In this document: positions 1 to 64,000 of the stretch, piece by piece
How positions within the stretch are numbered: the stretch's first letter is position 1
Layout: each line of letters starts with the position of its first letter
Source of the DNA: an uncultured Phycisphaerales bacterium
Lineage (GTDB): Bacteria; Planctomycetota; Phycisphaerae; Tepidisphaerales; Tepidisphaeraceae
Direction: 5' to 3'
NCBI GenBank assembly: GCA_963755915.1
Contig: CAVWLP010000003.1
Coordinates: 416,001 to 480,000, forward strand
DNA length: 64,000 nt
Notes under the pieces: generated by a model
What the model saw: only the letters and a program-made list of their open reading frames with translations
The model's database searches: none
What the model was told of the DNA's origin: nothing
Made by a program: the position numbers and the translations under genes

Positions 1-29
1 TCAATACGACGACGCCGGGCGCTGCGATC

Positions 30-1439
30 ATGGACAAAAGCGACGGCAGCACCTGGACCTGGGACAACAGCGTTTTTTACCTCGGCGACGGCAGCGCCGG
101 CGGATCGGGCGGCACGCCGTCGGCCGTGCGATATGGGCGGGGGTTTTTCCAGGCGGCTTCGAATACGCCGGCGGTTGATAACGGGACGTGGCAGATGGTC
201 ACCTATGTGGATGCCGCGGGGAATTATTCCATTTACACAGACGGTCATCAGGTCGCCCTGTCGAGCGGCAACGCCGGGTTCGAGCAGGCGGTGGAGCAGG
301 GGAGCGTGGTTTCGTTCGGCATCACCACGGACTCGGTCGCGGGTGACGGAACGGTTGATTTCAACGGCATGATGGATGAGATCCAGATTTTTAGCCAGGC
401 ATTGAGCCCGTCGCAGATCACCTCGCTCTATACGACGGATTCGCCGAATCCAGCGCCCGCGAGTTCGGTGCTTCCATCGACGACGTCGGTGACGTTGGCG
501 GGTGGGACCACGCTGAACGTGAACGGAATCAGCCAGACGATCGGGTCGCTGAGCGGCTCAAGTGGATCGGTCGTGCAACTGGGGAGCGGACAACTGACGG
601 TTTCGACCTCGTCGAGCAGCAGCTTTGCGGGAAGCATCAGCGGGACGGGCGGGTCGCTCATCAAGAGCGGCGGGGGAACGCTTTCGCTGAGCGGGTCGGA
701 TAGTTATACGGGCGGCACGACAGTTAGCGCGGGCACGCTGCTTATCAGTGCGGCCAGCGCGCTGCCGGACAGCACGGCGACGATAACCGGTGGTACGCTG
801 CAACTCGGGGAGGGTATCGGGCTGACGCAGTTGACGTCTCTTTCGATCACGGGCAGCGGGGAGCTGGATATCCGGAACAATCATCTGGTCATCAGCTACG
901 GGGCAAGCGATCCGATGTCGACGATCTATGGGTACCTTCTCTCAGGCTACAGCAACGACGCGATGGATGGGCCGGGGATTTTTTCTTCCGATGCGCGGAT
1001 ACCGCAAAATGGGGAGCAATATGGGGTTGGATTTGCGGATGGGAGGGATGGCGTGGTTGCCGGCCTGAGTTCGGGGCAGATCGAAATCAAATATACGTTG
1101 CTGGGGGATGCGAATCTGGACGGGGTGGTGAATGGGAGCGACTTCAGCATCCTGGCCGCCAATTTCGGGCTGGGATCCACGAACTGGGACCAGGGGAATT
1201 TCTGGTTTAGCTCGTCCGTGAACGGGTCTGATTTCAGCGCGCTGGCGGCCAACTTCGGGCAGGGAGACGAGGGGGCGGCGGTTTCGGTTTCACCGGCGGA
1301 TTTCGCGGCGCTGGATGCGTTTGCCCAGGCGAATGGGCTGATGGCGGATGTGCCGGAGCCGGGAGTGATTGGGGCGCTGGTGATGGCGCCGGTGCTGCTG
1401 GGGCGGCGAAGATTCCGCGAGCGAATTCAGCGGTTATAA
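30..1439 (+). CDS. PEP-CTERM secreted protein (LamG-like, autotransporter-associated beta-strand repeat, dockerin-like domain); probably 5'-partial
   Basis: FNGMMDEIQIF LamG motif, LIKSGGGTLSLSGSDSYTGGT repeat, LLGDANLDGVVN dockerin-like motif, C-terminal VPEP + hydrophobic stretch + RRR. Confidence 0.85.
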   Translation: MDKSDGSTWTWDNSVFYLGDGSAGGSGGTPSAVRYGRGFFQAASNTPAVDNGTWQMVTYVDAAGNYSIYTDGHQVALSSGNAGFEQAVEQGSVVSFGITTDSVAGDGTVDFNGMMDEIQIFSQALSPSQITSLYTTDSPNPAPASSVLPSTTSVTLAGGTTLNVNGISQTIGSLSGSSGSVVQLGSGQLTVSTSSSSSFAGSISGTGGSLIKSGGGTLSLSGSDSYTGGTTVSAGTLLISAASALPDSTATITGGTLQLGEGIGLTQLTSLSITGSGELDIRNNHLVISYGASDPMSTIYGYLLSGYSNDAMDGPGIFSSDARIPQNGEQYGVGFADGRDGVVAGLSSGQIEIKYTLLGDANLDGVVNGSDFSILAANFGLGSTNWDQGNFWFSSSVNGSDFSALAANFGQGDEGAAVSVSPADFAALDAFAQANGLMADVPEPGVIGALVMAPVLLGRRRFRERIQRL

Positions 1440-2652
1440 CCAGATTTTTGCCTCGGGTTTTTGCAGGACGACAATCCACCCCGGCACGTCCTGGTTTTGT
1501 TCGGTGCGCAGCGTCGCGATGCGGGCGGAGATTTCTTTCAGGCCGGAGGCGGCGGCGAGGTCGCGAATGTATTGAATCGAATGTGCGAAACGCGAACTGG
1601 CGTGCAGGTGAAAGCCTTCGCCTTGGTAACTCTCCGCGGTGAACGCGAGCAGGCCGCCATGTTTCAAGCGGCGCGCCGATGCCGGCATGAACTGCGTTAA
1701 ATCTCCGACATAAATCAGCACGTCGCCGGCGACGATGAGGTCGTATTGCTGCGTCTCGGAATCGAGTGCCGCGAGGACATCGGCTTCGACAAGGCGGTCG
1801 TAGACGCCGCGGGCCTCTGCGGCCCTGAGCATCTTTGGGGCGAGATCAACACCGACAATTTGGCGCGCGGGGGCGGAACTCCAGGCCGCACAGGCCCGTG
1901 CCGCAGCCCAGGTCGAGGATGTCCAGATCGGTCCTGTCGGTGGCTTTGAGCACGTCCTCCCGGAGCAGTTTGGGGCCGCAATAGTTCAGCATGCCGAGGA
2001 GATGTTCATCAAATCTCCGGGCGTAAGAATCGAACCACCGGCGCACGATTGGGGCCGGCACCGTCGTCACCGACTGATCTCCCTTCATCGCGCGAAGTCG
2101 AAACTGCCATCCGGCCCGGTCGGGGCAAATCCGCACGGCCTGCTCCATCATGCGAATGGCCTCGTCCATTCGGCCCAATCGTTTCAGGCAACGGCTCAGG
2201 TCCTGATATGCGTCGGCAAAATCGGGGGCAGTGCGCACGGCCTGATTGTAAAAAGCGATTGCCTCCTCGTGTCGGCCTTTCCGGCGCAAAAGATCCGCGA
2301 TGTTGTAGTGGGCCAGCGCGAAATCAGGGCGCAGCTCGATTGCCTTTTGCCACGCGGCAGCCGCGCCCGCTACGTCTTTCATATCCCGCAGGGCGCAGCC
2401 CAGATCGTTGTGGAAATCCGCAACCGAGGGGGCGATCTCGACAGCGCGCGAAATCAGCGCCGCTGCCTCCTCGTAACGTGAAGACTGAAGGGCGACGACG
2501 CCAAGCAAATGAAGCGCGTCGGCATTGTTAGGATCCCGCTGAACGGCACGTTCATATGTCCGCCTGGCATCCTCAAACTGTCCTTTTCCGTGAAGCCGCA
2601 GACCCTCCTCCAGAAGTTCGCGGGTCGAAGGCTCGGCAGGATCAGCGCTCAT
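1434..2652 (-). CDS. TPR-repeat SAM-dependent methyltransferase (one frameshift near 1860)
   Basis: TPRs followed by ILDLGCGTGLCG in ORF 1846-2652; the methyltransferase C-terminal half continues in ORF 1434-1832. Confidence 0.85.
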
Positions 2653-2679
2653 GGGATTCCCGGGGCGATCTCATATATT

Positions 2680-4371
2680 TTACATCCACCAATTCAAATC
2701 GATATGCCCAAAGATGCTGTCGTGCTGGTCCATTTCCGCAAGCTCGATTTTCCGCAGGTCTGACAATGGCCTTCCTGCTGCCAGTTCCTCCGCCATGAGC
2801 GTGGCGCGGTCAAAATTGGTGGCGTGGCCGGAGAATCGCTGGATGCCGTAGTCCACCGCCCCGTAGGTGTGGACGACGAAGGGCCAGTCGCTAGCTTGCA
2901 GCAGCAGCAGTTGCCGGCCGGCGCGCTGCATCATCTGCTCGATCTGCGGGTTTTGTTTCCAGGGAAGCTCGTGCAACAGTTTCAGCATCCGGTTTTCAGC
3001 GCGGTATTCGATCTCCCACATCCAGCGGTTGCGGTCGTTGATCCAGACGCTGTGGTTCCCCTTTTCGCCCCAGGAGCCTTCGGGCATGCGCATGACCTTG
3101 TCGGGCGGATAGTGGTAGAGGGCCTCCTCGGCTGTCATGAGCTTCACTTCCTTGTCGTGGGCGAGGGTGAGGACGACGTCGCGAAGGAAGCGCGGGCCTT
3201 CGAACCACCAGTGGCCGAAGAGCTCGGCGTCGAAGGGGGCGACGCAGACTCCATGCCGGCCGGTGCGGTTGCGATGCTCGCGCAGCACCTCGCGCACGAC
3301 GTTACAGAAATGCTGGGCGTGCTCGTAGATTTTGGCGGCGACGTCGTCGGGATAATAGGGGTCCTTGTCGCCGAGGCCGGCCTTGTTGTTGGTGACTTTC
3401 CAGTAGCGCAGTCCGCGTTCGTTGTATTTTTTGTGGAATTCGAGGTAGATGCCGTTGCCGGGGTAACCGATGGCGCCGCTCCAGACCTGCTCGCTGACGC
3501 GCGGGTGACGGCCGAAGGCGAAGCATTTGGGGGCTTCGGAACGACTGTTTACGCCGGTGGGCTCCAGAATGTCGCGCCAGCCCCGGTGAGAATCCCAATG
3601 AAGCTGCGATTCGTTGATGGGGTGATAATTGCCCTGGTCGAATGTCCCCAGCGGATGTCCGCCGGTGATGAGATGGGTGTCGACGAAGAAATGGGTGACG
3701 CCCGCGGCGGCAATGAAATTCTCGATGCCCACGCGGTGGCGGGCGTTGTCGTAGAGGACCGAGGGGAGCCAGTGGTCCCATTCGGGGCGGTAGGCGCATT
3801 CGGGGAGCCACATGCCGCGCGGCTTCATGCCGAGCCGTTTTTCGCTCGTGTACAGGCCCGCCGACATCTGCGCCGACATCGACTGGTCGTTCAACATCAG
3901 CGGCATATACGCATGGGTGGCGTTGCTGGTGAGAATCTGAATGTGGCCTTCGCGAAACCTCTGTGCGAACTCCGCGGGAATATCCCGTTTAATCCGGTCG
4001 AAATGAGCCAGGCGATCCTGGTGCCACTTTTCCCACTGACCGGCGAGGTAGGCGAAGTGCAATTCGTTGCGCGATTCGAATTCCTTCCGATCGGCAGCGG
4101 CGCGGGCGGCGCGCTCGTTAAGATATTCCGAAAATCCGGCCTTGAACCGGTCGTGCGAGAGCTGCTCAAGCAGTACCGGTGTCAAACCGATAGTCAACGC
4201 GGGACGGGCCTTGAGGAGGGCGCACTCGCCGACCATATCCAGAATCGGCAGATACGTTTCCGCCGCCGCCTCAAACAGCCACGCCTCACCATGGGGATAC
4301 GAGCCGTGATTCAGGACGTAAGGCAGGTGTCCGTGGAGGACGATGCAAAGCGTGCCGAGTGGGTCACTCAT
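2680..4371 (-). CDS. GH57 1,4-alpha-glucan branching enzyme (DUF1957)
   Basis: LHGHLPYV, WLPECAY, APFDAELFGHWWFEG and LLQASDWPF motifs. Confidence 0.92.
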   Translation of the reverse strand: MSDPLGTLCIVLHGHLPYVLNHGSYPHGEAWLFEAAAETYLPILDMVGECALLKARPALTIGLTPVLLEQLSHDRFKAGFSEYLNERAARAAADRKEFESRNELHFAYLAGQWEKWHQDRLAHFDRIKRDIPAEFAQRFREGHIQILTSNATHAYMPLMLNDQSMSAQMSAGLYTSEKRLGMKPRGMWLPECAYRPEWDHWLPSVLYDNARHRVGIENFIAAAGVTHFFVDTHLITGGHPLGTFDQGNYHPINESQLHWDSHRGWRDILEPTGVNSRSEAPKCFAFGRHPRVSEQVWSGAIGYPGNGIYLEFHKKYNERGLRYWKVTNNKAGLGDKDPYYPDDVAAKIYEHAQHFCNVVREVLREHRNRTGRHGVCVAPFDAELFGHWWFEGPRFLRDVVLTLAHDKEVKLMTAEEALYHYPPDKVMRMPEGSWGEKGNHSVWINDRNRWMWEIEYRAENRMLKLLHELPWKQNPQIEQMMQRAGRQLLLLQASDWPFVVHTYGAVDYGIQRFSGHATNFDRATLMAEELAAGRPLSDLRKIELAEMDQHDSIFGHIDLNWWM

Positions 4372-4467
4372 AGATGAAATGTAACAGCGGCCGGGCACTT
4401 TGTGCTATCGCACTGCCAGCGGATGCGAATGTCTCTGAAAAATGAACCGAAATTCAGGTGAAGAGCT

Positions 4468-5070
4468 ATGGATAAAGCTTGTCAAGAATATGTTAAGGAG
4501 GGTAAACTTGGGCTTTTGCGGGTCGGCACGCGCGTGGACCGACACACGCGGAGTTGGTCATCTCGTACAGAGGGCGGCCAAATGCTCCAGCAACCGCACG
4601 TCTTTCCGTCGATGCCCCAGATCGGCATGTCGGAGTCGCAGTACGCAAACTTGGCGCGACAGGCCGACAGCGACGGTAATATGTACGCCCACGAAGCCGC
4701 CAAGGTGGGGCAATACATCACCCTGGCCCTGGACATTCATCTCGATTGGCCGGCGAAACTGAGATATTTCCTGCATGCACTGCGCCGGCACTGCGTTCCA
4801 CCGCCAGTGCCGGATGAGCCCGTCTGGGTCTTTTACCGCGATCTGGCCGATTTGGTGCGCAAATACGCGGGGCACGAGGCGCTGCGTCTGGCCAGCGCGG
4901 AAGACGATATCTATGCCACCCGGCTTGCCCTCGGCGCAGAACGGGAGGCTGTGGAGGGCGATGCGGAAGTCTTTTTCTCCCAACTCCTTGGGACCGGCGA
5001 TAAACGCCCGGACTGGATGAGCGAGGAAGACTGGTCGCAGTTGAAGCTCATTCGGGATCAATGGATTTAG
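4468..5070 (+). CDS. hypothetical protein (start uncertain)
   Basis: 200-aa ORF with coding-like composition, divergent from the GH57 gene. Confidence 0.6.
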   Translation: MDKACQEYVKEGKLGLLRVGTRVDRHTRSWSSRTEGGQMLQQPHVFPSMPQIGMSESQYANLARQADSDGNMYAHEAAKVGQYITLALDIHLDWPAKLRYFLHALRRHCVPPPVPDEPVWVFYRDLADLVRKYAGHEALRLASAEDDIYATRLALGAEREAVEGDAEVFFSQLLGTGDKRPDWMSEEDWSQLKLIRDQWI

Positions 5071-5072
5071 GG

Positions 5073-5193
5073 CGAAATCCGAAACCAGAAATCCGAATCA
5101 AACCCGAATTCAGAATGACCGAATGGGAATTCCTTAATTCGTCATTCGGCATTCTGGTTTGATTCTGGTTTCTGGTTTCGGAATTCTGGTTTC
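5073..5193. repeat. long imperfect inverted repeat built of short GAAA(T/C)C-type units, between convergent genes
   Basis: gaaatccgaaaccagaaatccgaatcaaacc...gaatgaccgaat is mirrored by attcgtcattc...ggtttgattctggtttctggtttcgg; a related tract lies at 5517-5580. Confidence 0.7.
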
Positions 5194-5195
5194 TA

Positions 5196-5444
5196 CTACG
5201 GCCCATGCCTCATCATCCTCAATATCGAATGCACGGCGACGGTCAGAAGAAACGACGTCAATCCCGTGTAGGTGAGCACCCTTTCGATCAGCGAAAGATC
5301 CTTCCAATAGATCTCGCTCGAGCTTCGGCGGGCTGACTCTTCCACTTTTCGTTCCCACCAAAGGGAGCGGACCTGCACAAAGGTGAACATGAAGAGGCTC
5401 ACCGCCAAAGAAACGCCCAAGAAGATGGCCCAGAATAGAGGCAT
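5196..5444 (-). CDS. small membrane protein
   Basis: 82 aa with two hydrophobic segments. Confidence 0.55.
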   Translation of the reverse strand: MPLFWAIFLGVSLAVSLFMFTFVQVRSLWWERKVEESARRSSSEIYWKDLSLIERVLTYTGLTSFLLTVAVHSILRMMRHGP

Positions 5445-5684
5445 GCGTCGATAAGTCGGCCGGGGATTCTACAGTTATCCGGCAATTTTGCAGCGACTAC
5501 GCCTTCCACCGCCCGGTTTTGGTCATTCGAATTTCGAATTTGATTCGAATTTCGAGTTTCAAGCTTCGAATTTCGCATTTCCCCCCTCCTTCCCCCCGCC
5601 CCATCTTTTCGGCTATACTCCCCAATTCTCCCCGCTGCGGGCTGTCCGGGCGGGGGATTTTATTCTGTGGAGTCGAGGTTTCAC

Positions 5685-7151
5685 ATGGCAGACGAACAAA
5701 TTGCCCCCCCTGCTGACGCCGCCGCCAATACGGCCGTCCAGGAACCGGAGGCAAGTCCTTATCAGATCAAAGTCGAGGATGCGGGTCCGGCGACCAAGAA
5801 AATCTCCGTCGAGGTGCCCCAGGAAGTGATCGCCAACCGCCTGGCAGAGCAGTTCAAGCAGCTTCGCCGCGAGGCGGCTGTGCCGGGGTTCAGGCCCGGA
5901 CATGCGCCGCAGAAGCTGATCGAAAAGCGCTTTCACAACGACGTGCGCGACCAGGTTCGGCGCACCATCATCAGCGAAAGCTACGAGCAGGCGATTTCAC
6001 GCAATTCGCTGACCGTGATCGGCGAGCCGCAGTTTGATAATCCCGATGAGATCAAGCTCCCGGAGACGGGGAACCTCACCTATTCGTTCGAGATCGAGGT
6101 TCAGCCGCTGATTAACCTTCCCTCGCTCACGGGGCTGCACGTGCGCAAGCCGCGCGTCGAGGTGAAGGAAGAGCACGTCGACCAGGCGATGATGAACCTC
6201 CGCCAGCAGCAGGGAATCCTCGTGCCGGTCGAAGACCGCGGCGTGGAGGCGGGCGATTATCTCGTGGCCGACATTCACGTGAAGCTCGACGGCAACGTCG
6301 TCACCCATCAGCACGATGCCCAGGTCATCGTGAAGCCGGGCCGCTTCGCGGGAATTCAGATCGACGACCTCGACGTCAAGCTCCAGGGCCAGAAGCCCGG
6401 CGAGAAGCGGGAATTCACCGTTTCCGTCCCCGAATCGAACGCCAACGAACAGATCCGCGGCAAAGACGTGCTCGTCGAGACCGATCTGAAAGACATCAAG
6501 AAGCTGGAGCTTGCCGAGATCAACCAGGATTTCCTCGACAGCCTTGGATTCACGGACGAGAAGGAACTGCGTGCGGCACTTCGCGAGCAGATGGTGGAGC
6601 GCGTGGAGTATGACGTGCAGCAATCGATGCGCGACCAGGTGAATAACTACCTGCTCCAGAATGTCTACATGGATTTGCCGACCAAGCTTTCCGATCGTCA
6701 GGCCGACCGGGTTCTGAAGCGCCGGCGGATCGAATTCCTGATGCGCGGCATGCCGGAAGACCAGGCGGATGCCCGCATCGAGACCCTGCGTGAAACCGTG
6801 AAGGACGAGGCGGTTCGCGATCTGAAGCTGTTCTTCATTCTTCAAAAGATCGCGACCGATTTTAACGTCGACGTCAACGAAGCCGAGCTCAATGGCCGCA
6901 TCGCGCTCCTGGCGGCACAGTCCGGAAAACGCCCGGAAAAGCTCAAGCAGGAAATGTCGGCCGATGGGTCGCTTCTGAGCATGTACGTCCAGATGCGCGA
7001 GCAGAAGGCGATCGACAAGGTTTTGGAGACGGCCAAGATCGAGGAAGTCGATCTCGATGCCGTCAAACCGGAACTGGCCGCCGGTGGCGAGCCGGCGCCT
7101 GGTGGCGAGCCAACTGGGCCGTCGGGACCGTCGGCGCCATCGGGACAGTAG
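5685..7151 (+). CDS. tig: trigger factor
   Basis: ribosome-binding motif VPGFRPGHAP, FKBP-like middle domain, C-terminal domain. Confidence 0.95.
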   Translation: MADEQIAPPADAAANTAVQEPEASPYQIKVEDAGPATKKISVEVPQEVIANRLAEQFKQLRREAAVPGFRPGHAPQKLIEKRFHNDVRDQVRRTIISESYEQAISRNSLTVIGEPQFDNPDEIKLPETGNLTYSFEIEVQPLINLPSLTGLHVRKPRVEVKEEHVDQAMMNLRQQQGILVPVEDRGVEAGDYLVADIHVKLDGNVVTHQHDAQVIVKPGRFAGIQIDDLDVKLQGQKPGEKREFTVSVPESNANEQIRGKDVLVETDLKDIKKLELAEINQDFLDSLGFTDEKELRAALREQMVERVEYDVQQSMRDQVNNYLLQNVYMDLPTKLSDRQADRVLKRRRIEFLMRGMPEDQADARIETLRETVKDEAVRDLKLFFILQKIATDFNVDVNEAELNGRIALLAAQSGKRPEKLKQEMSADGSLLSMYVQMREQKAIDKVLETAKIEEVDLDAVKPELAAGGEPAPGGEPTGPSGPSAPSGQ

Positions 7152-7154
7152 CCC

Positions 7155-8417
7155 ATGTCACGCATCAACGCCCCGCGCGGCACCGCGGATACGCTTCCCG
7201 CAGAGAGCTGGAAATGGCAGGCGGTGGAGGCGATCGCGCGGGAAGTGGCGACGCTCTATCACTTCGCGGAAATCCGCACCCCCGTTTACGAATTCAGCGA
7301 GCTGTTTCACCGCGGCGTTGGTGAAAATACCGACATCGTCAGCAAGGAAACATTCACCTTCAACGATCGCGGCGGCGAATCGATCACCCTTCGCCCGGAA
7401 GGGACCGCCGGCGTTGTCCGCGCGGCCATTGAAAACAATCTCATCGCGCAGGAGGGTTCACGCGCGAAACTTTTTTACATAGGCCCGAATTTCCGATACG
7501 AGCGCCCGCAGAAGGGCCGCCTGCGCCAGCACCATCAGTTTGGCGTGGAAGCATTCGGCATTGCCGAGCCGGAACAGGATGTCGAATGCATCCTCCTTCA
7601 GCTCGATTTCTATCGACGGTGCGGGATCAGGGATTTCGATCTGCAGATCAACAGTCTTGGAGACAAGGAGAGCAAACAGCGGCATCGAGAAGCGCTGGTG
7701 AATTTCCTAACGCCCAAGGCCTCGCAACTCAGCGAGGAAAGCCGGCGGCGGCTGACTGAAAATCCCCTGCGGATTCTGGACAGCAAGGATCCGCGCGATC
7801 ATGAAGCCTGCGCCGGAGCGCCGCCGGCGGCGGAGTTTCTTTCTGATTACAGCCGGCAGCATTTCCAGCGGGTTGGGGAGATTTTGAACGCGGCTTCGGT
7901 GCCGTTTACGGTCAATCCCAATCTCGTGCGCGGTTTCGATTATTACACCGGCACAGTTTGGGAAGTCACGACTTCGGGCCTGGGAGCGCAAAACGCCATC
8001 GGCGGCGGCGGGAGATATGACAACCTGGTCGAAAGCCTGGGCGGAAGGCCGACGCCGGGGCTGGGATTTGGAATCGGACTGGAACGCCTGCTGATCGCGC
8101 TGGAATCGCAGAAGGTTACTCTGGCTGATCCGCGAAGGCCGCTCATCTGGATCGTCTCGCTGGGCACGACTGCCAAAGAGTCGGCGTGGAAATTGCTCGG
8201 CGAGTTGCGTGCCGGCGGCATCGCTGCCGACATGGACCTCAGCGGTCGCTCCGCCAAAGCGCAATTCAAAATCGCCGACCGGGAATCGGCGAAATTTTGT
8301 GTCGTTCTCGGCGACGACGAACTGGCCCGACAGCAAGTGAAGCTCAAGAATCTCGCCACCGGCGAAGAGACGTCCATCCTCCGCACAGAACTGATTTCCC
8401 GGCTCAAATCGGCCTGA
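7155..8417 (+). CDS. hisS: histidine--tRNA ligase
   Basis: LRPEGTAG, FRYERPQKGRLRQHHQ, LVRGFDYY and GGGRYD motifs. Confidence 0.97.
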   Translation: MSRINAPRGTADTLPAESWKWQAVEAIAREVATLYHFAEIRTPVYEFSELFHRGVGENTDIVSKETFTFNDRGGESITLRPEGTAGVVRAAIENNLIAQEGSRAKLFYIGPNFRYERPQKGRLRQHHQFGVEAFGIAEPEQDVECILLQLDFYRRCGIRDFDLQINSLGDKESKQRHREALVNFLTPKASQLSEESRRRLTENPLRILDSKDPRDHEACAGAPPAAEFLSDYSRQHFQRVGEILNAASVPFTVNPNLVRGFDYYTGTVWEVTTSGLGAQNAIGGGGRYDNLVESLGGRPTPGLGFGIGLERLLIALESQKVTLADPRRPLIWIVSLGTTAKESAWKLLGELRAGGIAADMDLSGRSAKAQFKIADRESAKFCVVLGDDELARQQVKLKNLATGEETSILRTELISRLKSA

Positions 8418-8447
8418 ATCCGCCACCAATGAAAGGAAACCGCGAAC

Positions 8448-9220
8448 ATGAAACGCTACCGCGCCATCGCGGCTTACTACGATGCGGAATATCAGCGCCA
8501 CCCGACGCTGAAATTCGATGTTCCGATGCTTCTCAAGCACATCGGCGCAAAAAACAATCGATTCTCGAGCTGGCCACGGGCACAGGTCGCGTCGCCATTC
8601 CACTGGCCAAGGCCGGCCATCGGGTCGTCGGCGTCGACTACGCCCCGGACATGCTGAAAATCGCCCGCAAAAAACGCGCTGCGGCGGGCATTTCCGCGAA
8701 GCAATTAACTCTCGTACAGCAAAACGCCCTGCGGCTCAAACTCAACGAAAAATTCGATTGGGCCGTGCTCGTTTTCAACACCATCCTGGCGTTTCCAACG
8801 CTCGAAGAACTCGACGCCGTCCTGGCCGGCGTGGTGCGGCATCTGAAACCGGACGGAAAATTCTGGGTCGAGATGTTTCAGCCGAACCTGGAGATTCTCG
8901 CCCGTCCCAAATCCGAAAAACTCGACCCGGCCCTGATGTATATCCCCGAGCTGAAGCGCACCGTTTACCGGGAAACGACCGTGGTGCGCGATCCATCGAA
9001 GCAGATTCAGGAGATCACTTTCACCTATCGCTGGTTCGATCCCAAAGGCCGCCCGCACGAGGAGAAACTGCGATTTGAGCTGACGTACATTTTCCCGCGC
9101 GAGCTGCGGATTCTGCTCGAGCGCAATGGGCTGACGATCAAAAAACTATACGGCGATTACGACGGCAGCCGGCTGACGGCAGATTCGCCACGGATGATTG
9201 CGATGTGCGGGTTGAGATAA
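8448..9220 (+). CDS. class I SAM-dependent methyltransferase (frameshift near the A-run at about 8550)
   Basis: MKRYRAIAAYYDAEY N-terminus joins ILELATGTGRVAIPLA in another frame. Confidence 0.85.
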
Positions 9221-9239
9221 CATCGGGAACGTCTCGGTC

Positions 9240-9533
9240 GTGGTTGCTTCGTCTGGTCAAAGTCGGCAAACTTCGGATATACTCCAGTCCGTGACAATTC
9301 AAGAACTCCAGCTTCACCACGCGCAAAGGCCTTTCGAGCCGTTTCGGCTTTTAGTCGCTGACGGACGCAGCTACGAGGTTCGGCATCCCGAGCGATTGGC
9401 GTCGCTGCGTAGCGGGAGAATGATTTCCGTCGCGACTGACACGGGCTTCGTGATCCTCGACCTGCTTCTGGTGACAGGATTGGAGAAGCCGATCGGGAGG
9501 CGTGCAGCGGGTTCAAGACGCCGGGCGTCTTAG
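9240..9533 (+). CDS. small conserved hypothetical protein (start probably near 9291)
   Basis: QRPFEPFRLLVADGRSYEVRHPE pattern resembling small planctomycete proteins. Confidence 0.65.
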   Translation: MVASSGQSRQTSDILQSVTIQELQLHHAQRPFEPFRLLVADGRSYEVRHPERLASLRSGRMISVATDTGFVILDLLLVTGLEKPIGRRAAGSRRRAS

Positions 9534-9535
9534 GA

Positions 9536-10276
9536 CTATCGCGCAGGCGCGATCGCGATATCGCCGGACGCGCCCTTGTCGATAATTGGCATGATCACCT
9601 CCGCGACAAACGGCTCCGCCATCCAATCATAATGCCCGCCATCGTTCCCCAGCACCTTCCACGTCGGCTGGTAGCAATGCTGAATCACTTTCGCTTTTTC
9701 CGCTTCGGTCAATCCGATTAATCTGAATCCCCATCTCCCCGCCCCACCGCTATGCACGCGGTCGTAGTTGCCGAAGATCGTCGGACCAAGTCCCTGCCAG
9801 AAATCATCTTGGGGGCTGTAAAAAACATGCAGCCTCGTCGTATGCTGAAGCATCGGGGCAAGCTCAAATTTTGGCGACAGTGCCGGAGCGAGGAAGATGA
9901 CCGGCCCGACGCGCACGCCTTCAGGCAGCCGGCGCACAGCGCCGGCGACCACACCGGCCCCCGCGCTGTGGGCGATCAGGGCAATGCGCCCGCCTGGGTG
10001 ATTGGCACGAATCGATTCAATCTTTGCACAAAGGTCGCGCTCGGCATGATCGTGCCAGCTTTGAGAAGCGATGGAGATGAAAAAGATAGGGTAAGAGGAT
10101 CCCCAGTCGCTGACTTCCAGGCAGTCGGGGCTCCCGTGATCGCGGAGCGAGTCGATGATCTGGGCGTAGACGCCCCCATCGCCGCCGATGCCGGGGACGA
10201 CGATGACGGCGTTGGGGTGGTCGGTATTTACCGGGGGTGTGGCGCAAGCGGTTAATAAAAGAAAGACTAAGCTCAC
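9536..10276 (-). CDS. alpha/beta-hydrolase-fold lipoprotein (start uncertain)
   Basis: lipobox-like LLLTAC, IVVPGIGG, and the nucleophile motif IAHSAG. Confidence 0.75.
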   Translation of the reverse strand: MSLVFLLLTACATPPVNTDHPNAVIVVPGIGGDGGVYAQIIDSLRDHGSPDCLEVSDWGSSYPIFFISIASQSWHDHAERDLCAKIESIRANHPGGRIALIAHSAGAGVVAGAVRRLPEGVRVGPVIFLAPALSPKFELAPMLQHTTRLHVFYSPQDDFWQGLGPTIFGNYDRVHSGGAGRWGFRLIGLTEAEKAKVIQHCYQPTWKVLGNDGGHYDWMAEPFVAEVIMPIIDKGASGDIAIAPAR

Positions 10277-10398
10277 GCAGAGGACTTCGACGAGCTCAGT
10301 CGAGTCGCGCAGAGCTCGCAGAGGGAGAGCGACGATGCTTTCCCTTTCTCTGCGCCTCTGCGCGACTCGACTGAGCTCGTCGAAGTCCTCTGCGTGAG
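10272..10398. repeat. perfect 43-bp inverted repeat (REP/MITE-like)
   Basis: ctcacgcagaggacttcgacgagctcagtcgagtcgcgcagag (10272-10314) is the reverse complement of 10356-10398. Confidence 0.9.
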
Positions 10399-10477
10399 AA
10401 CCCGAATTCATTCTTCTTTTTCTACCAAGAACCGCCGGAAAGGGATAAGATTGGACGCTGCAATCAAGGAGAGAGCC

Positions 10478-11209
10478 ATGACCCAAACTTCGACCGCCGT
10501 TTCCCCGCAGGCCGGTGTTCGGCCGATCACCCGCCAGTTCGTGAACTTCGCGTGTTTCAAACTGGATCCGGCGTTTCGGCGCTTGCCAGACCTGGATAAG
10601 GAAAACGGACGGGCGGAATTTTCGCAGCTTTTCTCCCAGCCGCGGGAGGGATTGCTCTCTCTTTCCTACAGCACCATCGGCCTGCGGCCGGACGTGGATT
10701 TTGTCTTGTGGCGGATCTCCACCACCGTCGATGATTTTCAGGCCCAGACGCAGGCGATCAACCGCACGAAGCTCGGGGGATATCTTTCTACGCCGCACTC
10801 GTTTGTCTCGATGACCAAGCGGAGCATGTATATCGACAAGGTCGATCCGTTTCATACGGCCGAGAGCCGGACGCATATCATTCCCGGGCAGAGGAAGTAT
10901 CTGTTTATCTATCCGTTCGTGAAGACGCGGGCGTGGTATCTGCTGCCGCTCGACCAGCGGCAGGCGATCATGGACGTGCACATCAAGGTCGGGAACAAAT
11001 ACCCAAGCGTAAAGCTGAACACGACCTATAGCTTTGGCCTGGACGATCAGGATTTCGTGGTGGCCTTTGAGACGGATGAGCCTAAGGATTTTCTGGACCT
11101 GGTAATGGAGTTGCGGGAGACGGAGAGCAGTAAGTATACGCAGCGGGATACGCCGATTTTTACCTGCGTACAGATGGCGGTGGGGAAAATTCTGGAGCAG
11201 TTGTTTTAG
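10478..11209 (+). CDS. chlorite dismutase / coproheme decarboxylase (HemQ/ChdC) family protein
   Basis: FIYPFVKTRAWYLLP, HIKVG and YSFGLDDQDFVVAFE motifs. Confidence 0.9.
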   Translation: MTQTSTAVSPQAGVRPITRQFVNFACFKLDPAFRRLPDLDKENGRAEFSQLFSQPREGLLSLSYSTIGLRPDVDFVLWRISTTVDDFQAQTQAINRTKLGGYLSTPHSFVSMTKRSMYIDKVDPFHTAESRTHIIPGQRKYLFIYPFVKTRAWYLLPLDQRQAIMDVHIKVGNKYPSVKLNTTYSFGLDDQDFVVAFETDEPKDFLDLVMELRETESSKYTQRDTPIFTCVQMAVGKILEQLF

Positions 11210-11260
11210 GAGTCTCCGAGGCTATCGAAGAGCAGGGGTTTCAATCGCGCGGAAAAGTGT

Positions 11261-11773
11261 TCAGTCTGTCGGGGAATCGCTCTGGGCGGCGCCGGCGTAA
11301 TAACGACGGACGGATTTGGAGCAGAGGACGATGGCGATGAGCAGGGGAAGGGAGCACATATAGATGAGCCAGAAAGTTACCGGGTTTTCGTCGTCATGGT
11401 CCATGATAAGGAGGACGACATAGGCGGCGGTGAGGGCGAATTTGGAGGCGACATAGATGCCGAGCATTTCGTAGGGATTGAGCAAGCCGTGGCCTTTTGA
11501 GGTGAAGACGCGGATGGCGGCGATGAGGAGCCAGAGCATGGCGAGGGCGCAGAGGTAGAACTCGATCCGGTAGCAAAGTTCGAGGCCTGACAATTGGGAT
11601 GGGCGCATTGGGGGACTCATCCAGGAGAAGAATTCCATGGCGGTGTCGGCGAGGAGGCCGATGGAGGCGTAAATGATGCTGAGGATGGCGATGACCAGGA
11701 GGGACACGGGACGCTTGAGCTCGTGGTCTCGGGAGAGGTAGTTCAGGGGGATCGTGTTAGTAGTCGTGGTCAT
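11261..11773 (-). CDS. membrane protein
   Basis: 170 aa with about four hydrophobic helices. Confidence 0.7.
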   Translation of the reverse strand: MTTTTNTIPLNYLSRDHELKRPVSLLVIAILSIIYASIGLLADTAMEFFSWMSPPMRPSQLSGLELCYRIEFYLCALAMLWLLIAAIRVFTSKGHGLLNPYEMLGIYVASKFALTAAYVVLLIMDHDDENPVTFWLIYMCSLPLLIAIVLCSKSVRRYYAGAAQSDSPTD

Positions 11774-11982
11774 GTCTTTAGTAAATCGACTTGGGGTGGA
11801 GAGAGGTTGAGGAAATGAGGGGATTGGATGGACCTTGGGGGCGTGGGGAGGGGAGGAGGAGGATTTTTATCGGTTGCGGTCCCGAGGGCCGTGAGGTGGT
11901 GGGTGGGGATCGCGGATTGCGTTTGCTTTCTGGCTCGCTCTAATTCGAGGCTGGCACTGTTAGCGTTTCAGGTGGGAACGGG

Positions 11983-12606
11983 TTGGGCCTTGGGATGAGA
12001 AAAGCTAATCGCAGAGTTGTGGTGATAATCGCGCGGCGATCGAGAGCCCGATCGCGATGGGGTGATTTGCCGATGGCTGTAGTGGCGTTTTTGGCTGGGT
12101 TTGGACTTCCGGTGCTTATCTTGCTGATGGGGGTTTGTTGTTGGGCAGATCGGTATGGCAGAGGGTTTTTCACACCTGGGGCAGAGATGATTTCCCGGGC
12201 AAACGTGCTGATTGCGATTGCGGCGTTCGGGATGGTGGTGGCGGTTATTGGGAGAAAGATTCTGGGTGAAGGGTTGCCGTTTTATCCGCTGGCGAGCGGG
12301 GCGATTGCAGGGCTGGGGGTGAGTGTTTTGGTTGCGGTGCAATGCGTGCGTGCGGTGGAGCATGATTATGGGAGGCCGCTGCCGAATGGGGCGTCGACTT
12401 TTTGCGCGGTGTTGGCGGTTGAATTGGCTATTGTGGCGCCGATGCTTTACTTCGGGTTGGCGACGGGGTTGATTGAGATTGTGTTCCCTGCATCCTGGGC
12501 GAGGGAAGTGAAGGAGGAATCGGCAAGTTGCTGCGAAAAGTGTGGGTATGATTTGAGGGGGAATGAAAGCGGGGTTTGCCCGGAGTGTGGTCAGGCGATC
12601 AAGTGA
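11983..12606 (+). CDS. membrane protein with C-terminal Zn-ribbon
   Basis: TM helices and CEKCGYDLRGNESGVCPECG. Confidence 0.75.
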   Translation: MGLGMRKANRRVVVIIARRSRARSRWGDLPMAVVAFLAGFGLPVLILLMGVCCWADRYGRGFFTPGAEMISRANVLIAIAAFGMVVAVIGRKILGEGLPFYPLASGAIAGLGVSVLVAVQCVRAVEHDYGRPLPNGASTFCAVLAVELAIVAPMLYFGLATGLIEIVFPASWAREVKEESASCCEKCGYDLRGNESGVCPECGQAIK

Positions 12607-12873
12607 ACCCGCGGACTTCGGCGAACTCAGTCTCTTGTTCCCCACCTCTAGGCCGCCCCGAACGTCACCAGGGCAGCCATGTGTTCCCGCGGCGGAACCG
12701 CGTCCACCTATACGAGTCGCCGCCTCGTCTCGTCACCAAAACCGTAACCGATAAAAATCGCTCCCCCAATTCTTCCTGAAACTGCATAACGCATTAAATC
12801 AAACCCAGATCCCACCTTCACACCCCAAATTCCGCCCCCATCTCATCACTCCTCAACTTCGCCTTCCTCCTTC
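12604..12873. repeat. about 270-bp direct repeat, copy 1
   Basis: near-identical to 14440-14712. Confidence 0.9.
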
Positions 12874-12926
12874 GCGCCTCTGCGCGAACCTTCAGTCTTT
12901 GAATTTCTTTGGCGATCTCCGCGTTC

Positions 12927-14201
12927 TCAAGCGAAGCGGGCGGAATTCGGCAAGCTCAGTCGAGTCGTGAACATGAATTTTCTGGGCTGGCCCTCAACGG
13001 CCAATTGCTGCCATCTCCGCCTCCGCCAAACAAGCACTCCACACGCGCCCAATCCGATCAGAGACGAACCAGCCGGCTCCGGCACCGGCGAAAGCTCGAA
13101 CACCGTGCCGGCGCCGGACTCACCCCCGCTATAAGTTGTGCCGTAGAGGTTGCCGCTGCTGTCCATCACCACGCCGCCGCGAGGATCTGACCCGTCGTCA
13201 CCCCCATCAAACGAATAAAGCACCGTGGGCGTACCGCCGGTAATCGGCACAGAAAACACCTCGCCGTCGCTGTAGACGCCGCCAGACGTCGTTGTCCCGT
13301 ACAGAATTCCGTTGGAAAGGATCAGATCCCCATCAGGCCGGCCGCCGTCACTGCTATTGAACGGCCCGAGCAACGTGGGCGTCCCACCCCCAATCGGCAC
13401 CGAGAAAACGCCATTCTCTGTCGCACCGTATAAAGTACCATTCGAGAGAATCAAGCCCCCATCAGGGGAGTTCCCGTCGCTTCCGTTAAACGACGCCAGC
13501 ACGCTGTCATGCCCGCCCGAGGTCGATTCTGAAAAAACCGTCCCGTAGTTTTCATTCCCGCCCCCGGGCGTCGTGCCATAAAGAGTCCCGGCTGAGATGA
13601 TCAGGTCAGATTGCGGGAATGAACCCCCGGTCGTGCCGTTGAACACTGCCAGGTCAGAAATACTTCCACCGGCCAACGGAACTGAAAACACAACACCAAA
13701 CAAATGTGACAATGAAGTCCCCTCCATCGCTGTCCCGTAAAGTGTGCTGCCGGAAAGAACCAGGCCCGCCGAGGGGGAATCCCCGTTTGTCCCCGCCAGC
13801 GATGCCAGCACGGTCGGCGCACCGCCGGTGATGGGCTCGGAGAAGACCGTCCCGTCACCGCCATTGTCAACATCATGAGTGCCCCCCTGGCTTGCCGTAC
13901 CGTAAAGCGTATTGCCGACAAGAATCAGGTCACCCAAAGGATTCGCTCCGTTGGTGCCATCGAAGGAAGTAAGCACTGTCGGTGTGCCGCCTGTTGTGGG
14001 CAGTGAGAATACGTTGCCATCATTGCTGGAGTTACCGCCGCTCGTCGTACCCTACAGCGTGCCCCCCGAGAGAAGAAGACCGGCCGCGGGATTTGATCCA
14101 TCGGTGCCGTCAAATGGAGCAAGCGTCGTCAGCGTATACTGGCCAAACGCAGTCGAAGCCGTCACACATACGACAACAATCGCAGCTAACCGCCCCATCA
14201 T
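12927..14201 (-). CDS. choice-of-anchor (GloVer-type) tandem-repeat PEP-CTERM protein; in-frame TAG at 14052-14054
   Basis: signal peptide from ATG 14201, repeated TLYGTT..GG...GTVFS units, C-terminal VPEP-TM-RRRR. Confidence 0.85.
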
Positions 14202-14439
14202 CAGTCTCCCGCTCCAAACTCCAGTTTCCCATGCGTGGTACTTACCCCAAACAACTTACCAAATGGCGGAGTCCTATTCCACAAAATCCGCTCTATGCCA
14301 TCCAGCAAGCCGCAACCCTCACAAAGACCCTCTAAACACTTTTTCTGCAGTCTAACCCCCGGGCCACCAGAATCGCGCCCAAATTCGGCCGCCGCCGCCT
14401 TGAAGCCCCCGGCACTTCGTGGCAGGTCAACTTGCTCTT

Positions 14440-14712
14440 TGAACCCCCGCGGACTTCGGCGATCTCAGTCTCTTGTTCCTCACCTCTAGGCCGCCCCGAC
14501 CGTCACCAGGGCAGCCATGTGTTCCCGCAGCGGAACCGCGTCCACCTATTCGAGTCGCCGCCTCGTCTCGTCACCAAAACCGTAACCGATAAAAATCGCT
14601 CCCCCCAATTCTTCCTGAAACTGCATAACGCATTAAATCAAACCCAGATCCTACCCTCACACCCCAAATTCCGCCCCCATCTCATCACTCCTCAACTTCG
14701 CCCTCCTCCTTC
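14440..14712. repeat. about 270-bp direct repeat, copy 2
   Basis: near-identical to 12604-12873; overlaps the 3' end of the HTH gene. Confidence 0.9.
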
Positions 14713-15124
14713 TCGTCTTCGTCGCACTCTCCGTCGCCAGCTCATCCGCCTCCGTATTCTTCTCTTCCTCCTTCTCGATCATTCCCATCCCCTTCAGCAG
14801 CGCCAGTCCCGCCTTCGCATCCCCCGCCTCCAGCGCCTTTTCCACCGCGCTCGTCGCCTTGTCCAGCATCATCTTCAATCTCGATCGGCAGCTCTCCTTC
14901 ATCGCCTCATGCCACTGGTTATACGCCGCCCTGAACGCCGCATCGTTCTTCATCCAGCGGTAGATCGCGTTCCTTGAAACCCCCACCGTCCGCGCCGTCT
15001 CCGCCAGCGACTTCCCCCCCAGCAGCAGTTCCAGCGCACTCCTCTGTTCCCCCGTTAGCTCATCCAAATCCATCCGCGCCAGCGCGCCTCCGTTTGTCGT
15101 CCCCTCACCCTCTGCTACCGACAT
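14657..15124 (-). CDS. helix-turn-helix protein (phBC6A51/terminase-small-like)
   Basis: LTGEQRSALELLLGGKSLAETARTVGVSRNAIYRW..D.AF pattern. Confidence 0.7.
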   Translation of the reverse strand: MSVAEGEGTTNGGALARMDLDELTGEQRSALELLLGGKSLAETARTVGVSRNAIYRWMKNDAAFRAAYNQWHEAMKESCRSRLKMMLDKATSAVEKALEAGDAKAGLALLKGMGMIEKEEEKNTEADELATESATKTRRRRAKLRSDEMGAEFGV

Positions 15125-15460
15125 AAGCCCACCACCTTTCCAGTGAATTGATAACCTAACATTAACCTAACCGCATCGACAACGCAAGAAAAAAAATCAA
15201 CAAAAAGAGTACCTCCCTCTTGCCGCCCACGCCTCCACGCAATTTTCCATAAAACGGAGCGCCCTTCCCCGCGCCCGCACTCCCAAAAACCGTCCAACCT
15301 CCTTAAACCCCAAACCCCAAACAGGTTGCAAAACACGACTAAGCTAGTATTCGCTAATAAAAATCCGAAAAGCGCTCCGTTCTGTTCCGTTGCGCCGAAA
15401 TGGAACCACCCGGCCATTTGCGATACCTTTCCCACAGCCAAATTCATTAAGGAGATACGG

Positions 15461-17434
15461 ATGCTGCGTATTTTGGCGGTGCTGGGATTGGTGCTTGGAC
15501 AGGCTGCCGCAGTCTGGGGCGACTCCGTACGCCTCGAGGACTTGTCCCTCGATGGAATCCGCCAGGATTGGGGCAAGCCGCAGGCGGATAAGAGTGTGGT
15601 GGGGAATCCGATCACCATCGGCGGCGCTTCGTTTGACCACGGCGTCGGGGGACATGCGAATTTCGTCTGGGTGATCGATCTGGGAGGGAATGGGCAGAGG
15701 TTTACGGCGAAAGTGGGGATTGATGATGACGTGAAGAGCGACGAGGATTCGCGGAGGGCGCGGGTGCAGTTTTCGGTGATTGGGGATCACACGGCGCTCT
15801 ATTCCTCCGGCTGGATGCACGCAGGAGACGCTGCGAAGAGCATCGATATTGATGTGCGCGGCGTCAGGTTCTTGATCCTCAAGGCCAGTGCGCGGGGATC
15901 CATCGATTTTGACCATGCGGACTGGGGAGATGCGCAGATTACCTTTACGGGGAAGGCGCCGGTGACGGTGGCCGCGCCGGTGGAGAAGGGCGAAGTTCTA
16001 ACCCCCCCACCGCCGGCAACGCCAAGAATAAATGGGGCGCGCGTCCTGGGCGTTCGGCCCGGGCATCCGGTTTTGTATACGATCGCCGCCACCGGGCAGC
16101 GGCCGATGACGTTCTCGGCCGAGAACCTTCCCGACGGGCTTTCCGTCGATCCGGAAAGCGGGAGGATTACCGGGAGCCTTTCAAAAGGCGGGGAATATCT
16201 GATTCGGCTGAAAGCTTCCAACGCGCTGGGGAGTGCACAGCGGAATTTGAAATTGGAGGTGGGGGACAAGATCGCGCTGACGCCACCGATGGGGTGGAAT
16301 AGCTGGAACTGTTTTGCGCAGGCGGTGAGCGATAAGAAAGTGAGGGCGGCCGCGGATGCGATGGTGAGCTCGGGGCTGATCGAGCATGGGTGGACGTATA
16401 TCAATATCGATGATTGCTGGGAGGTTCGGGCGTCGGAGCCGGCGGAGAAACGGCGGGCGGCGGATGGGCATATTCTCACGAATGCGAAGTTTCCGGATAT
16501 GCGAGCGCTGGCGGATTATGTGCATTCGAAGGGACTGCGGGTGGGGCTTTATTCTTCGCCGGGGCCGGAGACGTGCGGGGGGTTTACGGCCAGCTATCAG
16601 TATGAGGAAAAGGATGCCGAGCAATATGCGGCCTGGGGGTTTGATTATCTGAAGTATGACTGGTGCTCCTATGGGAGAATCGCGGACAAGATCAAGGCGC
16701 AGGCAAATCCGCCATCACAGCTAGATATATTTCGGGCCCCTTACCTGGTGATGCGCGATGCGCTGCTGCGGCAGGATCGGGATATTTTTTTCAGCTTCTG
16801 CCAGTATGGGATGGGGGATGTGTGGGAGTGGGGAGCGGCGGCCGGAGGGAATTGCTGGAGGACGACCGGCGACATTACGGATACGTGGGAGAGCATGTCG
16901 AGCAATGGATTTAACTCCGCGGGGCATGAGAAGTATGCGGGGCCGGGGCATTGGAATGATCCGGATATGCTCGTGGTCGGGATGGTGGGATGGGGGCCAT
17001 CGCTGCATAAGACAAAGCTGACGCCGAATGAGCAGTACACGCATATTTCGCTGTGGTGTTTGCTTTCGTCGCCGCTGCTGATTGGGTGCGATATGACGCA
17101 GCTAGATGATTTCACGAAGGGGCTGCTGACGAATGATGAAGTTTTGGCAGTGAATCAGGATCCGCTGGGGCGGCAGGCGGGACGGGTGTTTCAGGATTTG
17201 GATAGCGAGGTTTGGGCCAAGAAATTGGCGGATGGGGGGATGGCGGTGGGACTGTTCAATCGCGGGGAGTTGCCGGAGACGGTGATGGTGAGGTGGTCAC
17301 AATTGGGGCTTAGTGGGAAACAAGCGGTGAGGGATTTGTGGAGGCAGAAGGACGTGGGGGTGTTTGAGGATGGGTTTCAGGCGGAAGTGCCGCGGCATGG
17401 GGTGGTTTTGGTGAAAATCGCGCCTGGCTCGTAG
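15461..17434 (+). CDS. GH27 alpha-galactosidase with NPCBM and putative Ig domains
   Basis: TPPMGWNSWN, INIDDCW, DYLKYDWC and WNDPDML motifs; signal peptide. Confidence 0.93.
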   Translation: MLRILAVLGLVLGQAAAVWGDSVRLEDLSLDGIRQDWGKPQADKSVVGNPITIGGASFDHGVGGHANFVWVIDLGGNGQRFTAKVGIDDDVKSDEDSRRARVQFSVIGDHTALYSSGWMHAGDAAKSIDIDVRGVRFLILKASARGSIDFDHADWGDAQITFTGKAPVTVAAPVEKGEVLTPPPPATPRINGARVLGVRPGHPVLYTIAATGQRPMTFSAENLPDGLSVDPESGRITGSLSKGGEYLIRLKASNALGSAQRNLKLEVGDKIALTPPMGWNSWNCFAQAVSDKKVRAAADAMVSSGLIEHGWTYINIDDCWEVRASEPAEKRRAADGHILTNAKFPDMRALADYVHSKGLRVGLYSSPGPETCGGFTASYQYEEKDAEQYAAWGFDYLKYDWCSYGRIADKIKAQANPPSQLDIFRAPYLVMRDALLRQDRDIFFSFCQYGMGDVWEWGAAAGGNCWRTTGDITDTWESMSSNGFNSAGHEKYAGPGHWNDPDMLVVGMVGWGPSLHKTKLTPNEQYTHISLWCLLSSPLLIGCDMTQLDDFTKGLLTNDEVLAVNQDPLGRQAGRVFQDLDSEVWAKKLADGGMAVGLFNRGELPETVMVRWSQLGLSGKQAVRDLWRQKDVGVFEDGFQAEVPRHGVVLVKIAPGS

Positions 17435-17443
17435 CGGTGCGAT

Positions 17444-19040
17444 CTACGGCTGCGTTGTGGCGGATTGGTATTGGGCTTCGAGGCGCAGCTCTTCGAGCTG
17501 GGTTGGAGAGGTGAAGACCGTTGCGTCAGCGTGCTCGCCGAGAAGTTTGAATTGGTGGAAGGCTTCCTGGTATTGGCCGCACCAGGTGGCGTCGCGGGCG
17601 AAGAGGGTGCGGACGTAATAATCTTTTGGAAACAGGTACAGAGTCGGAACGTAGCTTGCGCAGACGTCGGGCCAGACGGCAGGGTTGTCGTGGAAATATT
17701 GGCGGTCGGGTCTGAGGCTGTAGCCAGAATTGCTGTATTGGGAGAGAGCGGCGTGGGCGTCGGCAAGCTGCAGGGGTATGCCTGAGGCGTAGTTCTGGGT
17801 GGCGACGCACTCGTGGCCGAAATCGATCATGGCCTGATAGCTGCCGTACCACTTGGGTTCAAGGTAATACATCCTGGAGGTGTAGGGCTGCGTGTTATCG
17901 GGATTGGCCTGCGTGGCAATGGTGAACCATTTGTCGAGTTCGGCCTGTCCGGAGCCATCGCCGAGGACGACGCTCATCATTTGAAGCGAGGCGAAATCAT
18001 CAAAGGAATCGAGCCTGGAGGCATCCGAGAGGCACTGGCGCGGTGTTGAGACAATCCTGCATGCGGCGTGCGCCATCGGTGGTGACGGTGCTCGCCCAAC
18101 CAGAGCCGCGGGCGTCCCAGGCCAGGTCGATGTACGTGGCGCCCTTAAAGTCGAGCGGAATAGGGCTGTTGGGCAAAGCGGCGGAGATGACGGGGAAGAT
18201 GGTATCAACGGCTTTGGCGCGATCACCGGTGCATTGCCAATAATCGTATTGGAGGAGGTCGACGATTTCGACCAGATGTCCCGGCGGCATTTTGGGCTCG
18301 GCGCAAACTGCGGGAAAGAGGGCGAGGGCGGCGTTGAGATGTTCGAGATCCTGCTTTATCTGGGCGGCACTAAGCTTGGAGGGAGGTGGCGCATCGGGGA
18401 AGGTTGACTGAACCGCATAAAGCAATGCGAAGCACTTTCGGATGGCCGGATAATTGGAATTCACGACCGCGTCGGCAGCGGGGATCAGGTGGTCGGGATC
18501 TTTTTGGCCGCTGATTTTCTGCTTGGCACGAAGGTGGAAATAGACAAAGAGCGGATCGTTGCACCCTTCCTTTTGCGCTTTCTGAAATAGATCCAGATCG
18601 GGTTTCAGCTTGATGAAGGAGAGAATGGCCAGGAGCGCATCGTTGTCCCATGCGGGGTTGTGCGAGCCGACCTTCTGATAAGCGCTGCGAGTGCAATCCT
18701 CGTCCCATTTATCGCTGGCCGCTGCAAGCTGGGTTTGATGGGCGCGGGCCGCGTGATTGCGGTCGATCATCGCGGCGACATCGGCGCGGACGTCGGCGGG
18801 GAGATCGCCGAACTGGTGCGAGAGATCCTCCCTGGCAATCGGAAGCGCTTCTTCGGGGAATCCGCGGATGATGCGCTCGCCGGAATCGAGGGTGTCGGGT
18901 GAACGGAGCATAGCCATCACCTGATCGACGCCGGGCTTGTAGTTAAGCTGCGGTTGAGTGGTCGGGGCGTCATCGGCGAGGGAGGGGGCGATAGCGAGAA
19001 GAAGCGTGGCCAGGAAGGAAGGGATAACGCGAAGTGTCAT
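17444..19040 (-). CDS. secreted DUF4034-like protein (frameshift near 18040)
   Basis: signal peptide; AWDARGSGWASTV and YLEPKWYGS motifs in consecutive frames. Confidence 0.7.
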
Positions 19041-19217
19041 TAGGAACTTCCCTTTTCAATGTAATGGGATTTGACCCGATAACGGTGTAAATGGGCAAGA
19101 AAATAGGGGCGCAGCAACAAATTGCACGGGAAATTATGGTTGTGGTGGCGTGTTTATGATATATTAGGGGGGTCAAATCTTTGGTCGGGTGAAGAAATTC
19201 AAATCTGGGAGGACGTC

Positions 19218-19720
19218 ATGAATGAAGGACGACCTGGTTTTCCGGCTCAGGGGAATCCTACGGTAGCGCCGGTCTTGCGGCCCGCAGTCTCGCATGGGGG
19301 AATGACGCCGGGCGGCGTTTCTTCGGGTGGGATGTCGTTGCGTCCGGCGGCGGTTGTGGCGCCACCACCGACGCGGCCGGTGATTGATGAGCCGCTGGAG
19401 TTGGTGGAGGAGAAGCCGGAAGCGGCGACGCCGGGGCGCCGGCGGAAGCGCCGAAGAGCAAGATTCATGGGATCACGGCGGCGGTGGGGATTGCGCAGCA
19501 CACTTACAAGCGGCCGACAAATCTGAATAAGTGCGGAGCCGTGCGCATGCGGACGTTTCACTGCCGGCTGAGCGAACAGGGGGTGGATTATCTCGACCAG
19601 GCGATCAACGACTGGCTCGAGGCGCATCCGGATATTGAGGTCAAGTTCACCACGAGCACGGTGGGGATGTGGGATGGGAAGTTGAAGGAGCCGTCGTTGA
19701 TACTCAATGTGTGGTATTGA
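19218..19720 (+). CDS. conserved hypothetical protein (frameshift near 19440)
   Basis: SD ggagg before ATG 19218; C-terminal RMRTFHCRLSEQGVDYLDQAINDWLEAHPDIEVKF domain. Confidence 0.65.
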
Positions 19721-19752
19721 GGAGGGTGTGAAAGTATGAAAGGGGTGTGGGG

Positions 19753-22017
19753 TCAGGCCTTCTGCGTTTTGGCAGCCCACATTGTTTTGTAGGCGGATTC
19801 GATGTCCTGGGTGAAGGCGCGGGGGTTCATCAGGTTGGATTGGCGCATTTTTCTCTTAGCGATTGGCGGAGGTGGGAGAGGTGTGGGAGATCTTGCGCTA
19901 GTTGGGTGGCGATATCGATATAGTCGTCCGGGGATTTCGCGATGAGCTGGGGGAGATCGAGATTCGTCAGGTGGCTGGCGCCGGCGCGGGAGACGGGGGA
20001 ATTGCCCGGCAGGGTGATGACGGGGACGCCCATGAAGAGAGAGTCGAGGCTGGTGGTGTGGCCGTTGTAGGGGAAGGTGTCGAGGGTGATGTCGATCTGG
20101 TGGTAAAGGCGCAGATAGTCGGGCGCAGGGCTTGATTGGCGAAATTGATTCGGGCGGGGTTGATGCCTTGGGATTCGAACTTGGCCTGGAGGCGCGTGCG
20201 GGCGGAACCGCGCGGGGCGAGGATTAAAAGGCGGGAATTTTCGACTTTTTGGAGGAGGCGGGACCAGAGGGTGGTGACCTCGTCGTTGAGTTTGCAGAAA
20301 TTGTTCAGGGAGCCGAAGGTGATTTGGCCGGTCTCCATCGCGGGGAGAGCGTTTATCTGCGCGTCGCAATTGAACGTCATGGCCAGTTCGTCGTAGCACC
20401 AGAAGCTGGCGAGGCGGATGGGGGTTTCGGTGTAGTGCGGGTTGGCGGAATCCAGCGGATCGAGCTGGAGATCGGTGAGGCGGTAGTCCATTGCATTCAG
20501 GCCGGTGCCGGAAGGGTAGCCGGCGAAGGAGACCTGGATGGGGGCGGGGTTTGCGGCGAATGTCAGGAGACGATTGGAGCAAAGGTGCAGGGAGAGGTCG
20601 ATGAGGATGTCGATTTTGTCGGTGCGGATTTGAGCGGCCAGCGCGTCGTCGGTCATGGTGGCGGTGGTGCGCCAGTGGTCGGAGTAGGCCCAGAATTTTT
20701 CGGTGATGGAGTCTGTGCGCGGGGAGTCGTCGTAGCAGAAGATCTCGAATCGGCGGTGGTCGTGCTCGCGCAGGAGGGGGAGGATATTTAGGCCGACGAC
20801 GTGGTTGTTGAAGTTGGGGGAGACGTAGCCGATTCGCAACCGTGGTTCACTACCCCCTCCCCTGCCCTCCCCCGAAGTACCGGGGGCGGGGGTAAGAGTA
20901 AGAGTGGAAAGTGGCGCGTGGATGCGCTGCCATTCGGCTTGCTCGCGCAGGATTGTTTCGGGGTTGTGGTCGGGGTGGAAGTGAAGGAGGTAAATCAGGT
21001 TGCTGTGGGCGGCGTGATTGGGGCGAATTTCTATCGAGCGGTGCGCGGAAGTAATTGCTTCGTCCAGGCGGCCCTGATCTTTGAGCACCACCGCCAGGTT
21101 GGCGTGGGCTTCGGCGTAGTGGGGTTCCAGTTCGATGGCGCGGCGGTAGTGGGTTTCGGCGGAGTCGAGGTCGCCGGTATCGCGCAGGGCGTTGGCGAGA
21201 GTATTGTGGGCCTGCGGGAAATCGGGATTTAATTCCAGGGCGCGGGTGGCGACGGCGATGGAGTCTTTGAAATTGCCCGATTCCCAGAGGGCGACGGCGA
21301 GGTTGTTCCGGGCCTGGTGGAAATTGGGGTTCAGGTCGATCGCGCGGGTGTAGGCGGCGATCGATTCGGGAAGGCGGCCGAGGGATCGGAGGGTATTGGC
21401 GAGGTTGTTTTGGGTTTCGGCGTCGCTCGGGTGAAGGCGAAGGGAATGGCGGAGGGATATCAAAGATTCGCTAAGGTCGCCGAGTTCGCGCTGGGCGATG
21501 CCCAGGTTGGCGTGGGCCTGCGCGTAGTTTGGTTTCAGGGAGAGGGCGCGGCGGGAATGCGTAGCGGATTCTTCGAATTTGCCGGCGGCAAGGAGAGCGT
21601 TGGCGAGGTTGTTGTGGGCTTCAGGAAAATCGGGGTTCAGGCGGATCGCTTCGCGGAAGGCGGTGGTGGCTTCGGGGAGGCGGGATGCGGCGCGGAGGGC
21701 TACGCCGAGGTTGTTTTCGGCTTCGGCGAAGTTTGGGTTGAGCTCAATGGCGCGGGTGTAGGAAGCGATGGCGAGGGCGAGCTGGCCGAGGGATTTTGGA
21801 CGCGGCCGAGGGTTTCGAAGAAGGGGGCGGCGGGTTTCAGCTCTATCGCGCGGGTGATGAGGGGGATGGCTTTTTGAGGATCGTTCATCTGGGCGAGGAC
21901 GGCGCCTAGCAGATGCAGGGCATCGGGATTGCGGGGGTTGTCGTCGACGATCTGACGGAGGACGGCGGCGGCCTGGAGGAGGTGGCCAGCCTGGTAGTGG
22001 CGGAGGACGGTGCGCAT
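19753..22017 (-). CDS. TPR O-GlcNAc transferase (GT41/SPINDLY family), several frameshifts
   Basis: many TPRs; LRIGYVSPNF, FGSLNNFCKL and LDTFPYNGHTTSLDSLFMGVPV motifs. Confidence 0.88.
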
Positions 22018-22155
22018 GGGGTCGAGGGGAGCGTGCTCACCGGCGGGTGGGGACGGGGGGTGCAATTTGCTTTCAGACTGGCATAAACTCAAAATAGGTC
22101 CTGTTCGAAGTTTACTTATCGGCAGGCGAGCGGCGGATTCGAGAGAACTCCTTTT

Positions 22156-24860
22156 ATGACAAGATTCAGACTCATAACAGCGGCGGTTTTGACACTGGGG
22201 ATTTTGAGTTTTGAGAGGCAGGGTATGGGACAAACGACAGCGCCGTCGGAAGAAAACCCGGCGGTGGGCAACCTGGCGATCGTGGCGAGTGCGTCGACGT
22301 CGTATGTATCACCGGACCAGACGATTACGTCGATCAACAGCGGGTATGAGCCGCGGAATTCGCGGGATGCGTCGCACCGGGCGTATGGGAACTGGCCGAA
22401 GCTGGGGACGCAGTGGGTGGAGTATGACTGGACGCAGCCGATCAGCACGAACAAGATCGACGTTTACTGGTTCGCGGATGGGCAGGGAATTCGGTGCCGG
22501 GGAAATGCGAGCTGAAGTATTGGAACGGGACGGATTTTGTGCCGGTGGGCGATGCGCAGGGGCTGGGGGTGAGGCGGAATCGGTTTAACGTGACGACGTT
22601 TTCGGAAATAACGACGTCGAAGCTGCGGCTGGAGTTTGAGCCGGCGGCGAAGGGGCTGAATTTTTCGACCGGGATCTTGCAGTGGCGGGTTTTCGACAGC
22701 GGGAATTCGCCGGAGTTCGCGCCGCTTGTGACGGCCGGAGTGGACCGGGTGGTGATGGAGGGCGGGAAGACGTTTTTGAATGGGGTGGTACGGACGATAA
22801 AAGTGGAGTCGCCGCTGTTGGCCTGGTCGAAGGTCTCCGGGCCGGGGGATGTGACGTTTGAAAATGCCGGAGCGGCGAGTACATCCGCGACTTTTTCAAC
22901 GCCGGGGGATTACGTTTTGACATTGACGGCGAAGGATGGGGCGTTGTCCGGGTCGGATTCATTGCATGTGAAGGTGGATGGCCAGGAGGCGTTGGGAACG
23001 CCGCTGCAGCCGGTTTATGTGACGAGCTTTCAGATCAACAGCAAATTCTGGAACGATCGGATCAAGGCGGTGATCGTGAACTGGATACCGCATGTGTATA
23101 CCAAGCTTTCGGATCCGCAGTTGCCGGAGGGGGGAGAGAATAATTTTGTGCAGGCGGGGAACAAGCTGGCGGGGAGGCCGTTTACGTCGCGGCAGGGGCC
23201 GCCGTGGGCGGATGCGTATACGCATAACACCGTGGAGTCGATGTGTCTGGCGCTGATGGTGGACCCGCAGGGGGACCCAGAGATTATCGCGGCGCAAAAG
23301 GCGATGAAGGCGAAGCTGGCGGAATGGATTCCGGAGATTTTGTCGGCCCAGGAGCCGGACGGATATTTGCAGACGCGGTTCACGCTCGACCCGACGAATC
23401 CCCAGCACTGGAGCCCGCGGTTCCGCGGGGAACATGAGGGTTATACGGCCGGGTATTTCATCGAATCGGCAATCGCGTATTACCGTCTGACGGGCGGGTC
23501 GGACATGCGGATGTACAACGCGGCGAAGCGATTGGCGGATTGCTGGTATGACCATATCGGTCCGCCGCCGAAAAAGGCATGGTTTGACGGGCATGAGGAG
23601 TTAGAGCATGCGCTGGTGCGGTTCGCGGCGCTGGTGGACCAGGTGGAGGGGCCGGGGAAGGGAGATAAATATGTGCAGCTTGCGAAATTTCTGGTGAGCT
23701 GCCGAGGGGGCGGGTCGGAATATGACCAGTCTTATGCGCCGGCAATCGAGCAGTATGAGGCGGTGGGCCATGCGGTGCGCGCGGTTTATCTGTACACGGG
23801 AATGACGGACCTGGTTGCGCAGACGGGGGACTTGAATTACCAGAGCGCGGTGCAGTCGATCTGGAATGATCTTGTGAACCGGAAATATTACATCACAGGA
23901 GGCGTGGGGAGCGGAGAGACGGCGGAAGGGTTCGGAGCCGATTTTTCGCTGCCGAATACGTCGTATTGCGAATCGTGCTCGGGGTGCGGGGAATTGTTTT
24001 TTCAGCATGCGATGAACATCGCGTATCCCGATGCGAAGTATGCGGATCTGTTTGAAGAGACGCTGTATAACGCGATTCTGGGTGACCTGGATCTGGAGGG
24101 GAAGAACTTTTATTACGCAAATCCCCTCGAATCGCCGGAGGAGGGAGGGGCGAGATATCCGTGGCACAACTGCCCGTGCTGCGTGGGGAATATCTCGCGG
24201 ACGCTGCTGTCGCTGCCGACGTGGATTTACAGCACGGATTCGCAGGGGATTTATGTGAACCTGTACGTGGGGAGCACGATGACGATTCACAATGTCGCGG
24301 GAACGGACGTGCAGATGGTGCAGACGACGGATTATCCGTGGAGCGAAAAGGTGACCATCACGGTGAATCCGGCAACGCCGACGAATTTTACGATCCGGCT
24401 GAGGTTGCCTACGCGGGATGTGAGCGAGCTTTACAAGAGCACGCCGGGGGCGGATGGGATCACCAGCATCGCGGTGAATGGGGTGGGCATCGGCGAATCG
24501 ATTTCGGAACGCGGGTATCTGAGCCTGAATCAGACGTGGAAGGCTGGGGATAAGATCGAGCTGACGCTGCCGCTGGTTCCACAGCGGATAACGGCGGATG
24601 AGCGCGTGGCCGCGGATCGTGGGCGGGTGGCGCTGCGGTATGGGCCGCTGGTTTACAATATTGAGCATGTGGATAATGCGAATCTCGATGTGCCGCTGAA
24701 ATCGGATGCGGCGCTGACGGCGGTTTGGAGGCCGGATCTGCTCGGAGGCGTGGTGGCGATCAAGGGGACGTTCGCGGATAGGTCGCCGATGCTGGCGATA
24801 CCGAATTATGCGCGGTGCAATCGAGGGGGGGCGTCGATTGTTTGGATGAGGGGGGAATGA
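22156..24860 (+). CDS. GH127 beta-L-arabinofuranosidase-like protein (frameshift near 22495)
   Basis: GHAVRAVYLY, YCESCS and CPCCVGN motifs; N-terminal signal peptide and discoidin/PKD-like modules. Confidence 0.9.
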
Positions 24861-24943
24861 GGGGGAGAATGCCGATTGCCGATTGCCGAATTGGGGACTA
24901 ATGCGTGGAATCATCCGCGGCCCAAGTCGGACTCAATGAAGCC

Positions 24944-27900
24944 TCATCGCTTTTGCAGAAATTTTGCGTCTTTATTGTCGTTGGGCAGCGTTGACGTCGA
25001 TACGGCGGGCTGGGATGTGAAAACTGCGGCGGCATAGGTAACGCCAGCGCTTGAATTTGCCTTGGGGGCGGAGGTTAACTGAGTTGCTTCCGTACTGCTC
25101 GTGGCCGGCCAACTATCGCCCTGGCCGAAATTAGCGGCCAGGGCGCTGAAATCGGCGCCGTTGACGGCGGAAGAGAACAGGAAATTTCCCTGGTCCCAGT
25201 TGGTGACGCCTTTGCCGAAATTGGCGGCGAGGATGCTGAAGTCGGAACCATTGACCGTGCCGTCGAGATTGGCGTCACCGAGCAAAGTGTATTTGACTTC
25301 GATTTGTCCGGAGGGAAGTCCGGCGACGACGCCATCGGCGCCGTCGGCCCAGCCTAGACTGTAGTTGGGCGTGAGGGAGATGGCCGAGCTTACGATGCCG
25401 GGGCCGTTCCAGCCGCCGTTGTTAAAGCCGCTTCGCAGGGCGGCAACGATGCTGCTGATGGGATCAGAGCCGGGTGTGTACTGGATGAACATCACGTTGT
25501 CATTGAGGTCGAGCACGCCATTGGTCAGCGTCAGGGCTTGGAGGATCAGTTGATCCGGGGTGCCGATCGCCGTTGGCATTGCGACGGAGGCGCTTTTGAT
25601 GGTGAGGCTGCCGATGGCAATCGTCGGGTTGTTCGCCAGATCGAGGGTGCCATTGGTGACGGTGACCGTGGAGGCGGAGGTATTGGCGAAGGTCACCGGG
25701 GCGATTGGCGTGCCGAAAAAGTTCACGGCGTCGCCGGAAGCGGTGTCGGTGACCAGGATGGCGTTGAAACTGCTGTCGGCGAAAATCAGCTCGGTGGAGC
25801 CTTGGGTGACGATCGCGTTGCCGCCGCTGGTGGAGACGGTGATGGGGCCGGCCGAGCTGAGGTTTACATCGAGCGTTGAACCGTTGAGCGACGCAATGGG
25901 CGTGATCGTGACGTTGTTGTAAATGACGTTGACCAGTTCGCTATTGCTCTCGGAACAGGCGACCAATCCGACGACGGCGGTAGTTCCGATTGCGGGGTTA
26001 AAGATTGAACCAATGAGCGTCCAGTTTGTGCCGTTGGAGGAGTAGTAGCCGGTGAAAGTCCAGCCGGTGCGGACCAGGCGCACGTAGAGGGGGCCGGAAT
26101 ATGTGATGGTGGTGCCAACCTGGGCGGTGGTTGCGCCATAGCCGTTGCGGTAGAGCATTTGGATGCCCAGGCCATCGGAATAGACGAGCTCGACGAACGG
26201 TGAATTGGCGCCAACCGAGCCGCGGAACATCACACCGCCCTGGGCGCCGGAAGGCTGGGTGCCGTCGGTGGCGACGAGGGGGGTTGGAAATGATGCGACG
26301 ATCGATGCCGGGCCGGTCACGGATTGGTAATCGAACTGGAACTGGTCGCTGGTGCCGCCGATTTCGGAGCCGGAGCCGGTGATGGTGTAGACGCCGTTGT
26401 TAAAGCTGCCGCTGCCGGCGAGGGTGGGTGATCCGATGTCGCCCGAGTGCCACGGCGGCGGCAATGTGGTGGCTTCAGTGATTGACACGTTGCTGAATCC
26501 GATACTGACCAGCTTGGAATTGTTGTGTGAATTGGCGACGAGTCCGACGGCGGCGGTGCTTCCGATCGCGGGGTTAAAGATCGAACCGATGAGCGTCCAG
26601 GTTGTGCCGGTCGTGGAGTAGTAGCCGGTAAAGGTCGAGCCGGTCCGGTCGAGGCGTACGTACAGCGTGCCGCCGCTAAATGAGACGTCGCTGATCTCCG
26701 CGGCCGCGGTTCCATCGCCGTTGCGATAGAGCATTTGAATGCCCTGGCCATTGATGTAAGCAACTTCGACGAACGACGCATCGGCGCTGCCGGAGCTGCG
26801 GAACATCACACCGCCCTGGGCCAAAAGAGGTTGGGTGCCATCGGTGGCGAGGAGGGGCGTTGCCAGCGACGCGACGATCGACGCAGCGCCGGTTACTGCC
26901 TGGTAGTCGAACTGGAACTGGTCGCTGGTGCTGCCGATATGGGAACCGGAGCCTGTGACGGTAAAGACGCCGTTGCTAAAGCTGGAGCTGCCGGGAAGGG
27001 AGGGCGATCCGATGTCAAGCGACTGCCAGCCGGTTACGGCCACGGTGGCTGAGTTACTGGCGCCGGTTGAATAGGCGCCGGAGATGGCGACGACGCGGTA
27101 AACGAATGAACCGGCGATCGTGTCGTCGTAAGTGTCGTTGGAATTGTTGACGTACGCCAGCGTAGTCCAGTTGGTGGTTCCCGCGGGGGCACGGTCGATG
27201 CGGAATTCAGTGGCGAGCGATGAATTGCTCGTCCAGGAGAGATGAATGTCGCCGGATGAGACGTAGGTGGCGGTCAGGTTCGTAGGGCGCTGAAGTAGGC
27301 GGGGTTGGAATCTAAATAGGACTCCCGCAGACCGTAGAAGCTCAAGCCGCCGCCGCGTGAGCCGGCGTATACCATGCCGTTGGCGACGGTGGGGACATGG
27401 AAGTGGAGGGTCCCGCCAAGCGCGTCGCCGGAAACGTCATTGGAACTGTACAGCGGAGCGCTGTTGAAGCTGTCGGGGTTAAATGCCAGCAGAGCGTCAC
27501 TACCCGGGTCCAGAGTCCAGGCGATGCCATCGGTGCCGTCATCATTGGAAATCACAAACGTGTTACCGGGGTAGCCAAAGCTGAAGTTTGTGTTGATCGG
27601 CGTGGCGTCGCCGGCCATTAATTGGTCGAGGTTTAGTTCGATTGAATCGTGGTTGGCAACACCGAGATAAACATTGCCATCGTAATAGGCAGCTGACGTG
27701 TAGAGCTGCGCACCACCCTTATTCAAACCGTTGTTGGCATATTCAGCGACGACATGGTCATAGGCAGACGGGTCGGGATTGGAGCCGTTCAGGGGGTAGT
27801 TATAGTTGTATTTCCCCATGTTATCGCGATCGATGAGATAGATTCGCGATTCCTTGCCGCCGATCATGAGCATCGGATCGCCGGCGGCATCAAGGACGTT

Positions 27901-30504
27901 GTTTGGGAGGACGGTGACACCGCCGGATCCGAGATCCAGATCGTCGTCGTTTAGTGCGAGTTGATTGGCGGGGGTGAAATAGTCGGCGACTTTAAGACCC
28001 CAGCCGTTGCCATTCTGGTTGGTGGGGGAGCTGTTTGGGTCTACTTCAAGTTTCAGGACGCTGTCGCCGTAGTCGTTGTCGATGGGGAAACCATTGGCGT
28101 TAAAATTGGAGGGCTCGCCATTGAACGCGCCATTGCCGGTCGCGACATAGAGATAGGTGCCGTCGGTGGAGATGCCCGCACCCGACACCCAGATGCCGCC
28201 GAGTTGGTTATAAGGCTGGGATTCGCCGACGACTGACACTGGTTCATAGGTTGGCGTGGTGACGAAAGCGGCGGTGAGCTGGAGGGTTGCGGCGCTGTAG
28301 CCGAGGACCCAGCCATAATATGGACCATTGTCGCCGTGGGATGCGAAACCGAGATAGACGTTGCCGTTGATCAGACTTACCGCGGTACGTTCCATCTGCT
28401 CGATGGCGTTGAAGGCGATGACGTAACCGGTGGCGCCGCCCGGTGCGGCGGTCCAACCATCGGTATCGGGGTAGGTGGGCTCGGGGGTGGTCGGGTCGTT
28501 GTTGCCGGTGCCGTCGACGATGGGGCCGGCGACGTAGGTGTATGGTCCGGCGGGCGGCCCCTCAACCACGCCGTTAGGCGCGATGGTGTCGCCGATGACT
28601 GCCGGACTCGTTGCTGGGTCGCCATTTTGAATGTGAATCGCCCACAAACGCTGGACGAAGTGCTTGCCATCCGAGCGGATTTCCTTGGTGTTGGCGTTGA
28701 GATAAATGATGCCGGTATTTGGATCGATGGCGGGCGTGGCCAGAATGCCGAGCTGGGGGCCGACATCGGGATTGTTGTTGATATCGCTTTGCTGGACCGT
28801 GGTGACGCCGGTGGTGGGGGTAAGAATGGTCGGATTGGTGATGTTGGTGAAGTTGTCGTGCCAAAGGATTACGCCGGTGTTGGCGTCGAGGGCGTACAAA
28901 CCATCCGCTTCCGTGGCCACGATGACGACGCTGTGAACGCCGGCATAGGGTCCGGTTGTAATGTCGACGTTCTGCTCGTAGAGCGGCTGAGCGATGACGT
29001 CGCCGCCGTCGAGTGCATCTGCGAACTGCTTGCCGAAATCCGTGGGATTTACATTGGTCGGCGTGAGGACGGTCTCCTGGTCGTTGTTGCCGTCGTTTGC
29101 CGAATCCACACCGTGGGTCACGATATTGACCGGCGCGGCGGGGCCCGGCGCCGTGGGCGAGGCAGTCTCTGTGTTTGATTCGGGGCCGCTGCCAACCGCG
29201 TTGACCGAGGTTACGTAATACGTGTAGGTGGTTCCATTTACCACGGTCGAGTCGGTGAAATAGTTGGACGTTAATCCTGAGCCGATTTCCATCGGGGTCG
29301 GATTCGCGGCAGTGTAGCGATAGACGTTGTAGCTGAGGGCGTTGGGATCGAGGTTCCAGTAAAACGTGACCGAACCGCTGATCACCAAGGGGGAAGCCAA
29401 CGTCGGCGCCGTTGTGGGCGGATTGACCGTGGCTGATTCGGTGTTCGACGCAGGGCCCGCTCCATACGCATTGGCCGATTCGACATAGTAGGTGTAGTTC
29501 ACTCCGGCTGAGATCGCGTCGTCGGTGTAGGTCAGCGACACGAGATTCGATGCAAGTTCCAATGGCGTGGGGTCCGACGGATCGGTTCGGAAAACATCGT
29601 ACGATGTGGCGTTGGGATCGTGGCTCCAGGTCAGCGTGTTCTGGCCGACGGATGTGATGGGATTGAGAGTCGGCGATGTTGTTGGGGCGGCAGTAACCGC
29701 CGGTTGGCCGGGGATGCCGGCGAGGTAATTGTTTTCAACGTCGGCCGCTGTGAGTGCGCCTGCCGAGATACGGAGCGAGGCGATATCGAGCGAACCATTC
29801 AAAGTCGGAGAGAAGCCACTGGCGGCGGTGTTCTGCGCGGCCAGATTGATCGGCAGCCCGCCGGTGGTATCGAGGGCGAGGCCAGTCGTGTACTGGAGAT
29901 AAAGCGATCCGTCCACATAGACATCTTCGTTGGTGCCGTCGTAGGTGAAGACCAGGTAATGCCAGTTGTTGGCCGCCGGGGCGCCGGAATTGGCTACACC
30001 CGGTGCTGCCTGCGTCCATTGGATATCATACTCAGGGCCCCAGAGGCCAACACCGTAGGTTGAGCCGAAGGAGAACGACTGATTGCTCCCGTCCGGTCCG
30101 CCGCGATTCGACCATGAGACCATCGTTTCTTCGGCGTTGTCGATCGTTGGGTTATCGACCCAGATTTCGATCGATCGACTGGCATTCCCGGTCAGGTCTG
30201 AAGGAGTGAGAAACGAGCTGGTGGCGGAATTAGAGCCGTTGAATTCGAGCGACTGGTAAGTGTAGCCGTTCGCGTCTTCCACGGGGCCAACCGTGACGCT
30301 GCCACCGACGGCGCTGAATGTCCCGCTCTGGTTGCCGGCGTTGGGAATCGAGGAGTAGGAACCATTGGCCAATTGTCCGGGAAGCACTTCGACTTCGACG
30401 GTGCCTTCGGCCGCCAGCAATGGTCCGGTGGAAAGGAGCCAGCGCTCTTCCAGTCTTTCGATGAAATAAGGGGATCGCCGGCGTCGACGCATTTTCTTCT
30501 CCAT
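24944..30504 (-). CDS. large secreted multidomain protein (LamG, FN3, PQQ-like propeller, beta-sandwich repeats, dockerin-like C-terminus); one frameshift near 27288
   Basis: planctomycete export motif IERLEERWLLS; reading continues from ORF 27274-30504 through PTNLTATY into ORF 24944-27043. Confidence 0.82.
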
Positions 30505-30656
30505 GGGGACACTCCGGGGGGAAACCGATTAATCTATGTTTTAATTGCTGGCGCACGAGCGCAAATTCTCGGTCGCCTTATGAAGCGTTGCCGTGCATTT
30601 TGATTTCTCCCGAATCCTCAGTATACCCCCAAAGCCTAGCACGAATCGCAAATTAT

Positions 30657-30700
30657 TGCGCCATGCAGGACTTGAACCTGCAACCCGCTGATTAAGAGTC
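30657..30700 (-). tRNA. 3' half of tRNA-Lys(CTT), an attachment-site remnant
   Basis: minus strand gactcttaatcagcgggttgcaggttcaagtcctgcatggcgca gives anticodon loop CTCTTAA, T-arm GTTCAAG and the acceptor 3' strand; no 5' half upstream. Confidence 0.88.
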
Positions 30701-30969
30701 GCTGCCGGTGCCCGCCGAAAAACACAAGAATCCCTCGGATTTTCCAGCATTTTATCAAAGTCCGAGAGTATTGCAAAACCGTATGTACGGTTTTGAGGAT
30801 TTGCAAGGGTTTACAGTAAGGCGCGAGGCGCAAAACCGTATGAGAAAAAGTGCGCGATTCACTGCAGACGATGTGCGATGCCAGCGCGGTGCATCGCGCC
30901 TTATGGTCAACGAAATTGGGTACGCGCTAACGGTGAGGGAAGTGAGAAGAATTGGGCGGCAAGATGCCG

Positions 30970-31314
30970 TTAGATGCTGACTCGGGCCAACTGCTGGCGT
31001 GCCGCTTCGATTTCGCGTGCGCGGTGCGCGGGCGTGCGAATTGTCTGAGCCTGCTTCCCGACGCGTTTAGCTGCGGCGACTTCGACGAAAAATTGCCTCA
31101 AATCGGATTCGGTGGTGCATGGCGTGCCTCCGACCCGGACCGTTTGTAACACGACGCCGGCCACGCCCCTAGTAGCCCATCGCCACAGACAGGTGTAGCT
31201 GAGTTTCGCGCCGCGCCGGCGGCGAGGCAGCCATTTCAAATTTGGGACGCTGGATAGCGGGAGAAGGTCGCTGGATTCGGATTCTCCGCCAGTCCAAGTT
31301 GATTCTGTACTCAT
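30970..31314 (-). CDS. DUF1580 family DNA-binding protein (excisionase-like)
   Basis: CLWRWATRGVAGVVLQTVRVGGTPCTTESDLRQFF; adjacent to att. Confidence 0.8.
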   Translation of the reverse strand: MSTESTWTGGESESSDLLPLSSVPNLKWLPRRRRGAKLSYTCLWRWATRGVAGVVLQTVRVGGTPCTTESDLRQFFVEVAAAKRVGKQAQTIRTPAHRAREIEAARQQLARVSI

Positions 31315-31607
31315 GGAGACTTCTCAAGGACAGAAACTCGGGGCACATTGCCGCCACCAGATGGTCGGCCATATTCTGCGCGTCATTCTAGTTATTACAG
31401 TTATTAAAGTCAACAATAATGAAATGCTACGGATGGGCGACGCGGGAGATATCTGTTTCCCGGGGGAGTTTTTGGATGTATAAAGCCAGAGACAAATCGG
31501 TCACTCCGCGTAAGTGCAGGCGTCACAGTTAATAACGTTAACAACATTATCTACTTGAATATGGAGCCGAATCGCCTACACTGTTGGGTTCATAGAAGGA
31601 GCAAAAC

Positions 31608-31835
31608 ATGGCACGTCCAAGGAAGGCCCCAGATCAGCAGGCGGAGCAACGCACTTATCGGTTCAACAAGCAGCTATTTGCGAAATTCGAGGATGACTGC
31701 GCTCGGCATTTGTCCAATCCCAAGTTGATCATCGAAGCCCTAATTTTGCACTGGATGGACTCCAAAACCAGCGTCCGGTCGGCGATCGCGGAGCGGCACC
31801 GCGAGCGGTTTGGCGTTGCTGGGGGCGAAGATTGA
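31608..31835 (+). CDS. small putative ribbon-helix-helix regulator
   Basis: SD aaggag; MARPRK...RTYRFNKQLFAKF beta-alpha-alpha-like pattern. Confidence 0.55.
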   Translation: MARPRKAPDQQAEQRTYRFNKQLFAKFEDDCARHLSNPKLIIEALILHWMDSKTSVRSAIAERHRERFGVAGGED

Positions 31836-32418
31836 AGCTGACGGCATATAGTTCCGTCGGCTTGGCAATAATCCCGACATTCCACCCGGATTATGTCACA
31901 CCCGGCTTTTTCCGGTCGTCAGTATGGCGGATACTTTAACTAGAGGATCGCCATGATCGTAACGTTGACTCAGGATGGATTATCGCCCGAGTCGGAATTG
32001 GTGGCGGAAAGCCGCCGGGGAAATCGTGAGGCGTTCGGGCGGATTGTCCGCCGGTATCAGGGGACGGTTGCCGGGGTGATTTATTCCGTCTGCGGCGATC
32101 TCCACCGCAGCGAGGATATCGCTTAGGAGGCATTTCTTTCCGCCTGGAAAAGTCTATCGGGGATGAACGATCCGGGAAAATTGGCCCCTTGCTCTGCCAG
32201 ATCGCGCGGCGGAAGGCGGTCGATTTTCAGCGGTCCAATCTACGCGAAAAAAATCGGCTGAGTCATTTATTTCCAGTATTGACCGCCGGCGAATCGTGTC
32301 ACGGGGTGCGCCAAAACCAGCCAGGGCGGGGCGCTTCAAAACCGGCCAATGTGCTGACGTATTCTATACCGCATCCGTTCTATCCGACGCAACTGTTCCT
32401 TGAGTTATTGGTCCCCGT

Positions 32419-33309
32419 TCACGCCGTCTGGCCGGCGGATACCCCCACATCAGAAGACAACGGCGGCTCTGTCACGGTGTCTTCCGGGGGGGAGCACCCT
32501 TCATCGCCGGCGGTACTCCGCCGTCCTTTTGGATTTGTCTTTTCCGGTGTCCCGGATTGGCCTGCCGTGAGCGAAGTCGAATGGCCCCCATGCCGAAGGC
32601 GGTAGCTCTTGCCGGTGATGTTGATGATCGTGGCGTGCTGCAGGAACCGATCCAGAATGGCCGTGGCCGCCGGCACGTCGCCGATCAGCTTGGCCCAGTC
32701 CTCCAGTGGACGGTTGCTGGTCATCATCGTCGAGCGGTTCTCGTGCCGGCGCATGACGATCTCCAGCAGGCATTCGCCGCTGCGCCGCGGAAGCTGCTTC
32801 ATTCCCATGTCGTCGATGATAAGCAGATCAGGCTTGAGATACCGGGCCAGCGTCTTGTCCTGGGCTCCCAGATCCTCGTCGCCTAAAAAGTCGCGGGCCA
32901 GGTCGAAGATGGATCGGTACAGGACCACCAAGCCGCTCTTGATCGCCTGGTGTCCGATGGCCTGGGCCAAAAACGATTTGCCCACGCCGGGCGGACCCAG
33001 CAAGAGCACGTCACGTTTGTCACGAATGAACTGGCCGGCGGCCAGATCGTGAATCTGTTTGCGTTTGATGGAGGTGTTGAAGGAGAAGTCGAACTCGTCG
33101 AGGTTTTTGGTGTCGCGGAACATCGCCGCCTTGACGTGCCGGCCGATCTGCCGGCTGGATCGGACGTTCAGTTCATCCTGAAGGATCAGTTCCAAAAACT
33201 CACTGTGGTCGAGCCGATTGCCGGCCGCCTCGCTCAGGCGAACTTCAAGGCTGCTCGCCAGACCTGAAAGCCGAAGTTGCTTGAGCGTCTGCATCAACGA
33301 AGGTCTCAT
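32419..33309 (-). CDS. istB: IS21 helper ATPase
   Basis: GPPGVGKS, LLIIDDMG, TSNRP and AILDRFL motifs. Confidence 0.95.
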   Translation of the reverse strand: MRPSLMQTLKQLRLSGLASSLEVRLSEAAGNRLDHSEFLELILQDELNVRSSRQIGRHVKAAMFRDTKNLDEFDFSFNTSIKRKQIHDLAAGQFIRDKRDVLLLGPPGVGKSFLAQAIGHQAIKSGLVVLYRSIFDLARDFLGDEDLGAQDKTLARYLKPDLLIIDDMGMKQLPRRSGECLLEIVMRRHENRSTMMTSNRPLEDWAKLIGDVPAATAILDRFLQHATIINITGKSYRLRHGGHSTSLTAGQSGTPEKTNPKGRRSTAGDEGCSPPEDTVTEPPLSSDVGVSAGQTA

Positions 33310-35035
33310 GGGGTGGACTCCCTTCGGCTCTGCTCAGGGCAGGCCTGTAAAGGTTGTGCGGCAGGCAAAGCCTCCGCTTGGGTGATTGCGTCGCGTACGA
33401 ACTGTCCGTAATCGGCCAGTCCGCGGATGATTGGATGTTCCTGAACAAACTCGAAGTGTTGTTGAACCGGTGCGCCGTTTTGGTGTTCGATGAGCTGCCG
33501 CAGGGAGCGCAGGTGATACGCGCCATGCCCCAGAGCAATCTCGCAGGCTCGTTCCACGGCCGGTCGCGGCTGCTGATTGGCCAGCGACAGCAGCCCCATC
33601 AACACGCGCACGCCTTCGATGCCGCGATGCTGAAGCATTGACTGCGCCCACTGCGTGGCGTGCGGCCCGATGCATTCGATCCGCTGGAGAAGCCAGGTCG
33701 TTCCACGCTCGATGCCGCTGATCTTCTCCGGCAGGATATGGGCGTCTTGCGTCGAGAACCTGCCCGGCGGACGCTGCGCGTGCAGAGCGATCGCACGCAT
33801 CTTCTGATCGAACAGCCGGACCGTGCGCCCGTCCCACCGCGCCCAGACCCGCTGGCCCAAAAACTCCGGCGGGACCGAATAGTACGCCCCCTTGATCTCC
33901 ACGTGCCCGTCGCGGTGAACACTGCGCAACGCCTCGGTGAAAAGATCGAATCGCACCGGCGGCAGAGCCAACAGTGCCGGCTTCTCTACCTGCTCGAAGA
34001 CTTCCTTCACCTGCCGCCGCGTCGTGCCGTGGATGCGCGTGTCGGCCACGCTCTTCTCCCACGTCAGCAGATGCGCGTTCTGATCCGAGAGCGAGGCGAA
34101 TTGCCGGCCTTTGAGAGCATTGCTCTTCACATAGCCGATGCCCCGCTCGATCTTCCCCTTGTGCCGCGGCGTGTACGGCTTGGTGGGCAGAATGGCGATT
34201 CCATAATGTTCGGCGAACGACCGGACCTTGGGACACAACTCCGCCTCGAACCAGTCCGCCCGCGTCACCGCCGCGCGAAGATTGTCGATCACCAGCGCTG
34301 ACGGCATCCCGCCGAAGTGCGTAAAGGCATTTTCCAGACAACGCAGAAAATCATCGGTCGTCTGCCGCTCCACCGCCTCGGCGTACCCCTTGCGGCTGTG
34401 GCTCAGCACAATGCGGAAGACCCAGGTTGCTTTGCGTTTGCCGTCAGGACCGACCAGGGCGCACCCCGGCCGAAGTCCACCTGCGCCTCGGCTCCCGGCT
34501 CGCATTCCATCCGGCGAAAGGGCGCCGGCGCGGCAGCCGAGAGCTTCTTGATGAACCGGCGCACGCTGTAATAGCTGCCGGCATAGCCGTGATCGCTGGA
34601 GATGTCTTGATAAATCCGCTGGGCCGTCAGCCCGGCTTCCAACTTCTGAACAATGACCTCACGCCAGGGCGATGCCGTACTGACCGACCCGATGGTGGCG
34701 CCGGATAACCCGGTGGCGCGCTCTCCGAGCCGCCTGCGGCGAGCACCGTCGAGCCGCCTGCGGCGAGCACCGTCGAGCCGCCTGCGGCGAGCACCGTCGA
34801 GCCGCCTGCGGCGAGCACCGTCGAGCCGCCTGCGGCGAGCACCGTCGAGCCGAGGGGCGCGCTGGCCGGTTTTGAATCCGATCCGGGCGCCGCAGGATCG
34901 CCGCCCGACAACCGGATGTGGCGTCCAACGGTCTCCCGGTGAACGCCGAGTTGGCGGGCGATGTTCCGATTGGACCAGCCGCTGCGCAAGTGCCAAAATT
35001 GCTTGTACTTCCGCCATCTTGAGTTGATTGGCCAT
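33306..35035 (-). CDS. istA: IS21 transposase (frameshifted)
   Basis: N-terminal HTH, EAQVDFG, LVIDNLRAAV, PRHKGKIER. Confidence 0.9.
34727..34846. repeat. 24-bp tandem repeat x5 inside istA
   Basis: unit gagccgcctgcggcgagcaccgtc (STVLAAGG). Confidence 0.95.
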
Positions 35036-35518
35036 CCCACCATTGGCTTGCGGCAACCGCCGAAAGCCAAGGTCGATAACCCAATCTCCTGTGCCTCAAA
35101 ATGGCCGGTTTTGGCGCGCCCTCAATTGGCCGGTTTTGCGCGCCCCATGACAGCGAATCGACTTCACCCCCGCAGGAGGCGCTCGCGAATGAAGAGCGAG
35201 AGATGCTCTGGCGGATTCTCTCCGAATTGCCACAGCGATATCGCGAAACGATGGTTCTCTATTACCGGCAGGGACAATCGACGGCGGCGGTTGGATGATG
35301 CAAAACCCAAAACAACCTGATCTTACGACTGCCAGTAAATCGTTCCGTTCATTCCGAACATTGCCGTTCCAGCAAAATGGAACGGCGCGTTTCTTGGCGG
35401 CAGTGTCGGAGGTTCGGATCGACGTAATGTTCTTCGGTCCAAGTTGCGCGATGAACCCATCGTTCGCTAACTCGGTGAGTCGAACGAACAGAGGTGGGAA
35501 ATGAGATGCACGGCGAGT

Positions 35519-36227
35519 TTAAGGCAACGGGTCCTCATCGGTGGCGGACTTGAAGACTTGGCTGACTTCAACGACTCCGCCCAATAGCGGAACAAACCGG
35601 TACACCTTGTCGGCAAACTGCTCGAACACGGAGAAGTCATGATGGCTGATCATGATGACCTGAAATCCCAATGCGCGGCCCGCTTCCTGCACGATCTTGA
35701 CCAGCTTCGGAACGAGATCGGGGCGAAGCCAGCAGTCTTGTTCGTCGAGGACCAGAAACCGGCGGTGCCGTGCCGAGTCAAGGGTCGTGAGGGCGAACAA
35801 GCGCAGCCCCACGCTGAGTATATTGGCGACGGAACCACCTTGGCCGCGGTAAACGTCTTCCCGATATCCCTCGTGATCGATCCAAAACTCGACGGTGGCG
35901 GCGCCACGCTTGAAATCCGCATCGGCGCAGGCGGATCGGCTGTTCGAGAATCTCCTGCAACGCAATAGTGATCTTCTCCTCCACAACACCGAGCAGCTCC
36001 TTGAACAAGCGCTGGCTCAGTAGCTCAAGAGCATCGGTGACCTTGTCTGCAACGCCGAGGTAGCCTGTCAGTTGCCTAAGACGGACTCCCACTTCCGCAG
36101 CCTGATGTTCGCGCTCCTGGCGCCTTCCCATCAACCGCTCCAACCGTTGCCGTACTGCGGTCGGCGATTTCAACGGCGGCACGGCGGCGCTGACGCTTGC
36201 TTTTGTTTGTTCGGGTGGAGAAGTCAT
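35519..36227 (-). CDS. C-terminal half of an SbcC/Rad50-type ABC ATPase (frameshift near 35930)
   Basis: short coiled coil, signature-like GQGGSV, Walker B FLVLDEQD, H-loop IMISHH; no Walker A. Confidence 0.8.
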
Positions 36228-36571
36228 TTTCGGGGTTGTCCTCCATCCCGTGTAGCAGAAGCGGTTTCGGCGAATTTTGCCTCTACCTCAGCGAGCCCCT
36301 TTTCGATCGTATCAAGATCCTCCTGGTACTTGGCCTTTTTCCGGGCGTTCTCATTGTTGATCTCGGCCAACTTCTCCTGGAGTTTTGCAACATCATCAGT
36401 GCCATATTTCTCTTGAGCCTGGGCCTTGAGTTCGTCCAGTCGCTTCGTCGCGCTATCTCGCTGCGTTTCGGCCTGAATCTTCTTTCTATTCAGATCCTGG
36501 TATCGCTGCTGAAGCTGTTCGATGGTCTGCCCGCCGGCATTGGCGGGTATTTTTGCGTCCGTTTTAGCCAT
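36224..36571 (-). CDS. small coiled-coil protein
   Basis: 115 aa rich in E/K/Q heptads; start and stop overlap both neighbours. Confidence 0.8.
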   Translation of the reverse strand: MAKTDAKIPANAGGQTIEQLQQRYQDLNRKKIQAETQRDSATKRLDELKAQAQEKYGTDDVAKLQEKLAEINNENARKKAKYQEDLDTIEKGLAEVEAKFAETASATRDGGQPRK

Positions 36572-37517
36572 TGTCAGTAACCTCCTGGGCTAGAGCCATG
36601 ATTTCGGCAGCAACGGGCTGCTCGAACTGGCTTAAGTTCTTTTGGAGAAAAGTGACCAAACCGGCGCCGCTTTCAGTGCGGCGAGCCTGTAACTCGGCGA
36701 GACCGGCAACGAACGCCGATGCTGGCCCGTCCGCCGAAGCTTCCACGAGAATCGAGTGGAAAACCTCATCGAAAGGCCGGTGCGGCACCTCGACAAACTG
36801 CCGCGTGAATCCCTCGCCCGTGATATCAATACGAAGAACAGATGGGATGTGGTCTTTCGTAGCGTCGCTCCGGGACCGCCGGCTGATATTGCCGGGAGTC
36901 ATCCAGAGGGTGCGGCCTGTCTGAACGTCCTGCAAACGGCGGTGAATGTGCCCGTTAATCACGAGGTCAATCCCTTCGATCTCACGCGGTTGTATCCGGC
37001 CTTGTTCCTCATAGCCTGGGACGATTATGTCGTGATGGGCAAGCCAGAATACGAGCGGGACTGCGCCGTCGGCGTCGCCCGATGTGTCTACTCGATCAGG
37101 AAACTGTTGCCGATAGGAGGAACCGCCGACGATGACGGATCGTCCGTTCATTGATCCGCGCCATGGCCTGCCGCCCAGTAGCCGGATGCGGCCGGCCTTC
37201 ACAAGTAGGGAAAGCGAATCGTGATTGGATAGTTCCGGTTCTGCGCAATCGTGATTGCCATAGAGGCCGATGCACTCGGTGCCTGCCAAAAGGTCGAGCA
37301 GGGTTCCAAGCATCCAAGTGGGATTATCCCGTGGCTTGTCGAAGAGGTCTCCCAGAATTACAGGAAGTAGGCGATGTGCTTTGGCATACCGCAGTGCCCA
37401 TTCGAGTTTGTCGAGAATGACGTGTGGATAGTCATCCCTGCGGAATCCGGGTGTCCGACCCTCAAGGTGCGGATCACCAATGACGAGCAAGCCTGCGTAG
37501 GCAACTGCGTCAGGCAT
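36564..37517 (-). CDS. SbcD/Mre11-like metallophosphoesterase nuclease
   Basis: GDPH, LGDLFD, GNHD and NGHIH motifs. Confidence 0.9.
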   Translation of the reverse strand: MPDAVAYAGLLVIGDPHLEGRTPGFRRDDYPHVILDKLEWALRYAKAHRLLPVILGDLFDKPRDNPTWMLGTLLDLLAGTECIGLYGNHDCAEPELSNHDSLSLLVKAGRIRLLGGRPWRGSMNGRSVIVGGSSYRQQFPDRVDTSGDADGAVPLVFWLAHHDIIVPGYEEQGRIQPREIEGIDLVINGHIHRRLQDVQTGRTLWMTPGNISRRSRSDATKDHIPSVLRIDITGEGFTRQFVEVPHRPFDEVFHSILVEASADGPASAFVAGLAELQARRTESGAGLVTFLQKNLSQFEQPVAAEIMALAQEVTDNG

Positions 37518-38967
37518 GGAAACCTCCGACGCATGAACCGGCATGGAGGACGATCTGATTGGGATCGAGCTGGCCACCACACGTGGGGCATAATTGCTGC
37601 TGTTCGGCCCAAGTCCGCAATTGATGTTCAACTTCTCGAAGCGCTTGCTCGGCTTGCACGAAATCTTGCCTACGCGAGGCAATAGCCGCTGTCGCACCGG
37701 CTAGGTCGCGGATTGTCGCCTCGATTTCGCGGGTGTCCGCCATATCCGGCGCGGCCACCAGGGCGGCCAATTGACTGTGAATGACCTCCAAGCGCCGGAG
37801 TGCCGCCGTCGCTTGCGTTAAGGCTTGCACGTCCTGCGTTGGCGAAATCTCATCATCCAATTCGGGTGCAGTTGCCAACGGGCGTAAGATTGTTAGTTGT
37901 TGCTCCGACGCAGTCACGGAATGAGTCAGCGTAGCAATCTGTGCGGCAGTTGTTTGCAAGGTTGCGACCTCGATGATCGTGGGGGGTGGGATGAGTTCGC
38001 AGGTTGCGGCGCACTGACCGTCCAGACGGAGCGCTACGAGCCGAGCAGACTGTAAATCGCGGATGAGTTCTATGAGCGGTCGGTTGTCTTTGGTATCAGG
38101 GCACATTTGCAGTGCCGAGAGGGAAACGGCCCGATTGGTCTGCAATTCCACGTCCAATTCCGTGCCGGATATCGCCCCGATGGCATCTTCTAACGGCTGA
38201 GTATCTGCGAACTTCGGCGGCAACATCAACGCCTGAAACGCCATTGCTTCGGATTGGCGATGGTCCACCAGTGCGCTCCACTGGTCCAACAACTGAATAT
38301 CCTGCGCGAGTTGTCCGATACGTGATGCCAACTGTCCAAGTTCCTCGTGCCGCGACTCTACTTGTCCAACGCTGATTCCAATCTGATCCGTAGCTGCAAG
38401 CACCGCGAGATCTATTGCCAGCTTTTCCGCCCTGGCCTCCAGTTGGATACGTTCTCGGCGAGCGTCCCCCATCTTCTGCTGGTGCCGCTTCTGCATCTCG
38501 ACCAGACTCGCCGCGTCGGACGAAGAAGCAAAAAACTGGGCTGCGTGAGAACCGGGTTTGTCCAACAAGAACACGGGCGATTTCTGTTCGCCGAAGTGGA
38601 TATCAAACTCTCGATTACCTTCGGCTACGACCTTTGGCAATCGGAGCACGTCGTGAAGGCTCGCGGGGATGGCGTTTCGTTCAAGCCTATCGAACAACTG
38701 CCCGTCGATGGTATATCTTGGAGAATTGTTCTTGCGGCACCACTCAACGATGTGACCGTCATCGGTTTCGACAATAACTGAGCATTCCCTTTCATTGTGG
38801 CGAGTGACGTAGGTCGAGTTATCGTTGTGACAGAGAATCTGAAGCGCCGCCACGACGGCGCTCTTGCCACAGTTGTTGGGTCCTACCAGCACGGTCAGGC
38901 CATCCGCTGGTTCGATGACCGTGCGGGCGTGTGACATGAAGTTGACTAACTCGATGCGCCGAATCAC
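37510..38967 (-). CDS. N-terminal half of an SbcC/Rad50-type ATPase ending in a CPTC Zn-hook
   Basis: IELVNFMSH, Walker A GPNNCGKS, coiled coil, terminal CPTCG; no Walker B. Confidence 0.85.
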   Translation of the reverse strand: MIRRIELVNFMSHARTVIEPADGLTVLVGPNNCGKSAVVAALQILCHNDNSTYVTRHNERECSVIVETDDGHIVEWCRKNNSPRYTIDGQLFDRLERNAIPASLHDVLRLPKVVAEGNREFDIHFGEQKSPVFLLDKPGSHAAQFFASSSDAASLVEMQKRHQQKMGDARRERIQLEARAEKLAIDLAVLAATDQIGISVGQVESRHEELGQLASRIGQLAQDIQLLDQWSALVDHRQSEAMAFQALMLPPKFADTQPLEDAIGAISGTELDVELQTNRAVSLSALQMCPDTKDNRPLIELIRDLQSARLVALRLDGQCAATCELIPPPTIIEVATLQTTAAQIATLTHSVTASEQQLTILRPLATAPELDDEISPTQDVQALTQATAALRRLEVIHSQLAALVAAPDMADTREIEATIRDLAGATAAIASRRQDFVQAEQALREVEHQLRTWAEQQQLCPTCGGQLDPNQIVLHAGSCVGGFHA

Positions 38968-39140
38968 AGCTTAGCTCCGTGGCGGCCCTCCCTTTCCTAA
39001 GACGTGCCAGGAAGTGTACGGGAAAGCCCTGAAAATCGCTCCCGCCTCCGCCCTCGCTTGCGCGAGGGCGGAGGCGAAGACACAGTCTTATCCGAAAAAC
39101 CACTCGGTGGCTTGAATTAATGCGACGCTGGAAGAACGCG

Positions 39141-42100
39141 GTGTCCATTCAAGTGGGCCGCGTCGGCCTCCGCGGCAAGTCTTCAAGCGGCAACTGGCGG
39201 GAGACGGCGAAGGTGTCCATTCAAGTGGGCCGCGTCGGCCTCCGCGGCGGCGATGCCGGGGGGCGGGTTTTTCATAAACGCCTCGTGTCCATTCAAGTGG
39301 GCCGCGTCGGCCTCCGCGGCGATGGAGCGTGGAACTGCCCTCAGGTCGCTATGCAGTGTCCATTCAAGTGGGCCGCGTCGGCCTCCGCGGCTTCCAATTG
39401 GAGGTGCGAAGTGATTTCCTTGTTCAAGTGTCCATTCAAGTGGGCCGCGTCGGCCTCCGCGGCGTTTCGGTTTATACGGACAATGGCGGCAATGCGATGT
39501 GTCCATTCAAGTGGGCCGCGTCGGCCTCCGCGGCCACCATGTTCGCGTTAGCAAAGGATGATGATGCAAGGTGTCCATTCAAGTGGGCCGCGTCGGCCTC
39601 CGCGGCGGCCAAGCGGGCCGGGATTCGTCCCGAAACGCTTCAGTGTCCATTCAAGTGGGCCGCGTCGGCCTCCGCGGCGTGGCGAAGGTGGAGAAGCAGC
39701 CGGCGTTCAAGGGAGTGTCCATTCAAGTGGGCCGCGTCGGCCTCCGCGGCGACCATTATAGAACGAGTTGGAAGCGGATGCGCCCGTGTCCATTCAAGTG
39801 GGCCGCGTCGGCCTCCGCGGCTTAATTGCATCGGGGTTATTCATGGACGCGAAGATGTGTCCATTCAAGTGGGCCGCGTCGGCCTCCGCGGCTCGCGTAT
39901 CCGGTCCGCGTATCGCTAGATTGGTCGCGTGTCCATTCAAGTGGGCCGCGTCGGCCTCCGCGGCAATCTAGATGGATCGGCTAACAGGGTTCGGACGTTG
40001 TGTCCATTCAAGTGGGCCGCGTCGGCCTCCGCGGCAGGGAATTGCAAAGCCAAGGGGTTAACCCAACCGACCGGTGTCCATTCAAGTGGGCCGCGTCGGC
40101 CTCCGCGGCGCCGGGGCCGTGACGGAAATTGCAAATGGGGATTATGTGTCCATTCAAGTGGGCCGCGTCGGCCTCCGCGGCGTTGTGGAGATGAGGACGC
40201 ATCTGGCCGGTGCAAGAGTGTCCATTCAAGTGGGCCGCGTCGGCCTCCGCGGCATCGCGACAGAGCGCGAGATCGAGGGCGGGGAATATGTGTCCATTCA
40301 AGTGGGCCGCGTCGGCCTCCGCGGCTCACTGATACGGCACAGTATGTTAACGGTGTTGTGTGTCCATTCAAGTGGGCCGCGTCGGCCTCCGCGGCCGATA
40401 ATGAAAACATTCACTTTCAAAACAAGGTGATGTGTCCATTCAAGTGGGCCGCGTCGGCCTCCGCGGCCCTGGGGCTGGCTTAAAAACCACATCAAGATCA
40501 GTTGTGTCCATTCAAGTGGGCCGCGTCGGCCTCCGCGGCAAACTACCGCTCCGGGGATTGAAGCGTTTCGCACCCGTGTCCATTCAAGTGGGCCGCGTCG
40601 GCCTCCGCGGCCGTAACGGCGGCTTATGGCCGCAACAATACCCCACGTGTCCATTCAAGTGGGCCGCGTCGGCCTCCGCGGCGTCGTAACAATGCCTCAG
40701 CATGGTCCTGAACATCGTGTCCATTCAAGTGGGCCGCGTCGGCCTCCGCGGCTCAAATATCTTATTTCGCTCTTTTTTTCTTAAGTCGTGTCCATTCAAG
40801 TGGGCCGCGTCGGCCTCCGCGGCAATCCGTCGAATGCGGCATCACCACGTTCGACAGCGTGTCCATTCAAGTGGGCCGCGTCGGCCTCCGCGGCCTGTAG
40901 GATTAAATTGCGTATCTATTCCGTCGAAGGTGTCCATTCAAGTGGGCCGCGTCGGCCTCCGCGGCTCCGACCGCTGCAGCGCTTCGGTGTGATAACGGAT
41001 AGTGTCCATTCAAGTGGGCCGCGTCGGCCTCCGCGGCGCCAATTAACCGCACTCACCAACGCCAGCCTGGTCAAGTGTCCATTCAAGTGGGCCGCGTCGG
41101 CCTCCGCGGCATAAAGAGTTTGGAAATTGAGTAACCAGCAGTATCTCGTGTCCATTCAAGTGGGCCGCGTCGGCCTCCGCGGCTCAAACGCCAAATCCTT
41201 AAACCAACGAGCTTCAAAACGTGTCCATTCAAGTGGGCCGCGTCGGCCTCCGCGGCGCTGTCGTGCCTGTTGTGTTGGTGGCTGATTGTGGGTGTCCATT
41301 CAAGTGGGCCGCGTCGGCCTCCGCGGCGGATCAGTCTGAGCGTCTTCTCGGTGTTCGTATGTTGTGTCCATTCAAGTGGGCCGCGTCGGCCTCCGCGGCA
41401 GATCGACGAAGCCATCCCGGCAGGAGGAGCAGCAGTGTCCATTCAAGTGGGCCGCGTCGGCCTCCGCGGCACAAACACACAGTATACGGCCACCACAACG
41501 ACCGCAGTGTCCATTCAAGTGGGCCGCGTCGGCCTCCGCGGCAGAAGACGGCTGATTACGATACACAGCCGGGCCCAGTGTCCATTCAAGTGGGCCGCGT
41601 CGGCCTCCGCGGCCAGGATGGCAAGGTTCGTAGTTCTTCTGATAAGTCTTGTGTCCATTCAAGTGGGCCGCGTCGGCCTCCGCGGCGCGTAAGGAATTTG
41701 GGATTATTCGTGTTGCAAGGTTGTGTCCATTCAAGTGGGCCGCGTCGGCCTCCGCGGCAGGTGGCTGGTGAGCCAAGTAAGTCAATGCCTTCAGTGTCCA
41801 TTCAAGTGGGCCGCGTCGGCCTCCGCGGCTTCAATATCTTTTTTATATGTTCTAATATTCATTAAGTGTCCATTCAAGTGGGCCGCGTCGGCCTCCGCGG
41901 CACTATCGTCCGATATCTCCCCCAAAAAGGAGAAGGTGTCCATTCAAGTGGGCCGCGTCGGCCTCCGCGGCTTCGTGCCGAAGGCGGGACATGGAAACAG
42001 CAAGTTGGTGTCCATTCAAGTGGGCCGCGTCGGCCTCCGCGGCGCCCATTAGTAGCCATATCTAAACTCCGATATTAAGTGTCCATTCAAGTGGGCCGCG

Positions 42101-42970
42101 TCGGCCTCCGCGGCGCAAGCTGGAAAGGTGAACCGTTTGCTCCAGTACCAGTGTCCATTCAAGTGGGCCGCGTCGGCCTCCGCGGCTGGGAAGTGTCGGA
42201 GAAGATGCCGTACAAAAAATAGTGTCCATTCAAGTGGGCCGCGTCGGCCTCCGCGGCCTCGGATGGCTCGGTCGTCTGCTGGAAATGGCAGTGGCGTGTC
42301 CATTCAAGTGGGCCGCGTCGGCCTCCGCGGCACCGCGTGAGGAGCAGCGGCTCGGAGACGCTCGTGTGTCCATTCAAGTGGGCCGCGTCGGCCTCCGCGG
42401 CCGGCAGATTGATAGCGAGCACGGATCGGTGGCACAGTGTCCATTCAAGTGGGCCGCGTCGGCCTCCGCGGCAAATGTGAACCGCAGGCGTCGCCACGAT
42501 GAAGCCAACGTGTCCATTCAAGTGGGCCGCGTCGGCCTCCGCGGCTGCTGCAAAGCATCGCCGTTTCAAACAGGGAATGCGTGTCCATTCAAGTGGGCCG
42601 CGTCGGCCTCCGCGGCACCGGGACGATTATCGCTGAGGCAAATGGAGGGGCAGTGTCCATTCAAGTGGGCCGCGTCGGCCTCCGCGGCCGTGGAAGCCGC
42701 ATGGGAACGTGCGAGCAACACAGTGTCCATTCAAGTGGGCCGCGTCGGCCTCCGCGGCTAGTGCGAAGTAATACATTCGTCACTCCTGTAAGTGTGTCCA
42801 TTCAAGTGGGCCGCGTCGGCCTCCGCGGCATACCTGGGTGCGTGCAACATCCAGCCGACGTTCCGTGTCCATTCAAGTGGGCCGCGTCGGCCTCCGCGGC
42901 CTCATCTCAGGCTCATATCTCATTACCTATTAGAGTGTCCATTCAAGTGGGCCGCGTCGGCCTCCGCGGC
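39141..42970 (-). CRISPR. CRISPR array, 54 repeats / 53 spacers (34-38 nt); crRNA-sense repeat GCCGCGGAGGCCGACGCGGCCCACTTGAATGGACAC
   Basis: 36-bp repeats counted by eye; orientation inferred from the leader/tracr side and the GGACAC 3' end. Confidence 0.98.
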
Positions 42971-43020
42971 TGCCGCCCTCGCAAACCCCCGAAAACAAGC
43001 CACTTGTGAGGGCTCTTGCG

Positions 43021-43029
43021 AGTATAACA
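43021..43029 (-). promoter_or_regulatory. putative array promoter, extended -10 TGtTATACT in the leader
   Basis: minus strand ctgttatact about 50 nt upstream of the first repeat. Confidence 0.55.
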
Positions 43030-43195
43030 GATTTTGACGCAATCGAACGGCCATTTCGGGGACTCCTGACATCCATAAAACCGCGAGAATCGGCTTGTTT
43101 TGGGGCATTGCGAGCGTGCCCTGGACCCCCATTCACCACTGTCGCACTCGCGGCCGAAAGTACGACAGTACCAACCGAGCTGCGAACTGGGGCAG

Positions 43196-43320
43196 GCCGC
43201 AGAAGCCAACTTGTCAAAGAACGATGGCCCAAAGGGCCAACGCGGACCTGTTGAATGCCGAGTGCCAAGCCCATTAAAGGGGAAGACACGTACTCGGAGG
43301 TGATACCGCCTATAGCGGCG
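43196..43320 (-). ncRNA. tracrRNA of the type V-B system
   Basis: anti-repeat at 43235-43257 (19/23 match), second anti-repeat at 43196-43210 (12/15, all mismatches G:U-compatible), and GTGTC at 43285-43289 complementary to the repeat 3' GACAC. Confidence 0.82.
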
Positions 43321-43328
43321 CAGTCACT

Positions 43329-46300
43329 TTACCACGGGGTTACTGACGCTTCAACGGGCGCATCTTCGCGAGATAAGTGCGCTCGGCGAAGCAATGAAAC
43401 AACCCGGCACCGGACATCATTCCAATATTCAGCAGTGCCTCGCCAAGGGGAATTTGTGTCAATCGGCGAAGCCGAAATATCCCGCCAGAGGTTCACGATC
43501 TCGCGTTCCTTTTTGCCGGCCTTGGACCGGCCCGACTTCTTGCCGGTTTTTGGATCAGGCGTTTCGAGATCGCTCGCCTTAACTGGTACGAGGAAGAGAT
43601 CCGATGGAACGATGAAGCTTCCCTTGGTCTTCTCGGCAAGTGGCGTGTAGGTCGCTGACTCGCATGGAATGAACCACCACTTGCCGGAAAAATCGGGGTC
43701 GAGCAGCGCCTTCATGCCGACATTCGCGGCGGCGTTGAGGTCGGCTTGCAACCCCTTCGCAGCAGGCGAGCACGGGTCGGCTGAGACGAAGAGTTCGCCG
43801 CCATTCATGGGGATGCGGATCGCGGGCGCAAGTTTACGTTCGGAATCCGATTTTGAGGACCACTGTTTCTCGATCGTCACAAAAAATCGATCGCGGGCAT
43901 CACCCTTGTCAGCTTTTTCTTGAGCGACCTTGGCTTGTCGCCGCCACCAGGGTTTGGTCATGAAATCAATGACCGGCACATCAGCGCAGCGGATACCCGG
44001 CGCACCTGTGCGTGAATCCTGGCGAGACGTGTATCCGGCCTGGACTTCGCGGAGATGGAGTCCATGAAGTTGACAGGCTTCCGAAAGATACTTTTTGACC
44101 TTCGATGAGGACCATGACATCAATTGCCTGTTCTCGCGGCGCGTTTGAAGTTCATCGGGACGATAGTTGGTGAGGTTCTCGATCACGACCGCATGACAAG
44201 GAGCGTATTTTGCGGTGGGTTCCTCCACCCGCACCCATTTCATAAGCGTCGATCCATCCGCATTCTTTCGTCGCGTCTTGACCTGCTTCCAATGCCCGCC
44301 AAGCCCTAGCGCCGAACCCGCAATCCGGCTCGCAAGTTGCTTAACGCGCTGCTCGCGCATCTGCTCCATCGCATCAAGGATGGATTGCGCAACGCCAGCG
44401 TTTGTTTCACCCTTCTCCGGTGCGCCGCGTGGCTTATCGGGCTTGGCGCGCATCGCGAACGCTTTGTGCAACTGATAGAGCGACTTCATTGTGGCAATGC
44501 GCGTGAGCGACAGGCCGCCGACGTTCTGCTTCCAGCCAACATCTTCCTTATCGACGCCGGGCAAACGCCGACCCATGATCCAGTCGGTGAGCCAGCGAAA
44601 CTGTGCATATAGACCGACAGCCTTTTCCTTCGTGTCATGATTCGCAGGACTTCCATCATCTGCCTGCCAGCGATTGAGCCAAGCTGCGTGGACGACGCTG
44701 CGATTGGCTGCGGCAAGTTGCTCTGCGACTGATTTGAGTTTCTCCAGCAGTACATCATCATCCTTGCGACGCTGCTGGCGGGTGGGTCCTTCGGCAGTCT
44801 CATCGCGAGGCTTAGGGTCTTCGACCCGCCATCCGTTTGTCACCGTGGCGACGTGTTGGTTCCACAGATCACGCGCGGGCTTGTCATTCCACTTAAACTC
44901 ACTTGCAAGCGCGTGCCAATCGAACAGCGCGTCGGTCATTAGCTTGATATGAGCGGTATCGCCAGGTGTGAAGGGTTTCTCACTGCCGCCGATGCCCGAA
45001 ATGGTCTTGGTTTCCAGATCGAGCGCGTAGGCAATTTTTGCCCGGCGGGTGTGGCGTTTCAGGCCGAGTGCGGTGATGCGCACTGCACGGCCCATCAGCT
45101 CGTCCACTTCCCTTCCCTTGTCGCGATCTTCATCAGCCACCAAGCCAAGATCCGCCGCAAGTTTGGCGACCATCGCGACTTCATTGACCTGGCCCTTTTG
45201 GGAAGCCGCCCGCGCCGCTTTGTCCTCGCCAGGCAGCTTGATAAGGAATTGCCGATCGAGCCGGGCCCACGGAGCGGGATGTGGTGTGCCGTCGGATAGT
45301 TCGTCCGCTCCAATCCGGCGATAAATCGTGGTGCGAACCTTTCCGTTTTCGTCTGTATAGCGCGTATGGAGATAAAGATTCTCCGAACCTGCACCACCAG
45401 CGGATACTATCCTTCCGGAGATTTCTTCTGATAAATCGGCTAATGAAAGCGTCTCCCACACAGCACACGCCGCGGCGAAGCGATGGCCGAGGTCCACTGA
45501 AAGAACTCGAAGGTTGGGCAGACGGGATAGGATAAGTTTAGCGTGGCCGGAACGGGCGTCATTCGTTTGATGCTTGAGCGCGTATTCACCGCCGCGAGAT
45601 GCAAACGGTTTGGCCGGAGCGTCTTCAGAAAATTTTGCGATGTAATCTATCCATGGCCCAGCCGGTTGTAGCTTGGCGGAGAAGGAGACGAGCCAACGGA
45701 TGTGGTCGCGCATCTTTTTCGCTTTTGCATCCCACCCATGGTCTTTGATGTGTTTGGCGATCTTATCAAGCTGTGAACGTGGTGCTTGCAGCCGGCCGTT
45801 CCAGTCGGCCTGATTGAAAACGCCCAGAATGCTCACCGGTGACTTTTCATTCGCGCCCACGGCTGCGCGACCCAGGCGGTCGGCGCGGGTCACGTTGATT
45901 GCGGCATCGCCCGTCGATCGGTTTTGTAGCCCCAGATCTTTCGTCAGGCGTTTGCACGACCAGCGCATTGGAATGCTGTTGTCCAACTTCCCCCCATCCC
46001 ACAGCCCCATCGAAAGGGCGTGACGAGAATCCAGCCATGTGACCTGTTCGCGGGCTTCCCGTAAATCAGCCTCCGCTCGCTTAAGCTTTAATTCGGCGTC
46101 GGCCTGTTTCTCAGGTGTTTTGGTTTTGGCGAGCCGTTCCTTCGTTTTCTCCAACTCTGTCGCCCGCCGCGCAATAGTGGCCTTTGCATCAGTCAGTTTC
46201 GACGCGGCATCATGCACGGCGAAATGGATTTCCCACCGCGAATTGCCGAAGTCGCAGAAGACCGGGTGCGACAACGGATCGGGATGACGATACGCCGGCA

Positions 46301-48027
46301 CCTTGAATCGCTTCTGTTTGGCGAGCGCGTCGGTGGCGGTCGCGTAGTCGATCAGCGGCTGGGGCATCGCTTCGCCGTTCATCCGCCAGACAGCAATGGC
46401 ATCATCGGCGGCCAGCGCCTCAAAAAGCTGGATGTCACCAAACTTGTCGATGTCCGGATCGGCCTGCACGTTGCGGGCGACGGCAATGCGATCCTCGACC
46501 GTTTTACAGCTCGAACCACTCCATTTGGCGACCACTTCTTTCCAACCACCCACGGCGCGTCGGCGAATTCGATAGGCATCAATTGCTCCGGTTGCAGTGG
46601 AGCGATCATCGCAAAACCTCGCCAGCCACACGTTGATCTCGGCGGGCACCTTTTCGATCTTCGCCGCATCGATTTTGAACTTCTGCCGTTCGGATTCAGC
46701 GCGTTTGATCCACGAATGTCCGATCGACACTCGCCGGGCGGCGTGGTCGAGCATGACGGCAAACTCGGAATGCCGCGCTGGTCCGCCTTGTTGGAGATAG
46801 GTAAACCCACACGCTGATTCGACTTTTTCGAGAATCTTGTCGGACCACGGCGCCGGCCCTTGCCGCCGGTATTGGACTTGCACTTCTCACAGTCTTCGGT
46901 GGCGACGGTCTTCAGTTTCGTGAGGTCGTCCCCGGAAATCAGATCGACTCTGGATTCCCAAGCCTTGATAATGTTCCGCGTCGCACTCTTGTAGCCTGGT
47001 CCGCTGATCAGGCTGAGAATGCCGACGGCATCACTTGACTCAGGAGAAAATGCGACGAGCGACTCTGCCAGCGAATGGAGTGCTTCCGACCCTAATGCAA
47101 ACGCGGTTGCGTTGGCCGCCCATGAAGCCATCGCGTCGTAGGCTTTTGCCATTTCTGAAAAATCTGCCCCCTTGCCTGTGCCGAATCGGCTGCTAAGCCA
47201 TTGGCCGGCCTTCTGCACGAGGTCTTTGGCTTTGTCATCTTCCGCCGGTGGGTCGTCTTCGGAGTTATCAGGTGGATTGATCGGCGCAAGATAAGATTCC
47301 CGGGCGCCAAAGAACGGTTCGAGCAAGTCCCACACCTCTTCGCGCGTCAGCGATGGCCCCACTTGTTCCTGGGCGGCAGCAAACATGGCACTTCGGTTGA
47401 TCCACACGGCATCGTCACGAATCGCTGCCGAAAGGGATGGTTCACAATCGGCGATCCAGCTTCCAAAATCGGCTCCGGTTACGCCGCGATCGGCAAGAAT
47501 CTTCCGAAGCGCCCCGATCACTTTTTCATCCCTCTCGGATTGCGTTTTTTCGCCGCTAGCCACGACGAACTTCTCGTGCGAATCGTGTTGCTTTGGCGAC
47601 GATTCCACGCTTAGCCACGACAGGGACAGCAAAATGCGGCGATCGCGGATGCGAGCGCTCCGCCGGCGTTCAATCTCCGCGATGGCATCCCGCTCGGTGG
47701 GATCGGTGTCCTCCCTTTTTTTTCCCTTGATTAAATCTTTCAACGTGTTCGCGGTGAGTTTTTTCCCTTCGACCGACTGGGAATCAAAGCACGGTTCATC
47801 GGCCAACGAATGATCCATCCCGCCGCGCAGAGTTAGCAGCCAATCGCCGAAAACTTTGGCTCCATTGTTAACGGCCTCATGCGTTGCCCAGACGGCTGCG
47901 CGCAACCGTGATCCGTTTTGTCAACGCCGCGAAGTCGAAGCGTGTACGCCCGCTGCGTTTGAAATAACGCTGGAATAGGGCGATCCACGGTGTTTGAGTT
48001 TAGCTGTTTGGCTGCGGACTGCGGCAT
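43329..48027 (-). CDS. cas12b: type V-B effector Cas12b, about 1565 aa (single-base frameshifts near 47903 and 46849)
   Basis: N-terminal QRAYTLRL..WATHEAVNNGAKVFGDWLLTLRG; RuvC-I VLSVDLGHR, RuvC-II VVIENL..Y...RRENRQLM.W, RuvC-III ADLNAAAN; cas4-cas1 fusion and tracrRNA nearby. Confidence 0.92.
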
Positions 48028-48291
48028 TTGTAGTCATCTCCCGTATTACTTGACCAACGCAATTATCAGGGCCAGAATTGCGAGATTCGGGTACTGTCTC
48101 CATTCGAGTTTTTCCGTACCTTGTATCAGCCCAGAAGAGCGGGGGGACCGCAGAACGGCGCGAGAGCTTCTAGAATCTCGCTTCCCTGGCGGCCGCCAGG
48201 CTCATCCTCCGCTCTTCTGGCCCGATAGTTTGGCCCTCATGCCAAAATCAGAAATAGTCGCCCAACTTATCGGTCGCGCGGGCTACGGCGA

Positions 48292-48342
48292 ATTTGAATC
48301 GCTTGGGCTATGTTTGTCAAATAGGGCAACCCGACATAAACT
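48292..48342. promoter_or_regulatory. overlapping divergent sigma70-type promoters
   Basis: plus strand TTGTCA(48314-19)-N17-TAAACT(48337-42); minus strand TTGACA(48320-15)-N17-TCAAAT facing cas12b. Confidence 0.7.
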
Positions 48343-48348
48343 TGATTG

Positions 48349-48470
48349 GCCGCTATAGGCGGTCACAATATCGCTGAACGTGTCGTCCCCTTCAATGGGA
48401 TATGCACAGCGGCGCGAGAGATTAAATCGCGTGACACATGTCGGGTTCGGCTGCCCAACTGCCGAACTAT
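48349..48470 (+). ncRNA. putative natural single-guide RNA (tracr-like scaffold, hairpin, GACAC, promoter-targeting guide)
   Basis: shares gccgctataggcggt and acgtgtc.tcccctt.aatggg with the tracrRNA; guide ATGTCGGGTT at 48438-48447. Confidence 0.75.
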
Positions 48471-48641
48471 TAGATGACAACCATCCCGCTTTCCGCGTCA
48501 GGCAGACTCTCGCCCAACATGTCACGGGGTGCGCCAAAACCAGCCAGGGCGGGGCGCTTCAAAACCGGCCAATGTGCTGACGTATTCTATACCGCATCCG
48601 TTCTATCCGACGCAACTGTTCCTTGAGTTATTGGTCCCCGT

Positions 48642-49532
48642 TCACGCCGTCTGGCCGGCGGATACCCCCACATCAGAAGACAACGGCGGCTCTGTCACGG
48701 TGTCTTCCGGGGGGGAGCACCCTTCATCGCCGGCGGTACTCCGCCGTCCTTTTGGATTTGTCTTTTCCGGTGTCCCGGATTGGCCTGCCGTGAGCGAAGT
48801 CGAATGGCCCCCATGCCGAAGGCGGTAGCTCTTGCCGGTGATGTTGATGATCGTGGCGTGCTGCAGGAACCGATCCAGAATGGCCGTGGCCGCCGGCACG
48901 TCGCCGATCAGCTTGGCCCAGTCCTCCAGTGGACGGTTGCTGGTCATCATCGTCGAGCGGTTCTCGTGCCGGCGCATGACGATCTCCAGCAGGCATTCGC
49001 CGCTGCGCCGCGGAAGCTGCTTCATTCCCATGTCGTCGATGATAAGCAGATCAGGCTTGAGATACCGGGCCAGCGTCTTGTCCTGGGCTCCCAGATCCTC
49101 GTCGCCTAAAAAGTCGCGGGCCAGGTCGAAGATGGATCGGTACAGGACCACCAAGCCGCTCTTGATCGCCTGGTGTCCGATGGCCTGGGCCAAAAACGAT
49201 TTGCCCACGCCGGGCGGACCCAGCAAGAGCACGTCACGTTTGTCACGAATGAACTGGCCGGCGGCCAGATCGTGAATCTGTTTGCGTTTGATGGAGGTGT
49301 TGAAGGAGAAGTCGAACTCGTCGAGGTTTTTGGTGTCGCGGAACATCGCCGCCTTGACGCGCCGGCCGATCTGCCGGCTGGATCGGACGTTCAGTTCATC
49401 CTGAAGGATCAGTTCCAAAAACTCACTGTGGTCGAGCCGATTGCCGGCCGCCTCGCTCAGGCGAACTTCAAGGCTGCTCGCCAGACCTGAAAGCCGAAGT
49501 TGCTTGAGCGTCTGCATCAACGAAGGTCTCAT
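48642..49532 (-). CDS. istB: IS21 helper ATPase
   Basis: differs from copy 1 by one residue. Confidence 0.95.
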   Translation of the reverse strand: MRPSLMQTLKQLRLSGLASSLEVRLSEAAGNRLDHSEFLELILQDELNVRSSRQIGRRVKAAMFRDTKNLDEFDFSFNTSIKRKQIHDLAAGQFIRDKRDVLLLGPPGVGKSFLAQAIGHQAIKSGLVVLYRSIFDLARDFLGDEDLGAQDKTLARYLKPDLLIIDDMGMKQLPRRSGECLLEIVMRRHENRSTMMTSNRPLEDWAKLIGDVPAATAILDRFLQHATIINITGKSYRLRHGGHSTSLTAGQSGTPEKTNPKGRRSTAGDEGCSPPEDTVTEPPLSSDVGVSAGQTA

Positions 49533-51330
49533 GGGGTGGACTCCCTTCGGCTCTGCTCAGGGCAGGCCTGTAAAGGTTGTGCGGCAGGCAAAGCCTCCGC
49601 TTGGGTGATTGCGTCGCGTACGAACTGTCCGTAATCGGCCAGTCCGCGGATGATTGGATGTTCCTGAACAAACTCGAAGTGTTGTTGAACCGGCGCGCCG
49701 TTTTGGTGTTCGATGAGCTGCCGCAGGGAGCGCAGGTGATACGCGCCATGCCCCAGAGCAATCTCGCAGGCTCGTTCCACGGCCGGTCGCGGCTGCTGAT
49801 TGGCCAGCGACAGCAGCCCCATCAACACGCGCACGCCTTCGATGCCGCGATGCTGAAGCATTGACTGCGCCACTGCGTGGCGTGCGGCCCGATGCATTCG
49901 ATCCGCTGGAGAAGCCAGGTCGTTCCACGCTCGATGCCGCTGATCTTCTCCGGCAGGATATGGGCGTCTTGCGTCGAGAACCTGCCCGGCGGACGCTGCG
50001 CGTGCAGAGCGATCGCACGCATCTTCTGATCGAACAGCCGGACCGTGTGCCCGTCCCACCGCGCCCAGACCCGCTGGCCCAAAAACTCCGGCGGGACCGA
50101 ATAGTACGCCCCCTTGATCTCCACGTGCCCGTCGCGGTGAACACTGCGCAACGCCTCGGTGAAAAGATCGAATCGCACCGGCGGCAGAGCCAACAGTGCC
50201 GGCTTCTCTACCTGCTCGAAGACTTCCTTCACCTGCCGCCGCGTCGTGCCGTGGATGCGCGTGTCGGCCACGCTCTTCTCCCACGTCAGCAGATGCGCGT
50301 TCTGATCCGAGAGCGAGGCGAATTGCCGGCCTTTGAGAGCATTGCTCTTCACATAGCCGATGCCCCGCTCGATCTTCCCCTTGTGCCGCGGCGTGTACGG
50401 CTTGGTGGGCAGAATGGCGATTCCATAATGTTCGGCGAACGACCGGACCTTGGGACACAACTCCGCCTCGAACCAGTCCGCCCGCGTCACCGCCGCGCGA
50501 AGATTGTCGATCACCAGCGCTGACGGCATCCCGCCGAAGTGCGTAAAGGCATTTTCCAGACAACGCAGAAAATCATCGGTCGTCTGCCGCTCCACCGCCT
50601 CGGCGTACCCCTTGCGGCTGTGGCTCAGCACAATGCGGAAGACCCAGGTTGCTTTGCGTTTGCCGTCAGGACCGACCAGGGCGCACCCCGGCCGAAGTCC
50701 ACCTGCGCCTCGGCTCCCGGCTCGCATTCCATCCGGCGAAAGGGCGCCGGCGCGGCAGCCGAGAGCTTCTTGATGAACCGGCGCACGCTGTAATAGCTGC
50801 CGGCATAGCCGTGATCGCTGGAGATGTCTTGATAAATCCGCTGGGCCGTCAGCCCGGCTTCCAACTTCTGAACAATGACCTCACGCCAGGGCGATGCCGT
50901 ACTGACCGACCCGATCGGCGCGCCGGATAACCCGGTGGGCGCGCTCTCCGAGCCGCCTGCGGCGAGCACCGTCGAGCCGCCTGCGGCGAGCACCGTCGAG
51001 CCGCCTGCGGCGAGCACCGTCGAGCCGCCTGCGGCGAGCACCGTCGAGCCGCCTGCGGCGAGCACCGTCGAGCCGCCTGCGGCGAGCACCGTCGAGCCGC
51101 CTGCGGCGAGCACCGTCGAGCCGCCTGCGGCGAGCACCGTCGAGCCGAGGGGCGCGCTGGCCGGTTTTGAATCCGATCCGGGCGCCGCAGGATCGCCGCC
51201 CGACAACCGGATGTGGCGTCCAACGGTCTCCCGGTGAACGCCGAGTTGGCGGGCGATGTTCCGATTGGACCAGCCGCTGCGCAAGTGCCAAAATTGCTTG
51301 TACTTCCGCCATCTTGAGTTGATTGGCCAT
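49529..51330 (-). CDS. istA: IS21 transposase (frameshifted)
   Basis: same motifs as copy 1. Confidence 0.9.
50950..51141. repeat. 24-bp tandem repeat x8 inside istA
   Basis: same unit as 34727-34846. Confidence 0.95.
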
Positions 51331-51698
51331 CCCACCATTGGCTTGCGGCAACCGCCGAAAGCCAAGGTCGATAACCCAATCTCCTGTGCCTCAAAATGGC
51401 CGGTTTTGGCGCACCCTCAATTGGCCGGTTTTGCGCCCCCATGACACCCAACACGGTTGCCGCCTCTCTTGCGGCCTCCTCGTTGCTGCCAAGGTCCACG
51501 ATAAGGAGCTGGTCTTCCTTGAGATTGAGCACTTCGCGCGCCGCGTTTTCCAGCCGCACACGGTCGATGGCCTTGAGTGTGCAGTAGAACACGGAATACT
51601 GCCACGGTTCGCCGTATGCCTTCATGACTTTGTGGATTCGACGAAGGCGCTTGTCATTGCGAACGTCATAACAGACCAGATAGCACCGGCGCATGGTT

Positions 51699-53504
51699 TT
51701 ACCTCGTGGTCAGAAAAGCCAGCGTCGGCACCTCGCCAAGAAGCCACGCGGCCACAAGACGGGCATGCAGCATGAGCATGCGGCGATAACTTAGCCGGTA
51801 CTCGAATGCCGGGTGCTTCACTTCCGTGTCCATTCGTCGGCCATAGGCAGCGAAGAATCCTTTTCGTCCTGCGTCGGTTAGAGCGCAGCCGGAGGCGGTA
51901 TTAAGAAAATGCCCCTCGGTCAGTTCCCCGCGGTTGAATGCCGAGACGGCGATCGAATCGGCGATGAGCGGTCGGAATGGTTCCATTAGGTCCAGGGCGA
52001 GTGCGGGACGGCCCGGTCGCGTGGCGTGCAGTGCTCCGAGTGTCGGCTCCAGGCTTGCCAACCGACACGCGACCACGCATTCATTGGCCAGCATCGAATA
52101 GGCAAAGGAAAGAACCGCGTTGACTGGATCGGGTGGTGGACGGCGTTGTCGGCCATTGCTGTCGAATCGAGCAGCGATCTCGGCGACGCCTTTCTTAAAC
52201 ATGCCAGCAAAATGGGCAAAGTAGATCGCGGCGGCATTGCCTTCATGCCCACGCAGTTCGTCCAATGTGGTTGATCGCTCGGCACCAGCAACGCAGGTTT
52301 GAAGATCAGGCCCGACCCGCGATGGCAGCGCCGAATGATTTCGCATCAGCAGCGTGCGTTGATTAGCGATCTTGGCGACCGTCACTGCACGAGCCAATTC
52401 AAGCGTTTTTTCGGGTCGATCCAGAATGCGGATTTGGGCACCGCGTACGGCGGCGCTGACTGGCCCCAACGGGTCCATCATTGCCACCAGCCGACCTGCG
52501 GCGGTCAGAAAAGCAACCGGCACTTCGTGATCGGCGAAAACGGTTAGTGCTTGGGTCGATATCTGAACAGCGCCCAAAACTGCCAGCGATTCCATGTTGG
52601 CAAGCGGTAGGTCTCGGACCAGTTCACCATCTTTGTCGATGACCCTCACGGACTGGCCACGAACGCCAACGCGGATGCCCTCGCGCATAAGCACAACATG
52701 GATACCGTCGTCGCGCGGCGGCCAGAGTTTTCGCGGTGTAAGTTGCTCATCAACGGACTGACCGTTGACGGTGAGCGCCGTGAGCCGCTGGTGATTGATC
52801 TCGTCCGGCAAACAGATCGGCTGGAGCGAACATCGCGGGCAACGCGGATCATTGACCAGTGGCGGCGGACGCGGTCCTTGTGCGTCCCGCTTAGCCGCTT
52901 CTAATTCAGCCAGTGCGTTGCGTTTCAATGCCTCATCAACCACCACGCGAAGTTTGAGTTTCTCTGCGGCATAATAGAGATACGCTTCGGTGACCGTGTA
53001 TCCGGCCTCTTCAAGCAGAATCGCTTGCAAGCCGATTTGTACCCGGTCAGTCGGCCAAGGTTCTGGCCCTGGTAGCAACCGAGGTTCCTCCATCATCTCA
53101 TCAGTCGGTTCAGCGATCTCACCGTAGCGCTTCGGTTTTCCCTTGCGATACTCAACTGGAATCGCCGTCGTGCCCTGGATTTCGGCCAAGTCGAGCGTCG
53201 CCGTCAGGCCGAGCCGATCACTCGTGAGCACGAGGCTGCGTACCGATTTAGGTCGCTCTGGATCAGCCTCGGCAGTGGCTTCTTCTAATTTCTCAATGGA
53301 CTTTTGCCCCTTTTTGCCATTCTTGCCGTTTGATTCCAATGCCGGCGGAGCCTCGCTCGGACGATCTACACGGCGGTGGGTGCCCGCGCCCTGTTCCGTG
53401 TCGGCGCTGGGCAGAAAGACTCCCTCGACTGTCATGTAATAGAACAGGCGCGGACAATAAGCGTGTTCCGCGACGCCGCGGGATGGCCAGTGAACGGATT
53501 CCAT
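51699..53504 (-). CDS. cas1: Cas4-Cas1 fusion
   Basis: Cas4 motifs YCPRLFY, PVEYRKG, CPRCSLQPIC; Cas1 motifs LRGHEGNAA, NAVLSFAY, ALDLMEPFRP. Confidence 0.95.
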   Translation of the reverse strand: MESVHWPSRGVAEHAYCPRLFYYMTVEGVFLPSADTEQGAGTHRRVDRPSEAPPALESNGKNGKKGQKSIEKLEEATAEADPERPKSVRSLVLTSDRLGLTATLDLAEIQGTTAIPVEYRKGKPKRYGEIAEPTDEMMEEPRLLPGPEPWPTDRVQIGLQAILLEEAGYTVTEAYLYYAAEKLKLRVVVDEALKRNALAELEAAKRDAQGPRPPPLVNDPRCPRCSLQPICLPDEINHQRLTALTVNGQSVDEQLTPRKLWPPRDDGIHVVLMREGIRVGVRGQSVRVIDKDGELVRDLPLANMESLAVLGAVQISTQALTVFADHEVPVAFLTAAGRLVAMMDPLGPVSAAVRGAQIRILDRPEKTLELARAVTVAKIANQRTLLMRNHSALPSRVGPDLQTCVAGAERSTTLDELRGHEGNAAAIYFAHFAGMFKKGVAEIAARFDSNGRQRRPPPDPVNAVLSFAYSMLANECVVACRLASLEPTLGALHATRPGRPALALDLMEPFRPLIADSIAVSAFNRGELTEGHFLNTASGCALTDAGRKGFFAAYGRRMDTEVKHPAFEYRLSYRRMLMLHARLVAAWLLGEVPTLAFLTTR

Positions 53505-53687
53505 TATTCATCTAATCGGCGGTATTGAGAGCCTGCTTATTGACGCGCGAGCAGCAAAGACAGCGGAATTTCGCCATTCCAAGATTTTCTCGGACGTTGG
53601 GGTAGGTTGGTAATGTAATCGGCGGCTCCTTGAGCAACGACCCCATGTGTGGTGATACTGGCGAACGAAAGGCATGGACACGACGGC

Positions 53688-56600
53688 ATGGCGCAGGGGA
53701 AATCCCCACAGCTTCTCCTGGAGTTCAACGCGGTTCGCAACAGCGATCTTTTCTCCAACCATTGGCTGGAGAATCGCTTGCCCCTCGAACCGGAATGGAC
53801 CGAGGCGCGCAGAGGCATACGCCGCCATAGAGACGCTGACGGAACTTTGGAAAGTCCAAAAGAAACGTGTCGAGAAATACGACGGTGAGCAAATGCTCGA
53901 AGAGCAGTTCATTCAGCCGGTGCTACGCGCACTCGGCTGGAAGGACCGCATGCTCTATCAGACGTTTCTGCGCGGGCGCAAGCCAGACTACGCGCTCTTC
54001 CTTGATGACGGCCAGGTCGAGACGGCGCTCGCGAAGGGAAAGAATCATCCTGATTTTTGGAAGAGTCCGGTGATGGTCGCGGATGCAAAGGCTTGGGCCA
54101 TATCACTGGACCGCAAGGCGACCGTGGAAGCCAAGCGCGAATACCCGCCGGAGCAAATTGAGTGGTATTTGAACAACAGTCAGCTCGACTACGCCATTTT
54201 GACCAATGGCCGGTTGTGGCGGCTCGTCCCCAGGCAACATGATCCTGGCCAAGCCCGTTTTCAGACTTACCTAGAAGTTGATTTGCCACAACTCCTTGAC
54301 GAACGAATGGAGGTGCTCGATTCCAAGGTCTGGCCGGGATTCGACGACTTCCTGCGTTTTTTTCTGTTCTTTTCGCCGGTGGCACACCGCGAAACCGCCG
54401 AACGTCCCTCGCTTATTCGGCGCGCACGCGCGGGCAGTAGCGAGTACAGATTGGGGGTCGGGGAAGGTCTCAAGCAGCGAGTATTTGACGCATTGTCGCT
54501 TTGTGTCGAAGGGTTCGTACGGCATGAGGCGAACAAGTTGACTTCGTCGCCCGCCGACATCGAACTTTGTCGGCAACAAAGTTTCACACTCCTTTACCGG
54601 CTTCTCTTCGTGCTATTTGCCGAGGATCGAAAGCTGCTCCCATACAAGATCGACCGGGCCTACACAGACAACCGATCGCTTGGACGATTTCGTGACGAAA
54701 TCGCCAAGACGTTGGACCGCCTCGACCAAGGAAAGGACGTGGAGTTTCCTGAAAAACAGGTTCAATATTGGCCCGATCTGTTATCGCTCTTCGACCTGAT
54801 TGACGCCGGTGCCGCTCGCTATCGCGTACCCGCATACAACGGCGGCCTCTTCGATTCCGAACAGCATCCATTTCTTCGCGACAAAGTCCTTCCAGACGGA
54901 TATTTGGCCCGTGTCATTGATCGTCTGAGCCGTGCACCTGACCCGAAGCATCCCCACCTCGGGCTGTTTCGGGTCGATTACCGCGATCTCGCGATCCAGC
55001 ATTTAGGCAATGTGTACGAAGGGCTTTTGGAACTTCGTCCAAAAATCGCCGAGTCTGATCTGGTTGTCATTCGCACCACGAGCGCGAGACGACGCGGAGA
55101 AATATTTGCCTGCCGACGAACCGCTACCCAAGGGTTACGAGGCTACCGGTCAGCGATACGAAAAAGGTTCGGTGTACCTCGTGACCGACAAGGGCGAACG
55201 GCGCGCTTCCGGCAGTTATTACACACCGGATCATATTGTTAGCTACATCGTCGAGCGGACCCTTGGGCCGATTCGCGAGGGAATCGACCATCAACTGACA
55301 AGCGATATTGAGCGCACGAACAGGAATTGAAGCGTGCCCGTGGAGAAAATCGCGCACAGTTGGTTACTCGGATAGACACGCTCAAAGGCGATTTCGATGA
55401 TCGGCTGCTTCGGTTGCGGGTGCTCGATCCAGCCATGGGTTCTGGTCATTTCTTGATTCGGGCCTGCCAGTATTTGGCGGAGCAGGTCGCCACAAATCCA
55501 CGCGCAAAGGATGCTTCCCATACTGGCGGTGCTGAAGAATCGACGCTGGTTTACTGGAAGCGACGCGTCGCGGAGTCGTGTCTCTACGGAGTCGATCTCA
55601 ATCCGATGGCGGTGGAGTTGGCCAAACTCGCACTTTGGCTGGAAACCGTCTCGGTGAACCAGCCACTCACATTCCTCGATCACCATCTTCGTCACGGCAA
55701 TAGCCTCGTCGGCACGAGCGTCGAGTCCTTGGGCGTACTGCCCGGAACGGAACTCGTCAGCAACCGTTTTGAGCAGCAAGTTAAGCAACGTCTGCCGCGA
55801 CTCCTTGATGCGTTGGTCATGATTCGGCGCACGCCGTCTGACACGGTTGAACACGTGAAGGAGAAAGACAAGCTGTTCCGACGAACCTTTGAGCCGGTGC
55901 GCCAACCGTTTCTATTGTCGGCTCATGCCTGGTGTTCGTTCTTTTTTGCAAAGGCGGAAGAGCGGCTGAACAACACCCAATATGACGGGTTGATTGATGC
56001 GCTGGGGCAACCGAAAAAATTTGAAGCGATAGCATCATCTCCGCCGTGTTCAATAGCGATTCAGACGTGCGGGCCGAACGGCATCGCCGCGTTTCATTGG
56101 GAACTTGAATTTCCGGAAGTGTTCTTCGGTGAAGCCGGGTATCGGAGCGACCGGGGATTTGACGCGATCATTGGCAATCCACCGTATGACGTACTTTCTG
56201 AAAAGGAGACCGGCCGCGATCTGTCGCAACTCAAGGAGTTTATCGACAGGATGCCGGTGTATGCACCGTCCAAAGTTGGCAAAAACAACCTTTACAAGTT
56301 GTTTATTTGCCGGGCGATTTCACTTCTTGCGCCAGCGGCGCGATTGGGCTTCATTACACCGATGGCCGTTCTGGGCGATGAAGCCACTTCAAAGATTCGC
56401 CGCGAGATATTTCGTATCGGCCGCTTTCAGGCAATAGAAGCCTTTCCGCAGAAGGATGATCCCAATCGCCGCGTGTTTCGCGACGCAAAGCTATCGACAG
56501 CCGTTTTCATTCTACAACGCGTAGATGACGCTGATGGTCGGAAACAACCCTTTCAATCGCAGGTACACCCGGCGGACAGAATCGACGAGGTATCGGCCAT

Positions 56601-57524
56601 CCTTACACTCTCGGCGGAAGAAATTCCAAGTTACGATCCTGAAAACCTCACGATTGTCAGTACATCGGATGCCGACTGGCGGCTTGCCACGCGAATCACG
56701 CGCAGTGGAAGACTCGAACGGCTCGGGCATTTCGCACAATGCACTCAGGGTGAAGTCAACGAGACGGTGGCACGCGGCAAAGGTTATCTCGCGGATGCGA
56801 TCACGGACGGGGAACTCGTGGTACGCGGCTCAAATATCTGTCTGTACGTTCCACGCCTTGCATCGCAGGGTGATGACCTATTCGTCTCTGTACATCGATT
56901 CCTGGCCGGTAAGGGCGAAGATACGAAAGCATTTGATCATCGCTGGGCACGGGTCGGACTCCAGGAAAGTTCGCCGCAAAATAACTTCCGGCGGATCATT
57001 GCATCGTACATCGGTGCGGGCAAATTCTGCAATCACAAGGTCAACTATTTTCCGAGCGAAAATCATCCGTACCACTTGAATTTGTCCTTGCAGTTTTGAA
57101 TTCAAAGCTCGCGGATTGGTATTTTCGCCTGGGAAGCACTAATGCGGCCGTCAGCCACTACCAGCTTCATAATCTTCCCTGCCCGTCCTTTGCTAAGCAA
57201 TCTACTCCAGCGGACGCCCGGATGCTCAGCCAGGCGGTGGCAGCAATTAATTCCGCAAAGCTTTCTGATGTTCCCACAATTTTGGCGGCGGGATTAAGTG
57301 ATTCACCGTTCAGTCCTGCCGTTCGCGACACAATCTTCGAGGCGGTCGGGCGCATCATGGCAATTGAGTCTGCGCGTGGCGATATTGCCCGAACCGAACG
57401 ATCTGCCCTGGAGAACAAAGCCCAGCCCTATCAAGACCTGATCGACCAGTTGTTTTATCGCATGGCGGGTTTGAGCAACGAGGAAGTCACTGGGCTGGAA
57501 GGACGTCTAGCTCGCATGTTGTAA
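53688..57524 (+). CDS. type IIG (Eco57I-like) fused restriction-modification enzyme, about four frameshifts
   Basis: KPDYALF..ADAK and ILTNGRLWRL nuclease region; SGSYYTP, VLDPAMGSGHFL and IIGNPPY m6A-methyltransferase motifs; C-terminal TRD. Confidence 0.88.
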
Positions 57525-57547
57525 CCGCCTGTGGCGGCGTGAGCAAC

Positions 57548-57973
57548 TTACAGCGAGTTTTCGGGACCATCGGTCTGTCCTCGTTCCATCGCGATGCATT
57601 CCTGGAACGTCATCGGCATTTTGCCGAATGAATCCTGCTCAAGTTTTGGCGGCGCTGCGGTATCAGCCTCTGTTGCTGGCCCAGATGCGGGCATTAACAC
57701 CGTCCGGCGGCGGATGCGGGCGGTGACTGGTTCCTCGGCGGTGGCGTGCGGCTGGCGAATACGCCGCGGCGCGGCTTCGACACTATGTGCGGCCTTGACA
57801 GTCATCTCTGCGCCACCGATCTCCATCGGTGCGACGCCCAACCAATCGGGATCGACATGGTGTGCGGGTTCGCCCCGGTCACGCTTCCGAAAAAACACGA
57901 TGTCGGTCACCACGGCGGTTCCTTCCCGCTTGAACGCATCCGATGGCAGGCGGATACGGAATTTCGCAAGCAT
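57548..57973 (-). pseudogene. fragment of a DarB-like methyltransferase/SNF2-helicase
   Basis: IRLPSDAFKREGTAVVTDIVFFRKR motif without the rest of the protein. Confidence 0.6.
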
Positions 57974-58014
57974 CCTCCTCCGTGCCTCCCATTAAAAAAA
58001 TTCAAAAAAATTTC

Positions 58015-58064
58015 TTGCATGCGGGAAGATCGGAGCTATTATAAGAGTTAATAAAGTTAATAAC
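58015..58064 (+). promoter_or_regulatory. putative trb promoter with 9-bp direct-repeat operator
   Basis: upstream A-tracts, TTGCAT-N16-TATTAT, then gttaataaa-gttaataac. Confidence 0.55.
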
Positions 58065-58114
58065 GGTGCAAACGGCATCGAATGCCGAGCAGCGTTTTGA
58101 AAGGAGCGTGATTT

Positions 58115-58450
58115 ATGTTCCGTAGTCGAGCGGCTATTTCGTTGCCAGGGTTAGCCGGCTGGTTTGCTGTGATGGCCTGGGGTGGCGTGGCGCGTGCGGC
58201 CGCAAATGGAGCTAATGGCCAACCTCTGCCTTGGGAAGGCCCTTTGAACCAAGTGTTGGCCAGCTTCACTGGGCCGGTTGCTAAGGCGCTGTGCATCCTG
58301 GCCATTGTGATTCTCGGGTTCGGCTTCGCATTCAGCGACGGCGGCGGGTTGCGGCGCGTGCTGGGTCTCTTGCTGGGAGTTTCCATTGCGGTGACGGCCA
58401 CAAGTTTCGGCGTGACGTTCTTCGGTTTCGACGGCGGCGCAGGGTGGTGA
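58115..58450 (+). CDS. trbC: TrbC/VirB2 pilin
   Basis: LPWEGPLNQVLASFTGPVA motif; signal peptide and two TM segments. Confidence 0.92.
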   Translation: MFRSRAAISLPGLAGWFAVMAWGGVARAAANGANGQPLPWEGPLNQVLASFTGPVAKALCILAIVILGFGFAFSDGGGLRRVLGLLLGVSIAVTATSFGVTFFGFDGGAGW

Positions 58451-58486
58451 GGCGGTTCGACGAAGCTGACCGCAGGAGTAGCAGCC

Positions 58487-58756
58487 ATGACGCGACCCGA
58501 AGAAATCGAGGGATACGAAGTGCCGCTGCATGTGGCATTGACCCAACCCATCCTTATGGGTGGCGCGCCGCGGACCTTTGCAATCCTCAACGGAACGCTT
58601 GCTCTGGTCATTGGCATGGGGATGCACCTGTGGTGGCTGGGATTTCCGGCTGGCGCCGCCCTACATGCCGTTGCCGTGGTGATGAGCAAACGCGACCCGC
58701 ATTGGTTTGATCTGTTTCGTCGTCATCTGCGGCAGCCGACATACATGGAATCGTGA
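58487..58756 (+). CDS. trbD: TrbD/VirB3
   Basis: GYEVPLHVALTQPILMGGAPR, KRDP. Confidence 0.92.
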   Translation: MTRPEEIEGYEVPLHVALTQPILMGGAPRTFAILNGTLALVIGMGMHLWWLGFPAGAALHAVAVVMSKRDPHWFDLFRRHLRQPTYMES

Positions 58757-58773
58757 TGTGAAGGATTTCCGCC

Positions 58774-61342
58774 ATGTGGAACATTGGCGAATACCGAAAC
58801 CGTTCCCAGCGCCTGGCTGACCACCTGCCATGGGCCGTTTTGATCGGTCCGGGCGTGGTGCTTAATAAGGACGGTAGCCTGGAAAAGACGGTACGATTCC
58901 GCGGACCCGATCTGGATAGTTCCACCCCGTATGAGCTGGTCGCGGCCCGCGCGAATGAACAATGTGCTGCGCCGCCTGGGATCGCACTGGTGCGTGCATG
59001 TTGAGGCTGCGCGACGTTCTGCCCATGCCTATCCAGAAAGTAAGTTTCCTAATCCAGTAGCGGAATTGATCGACCGGGAGCGTCGGCAGGATTTCACCGC
59101 CGAGGCACTGCACTTTGAGAGCCAATGCTTCGTCACATTCACCTACCTGCCACCAGCGGAAAGCATGGCGCGCCTGAGCGATCTGTTCATCGAACGACCG
59201 AGCAATGGGAGCAACGGACAGGTTTCTTATCGCGCCCATTACGATCATTTCCTCGGCCAGGTCGATCAGGTGATGAACTTGATGGCATCTTTCATGCCAG
59301 AGGTTCGACCGCTGGATGATTCTGAAACTTTGACCTACCTCCACTCGTGTATCTCGGACCGGCGATTGACCATCGCGGTCCCCGACGTGCCATTCTACCT
59401 CGATGAAATGATTACCGACCGGCCGCTATTGGGCGGGCTCTCCCCGCGGTTGGGCCAACAATTTCTGAAAGCCGTGTCGATCCGGGCTTACGTCAATCGC
59501 ACGCTGCCCTGCCTATTGGATCGGCTGAACGAATTGCCAATCGAATACCGCTGGGTCGGCCGCTATCTTCCGATGGACAAGGCCGATGCAACGCGACATT
59601 TGAACAAGCTGCGCCGCCAGTGGTTCGCCAAGCGCAAGGGGATGACGACGCTGCTGAAAGAGGCGATCACCAAACAGGAAAGCAAGCTGGAGGATTCCGA
59701 TAGTTTGAACAAGGCCGAAGATGTGGACGACGCGCTGCAGGAGCTCGGCGGCGAGCACTGCTCCTTCGGAGATTTCACACTCACGATCACTGTTTGGGAT
59801 GAAGATGAACAAACTGCGACGGAAAAGGCCCGCGCCGTCCAACAAGTTGTGGACGGAATCGGTCTTGTGTCCGAAATCGAAGATTTCAACGCGGTTCAGG
59901 CGTGGATGGGCAGTCTTCCCGGTCACGCTTATGCCGATGTGCGCCGGCCGCTGGTTTCCTCGTTGAATGTCTGCGACCTGGTGCCGCTGAGTGCGGTCTG
60001 GTCCGGTCCAGCGCGTTGTGCTCATCTCGACGGGCCACCGCTGCTGGTTACTCGCACGAAGGGATCGACCCCATTTCGTTTGTCACTGCATCAGGGCGAT
60101 GTGGGCCATACGATCATTGCGGGCCCAACTGGCGCGGGCAAATCGACGCTATTAAATCTTCTAGCCTGCCAATGGCTCCGATATCCCGGCGCCCGTGTGT
60201 ACATCTTCGACAAGGGCGCAAGCTGCCGCGCGATGACCTTGGCAATGGGCGGGGACTTTTACGATCTGGGCGGCGAAGGCGAAGATATTTGCTTCCAGCC
60301 GTTGGCGGACATCGACGATGAATCGGAACTGGCCTGGGCACAAGATTGGATCGCCGACCTTCTGTACCGCGAAAAATTGGCAGTGACGCCGGCGACAAAG
60401 CAAGAATTGTGGGCGGCGCTGACCAATTTGGCGTCGATGCCGAAGGCACAGCGCACGCTCAGCACACTTGTGGGCATCGTCCAAGATGCGGACATTCGAC
60501 AGGCGCTCCGAAGTTACACCCTCGATGGCGCGTATGGTCGGCTGCTGGATGCCAATGAGGACACGCTCAACAGTAATAACGATGCCCGCTGGCAGGCGTT
60601 TGAGATGGAACACCTGATGCAGAGCCGCTCGGCCCTGCTGCCGGTCCTGACATACTTGTTCCGCCGGCTTGAAAAACGCTTCGACGGCGCGCCGACACTG
60701 ATGATTCTCGATGAGGCGTGGCTGTATCTGACCGAATCACTTTTCGCCGCCAAGATCCGTGAGTGGCTCAAGGTGTTGCGAAAGAAAAATGTCGCCGTCA
60801 TCTTTGCCACGCAGAGCTTATCTGACATCGCCGACAGCGCCATCGCGCCGGCGATCATCGAAAACTGCCCGACACGCATCTTCCTGCCCAACGGCAATGC
60901 GATGGAAGATCGCACCCGGAAAGTCTACGAGTCATTCGGCCTGAACGAGCGGCAACTGCAAATTCTCCAGCAGTCGATCCCAAAGAAGGACTACTACTAC
61001 CAGAGCCGTGAAGGAAATCGGCTTTTTGAACTGGGTCTCGGCGAATTGACGCTGGCCTTTTGCGCCGCGGGCTCACCGCAGGATCAAGCGCGAATTACCA
61101 AAGTTCTGAGCGAGCATGATCGCGAGCGTTTCGCCGCCGCTTACCTGAAGGAACGGGGTCTCGGCCATTGGGCGGAGCGTTTGGAAACTTTCAACGTCGA
61201 AAGGAAAGACCATGAACAACGTGAATCCGGTCACGACAACATTGAATTCAGCAAAGGGGAAGCCGAAACACTTTCGGCCAAAGAGAGCTCTGGTCCTGGC
61301 TCTCGTCGCCGGCGGCGCGCTCGTACTCGGGCCGGCGCGTAG
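58774..61342 (+). CDS. trbE: TrbE/VirB4 ATPase (frameshift near 58950)
   Basis: LADHLPWA, VLNKDGSL, GPTGAGKS, LDEAW, FATQSL. Confidence 0.95.
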
Positions 61343-61997
61343 GGCCGATGCCTTTTTGTTCGATATCGTCTTAGACCCGGTTGCGCTGGTCGAAAATGTC
61401 CTGAAGGTGGTGGACATTGGCGAGCAGATCGATGCGGTAGTCCAGCAAGTGGAGAACCAAGTCAAAGAATTAGAGCATCTCAACCTCAACGTTGCGCCGA
61501 ATATTGCGGGGATCGTTTCAGGGGTGGAAGGCCAATTGGAGTCCAGCCTTTACAGCACACCGAATCCAGCGAGCCAACTCAACACGCGATATCCGGCGGA
61601 CATGACCAGTGCCACCTGGGCGCAGTATCAGTCGAACGAATCGACGTGGACGGACAACCAGCGCCAAGCGCTGGTCGAGAATCGTCAATTACAGAATCAG
61701 GTCTATCAGGACATGGATACGACGATCCAACAAGTACAGGGAATCGTCGATGCGTCCAACTCTGCGTCCGGCGAAACGTCGGCGGTCCAGGCCCACAATG
61801 ACCTGCTGGCGGTGGCGTCGGGCGAACTAGCCAAGTTGCAATCTCTGAAAATCGCCCGCGCACGGCTCAAAACCGAAGCTCTGGCCCAACAGCAGTCGGA
61901 ATCATCATATGCGGAGGCTGAGCGCGAGCGAGTTCGCACCGGATGGGATAACCCCGCGCCGCCGACAGAGACGGTCGTCAATCCGTTTCAGAACTGA
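61212..61997 (+). CDS. TrbJ/VirB5-like protein 1
   Basis: signal peptide, IVLDP..., Q-rich helices; lies after trbE. Confidence 0.75.
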   Translation: MNNVNPVTTTLNSAKGKPKHFRPKRALVLALVAGGALVLGPARRADAFLFDIVLDPVALVENVLKVVDIGEQIDAVVQQVENQVKELEHLNLNVAPNIAGIVSGVEGQLESSLYSTPNPASQLNTRYPADMTSATWAQYQSNESTWTDNQRQALVENRQLQNQVYQDMDTTIQQVQGIVDASNSASGETSAVQAHNDLLAVASGELAKLQSLKIARARLKTEALAQQQSESSYAEAERERVRTGWDNPAPPTETVVNPFQN

Positions 61998-62047
61998 ACT
62001 GTGGAACCAATTCATTCCGAAGGAACATGCGAAAGAGGAGATTTGCC

Positions 62048-62782
62048 ATGACACGCTCAAAGAAACGTTTTCTCATTGTCGCAGCAACGGCGGCGCTGCT
62101 TCTGCCCACGGCCGCGTTTGCCGACATCGTCTTTGACCCGACGAACTTCGCCGAAGCGGTAATCCAAGTAGCGGACGATGCGCAAATGGTTGACCAGCTC
62201 TACCAAGAGATTGACAACGAAGTGAACATGCTGAAAAGCTGGAACTTCACTCAGTTACCCGGAGTTCTGCAAAGCATGAATATCTGGCAGCAGGTGTTCG
62301 GCCAGGCCGGCACGATCTATTCATCTACTGATCCCGGCAGCACGCTCAACAGCCAATATCCGTCCGATCCGAGCAATTATGCAAACATGACGGATGCCAA
62401 CTTCCAATCCATGAAAAACGCTTGGGATCAGGAAGAAAGAAGCGTCCTGGTCGAAAACCGCACCGTCCAAAACGAGACGTATTTGAACCTGCAACCGACC
62501 GCGCAGCGCATTCAAGCTTATGTGGAGCATTCCAATTCCGCGTCTGGCGCCACCTCCGCCATGCAGGCCGGGAACGAGGAAGTGGCGAGTTTGGTAGCGC
62601 AGCTTCAATCGCTCCAAGCGCAGGAAATTACCGATGCCCGCGCCGAAGTGGAGCGGAAGGCGCAAGAACAAGCGGAAGAAGCTTATGGCGATCAGCAGTG
62701 TCAGGCGGTGCGCGTGGGCTGGGACAATCCACAGCAGCCCACTACATCTTTAGTGAATGCCTTTCCCGCGGCCAATCAATAG
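62048..62782 (+). CDS. trbJ: TrbJ/VirB5-like protein 2
   Basis: signal peptide, IVFDPTNF, SASGATSAMQAGNE. Confidence 0.82.
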   Translation: MTRSKKRFLIVAATAALLLPTAAFADIVFDPTNFAEAVIQVADDAQMVDQLYQEIDNEVNMLKSWNFTQLPGVLQSMNIWQQVFGQAGTIYSSTDPGSTLNSQYPSDPSNYANMTDANFQSMKNAWDQEERSVLVENRTVQNETYLNLQPTAQRIQAYVEHSNSASGATSAMQAGNEEVASLVAQLQSLQAQEITDARAEVERKAQEQAEEAYGDQQCQAVRVGWDNPQQPTTSLVNAFPAANQ

Positions 62783-62806
62783 TGGAGCAACCAGAAGCGA
62801 AGGGAG

Positions 62807-63979
62807 GTGATTGCAATGACGGCGATCCTGGCAGTGGACTTCGGCAATGGCGGGCCCGACCTCATCAATGATGTGGCCAACCAGTACCTCAACGCGATCA
62901 ACAATGCGTTCGGTCTCATCCAAGGCGACGTCGCCTGGGTGCTGAATGTTCTTATTATTCTGAGCATCATGTGGTCGGCCACGCTCTGGGCGCTCAGCGA
63001 GGACCATGTCATCGCGCAGTTCGCCCGCAAAATCGTCTACATCGGCATGTTCGCCTGGATCATTCAGAACTGGCAATCGCTCACGGACAAGCTGGCAACC
63101 TCATTCATGAATCTTGGATTGAAAGCCGGTGGGTTCGACGGGGTCGGCTTCTACACTCAACAGCCGGGCAATATCGCGTTCCTGGGTTACACGACGGCGC
63201 AGCCGCTGATGGATCAAATTAAGCGACTGACCGGGCCCGTCGCGTTCTTCAAAAACTTTGTCGAAATTGCATTTCTGGCCATAGCAGTCGCCGCCATCGT
63301 CGCCGCATTCTGCGTCATCACGATCCAAGTCGTGCTTGCGCTGGTCACGTTTAAGTTCGGGAGTTTGGCCGCATTCGTGCTCGTGCCATTCGGCGTGCTC
63401 TCCAAGACCGCGTTCATCGCCGAGCGGCCATTGGGCTGGGTGGTGGGGTCCGGCGTGCGCTTGATGGTCCTCACATTGGTCCTGGGGATTGGAAACGGCA
63501 TCTTCCAAGCGCTGCAGGTGCCGGCGGGGAACACGGTGACGACTTATCAAGCCTTCTGCATCGCATTAGCCGCGTTGCTGCTCATGGTGCTGTCGCTCGT
63601 CGCGTCGCGTCTGGCAACGGACATGATTATTGGTGGGCCAAGCCTGGGCGTTGGCACGGCGCTCAATACAACGGCGGTGGCCTACAACACCACCGTTGGC
63701 GCCGCTAGCTCCCGGCCGGCACTCGCGGCGGTAAGAGCGGCCGCCGCTATTCCGATGAAAGGCGCGACGCTGATTGCGCAGGTCGGCAGCGCCGCGGCGC
63801 GCACGATTCGCGGCGTTGGTAGTGCCGGTACGGTGGCGATGGCCTCGGCCGTTCCTTCTTCAACCGCAACTCGATCCGTTGGAACCGTCGCCGCGAATTC
63901 GGCCAGTCGAGTGCCTGGTCCATCCAATTCCCCGAGTGGTAAAGGCGGGTCTTCTGGCGCTGGAGGGCCTGTAACATGA
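62807..63979 (+). CDS. trbL: TrbL/VirB6
   Basis: FGLIQGDV, KIVYIGMFAWIIQNW, KTAFIAER; polytopic, with an Ala/Gly-rich tail. Confidence 0.92.
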   Translation: MIAMTAILAVDFGNGGPDLINDVANQYLNAINNAFGLIQGDVAWVLNVLIILSIMWSATLWALSEDHVIAQFARKIVYIGMFAWIIQNWQSLTDKLATSFMNLGLKAGGFDGVGFYTQQPGNIAFLGYTTAQPLMDQIKRLTGPVAFFKNFVEIAFLAIAVAAIVAAFCVITIQVVLALVTFKFGSLAAFVLVPFGVLSKTAFIAERPLGWVVGSGVRLMVLTLVLGIGNGIFQALQVPAGNTVTTYQAFCIALAALLLMVLSLVASRLATDMIIGGPSLGVGTALNTTAVAYNTTVGAASSRPALAAVRAAAAIPMKGATLIAQVGSAAARTIRGVGSAGTVAMASAVPSSTATRSVGTVAANSASRVPGPSNSPSGKGGSSGAGGPVT

Positions 63980-64000
63980 GTTTTCCGCAGACAACGACAA

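Follow-up and report, generated by a model that had tools for sequence, protein, structure and literature searches.

A candidate natural single-guide RNA gene that may turn Cas12b into an autorepressor in a Phycisphaerales type V-B CRISPR locus

RNA-guided self-repression of CRISPR effectors is already established for Cas9, through tracr-L, and for Cascade and Cas12a, through CreA and CreR. tracr-L is a long isoform of the tracrRNA in the type II-A system of Streptococcus pyogenes (Workman et al., 2021), while CreR and CreA, known from types I-B, I-E and V-A, have been described as degenerate mini-CRISPR RNAs (10.1101/2023.03.10.532045; PMC12737573). In M. bovoculi, CreR is directed to a TTTA-flanked target adjoining the -35 box of the cas12a promoter (10.1101/2023.03.10.532045), and in a review CreR is listed for type I and type V-A only (PMC12737573). 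CrePA and CreTA are related modules in which a toxin is repressed by CRISPR (10.1101/2024.01.05.574328; PMC12737573). Compact natural sgRNAs of about 90 nt, the vsgRNAs, have also been reported from phages; these RNAs act against Cas9, whose promoter they can silence (bioRxiv 10.64898/2026.06.01.729453). For Cas12b, the engineered ChCas12b sgRNA consists of a 75-nt tracr part, a 16-nt repeat part and the guide, with repeat bases -5 to -1 pairing with tracr bases -60 to -56; the enzyme uses a 5'-TTN PAM and needs at least 20 nt of guide for cleavage (PMC12204704). The seed of Cas12b is 5 nt. A search for guide-RNA autorepression in type V-B found none in the searchable literature, subscription-only papers aside, and that literature has no case for the tracrRNA-dependent Cas12 enzymes in general.

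This study concerns a window of 64,000 nucleotides from an uncultured Phycisphaerales bacterium, in which positions 48349 to about 48470 of the plus strand may constitute a separate natural sgRNA gene that makes Cas12b an autorepressor. We give this reading a probability of roughly 60%. The elements that the first-pass annotation had listed in this region (a tracr-like scaffold, GACAC, a guide, a 3' hairpin and a TTT-flanked target) were all found again in the same positions, and they are collected with the neighbouring features in Table 1.

Table 1. Features of the type V-B locus and of the candidate sgRNA gene in the window.
Feature	Position	Strand	Details
CRISPR array	39141..42970	-	54 identical 36-nt repeats, 53 spacers of 34-38 nt
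Canonical tracrRNA	43180..43319	-	scaffold 43319-43256, then anti-repeat with 19/23 to the reverse complement of the repeat
cas12b	43329..48027	-	start ATG 48027, GGGAG 9 nt upstream
cas12b 5' leader with remnant of small membrane-peptide ORF	48046..48250	-	
Divergent promoter facing cas12b (predicted)	48292..48320	-	-35 TTGACA 48320->48315, 17-nt spacer, -10 TCAAAT 48297->48292
sgRNA promoter (predicted)	48314..48342	+	-35 TTGTCA 48314-19, 17-nt spacer, -10 TAAACT 48337-42; consensus scan
Target	48328..48340	-	protospacer 48337->48328, 5' PAM TTT 48340->48338; by identity with the guide
sgRNA scaffold	48349..48437	+	89 nt; match to covariance model R1, 57.8 bits (E 1e-11)
Stem 1	48349-63	+	
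Stem 2	48372-76 with 48407-11	+	
GUGUC	48380-84	+	
Stem 3	48387-99	+	
Closed hairpin at the repeat:anti-repeat site	48412-17 with 48427-32	+	6 bp; GCGCGA, 9-nt loop, TCGCGT
GACAC	48433-37	+	last five bases of the repeat
Guide	48438..48447	+	ATGTCGGGTT, 10 nt; identical in L067 and G568
3' hairpin	48445..48467	+	7 bp, 9-nt loop; GTTCGGC (48445-51) / GCCGAAC (48461-67); by folding
cas2 end	48470..48519	-	last 16 codons and stop; stop 3 nt from the sgRNA 3' hairpin

The effector of this locus contains the motifs SVDLG, IENL and ADLNAA, which we take to be its RuvC catalytic residues. It matches the Pfam family C2c1_RuvC-like (PF22126, E 2.3e-24) as well as ChCas12b (9KLN, E 3e-261), its nearest solved homologue, and AacCas12b and BthCas12b (about 1e-21); the RuvC-like domain, these structural homologues and the adjoining tracrRNA and array identify it as Cas12b, the type V-B effector. 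Two apparent frameshifts are present in the gene, near 47902 and 46848. One extra base was found at each point in other contigs (X1 at 47902, X7 at 46848) and restores the frame, so that the frameshifts look like assembly errors and the gene is probably not in need of the repair that had been assumed for it. On the cas strand the CRISPR repeat ends in GAATGGACAC. No spacer has a match of more than 19 nt elsewhere in the genome, and the PAM is therefore not derivable from the spacers. On the other side of the candidate, an IS21-family element (48520-51446) separates the end of cas2 from the rest of the gene (51447-51694). A direct repeat was also observed in the region (48150-69 and 48404-23, 17/20), which may be due to chance.

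The scaffold copy at 48349-48411 (+) aligns with the tracrRNA at 43319-43256 (-), and the two have in common GCCGCTATAGGCGGT (15/15), a core of ACGTGTC.TCCCCTT.AATGGG, and GCAC. The match as first noticed thus stands, with the tracrRNA stem 1 starting at 43319 instead of 43320. Stem 2 of the candidate differs from that of the tracrRNA by compensatory changes (CCGAG/CUCGG to CGCUG/CAGCG), and the C(-40):G(-37) pair of ChCas12b is retained as A:U. A covariance model (R1), built from four bona fide tracr scaffolds with the candidate left out of training, gave only two matches over the whole 6.6-Mb genome, namely the tracrRNA and the candidate. Across 61 scaffolds, pairing in the model structure amounts to 98.9%, with double changes in nine of its 14 pairs, a figure equalled by none of 500 shuffles, and the candidate obeys the pairs supported across these scaffolds. 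All of the helices by which Cas12b recognizes a type V-B tracrRNA (stems 1-3 and GUGUC) are present. An anti-repeat that could pair with pre-crRNA is lacking, its place being taken by a self-closed hairpin with a stem of 6 bp, where 5 bp had been counted before. No similarity to the CRISPR repeat was found in the candidate beyond GACAC, and the window gave no Rfam match at gathering thresholds.

The order of parts follows closely that of the engineered ChCas12b sgRNA, which was compared by its text description, identity covering the bases named there (PMC12204704). In both, stem 1 is followed by a 7-8-nt linker, the first strand of stem 2, three linker nucleotides that end in AC, and GUGUC; onward come stem 3, a linker, the second strand of stem 2, a closed stem where repeat and anti-repeat pair, the five bases that pair with GUGUC, and the guide. 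GUGUC lies 31 nt from the start of stem 1 in each, and the scaffold is 89 nt here as against 91 nt in the ChCas12b sgRNA. The register is also exact, in that no linker separates the closed hairpin from its neighbours, stem 2 and GACAC, as is the case for the anti-repeat and repeat of the dual RNA. Unlike the engineered molecule, the candidate is natural, its guide is 10 nt and not 20-24 nt, and a hairpin follows the guide. That hairpin takes in guide bases 8-10, which are thereby sequestered; no U-tract was found 3' of it, and it is probably the 3' end of the RNA or a terminator. The tracr-crRNA fusion architecture proposed in the first-pass annotation is therefore borne out, at the level of sequence, by R1 detection, by covariation across the 61 scaffolds and by the ChCas12b sgRNA layout, which agree.

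The guide matches a site about 100 nt upstream of itself, where the PAM and the first protospacer base fall within the -10 box of the predicted sgRNA promoter. The 10-mer occurs nine times in the genome, and the promoter site is the only copy flanked by TTN. When the intergenic region was shuffled 20000 times, a seed match of at least 10 nt from guide base 1 appeared 10 times. With G48349, the first base of stem 1, lying 6 nt 3' of the -10 box, we infer that the RNA starts there; the layout parallels the TTGAAG-17-TAAAGT-6-G43319 arrangement ahead of the canonical tracrRNA. The -35 box of the divergent promoter begins 7 bp past the PAM-distal end of the target. This promoter was missed by the consensus scan because its -10 box has no A at position 2. 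An RNA-library run (X20) contained two 151-nt contigs, 48058-48208 and 48265-48415, at a depth of about 2; the second spans the predicted sgRNA start, and they give neither strand nor ends and may derive from DNA carry-over.

The RNA might instead load Cas12b as a competitor or sink that limits crRNA access, or guide it elsewhere, the promoter match being incidental. The scaffold does look fully competent, and phage sgRNA-like RNAs for Cas9 are described as partly sequestering the apoenzyme (bioRxiv 10.64898/2026.06.01.729453). This explanation is nevertheless very unlikely, as the genome holds no other TTN-flanked 10-nt match, and TTN-flanked 9-nt matches number four (three besides the promoter site), about the number estimated by chance. 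It also fits poorly with a gene that is host-encoded and found in the same place in two lineages, with no viral copy found, and with a guide and promoter site that are the same in the window and in L067.

The second lineage is represented by a metagenome contig (L067) and a genome (G568), in both of which the sgRNA gene lies between cas2 and cas12b. The scaffolds of the window and L067 are identical at 77 of 89 positions, and each difference is in a loop or linker or preserves a pair. The guide is the same in both (10/10), as is the stretch holding the target, PAM and -10 box (48328-48342, 15/15); with no change in 25 bases, these are conserved more strongly than the rest of the module. In G568 the target region agrees with that of the window at 14 of 15 positions, the one change being at protospacer position 9 with the guide unchanged, which leaves eight contiguous pairs. 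The complementarity between guide and promoter, for which homologous loci had been named as a check, is thus kept at 10/10 in L067 and 9/10 in G568. The -35 box, -10 box and spacing of the sgRNA promoter are unchanged in both, and the hexamers and spacing of the divergent promoter are also kept, with a different spacer sequence. The 3' hairpin is more variable, being replaced by a different 8-bp hairpin in L067 and weakened by a 6-nt deletion in G568. A second scaffold in related cas12b loci, as had been anticipated, was found; the anticipated co-variation of guide and promoter was not seen between the window and L067 or G568, since guide and target are invariant between the lineages and nothing co-varies.

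The locus is a recombination mosaic. Cas4/Cas1 of G000 and G568 are 88% identical and Cas12b only 46%, and the sgRNA module travels with the adaptation genes. Given these identities, the point at which similarity falls off, 48321-48327, may mark a joint made by recombination instead of a footprint of selection. Within G568, stem 1 of the sgRNA is unlike stem 1 of that genome's own tracrRNA. Such a setting could be taken to mean that a rearrangement left part of the tracrRNA gene, duplicated and inverted, between cas2 and cas12b, and that this copy is now decaying; its RNA, if made, would be inert, and the 10-bp inverted repeat would be a chance match or a junction artefact. The window copy does have an IS21 insertion and the broken ORF as neighbours, and G568 shows both the target change and the 3' hairpin deletion. 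We regard this as quite unlikely. The 12 scaffold differences between the lineages break no helix, stem 2 and the -40:-37 pair have been kept through double changes relative to the tracrRNA, and the hairpin, GACAC and guide follow in exact register. The genome's sole PAM-flanked match lies in the RNA's own promoter, and in G568 the gene has been retained beside an intact cas12b (1484 aa).

Downstream of the divergent promoter, L067 and G568 carry an intact ORF of 59 aa for a small membrane peptide anchored at its C-terminus, which lies between the promoter and cas12b. It is directly 3' of TTGACA-17-TCAAAT with its ATG 9 nt past the -10 box, so that its mRNA would be nearly leaderless, and it ends just ahead of, or overlapping, the cas12b start. 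A third homologue of the peptide (P0004), encoded on a 6236-nt contig, is 81% identical; when back-translated, its called N-terminus (MTGCPIDK) runs over the target and implies an A for the T at protospacer position 4, within the seed. The ORF of the window is interrupted by a stop and by about 120 extra bases that fold strongly (-66.9 kcal/mol), a sequence unique in the genome, and the 150 nt by which the leader is longer are not a repeated element there; a short-read contig confirms this broken sequence. Its C-terminal part, LAILALIIALVK and the stop, remains at 48084->48046, and the 12 codons common to the window and the intact ORF differ synonymously only.

This peptide raises the alternative that the sgRNA is mainly the antitoxin of an addiction module resembling CreTA or CrePA, in which Cas12b and the sgRNA silence the membrane-peptide promoter, loss or inhibition of Cas12b would release a toxic peptide, and regulation of cas12b is secondary. 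A likeness to CrePA and CreTA (10.1101/2024.01.05.574328; PMC12737573) is that in L067 and G568 a small ORF, whose product may be toxic, stands behind the promoter that the guide would occupy, where it is the first ORF after the targeted promoter. Type I toxins are typically small hydrophobic peptides, CrePA combines a protein toxin with a CreA guide RNA, and both the third homologue and the purely synonymous differences in the shared codons speak for this alternative. Against this, the ORF of the window is broken, yet its sgRNA and target are intact; the 59-aa peptide has no Pfam match at E up to 1, and a protein database search for it found two proteins. The ORF is co-oriented with cas12b and would probably share its transcript, whereas creT and creP are each driven by a separate promoter. 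The addiction explanation, which overlaps with autorepression, is therefore considered unlikely.

Autorepression by a natural sgRNA is favoured by the TTN PAM of ChCas12b and its need for at least 20 nt to cleave, taken together with the scaffold and its register, the match and its recurrence, the conserved promoters and the CreR precedent in M. bovoculi. Points that weigh against it are the invariance of guide and target, the G568 change at protospacer position 9 and the 6-nt loss from its 3' hairpin, the mosaic nature of the locus, the sequestered guide bases 8-10, the missing U-tract and the rarity of the module. An RNA of about 120 nt would start at stem 1 and retain all of the scaffold helices, its GACAC pairing with the scaffold GUGUC and being followed by the 10-nt guide and the 3' hairpin. 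Loaded into Cas12b, the guide would pair with 48337->48328 beside the TTT PAM. Ten base pairs would be too few for cleavage, so Cas12b would stay bound as a roadblock. The bound site would cover the sgRNA's own -10 box and stop 7 bp short of the -35 box in the divergent promoter, which would drive the leader, with its small ORF, and cas12b; any transcription running on from cas2 would also meet the site on the template strand. The outcome would be negative feedback on both the sgRNA and Cas12b, which, by analogy with tracr-L and CreR, could be relieved by crRNAs competing for Cas12b or by an inhibitor blocking it. The sequences themselves show the architecture, the homology, the uniqueness of the match and its return in a second lineage, whereas we infer transcription, the RNA ends, Cas12b loading, binding without cutting, and repression.

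Compared with the described systems, the candidate resembles tracr-L (Workman et al., 2021) in that one RNA unites a scaffold with a piece of the repeat and a short guide (11 nt in tracr-L, 10 nt here), a likeness seen in its sequence. As with tracr-L, the gene lies upstream of the effector gene in divergent orientation, and its RNA could pair with a PAM-flanked site (TTT here) in the effector promoter region, which would make the nuclease an autorepressor; both promoters here are predicted. It differs in that the effector is Cas12b and not Cas9, with a presumed 5' TTN PAM; nor is it a longer transcript of the tracrRNA gene, being a separate compact gene about 5 kb from the tracrRNA, across cas12b and on the opposite strand, and its target overlaps its own -10 box. 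With CreR (10.1101/2023.03.10.532045; PMC12737573), it shares a non-canonical guide that is partly complementary to a PAM-flanked site by the -35 box of a cas promoter, and with the M. bovoculi example also a Cas12-family effector and a T-rich PAM. Whereas CreR is a tracrRNA-free, crRNA-like unit with degenerate flanking repeats, here the last five repeat bases are fused to a whole tracr scaffold, and repeat-like sequence is absent after the guide and elsewhere in 48028-48519. Like the phage vsgRNAs (bioRxiv 10.64898/2026.06.01.729453), it would be a compact natural sgRNA that points a nuclease at the nuclease's own promoter; the vsgRNAs come from viruses, have Cas9 as their nuclease and are used for counter-defence, whereas this gene belongs to the host's own cas locus in both lineages.

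Few genomes have the module, which was found in one of 141 genomes of the window's family and two of 401 sampled in the class, in one of 72 genomes of the family of G568, and in one of 115 metagenome scaffold matches. G119, G011 and G305 have one scaffold each, with no second copy, and R1 found no scaffold in G390, G326 or G215; a weak R1 match upstream of cas12b in G390 (12.3 bits) is not a scaffold, and the repeat of that genome differs. Two R1 matches in L065 represent a duplicated tracrRNA with its own mini-array and not an sgRNA, while in L070 and L143 GACAC occurs by chance. A Cas12b protein search of the genome contigs gave only L011, a weak match in an unrelated locus. The scaffold search of viral contigs gave one chance match without stem 1. 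Runs X4 and X7 contain cas12b pieces 85-99% alike together with the end of cas2 (48472-48517), the sequence before 48472 being unlike; as these data are contigs, they do not prove absence of the sgRNA.

A more speculative reading, which we consider improbable, is that sgRNA gene, target, back-to-back promoters and membrane-peptide toxin form a portable cassette, grafted onto two 46%-identical Cas12b proteins, that tunes Cas12b and makes the cell depend on it, in effect a type V-B CrePA. Such a cassette would move with cas4/1-cas2, and occasional nicking of the self-target might even promote the effector swap that is seen at this very site.

If the autorepressor reading is true, the principle of self-repression extends to type V-B, a tracrRNA-dependent Cas12 system, and a compact tracr-crRNA fusion for a Cas12 has arisen naturally as a gene of its own, with a size and layout almost those of the engineered ChCas12b sgRNA. 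A stem of 6 bp closed by a 9-nt loop seems sufficient in place of the repeat:anti-repeat duplex, and a 10-nt guide may allow a nuclease-active Cas12b to work as a dCas-like repressor. For the question of how regulatory parts spread among CRISPR modules, the mosaic locus, with its disparity between Cas4/Cas1 and Cas12b, is also of interest. In G568 an intact cas12b, the sgRNA and its target are present together on one 9-kb contig, which makes this lineage a directly testable system.

On the strand opposite to cas2 and cas12b, and lying between them, is a second copy of the tracrRNA scaffold, which the first-pass annotation had read as a tracr-crRNA fusion; every coordinate and string that it gave proved correct on re-reading of the sequence. 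A covariance model trained on four ordinary tracrRNA scaffolds only (from the window and the genomes G119, G011 and G305), with the candidate left out, recovered the candidate at 48346-48414 (57.8 bits, E ~1e-11), and the tracrRNA and the candidate were its two matches in the whole 6.6-Mb genome. In a set of 61 genomic and metagenomic scaffolds the structure is 98.9% paired, with both-sided changes in nine of 14 model pairs (reached by 0 of 500 shuffles), although this alignment was fitted to the model and the pairing statistics are thereby favoured. Stem 2 is preserved in the candidate by compensatory changes, being CGCUG/CAGCG compared with CCGAG/CUCGG in the tracrRNA.

Features of the cas locus and the predicted promoters (window coordinates)
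Feature	Position	Strand	Remarks
cas4/cas1 fusion	53504->51699	-	Pfam Cas1 (3.4e-79) and Cas4
cas2	from 51694	-	
IS21-family element (istA/istB)	48520-51446		inside cas2, 16 codons ahead of its stop
Intergenic stretch	48028-48519		490 nt
Predicted sgRNA promoter	48314-48342	+	TTGTCA-17-TAAACT
Predicted cas12b-facing promoter	48320->48315 and 48297->48292	-	TTGACA, 17-nt spacer, TCAAAT
cas12b	48027->43329	-	
Canonical tracrRNA	from 43319	-	

The closest solved protein to the Cas12b of the window is ChCas12b (9KLN, 1496 aa; E 3e-261). As described in the available text of PMC12204704, the ChCas12b sgRNA has a five-base loop on stem 1, a seven-base linker, stem 2 and a three-base linker ending in AC. 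Next are bases -60 to -56 (U at -57), whose partners are the final five bases of the repeat (-5 to -1). A U-U-C linker leads to stem 3, which has three pairs and a U-U-x-A-A-U loop; the linker after it contains a C(-40):G(-37) pair, and a short repeat:anti-repeat stem lies immediately 5' of the final five repeat bases. Compared with this description, the tracrRNA of the window fits base for base wherever bases are named, and the candidate fits as well, the comparison being with the written description of the ChCas12b RNA. In the candidate GUGUC occupies -58 to -54, 31 nt from the start of stem 1 as in the ChCas12b sgRNA, while the -40:-37 pair is A:U instead of C:G. A closed 6-bp hairpin (-26 to -21 with -11 to -6) lies between stem 2 and GACAC (-5 to -1) and adjoins both without a linker, and the scaffold measures 89 nt, compared with 91 nt for the engineered ChCas12b sgRNA. 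The fusion architecture is well supported by the model match, the compensatory stem 2 and this fit, and the RNA can very probably be loaded by Cas12b. RNA-library contigs over the region (depth ~2) carry neither strand nor ends, and one of them spans the predicted sgRNA start, which was counted against the reading.

The CRISPR array of the window, which comes after the tracrRNA on the minus strand, has 54 identical repeats and 53 spacers, and the repeat, read on the cas strand, ends in ...GAATGGACAC. In the candidate, GACAC is followed by the guide ATGTCGGGTT and then by a 7-bp hairpin that takes in guide bases 8-10. Counting both strands, the genome has nine copies of the guide 10-mer, compared with 12.6 expected at equal base frequencies, and the only one preceded by TTN is 48337->48328, which follows TTT ~100 nt upstream of the guide. 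The match does not extend past these 10 nt on either side. With no PAM required, 10 of 20,000 shuffles of the intergenic region gave a seed match of at least 10 nt from guide base 1. According to the available text, ChCas12b uses a 5'-TTN PAM and cleaves only when complementarity reaches at least 20 nt (PMC12204704). BthCas12b and AacCas12b use ATTN or TTN PAMs and a 5-nt seed.

Stem 1 begins at G48349, 6 nt past the -10 box of the predicted sgRNA promoter, and the layout upstream of the canonical tracrRNA, within the end of cas12b, is parallel (TTGAAG-17-TAAAGT-6-G43319). The PAM complement (AAA, 48338-48340) and protospacer base 1 fall within the sgRNA -10 box, and the -35 box of the cas12b-facing promoter, which the promoter scan missed for want of an A at position 2 of its -10 box, begins 7 bp past the PAM-distal end of the target. 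Because of this placement, bound Cas12b would cover the sgRNA promoter and abut the cas12b-facing one, and the guide would pair with the plus strand, the template for transcription toward cas12b. Autorepression by Cas12b and the sgRNA at their own promoter region, as proposed in the first-pass annotation, is the best explanation of the sequence, with a probability of about 0.6.

The element is rare, with two independent lineages and hints of two more. A scaffold-core pattern run against metagenome contigs returned 115 stretches, all inspected, which were mostly ordinary tracrRNAs with an anti-repeat and in a minority chance matches lacking stem 1; a single one, on contig L067, is homologous to the candidate. 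Among species-representative genomes the scaffold was found in 3 of 141 in the family of the window, with two copies only in the window's genome, and the core in 11 of 401 in the class sample, with two copies only in that genome and in G568, whose own family has the module in 1 of 72. L067 and G568 are near-identical and were counted as one lineage. The order in G568 is cas4/1, cas2, sgRNA (antisense), a 59-aa ORF, an intact 1484-aa cas12b and tracrRNA. In G119, a relative from the same genus, cas2 and cas12b are separated by only 30 nt and nothing lies between them, which indicates that the module is an insertion into a compact operon.

Between the window and L067, identity is 10/10 in the guide and 15/15 in the target, PAM and -10 box, compared with 77/89 in the scaffold (each of the 12 differences falls in a loop or linker or preserves pairing), 14/21 in the 3' hairpin, 40/49 at the cas2 end, 36/69 at the cas12b start, 3/7 in the bases past the target and 3/6 in those ahead of the start. 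Guide and target together are unchanged over 25 bases, compared with 28 changes in the other 159 bases of the well-conserved block, which gives no more than modest support, and the hexamers and spacing of both predicted promoters are retained in L067 and G568. The complementarity of guide and promoter also extends to G568 with one mismatch. Three features of G568 were counted against the reading: protospacer position 9 is changed with the guide unchanged, leaving 8 contiguous pairs; a 6-nt deletion weakens the 3' hairpin; and stem 1 of the sgRNA is unlike that of its own tracrRNA, so that compatibility there would rest on the general covariation of stem 1 across the 61 scaffolds. The first-pass annotation suggested searching related loci for a second scaffold whose guide co-varies with the promoter. 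A second scaffold was found in L067 and G568; co-variation of guide and target was seen nowhere among the window, L067 and G568, which was also counted against the reading.

The window's genome and G568 belong to different families; their Cas4/Cas1 proteins are 88% identical compared with 46% for Cas12b (37% at the N-terminus), and the sgRNA shares the history of the adaptation genes. The locus is mosaic (window 51699-53504 and 43329-48027 compared with the G568 locus, L163), resembles the outcome of an effector-module swap or of horizontal transfer, and has its similarity shift adjoining the sgRNA target. This too was counted against the reading, since a recombination joint rather than a selection footprint may account for the drop in similarity at 48321-48327.

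The cas12b reading frame is broken across three frames in the assembly. A short-read contig from run X1 equals the window over 47874-48428 save one extra C after 47902, and in a relative from run X7 a single additional G follows 46848. By frame arithmetic each insertion restores the frame, so the frameshifts are most likely consensus errors and the gene is probably intact. Single-base indel errors probably occur elsewhere in the assembly too (genome completeness 81%). The IS21-family insertion has a short target duplication around GTTGGG; its more than 30 near-identical copies in the genome differ by 1-3 nt in length, which fits such errors, and a 24-bp tandem repeat within them (window 50901-51188) differs in copy number. 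The interval that separates the tracrRNA from the first repeat (window ~43100-43150, -) contains a conserved motif, CGCGAGTGCGA.GGTGGTG...GGGGG...GCTCG, which most tracr loci, though very different from one another, have in the corresponding position (L017, L018, L026, many of L031-L162) and which may be a leader or processing element. On metagenome contig L065 (90-700) promoter, tracrRNA and leader are tandemly duplicated, and a 3-repeat mini-array and a CTGTCT microsatellite precede the main tracrRNA and array.

The 59-aa ORF, with a C-terminal hydrophobic helix (L067 104-283, -; L163 4089-4268, +), sits directly behind the cas12b-facing promoter in L067 and G568, nearly leaderless with its ATG 9 nt past the -10 box, and its stop overlaps or directly adjoins the start of cas12b. 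Besides the L067 and G568 copies there is a third homologue, P0004, at 81% identity; only two database relatives were found, and no Pfam match or family. The window's copy is cut by a stop and ~120 extra bases in the cas12b leader (48090-48240, -) that have no counterpart in L067 or G568 and are unique in the genome, with 22-nt inverted arms (48124-48145 and 48206-48227; fold -66.9 kcal/mol). A short-read contig confirms the interrupted sequence, and the insertion is also present in an RNA-library run contig with five differences. A 17-of-20 direct repeat links it (48150-48169) with the sgRNA segment GCACAGCGGCGCGAGAGATT (48404-48423), and may be chance or a trace of the module's origin. The last 12 ORF codons differ only synonymously between the window and L067. 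A CrePA-like toxin role for the peptide is possible but unsupported; control of cas12b is favoured as the main role of the sgRNA, since the window has kept both sgRNA and target although its ORF is broken.

Comparable regulators have been described in other types. The type II-A tracr-L is a long tracrRNA isoform that matches the cas9 promoter over 11 nt (Workman et al. 2021), and CreA and CreR are degenerate mini-CRISPRs of types I-B, I-E and V-A, the M. bovoculi CreR having a TTTA-flanked target that adjoins the -35 box of the cas12a promoter (10.1101/2023.03.10.532045). The available parts of a 2025 review list CreR for type I and V-A only (PMC12737573), those of a report on phage sgRNA-like RNAs describe them for Cas9 (bioRxiv 10.64898/2026.06.01.729453), and those of a survey of repeat-like elements name V-B only for its tracrRNA; no natural single-guide or autorepressor case for type V-B was found in the literature searched. 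The sgRNA would work like tracr-L, but is a separate compact gene rather than a tracrRNA isoform and serves Cas12b; it would work like CreR, but without flanking degenerate repeats. It therefore belongs to neither, and the parts present in G568 make the autorepressor reading directly testable.

Follow-up and report, generated by a model that had tools for sequence, protein, structure and literature searches.

A predicted tracrRNA-derived single-guide RNA that may lead Cas12b to its own promoter in a type V-B CRISPR-Cas locus

Taken as a whole, the evidence from locus structure, RNA anatomy and conservation makes it probable, on balance, that the RNA described here (S1) is a Cas12b-guiding single-guide RNA that represses two promoters, its own and an overlapping leftward one, giving negative feedback. 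In such a circuit, Cas12b probably throttles its own production together with that of the S1 RNA. S1 lies within the 445-nt gap between cas2 and cas12b in the window (the whole stretch of 64,000 nucleotides analysed, from an uncultured Phycisphaerales bacterium). The anatomy of S1, its conservation, the uniqueness of its target match in the genome and an intact cas12b gene are the observations from which the argument proceeds.

The locus is a type V-B CRISPR-Cas system read on the minus strand. It contains a Cas12b effector, a tracrRNA that pairs with the repeat, and a cas4/1 fusion together with cas2 and an array:

51699..53504, minus strand: cas4-cas1 fusion gene (PF01867 and PF01930; Cas1 E 3.4e-79, Cas4 E 1e-9)
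51447-51694, minus strand: 5' part of cas2 (PF09827), beyond the insertion element
48520..51446, minus strand: polymorphic IS21-family element (IstB/IstA) that interrupts cas2 and is flanked by a 7-bp target duplication, CCCAACA
48470..48519, minus strand: 3' end of cas2, with its stop codon at 48470-72
43329..48027, minus strand: cas12b (C2c1 RuvC-like domain PF22126, E 2.3e-24, on a 1184-aa frame)
43247..43321, minus strand: true tracrRNA (S2), with anti-repeat CATTCAA and a promoter, TTGAAG-N17-TAAAGT, overlapping the cas12b stop codon
39141..42970, minus strand: CRISPR array; its 54 repeats are identical and 36 nt long, its 53 spacers 34-38 nt long

The S2 RNA pairs with its own repeat, whose crRNA 3' end reads ...TTGAATGGACAC, through two segments: GTGTC:GACAC and CATTCAA:TTGAATG. 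The S2 promoter (43326-43354) lies in the terminal part of cas12b, whose TAA stop codon supplies the first three bases of the -10.

In the window, cas12b is spread over three frames; the genes of its relatives are single ORFs of 1452-1490 aa. A pseudogene was considered and rejected, as both frame shifts are bases missing from the assembly and present in short-read contigs: an extra G behind 46848 (contigs of public runs X2 and X5) and an extra C behind 47902 (contigs of public runs X1 and X2). These contigs have low depth (3-4.5), with two runs agreeing for each shift and X5 coming from a different study. Both shifts are read as assembly errors, and cas12b is intact. Other split genes in the same assembly (3 contigs, 81% marker completeness, 6.6 Mb) may also be artefacts. 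A contig of run X1 spans 47874-48428 and differs solely at the base at 47902, which independently confirms the promoter region discussed below. Among the public runs listed as covering 43200-48519, none is RNA. Contigs of runs X1 and X2 also join 48519 directly to the sequence from 51447 onward, across the point at which cas2 is interrupted (48519/48520); an IS-free cas2 allele therefore exists. A second IS21-family copy is found at about 32297-35223, and the two contain unequal numbers of units of a 24-nt tandem repeat (50901-51188 vs 34667-34924).

S1 is an inverted paralogue of the tracrRNA, that is, a second gene about 5 kb away and on the opposite strand. Its parts are:

48347..48467, plus strand: S1, predicted natural single-guide-like RNA (match to covariance model R1 at 48347-48422, 75.3 bits; folds)
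48347-48365, plus strand: 5' hairpin (from the fold)
48372-76/48407-11, plus strand: helix CGCTG/CAGCG (from the fold)
48380-84, plus strand: GTGTC, which pairs in cis with GACAC
48412-48432, plus strand: cis repeat:anti-repeat hairpin GCGCGA-loop-TCGCGT (from the fold; kept in all four loci)
48433-37, plus strand: GACAC, the conserved 3' end of the CRISPR repeat
48438-47, plus strand: guide ATGTCGGGTT, identical to the promoter target
48445-48467, plus strand: 3' hairpin (from the fold)

The relationship to tracrRNA is apparent from the scaffold. In the relatives and in the window, S2 opens with a 5' hairpin, continues with a helix around GTGTC and a CCC...GGG hairpin, and carries at its 3' end an anti-repeat able to pair with the repeat of its own locus. 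Covariance model R1, built from four S2 sequences and the upstream element of the window, was run over the window, 62 Cas12b loci from genome contigs and four duplicate regions, and gave 62 matches, 58 of them unique. Among the unique scaffolds, 55 lie downstream of the cas12b match on the same strand and three lie upstream on the opposite strand:

Window, 48347-48422, plus strand: upstream S1 scaffold, 75.3 bits
Locus L038, 3949-4024, strand opposite to cas12b: upstream S1 scaffold, 66.2 bits
Locus L066, 5578-5652, strand opposite to cas12b: upstream S1 scaffold, 57.4 bits

Within the window, the true tracrRNA scores 88.6 bits against 75.3 for S1. The second helix changes as pairs, from CCGAG/CTCGG in S2 to CGCTG/CAGCG in S1, and compensatory changes are found at 7 of the 20 scaffold pairs in the five-sequence alignment of the model. 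Across the whole family, in an alignment that had been fitted to the model, 94.1% of cells are paired, as compared to 32-57% after sliding the 3' partners by 1-3 columns; at 14 of the 20 pairs, both partners vary. A search of 36000-50000 against Rfam (E up to 1) gave no matches, so this tracrRNA family is absent from Rfam.

Downstream of the scaffold, S1 departs from tracrRNA. All four S1 loci share the cis hairpin GCGCGA/TCGCG(T/C), whose loop takes three forms (one in the window, one shared by L038 and L074, one in L066), and at each locus the sequence of the hairpin is unrelated to the repeat:anti-repeat pair used there. The GCGCGA anti-repeat is unable to pair with TTGAATG of the array repeat, making S1 a dedicated single guide and not a spare tracrRNA. 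The following GACAC is the invariant last five bases of repeats in this clade; in S1 the guide then follows, as it does in a crRNA. Finally, a 3' hairpin overlapping the last 3-5 bases of the guide is predicted at all four loci, with differing but compensating sequences. A mini-CRISPR organisation is absent: outside the tracrRNA anti-repeat, the repeat is echoed only by its final 5 nt (GACAC) in S1, no second pseudo-repeat follows the guide, and no repeat-like copies within 10 mismatches were found outside the array in 38000-44000.

The promoter of this RNA holds the match to its guide. Its elements, and those of the leftward promoter that overlaps it, are:

48314..48319, plus strand: -35 of the S1 (rightward) promoter, TTGTCA; invariant in all four S1 loci
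48337..48342, plus strand: -10 of the S1 promoter, TAAACT, ending 4 nt before the scaffold model starts; invariant in all four S1 loci
48315..48320, minus strand: -35 of the leftward promoter, TTGACA, overlapping the rightward -35 by 5 bp; invariant in all four S1 loci
48292..48297, minus strand: candidate -10 of the leftward promoter, TCAAAT, non-canonical, with C at position 2; predicted start of transcription at about 48284-48287
48338..48340, minus (non-target) strand: putative PAM, 5'-TTT, inside the rightward -10; GTTT in all four loci
48328..48337, minus strand: 10-nt target identical to the S1 guide ATGTCGGGTT; first 8 nt invariant in all loci

An earlier, sequence-only reading of this DNA had proposed these back-to-back promoters, TTGTCA-N17-TAAACT on the plus strand and TTGACA-N17-TCAAAT on the minus strand, with a PAM inside the plus-strand -10. 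Both hexamer pairs are indeed present, at 48314-48342 and 48320-48292, each with a 17-nt spacer, and the trinucleotide proposed as PAM reads TTT on the minus strand. It is followed there by ATGTCGGGTT (48337-48328), the same ten bases that come directly after GACAC on the plus strand at 48438-48447. The rightward promoter is of the sigma-70 type, with 9 of 12 consensus matches. A consensus promoter scan of 47500-49000 called 2 sites, vs 0.5 +/- 0.8 in shuffles. The leftward promoter, which has a perfect -35 and the 17-nt spacing, was not called because the scan demands A at -10 position 2, where this one has C. Since loose promoter patterns are common (TTGNNN-N16-18-TANNNT occurs at 0.36 per kb genome-wide and 25 times in the window), the hexamers on their own are weak evidence.

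The spacing between promoter and scaffold is more telling. A tracr-type promoter, TTGNNN-N16-18-TANNNT, ends 4-7 nt upstream of 48 of the 58 unique scaffolds, with 0.4 expected in shuffles. The distance from -10 to scaffold is 4 nt for S1 in the window and in L038, 5 nt for S1 in L066, and 4 nt for S2 in the window. This family-wide distance places the S1 transcription start near 48348, which fits the rightward start that had been predicted at the 5' end of the scaffold.

The guide match is also specific. TTN followed by ATGTCGGGTT occurs once in the 6.6-Mb genome, at the target site, where 0.47 occurrences would be expected genome-wide and about 3e-5 in the intergenic gap. A further claim, that a 20-nt protospacer would reach the shared -35, holds as geometry, protospacer positions 18-20 falling at 48320-48318; it does not hold as base pairing, as complementarity extends over only 10 of the 20 positions. 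The use of TTN as PAM is suggested for this clade by the habits of the Cas12b family. No full match to its own genome was found for any of the 53 spacers, the whole array had no match among 50,697 phage records, and the three leader-proximal spacers had 0 matches each in viral contigs; no protospacer having been found, the PAM remains an assumption. The best own-genome spacer match covers the first 19 nt of the spacer at 39177-39212 and lies at C2:260287-260305, with GGT as its 5' flank, which is without TTN.

Conservation of the module can be judged at three further loci: L038, L066 and L074. The last of these came from a metagenome scan with an S1-specific pattern, in which it was the sole further locus, and is close to L038. 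When 48290-48475 was compared by BLAST with 400 other genomes of the class, only G076 was found, at 85% over 143 nt; G076 and L038 share hit coordinates and are counted as one locus. The same query found nothing in 140 other genomes of the order or in 400 of the phylum (E up to 1e-6). The module is thus rare (3 of 58 unique scaffold matches), and the four S1 loci represent three lineages within one clade. Between the window and L038/L066, pS in cas2 and cas4/1 is 0.58-0.73, near saturation. With synonymous sites differing at 58-73%, unconstrained bases are expected to be largely randomised. Against this background, columns of the four-locus alignment are, by our count, invariant as follows:

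TTGTCAA (both -35 hexamers): 7 of 7
CCCGACATAAACT (seed match, PAM and rightward -10): 13 of 13
Leftward -10 (ATTTGA; ATTGGA in L066): 5 of 6
Rightward spacer, PAM-distal half: 5 of 10
Leftward spacer: 5 of 17

The conserved block ends where guide complementarity ends. The guide matches its target at 10 of 10 nt in the window and L074; in the remaining loci, L038 and L066, the match covers the first 8 nt, and L038 has identity at 9 of the 10 positions. The leftward -10 is TCAAAT in the window, L038 and L074 and TCCAAT in L066, always 17 nt from TTGACA. Guide-target covariation was not seen among the four S1 loci, as both sides are conserved; because the target sits in a promoter, selection on promoter function could account for some of its conservation. 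At L042, a locus without S1 (Cas2 83%, Cas4/1 79%), CCCGACATGGACTTCGCG stands right after the cas2 stop, at about 5990-6010, and resembles the antisense of the S1 guide, GACAC and a hairpin arm. By this resemblance, it may be a vestige of a lost module.

The leftward promoter had been proposed to read toward cas12b. The direction is correct, although in the relatives the first gene reached is a 59-aa ORF for a membrane protein, which is a remnant in the window. In L038, L074 and L066, TC(A/C)AAT lies exactly 9 nt before the ATG of this ORF, and the 9-nt interval is unrelated between L038 and L066 (CTTGGCATC vs ACAGGCACG). The protein starts MSKGRRS, has a Pro-rich stretch and ends in a C-terminal hydrophobic helix (...LAILALIIALVK), with hydropathy up to 3.4 over 19 residues. 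Its gene stops 20-40 nt before cas12b on the same strand and has a pN/pS of 0.30-0.37. It belongs to no Pfam family (the only match is at chance level, E 0.068), forms only 3 clusters among 5.8 billion proteins, and has no credible match in Cas12b loci without S1. The corresponding feature of the window is:

48046..48282, minus strand: remnant of the 59-aa ORF, with its start deleted, a TGA at 48202-04 that interrupts the frame, about 110 additional nt of palindromic sequence, and its last 12 codons kept

An intact ORF obscured by sequencing errors was considered and rejected: a contig of run X1 agrees with the assembly over 47874-48428 except for the gap at 47902. With the ORF reduced to a remnant, a leftward transcript would carry a leader of about 258 nt into cas12b. 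The extra sequence, within 48100-48200, is bounded on the minus strand by an inverted repeat, CCAGAAGAGCGG ... CCGCTCTTCTGG, and includes a 20-nt stretch 85% like part of S1 (48150-69 vs 48404-23).

From these features a mechanism can be proposed, in which transcription starts, binding, repression and de-repression are predictions. S1 would have originated when the tracrRNA gene and its promoter were duplicated in inverted orientation, and would supply both tracrRNA:repeat hybrids in cis: GTGTC with GACAC, and the 6-bp hairpin in place of the anti-repeat:repeat duplex. The Cas12b:S1 complex would recognise TTT in S1's own -10 and pair with 8-10 nt of the promoter spacer. This pairing would be too short for cleavage, leaving the complex seated on the 29-bp core of the diverging promoters. 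The tracr-L, CreR and CreA systems suggest by analogy that 8-10 bp may permit Cas12b binding without cleavage. With the PAM in the -10 and the seed in the spacer, the S1 promoter would be blocked directly. The leftward promoter, serving the ORF remnant and cas12b, would be blocked through steric cover of its overlapping -35, 18-23 bp from the PAM. Thus, of the proposal that one Cas12b complex could act on both promoters, occlusion of the rightward one follows from geometry, whereas the R-loop spans only 8-10 bp and cover of the leftward -35 is a steric inference. The outcome would be negative feedback on the Cas12b:S1 complex. Relief would come when Cas12b is drawn off S1, either by abundant tracrRNA:crRNA from the 54-repeat array or by inhibitors; de-repression by crRNA competition or anti-CRISPRs is what CreR and tracr-L would lead one to expect. 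Several features stand against the model. Complementarity in L038 and L066 spans 8 nt, fewer than the 11 of tracr-L; the 3' hairpin is predicted to take in the final 3-5 bases of the guide; and the leftward -10 carries C at the position occupied by A in every one of the 48 matched tracr promoters, this A being required by the search pattern. Also against it are a guide and target that are both conserved and do not covary, the rarity of the module and its restriction to three lineages, and the assumed PAM.

The small ORF raises a different possibility, compatible with the feedback model and partly overlapping with it: an addiction module of the CreTA type, in which S1 is the antitoxin guide, the 59-aa tail-anchored membrane protein is the toxin, and regulation of cas12b is a by-product. 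In the window, the toxin would have decayed, leaving the repressor half alone. The ORF is confined to S1 loci, being intact in three of them (L038, L066 and L074) and decayed in the window; the leftward -10 precedes its ATG by 9 nt, and its pN/pS, hydrophobic C-terminus, lack of a Pfam family and near-absence from the 5.8 billion proteins would all suit such a toxin; CreA likewise sits between PcreT and Pcas8. Toxicity is nonetheless putative, the protein is without similarity to any known toxin, and with cas12b 20-40 nt behind the ORF on the same strand, one promoter probably serves both. Moreover, in the window this ORF is dead, yet S1, its target, both promoters and cas12b all remain intact; the circuit has thus outlasted the ORF. 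We regard the addiction reading as unlikely. An extension that joins it to the feedback model is tentative and, in our judgement, rather doubtful: S1 and the 59-aa ORF would form a mobile 'guardian' cassette, S1 acting at once as antitoxin, self-repressor and cas12b repressor, and the cassette travelling with the adaptation genes and working with Cas12b proteins that are ~45% identical. If true, this would make S1 the first natural sgRNA known from any Cas12 system, and the pair the first CreTA-like one with a protein toxin in type V-B.

Two further readings dispense with Cas12b targeting. S1 might be the decaying by-product of a tracrRNA duplication or inversion, its 10-bp inverted repeat a scar or chance and without regulatory role. 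The 10-mers at 48328-37 and 48438-47 do form an inverted repeat around a 100-bp unit, the module is rare, and guide-target covariation was not seen. A decaying relic is nevertheless difficult to reconcile with invariance of the scaffold, cis hairpin, GACAC, seed, PAM and both hexamer pairs in the face of 58-73% synonymous difference, with pairing of the second helix and 3' hairpin kept via compensatory changes, or with a match that begins exactly after GACAC and abuts TTT; decay is very improbable. The other reading acts at the level of RNA: on read-through cas4/1-cas2 transcripts, the inverted repeat or antisense S1 would be a terminator or processing site insulating cas12b, or S1 would be an antisense RNA or spare tracrRNA. 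Consistent with this, S1 converges on cas2, with its 3' hairpin 3 nt from the cas2 stop codon, and loci without the module have short cas2-cas12b spacing (about 50 nt in L010, about 120 nt in L008, and short in L009); such gaps imply probable co-transcription, which an inserted structured block would change. However, the GCGCGA anti-repeat cannot pair with TTGAATG of the array, the hairpins are without a following U-tract, and the PAM, the register after GACAC and a promoter at the family-typical distance would all be left unexplained. The chance of this reading being right is remote.

RNA-guided self-repression of cas genes is already established for Cas9 (tracr-L) and for Cascade and Cas12a (CreR/CreA). 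As described in texts that cite Workman et al. 2021, tracr-L of the Streptococcus pyogenes type II-A system is a natural sgRNA that represses a cas promoter through an 11-nt match without cutting. S1 resembles it as a tracrRNA-derived single guide with a cis repeat-like segment, a short guide and a PAM-flanked site at a cas promoter; tracr-L is, like S1, encoded upstream of the effector gene. The two differ in effector (Cas9 vs Cas12b) and in origin: tracr-L is the long isoform of a single tracrRNA gene made from an alternative upstream promoter, whereas S1 is a separate paralogous gene with a promoter of its own. Furthermore, S1 has type V polarity, with its guide placed at the 3' end; it matches over 8-10 nt in place of 11, and its target falls within its own promoter.

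Within the available text of Liu et al. (10.1101/2023.03.10.532045), CreR of types I-B, I-E and V-A confers autorepression that crRNA abundance and anti-CRISPRs relieve, and in one case CreR acts at a TTTA-flanked site beside the -35 of Pcas12a, repressing that promoter. S1 and CreR have in common a degenerate guide, partial complementarity and a PAM-adjacent site on or close to the effector promoter's -35. However, CreR is a mini-CRISPR (pseudo-repeat, pseudo-spacer, pseudo-repeat) without tracrRNA, and S1 is a tracrRNA scaffold joined to the repeat 3' end. The same portion of that work (10.1101/2023.03.10.532045) places CreA of the Haloarcula hispanica type I-B system between divergent PcreT and Pcas8 and has it repress both. 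The likeness to CreA/CreTA is that of one effector complex between divergent promoters with a seed-limited match. The differences are that CreTA combines a class 1 Cascade with an RNA toxin, the candidate partner here being a 59-aa membrane protein of putative toxicity whose ORF is a remnant in the window, and that the second promoter here is the guide's own. Solved V-B structures show that tracrRNA normally forms two discontinuous hybrids with the crRNA repeat. Engineered Cas12b sgRNAs share with S1 the scaffold, two cis hybrids with the repeat and a 3' guide; S1 differs in being genomically encoded and conserved, and in a linker hairpin unlike the natural repeat:anti-repeat pair.

Among the papers listed by full-text literature search, none on RNA-guided cas regulation mentions Cas12b. 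Neither V-B nor Cas12b occurs in the main text of Liu et al. (10.1101/2023.03.10.532045) as far as that text was available; the available text of the Shmakov et al. preprint has no Cas12b case and mentions V-B twice, both times on tracrRNA; and a 2018 survey of tracrRNAs had too few V-B loci to treat this type in detail. What appears to be new is the predicted use of tracr-L/CreR/CreA logic by a Cas12b system, through a tracrRNA duplicate and with the promoter of the guide RNA itself forming part of the target. This suggests that type V-B reached the same solution by another route, in which a tracrRNA gene was duplicated and a repeat end and seed-length guide were welded on. If confirmed, S1 would offer: an evolution-tested natural single-guide scaffold for the large (about 1,450-1,560 aa) Planctomycetota-type Cas12b; a compact bidirectional promoter switch under one nuclease complex; and a testable case of the minimum number of base pairs for stable, non-cutting Cas12b binding. 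Repression by a guide RNA of its own promoter would add a second feedback loop, absent from the described systems.

The components of the locus have mixed affinities. Between the window and L038/L066, protein identity is 97.6% for Cas2 and 84-87.5% for Cas4/1, as compared to 44-46% for Cas12b. S1, leader, repeats and adaptation genes of the window are nearest to L038/L066, and its Cas12b is nearest to L013/L025 (57%). Such affinities suggest an exchange of the effector inside the locus.

The CRISPR leader, between tracrRNA and array (43100-43250 in the window, and the downstream regions of L010, L038 and L066), shows strong conservation across loci. Examples of its conserved motifs are TCTTTGACAAGT..GGC, GCGAGTGCGAC.GTGGTGAA and CAAGTGGC.TGTTTTC, and the leader probably holds the array promoter and integration signals. 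The wider setting is a defence or mobile-element neighbourhood. Adjoining the distal end of the array (36564-38967) are overlapping ORFs with AAA_15/AAA_23 ATPase and calcineurin-like phosphoesterase domains, which may be another defence pair. At 53674-57099, an MmeI/Eco57I-like restriction-methylase is divided into two ORFs, possibly by another assembly shift, and a VirB4/TraG-like ATPase is encoded at 58931-61342.
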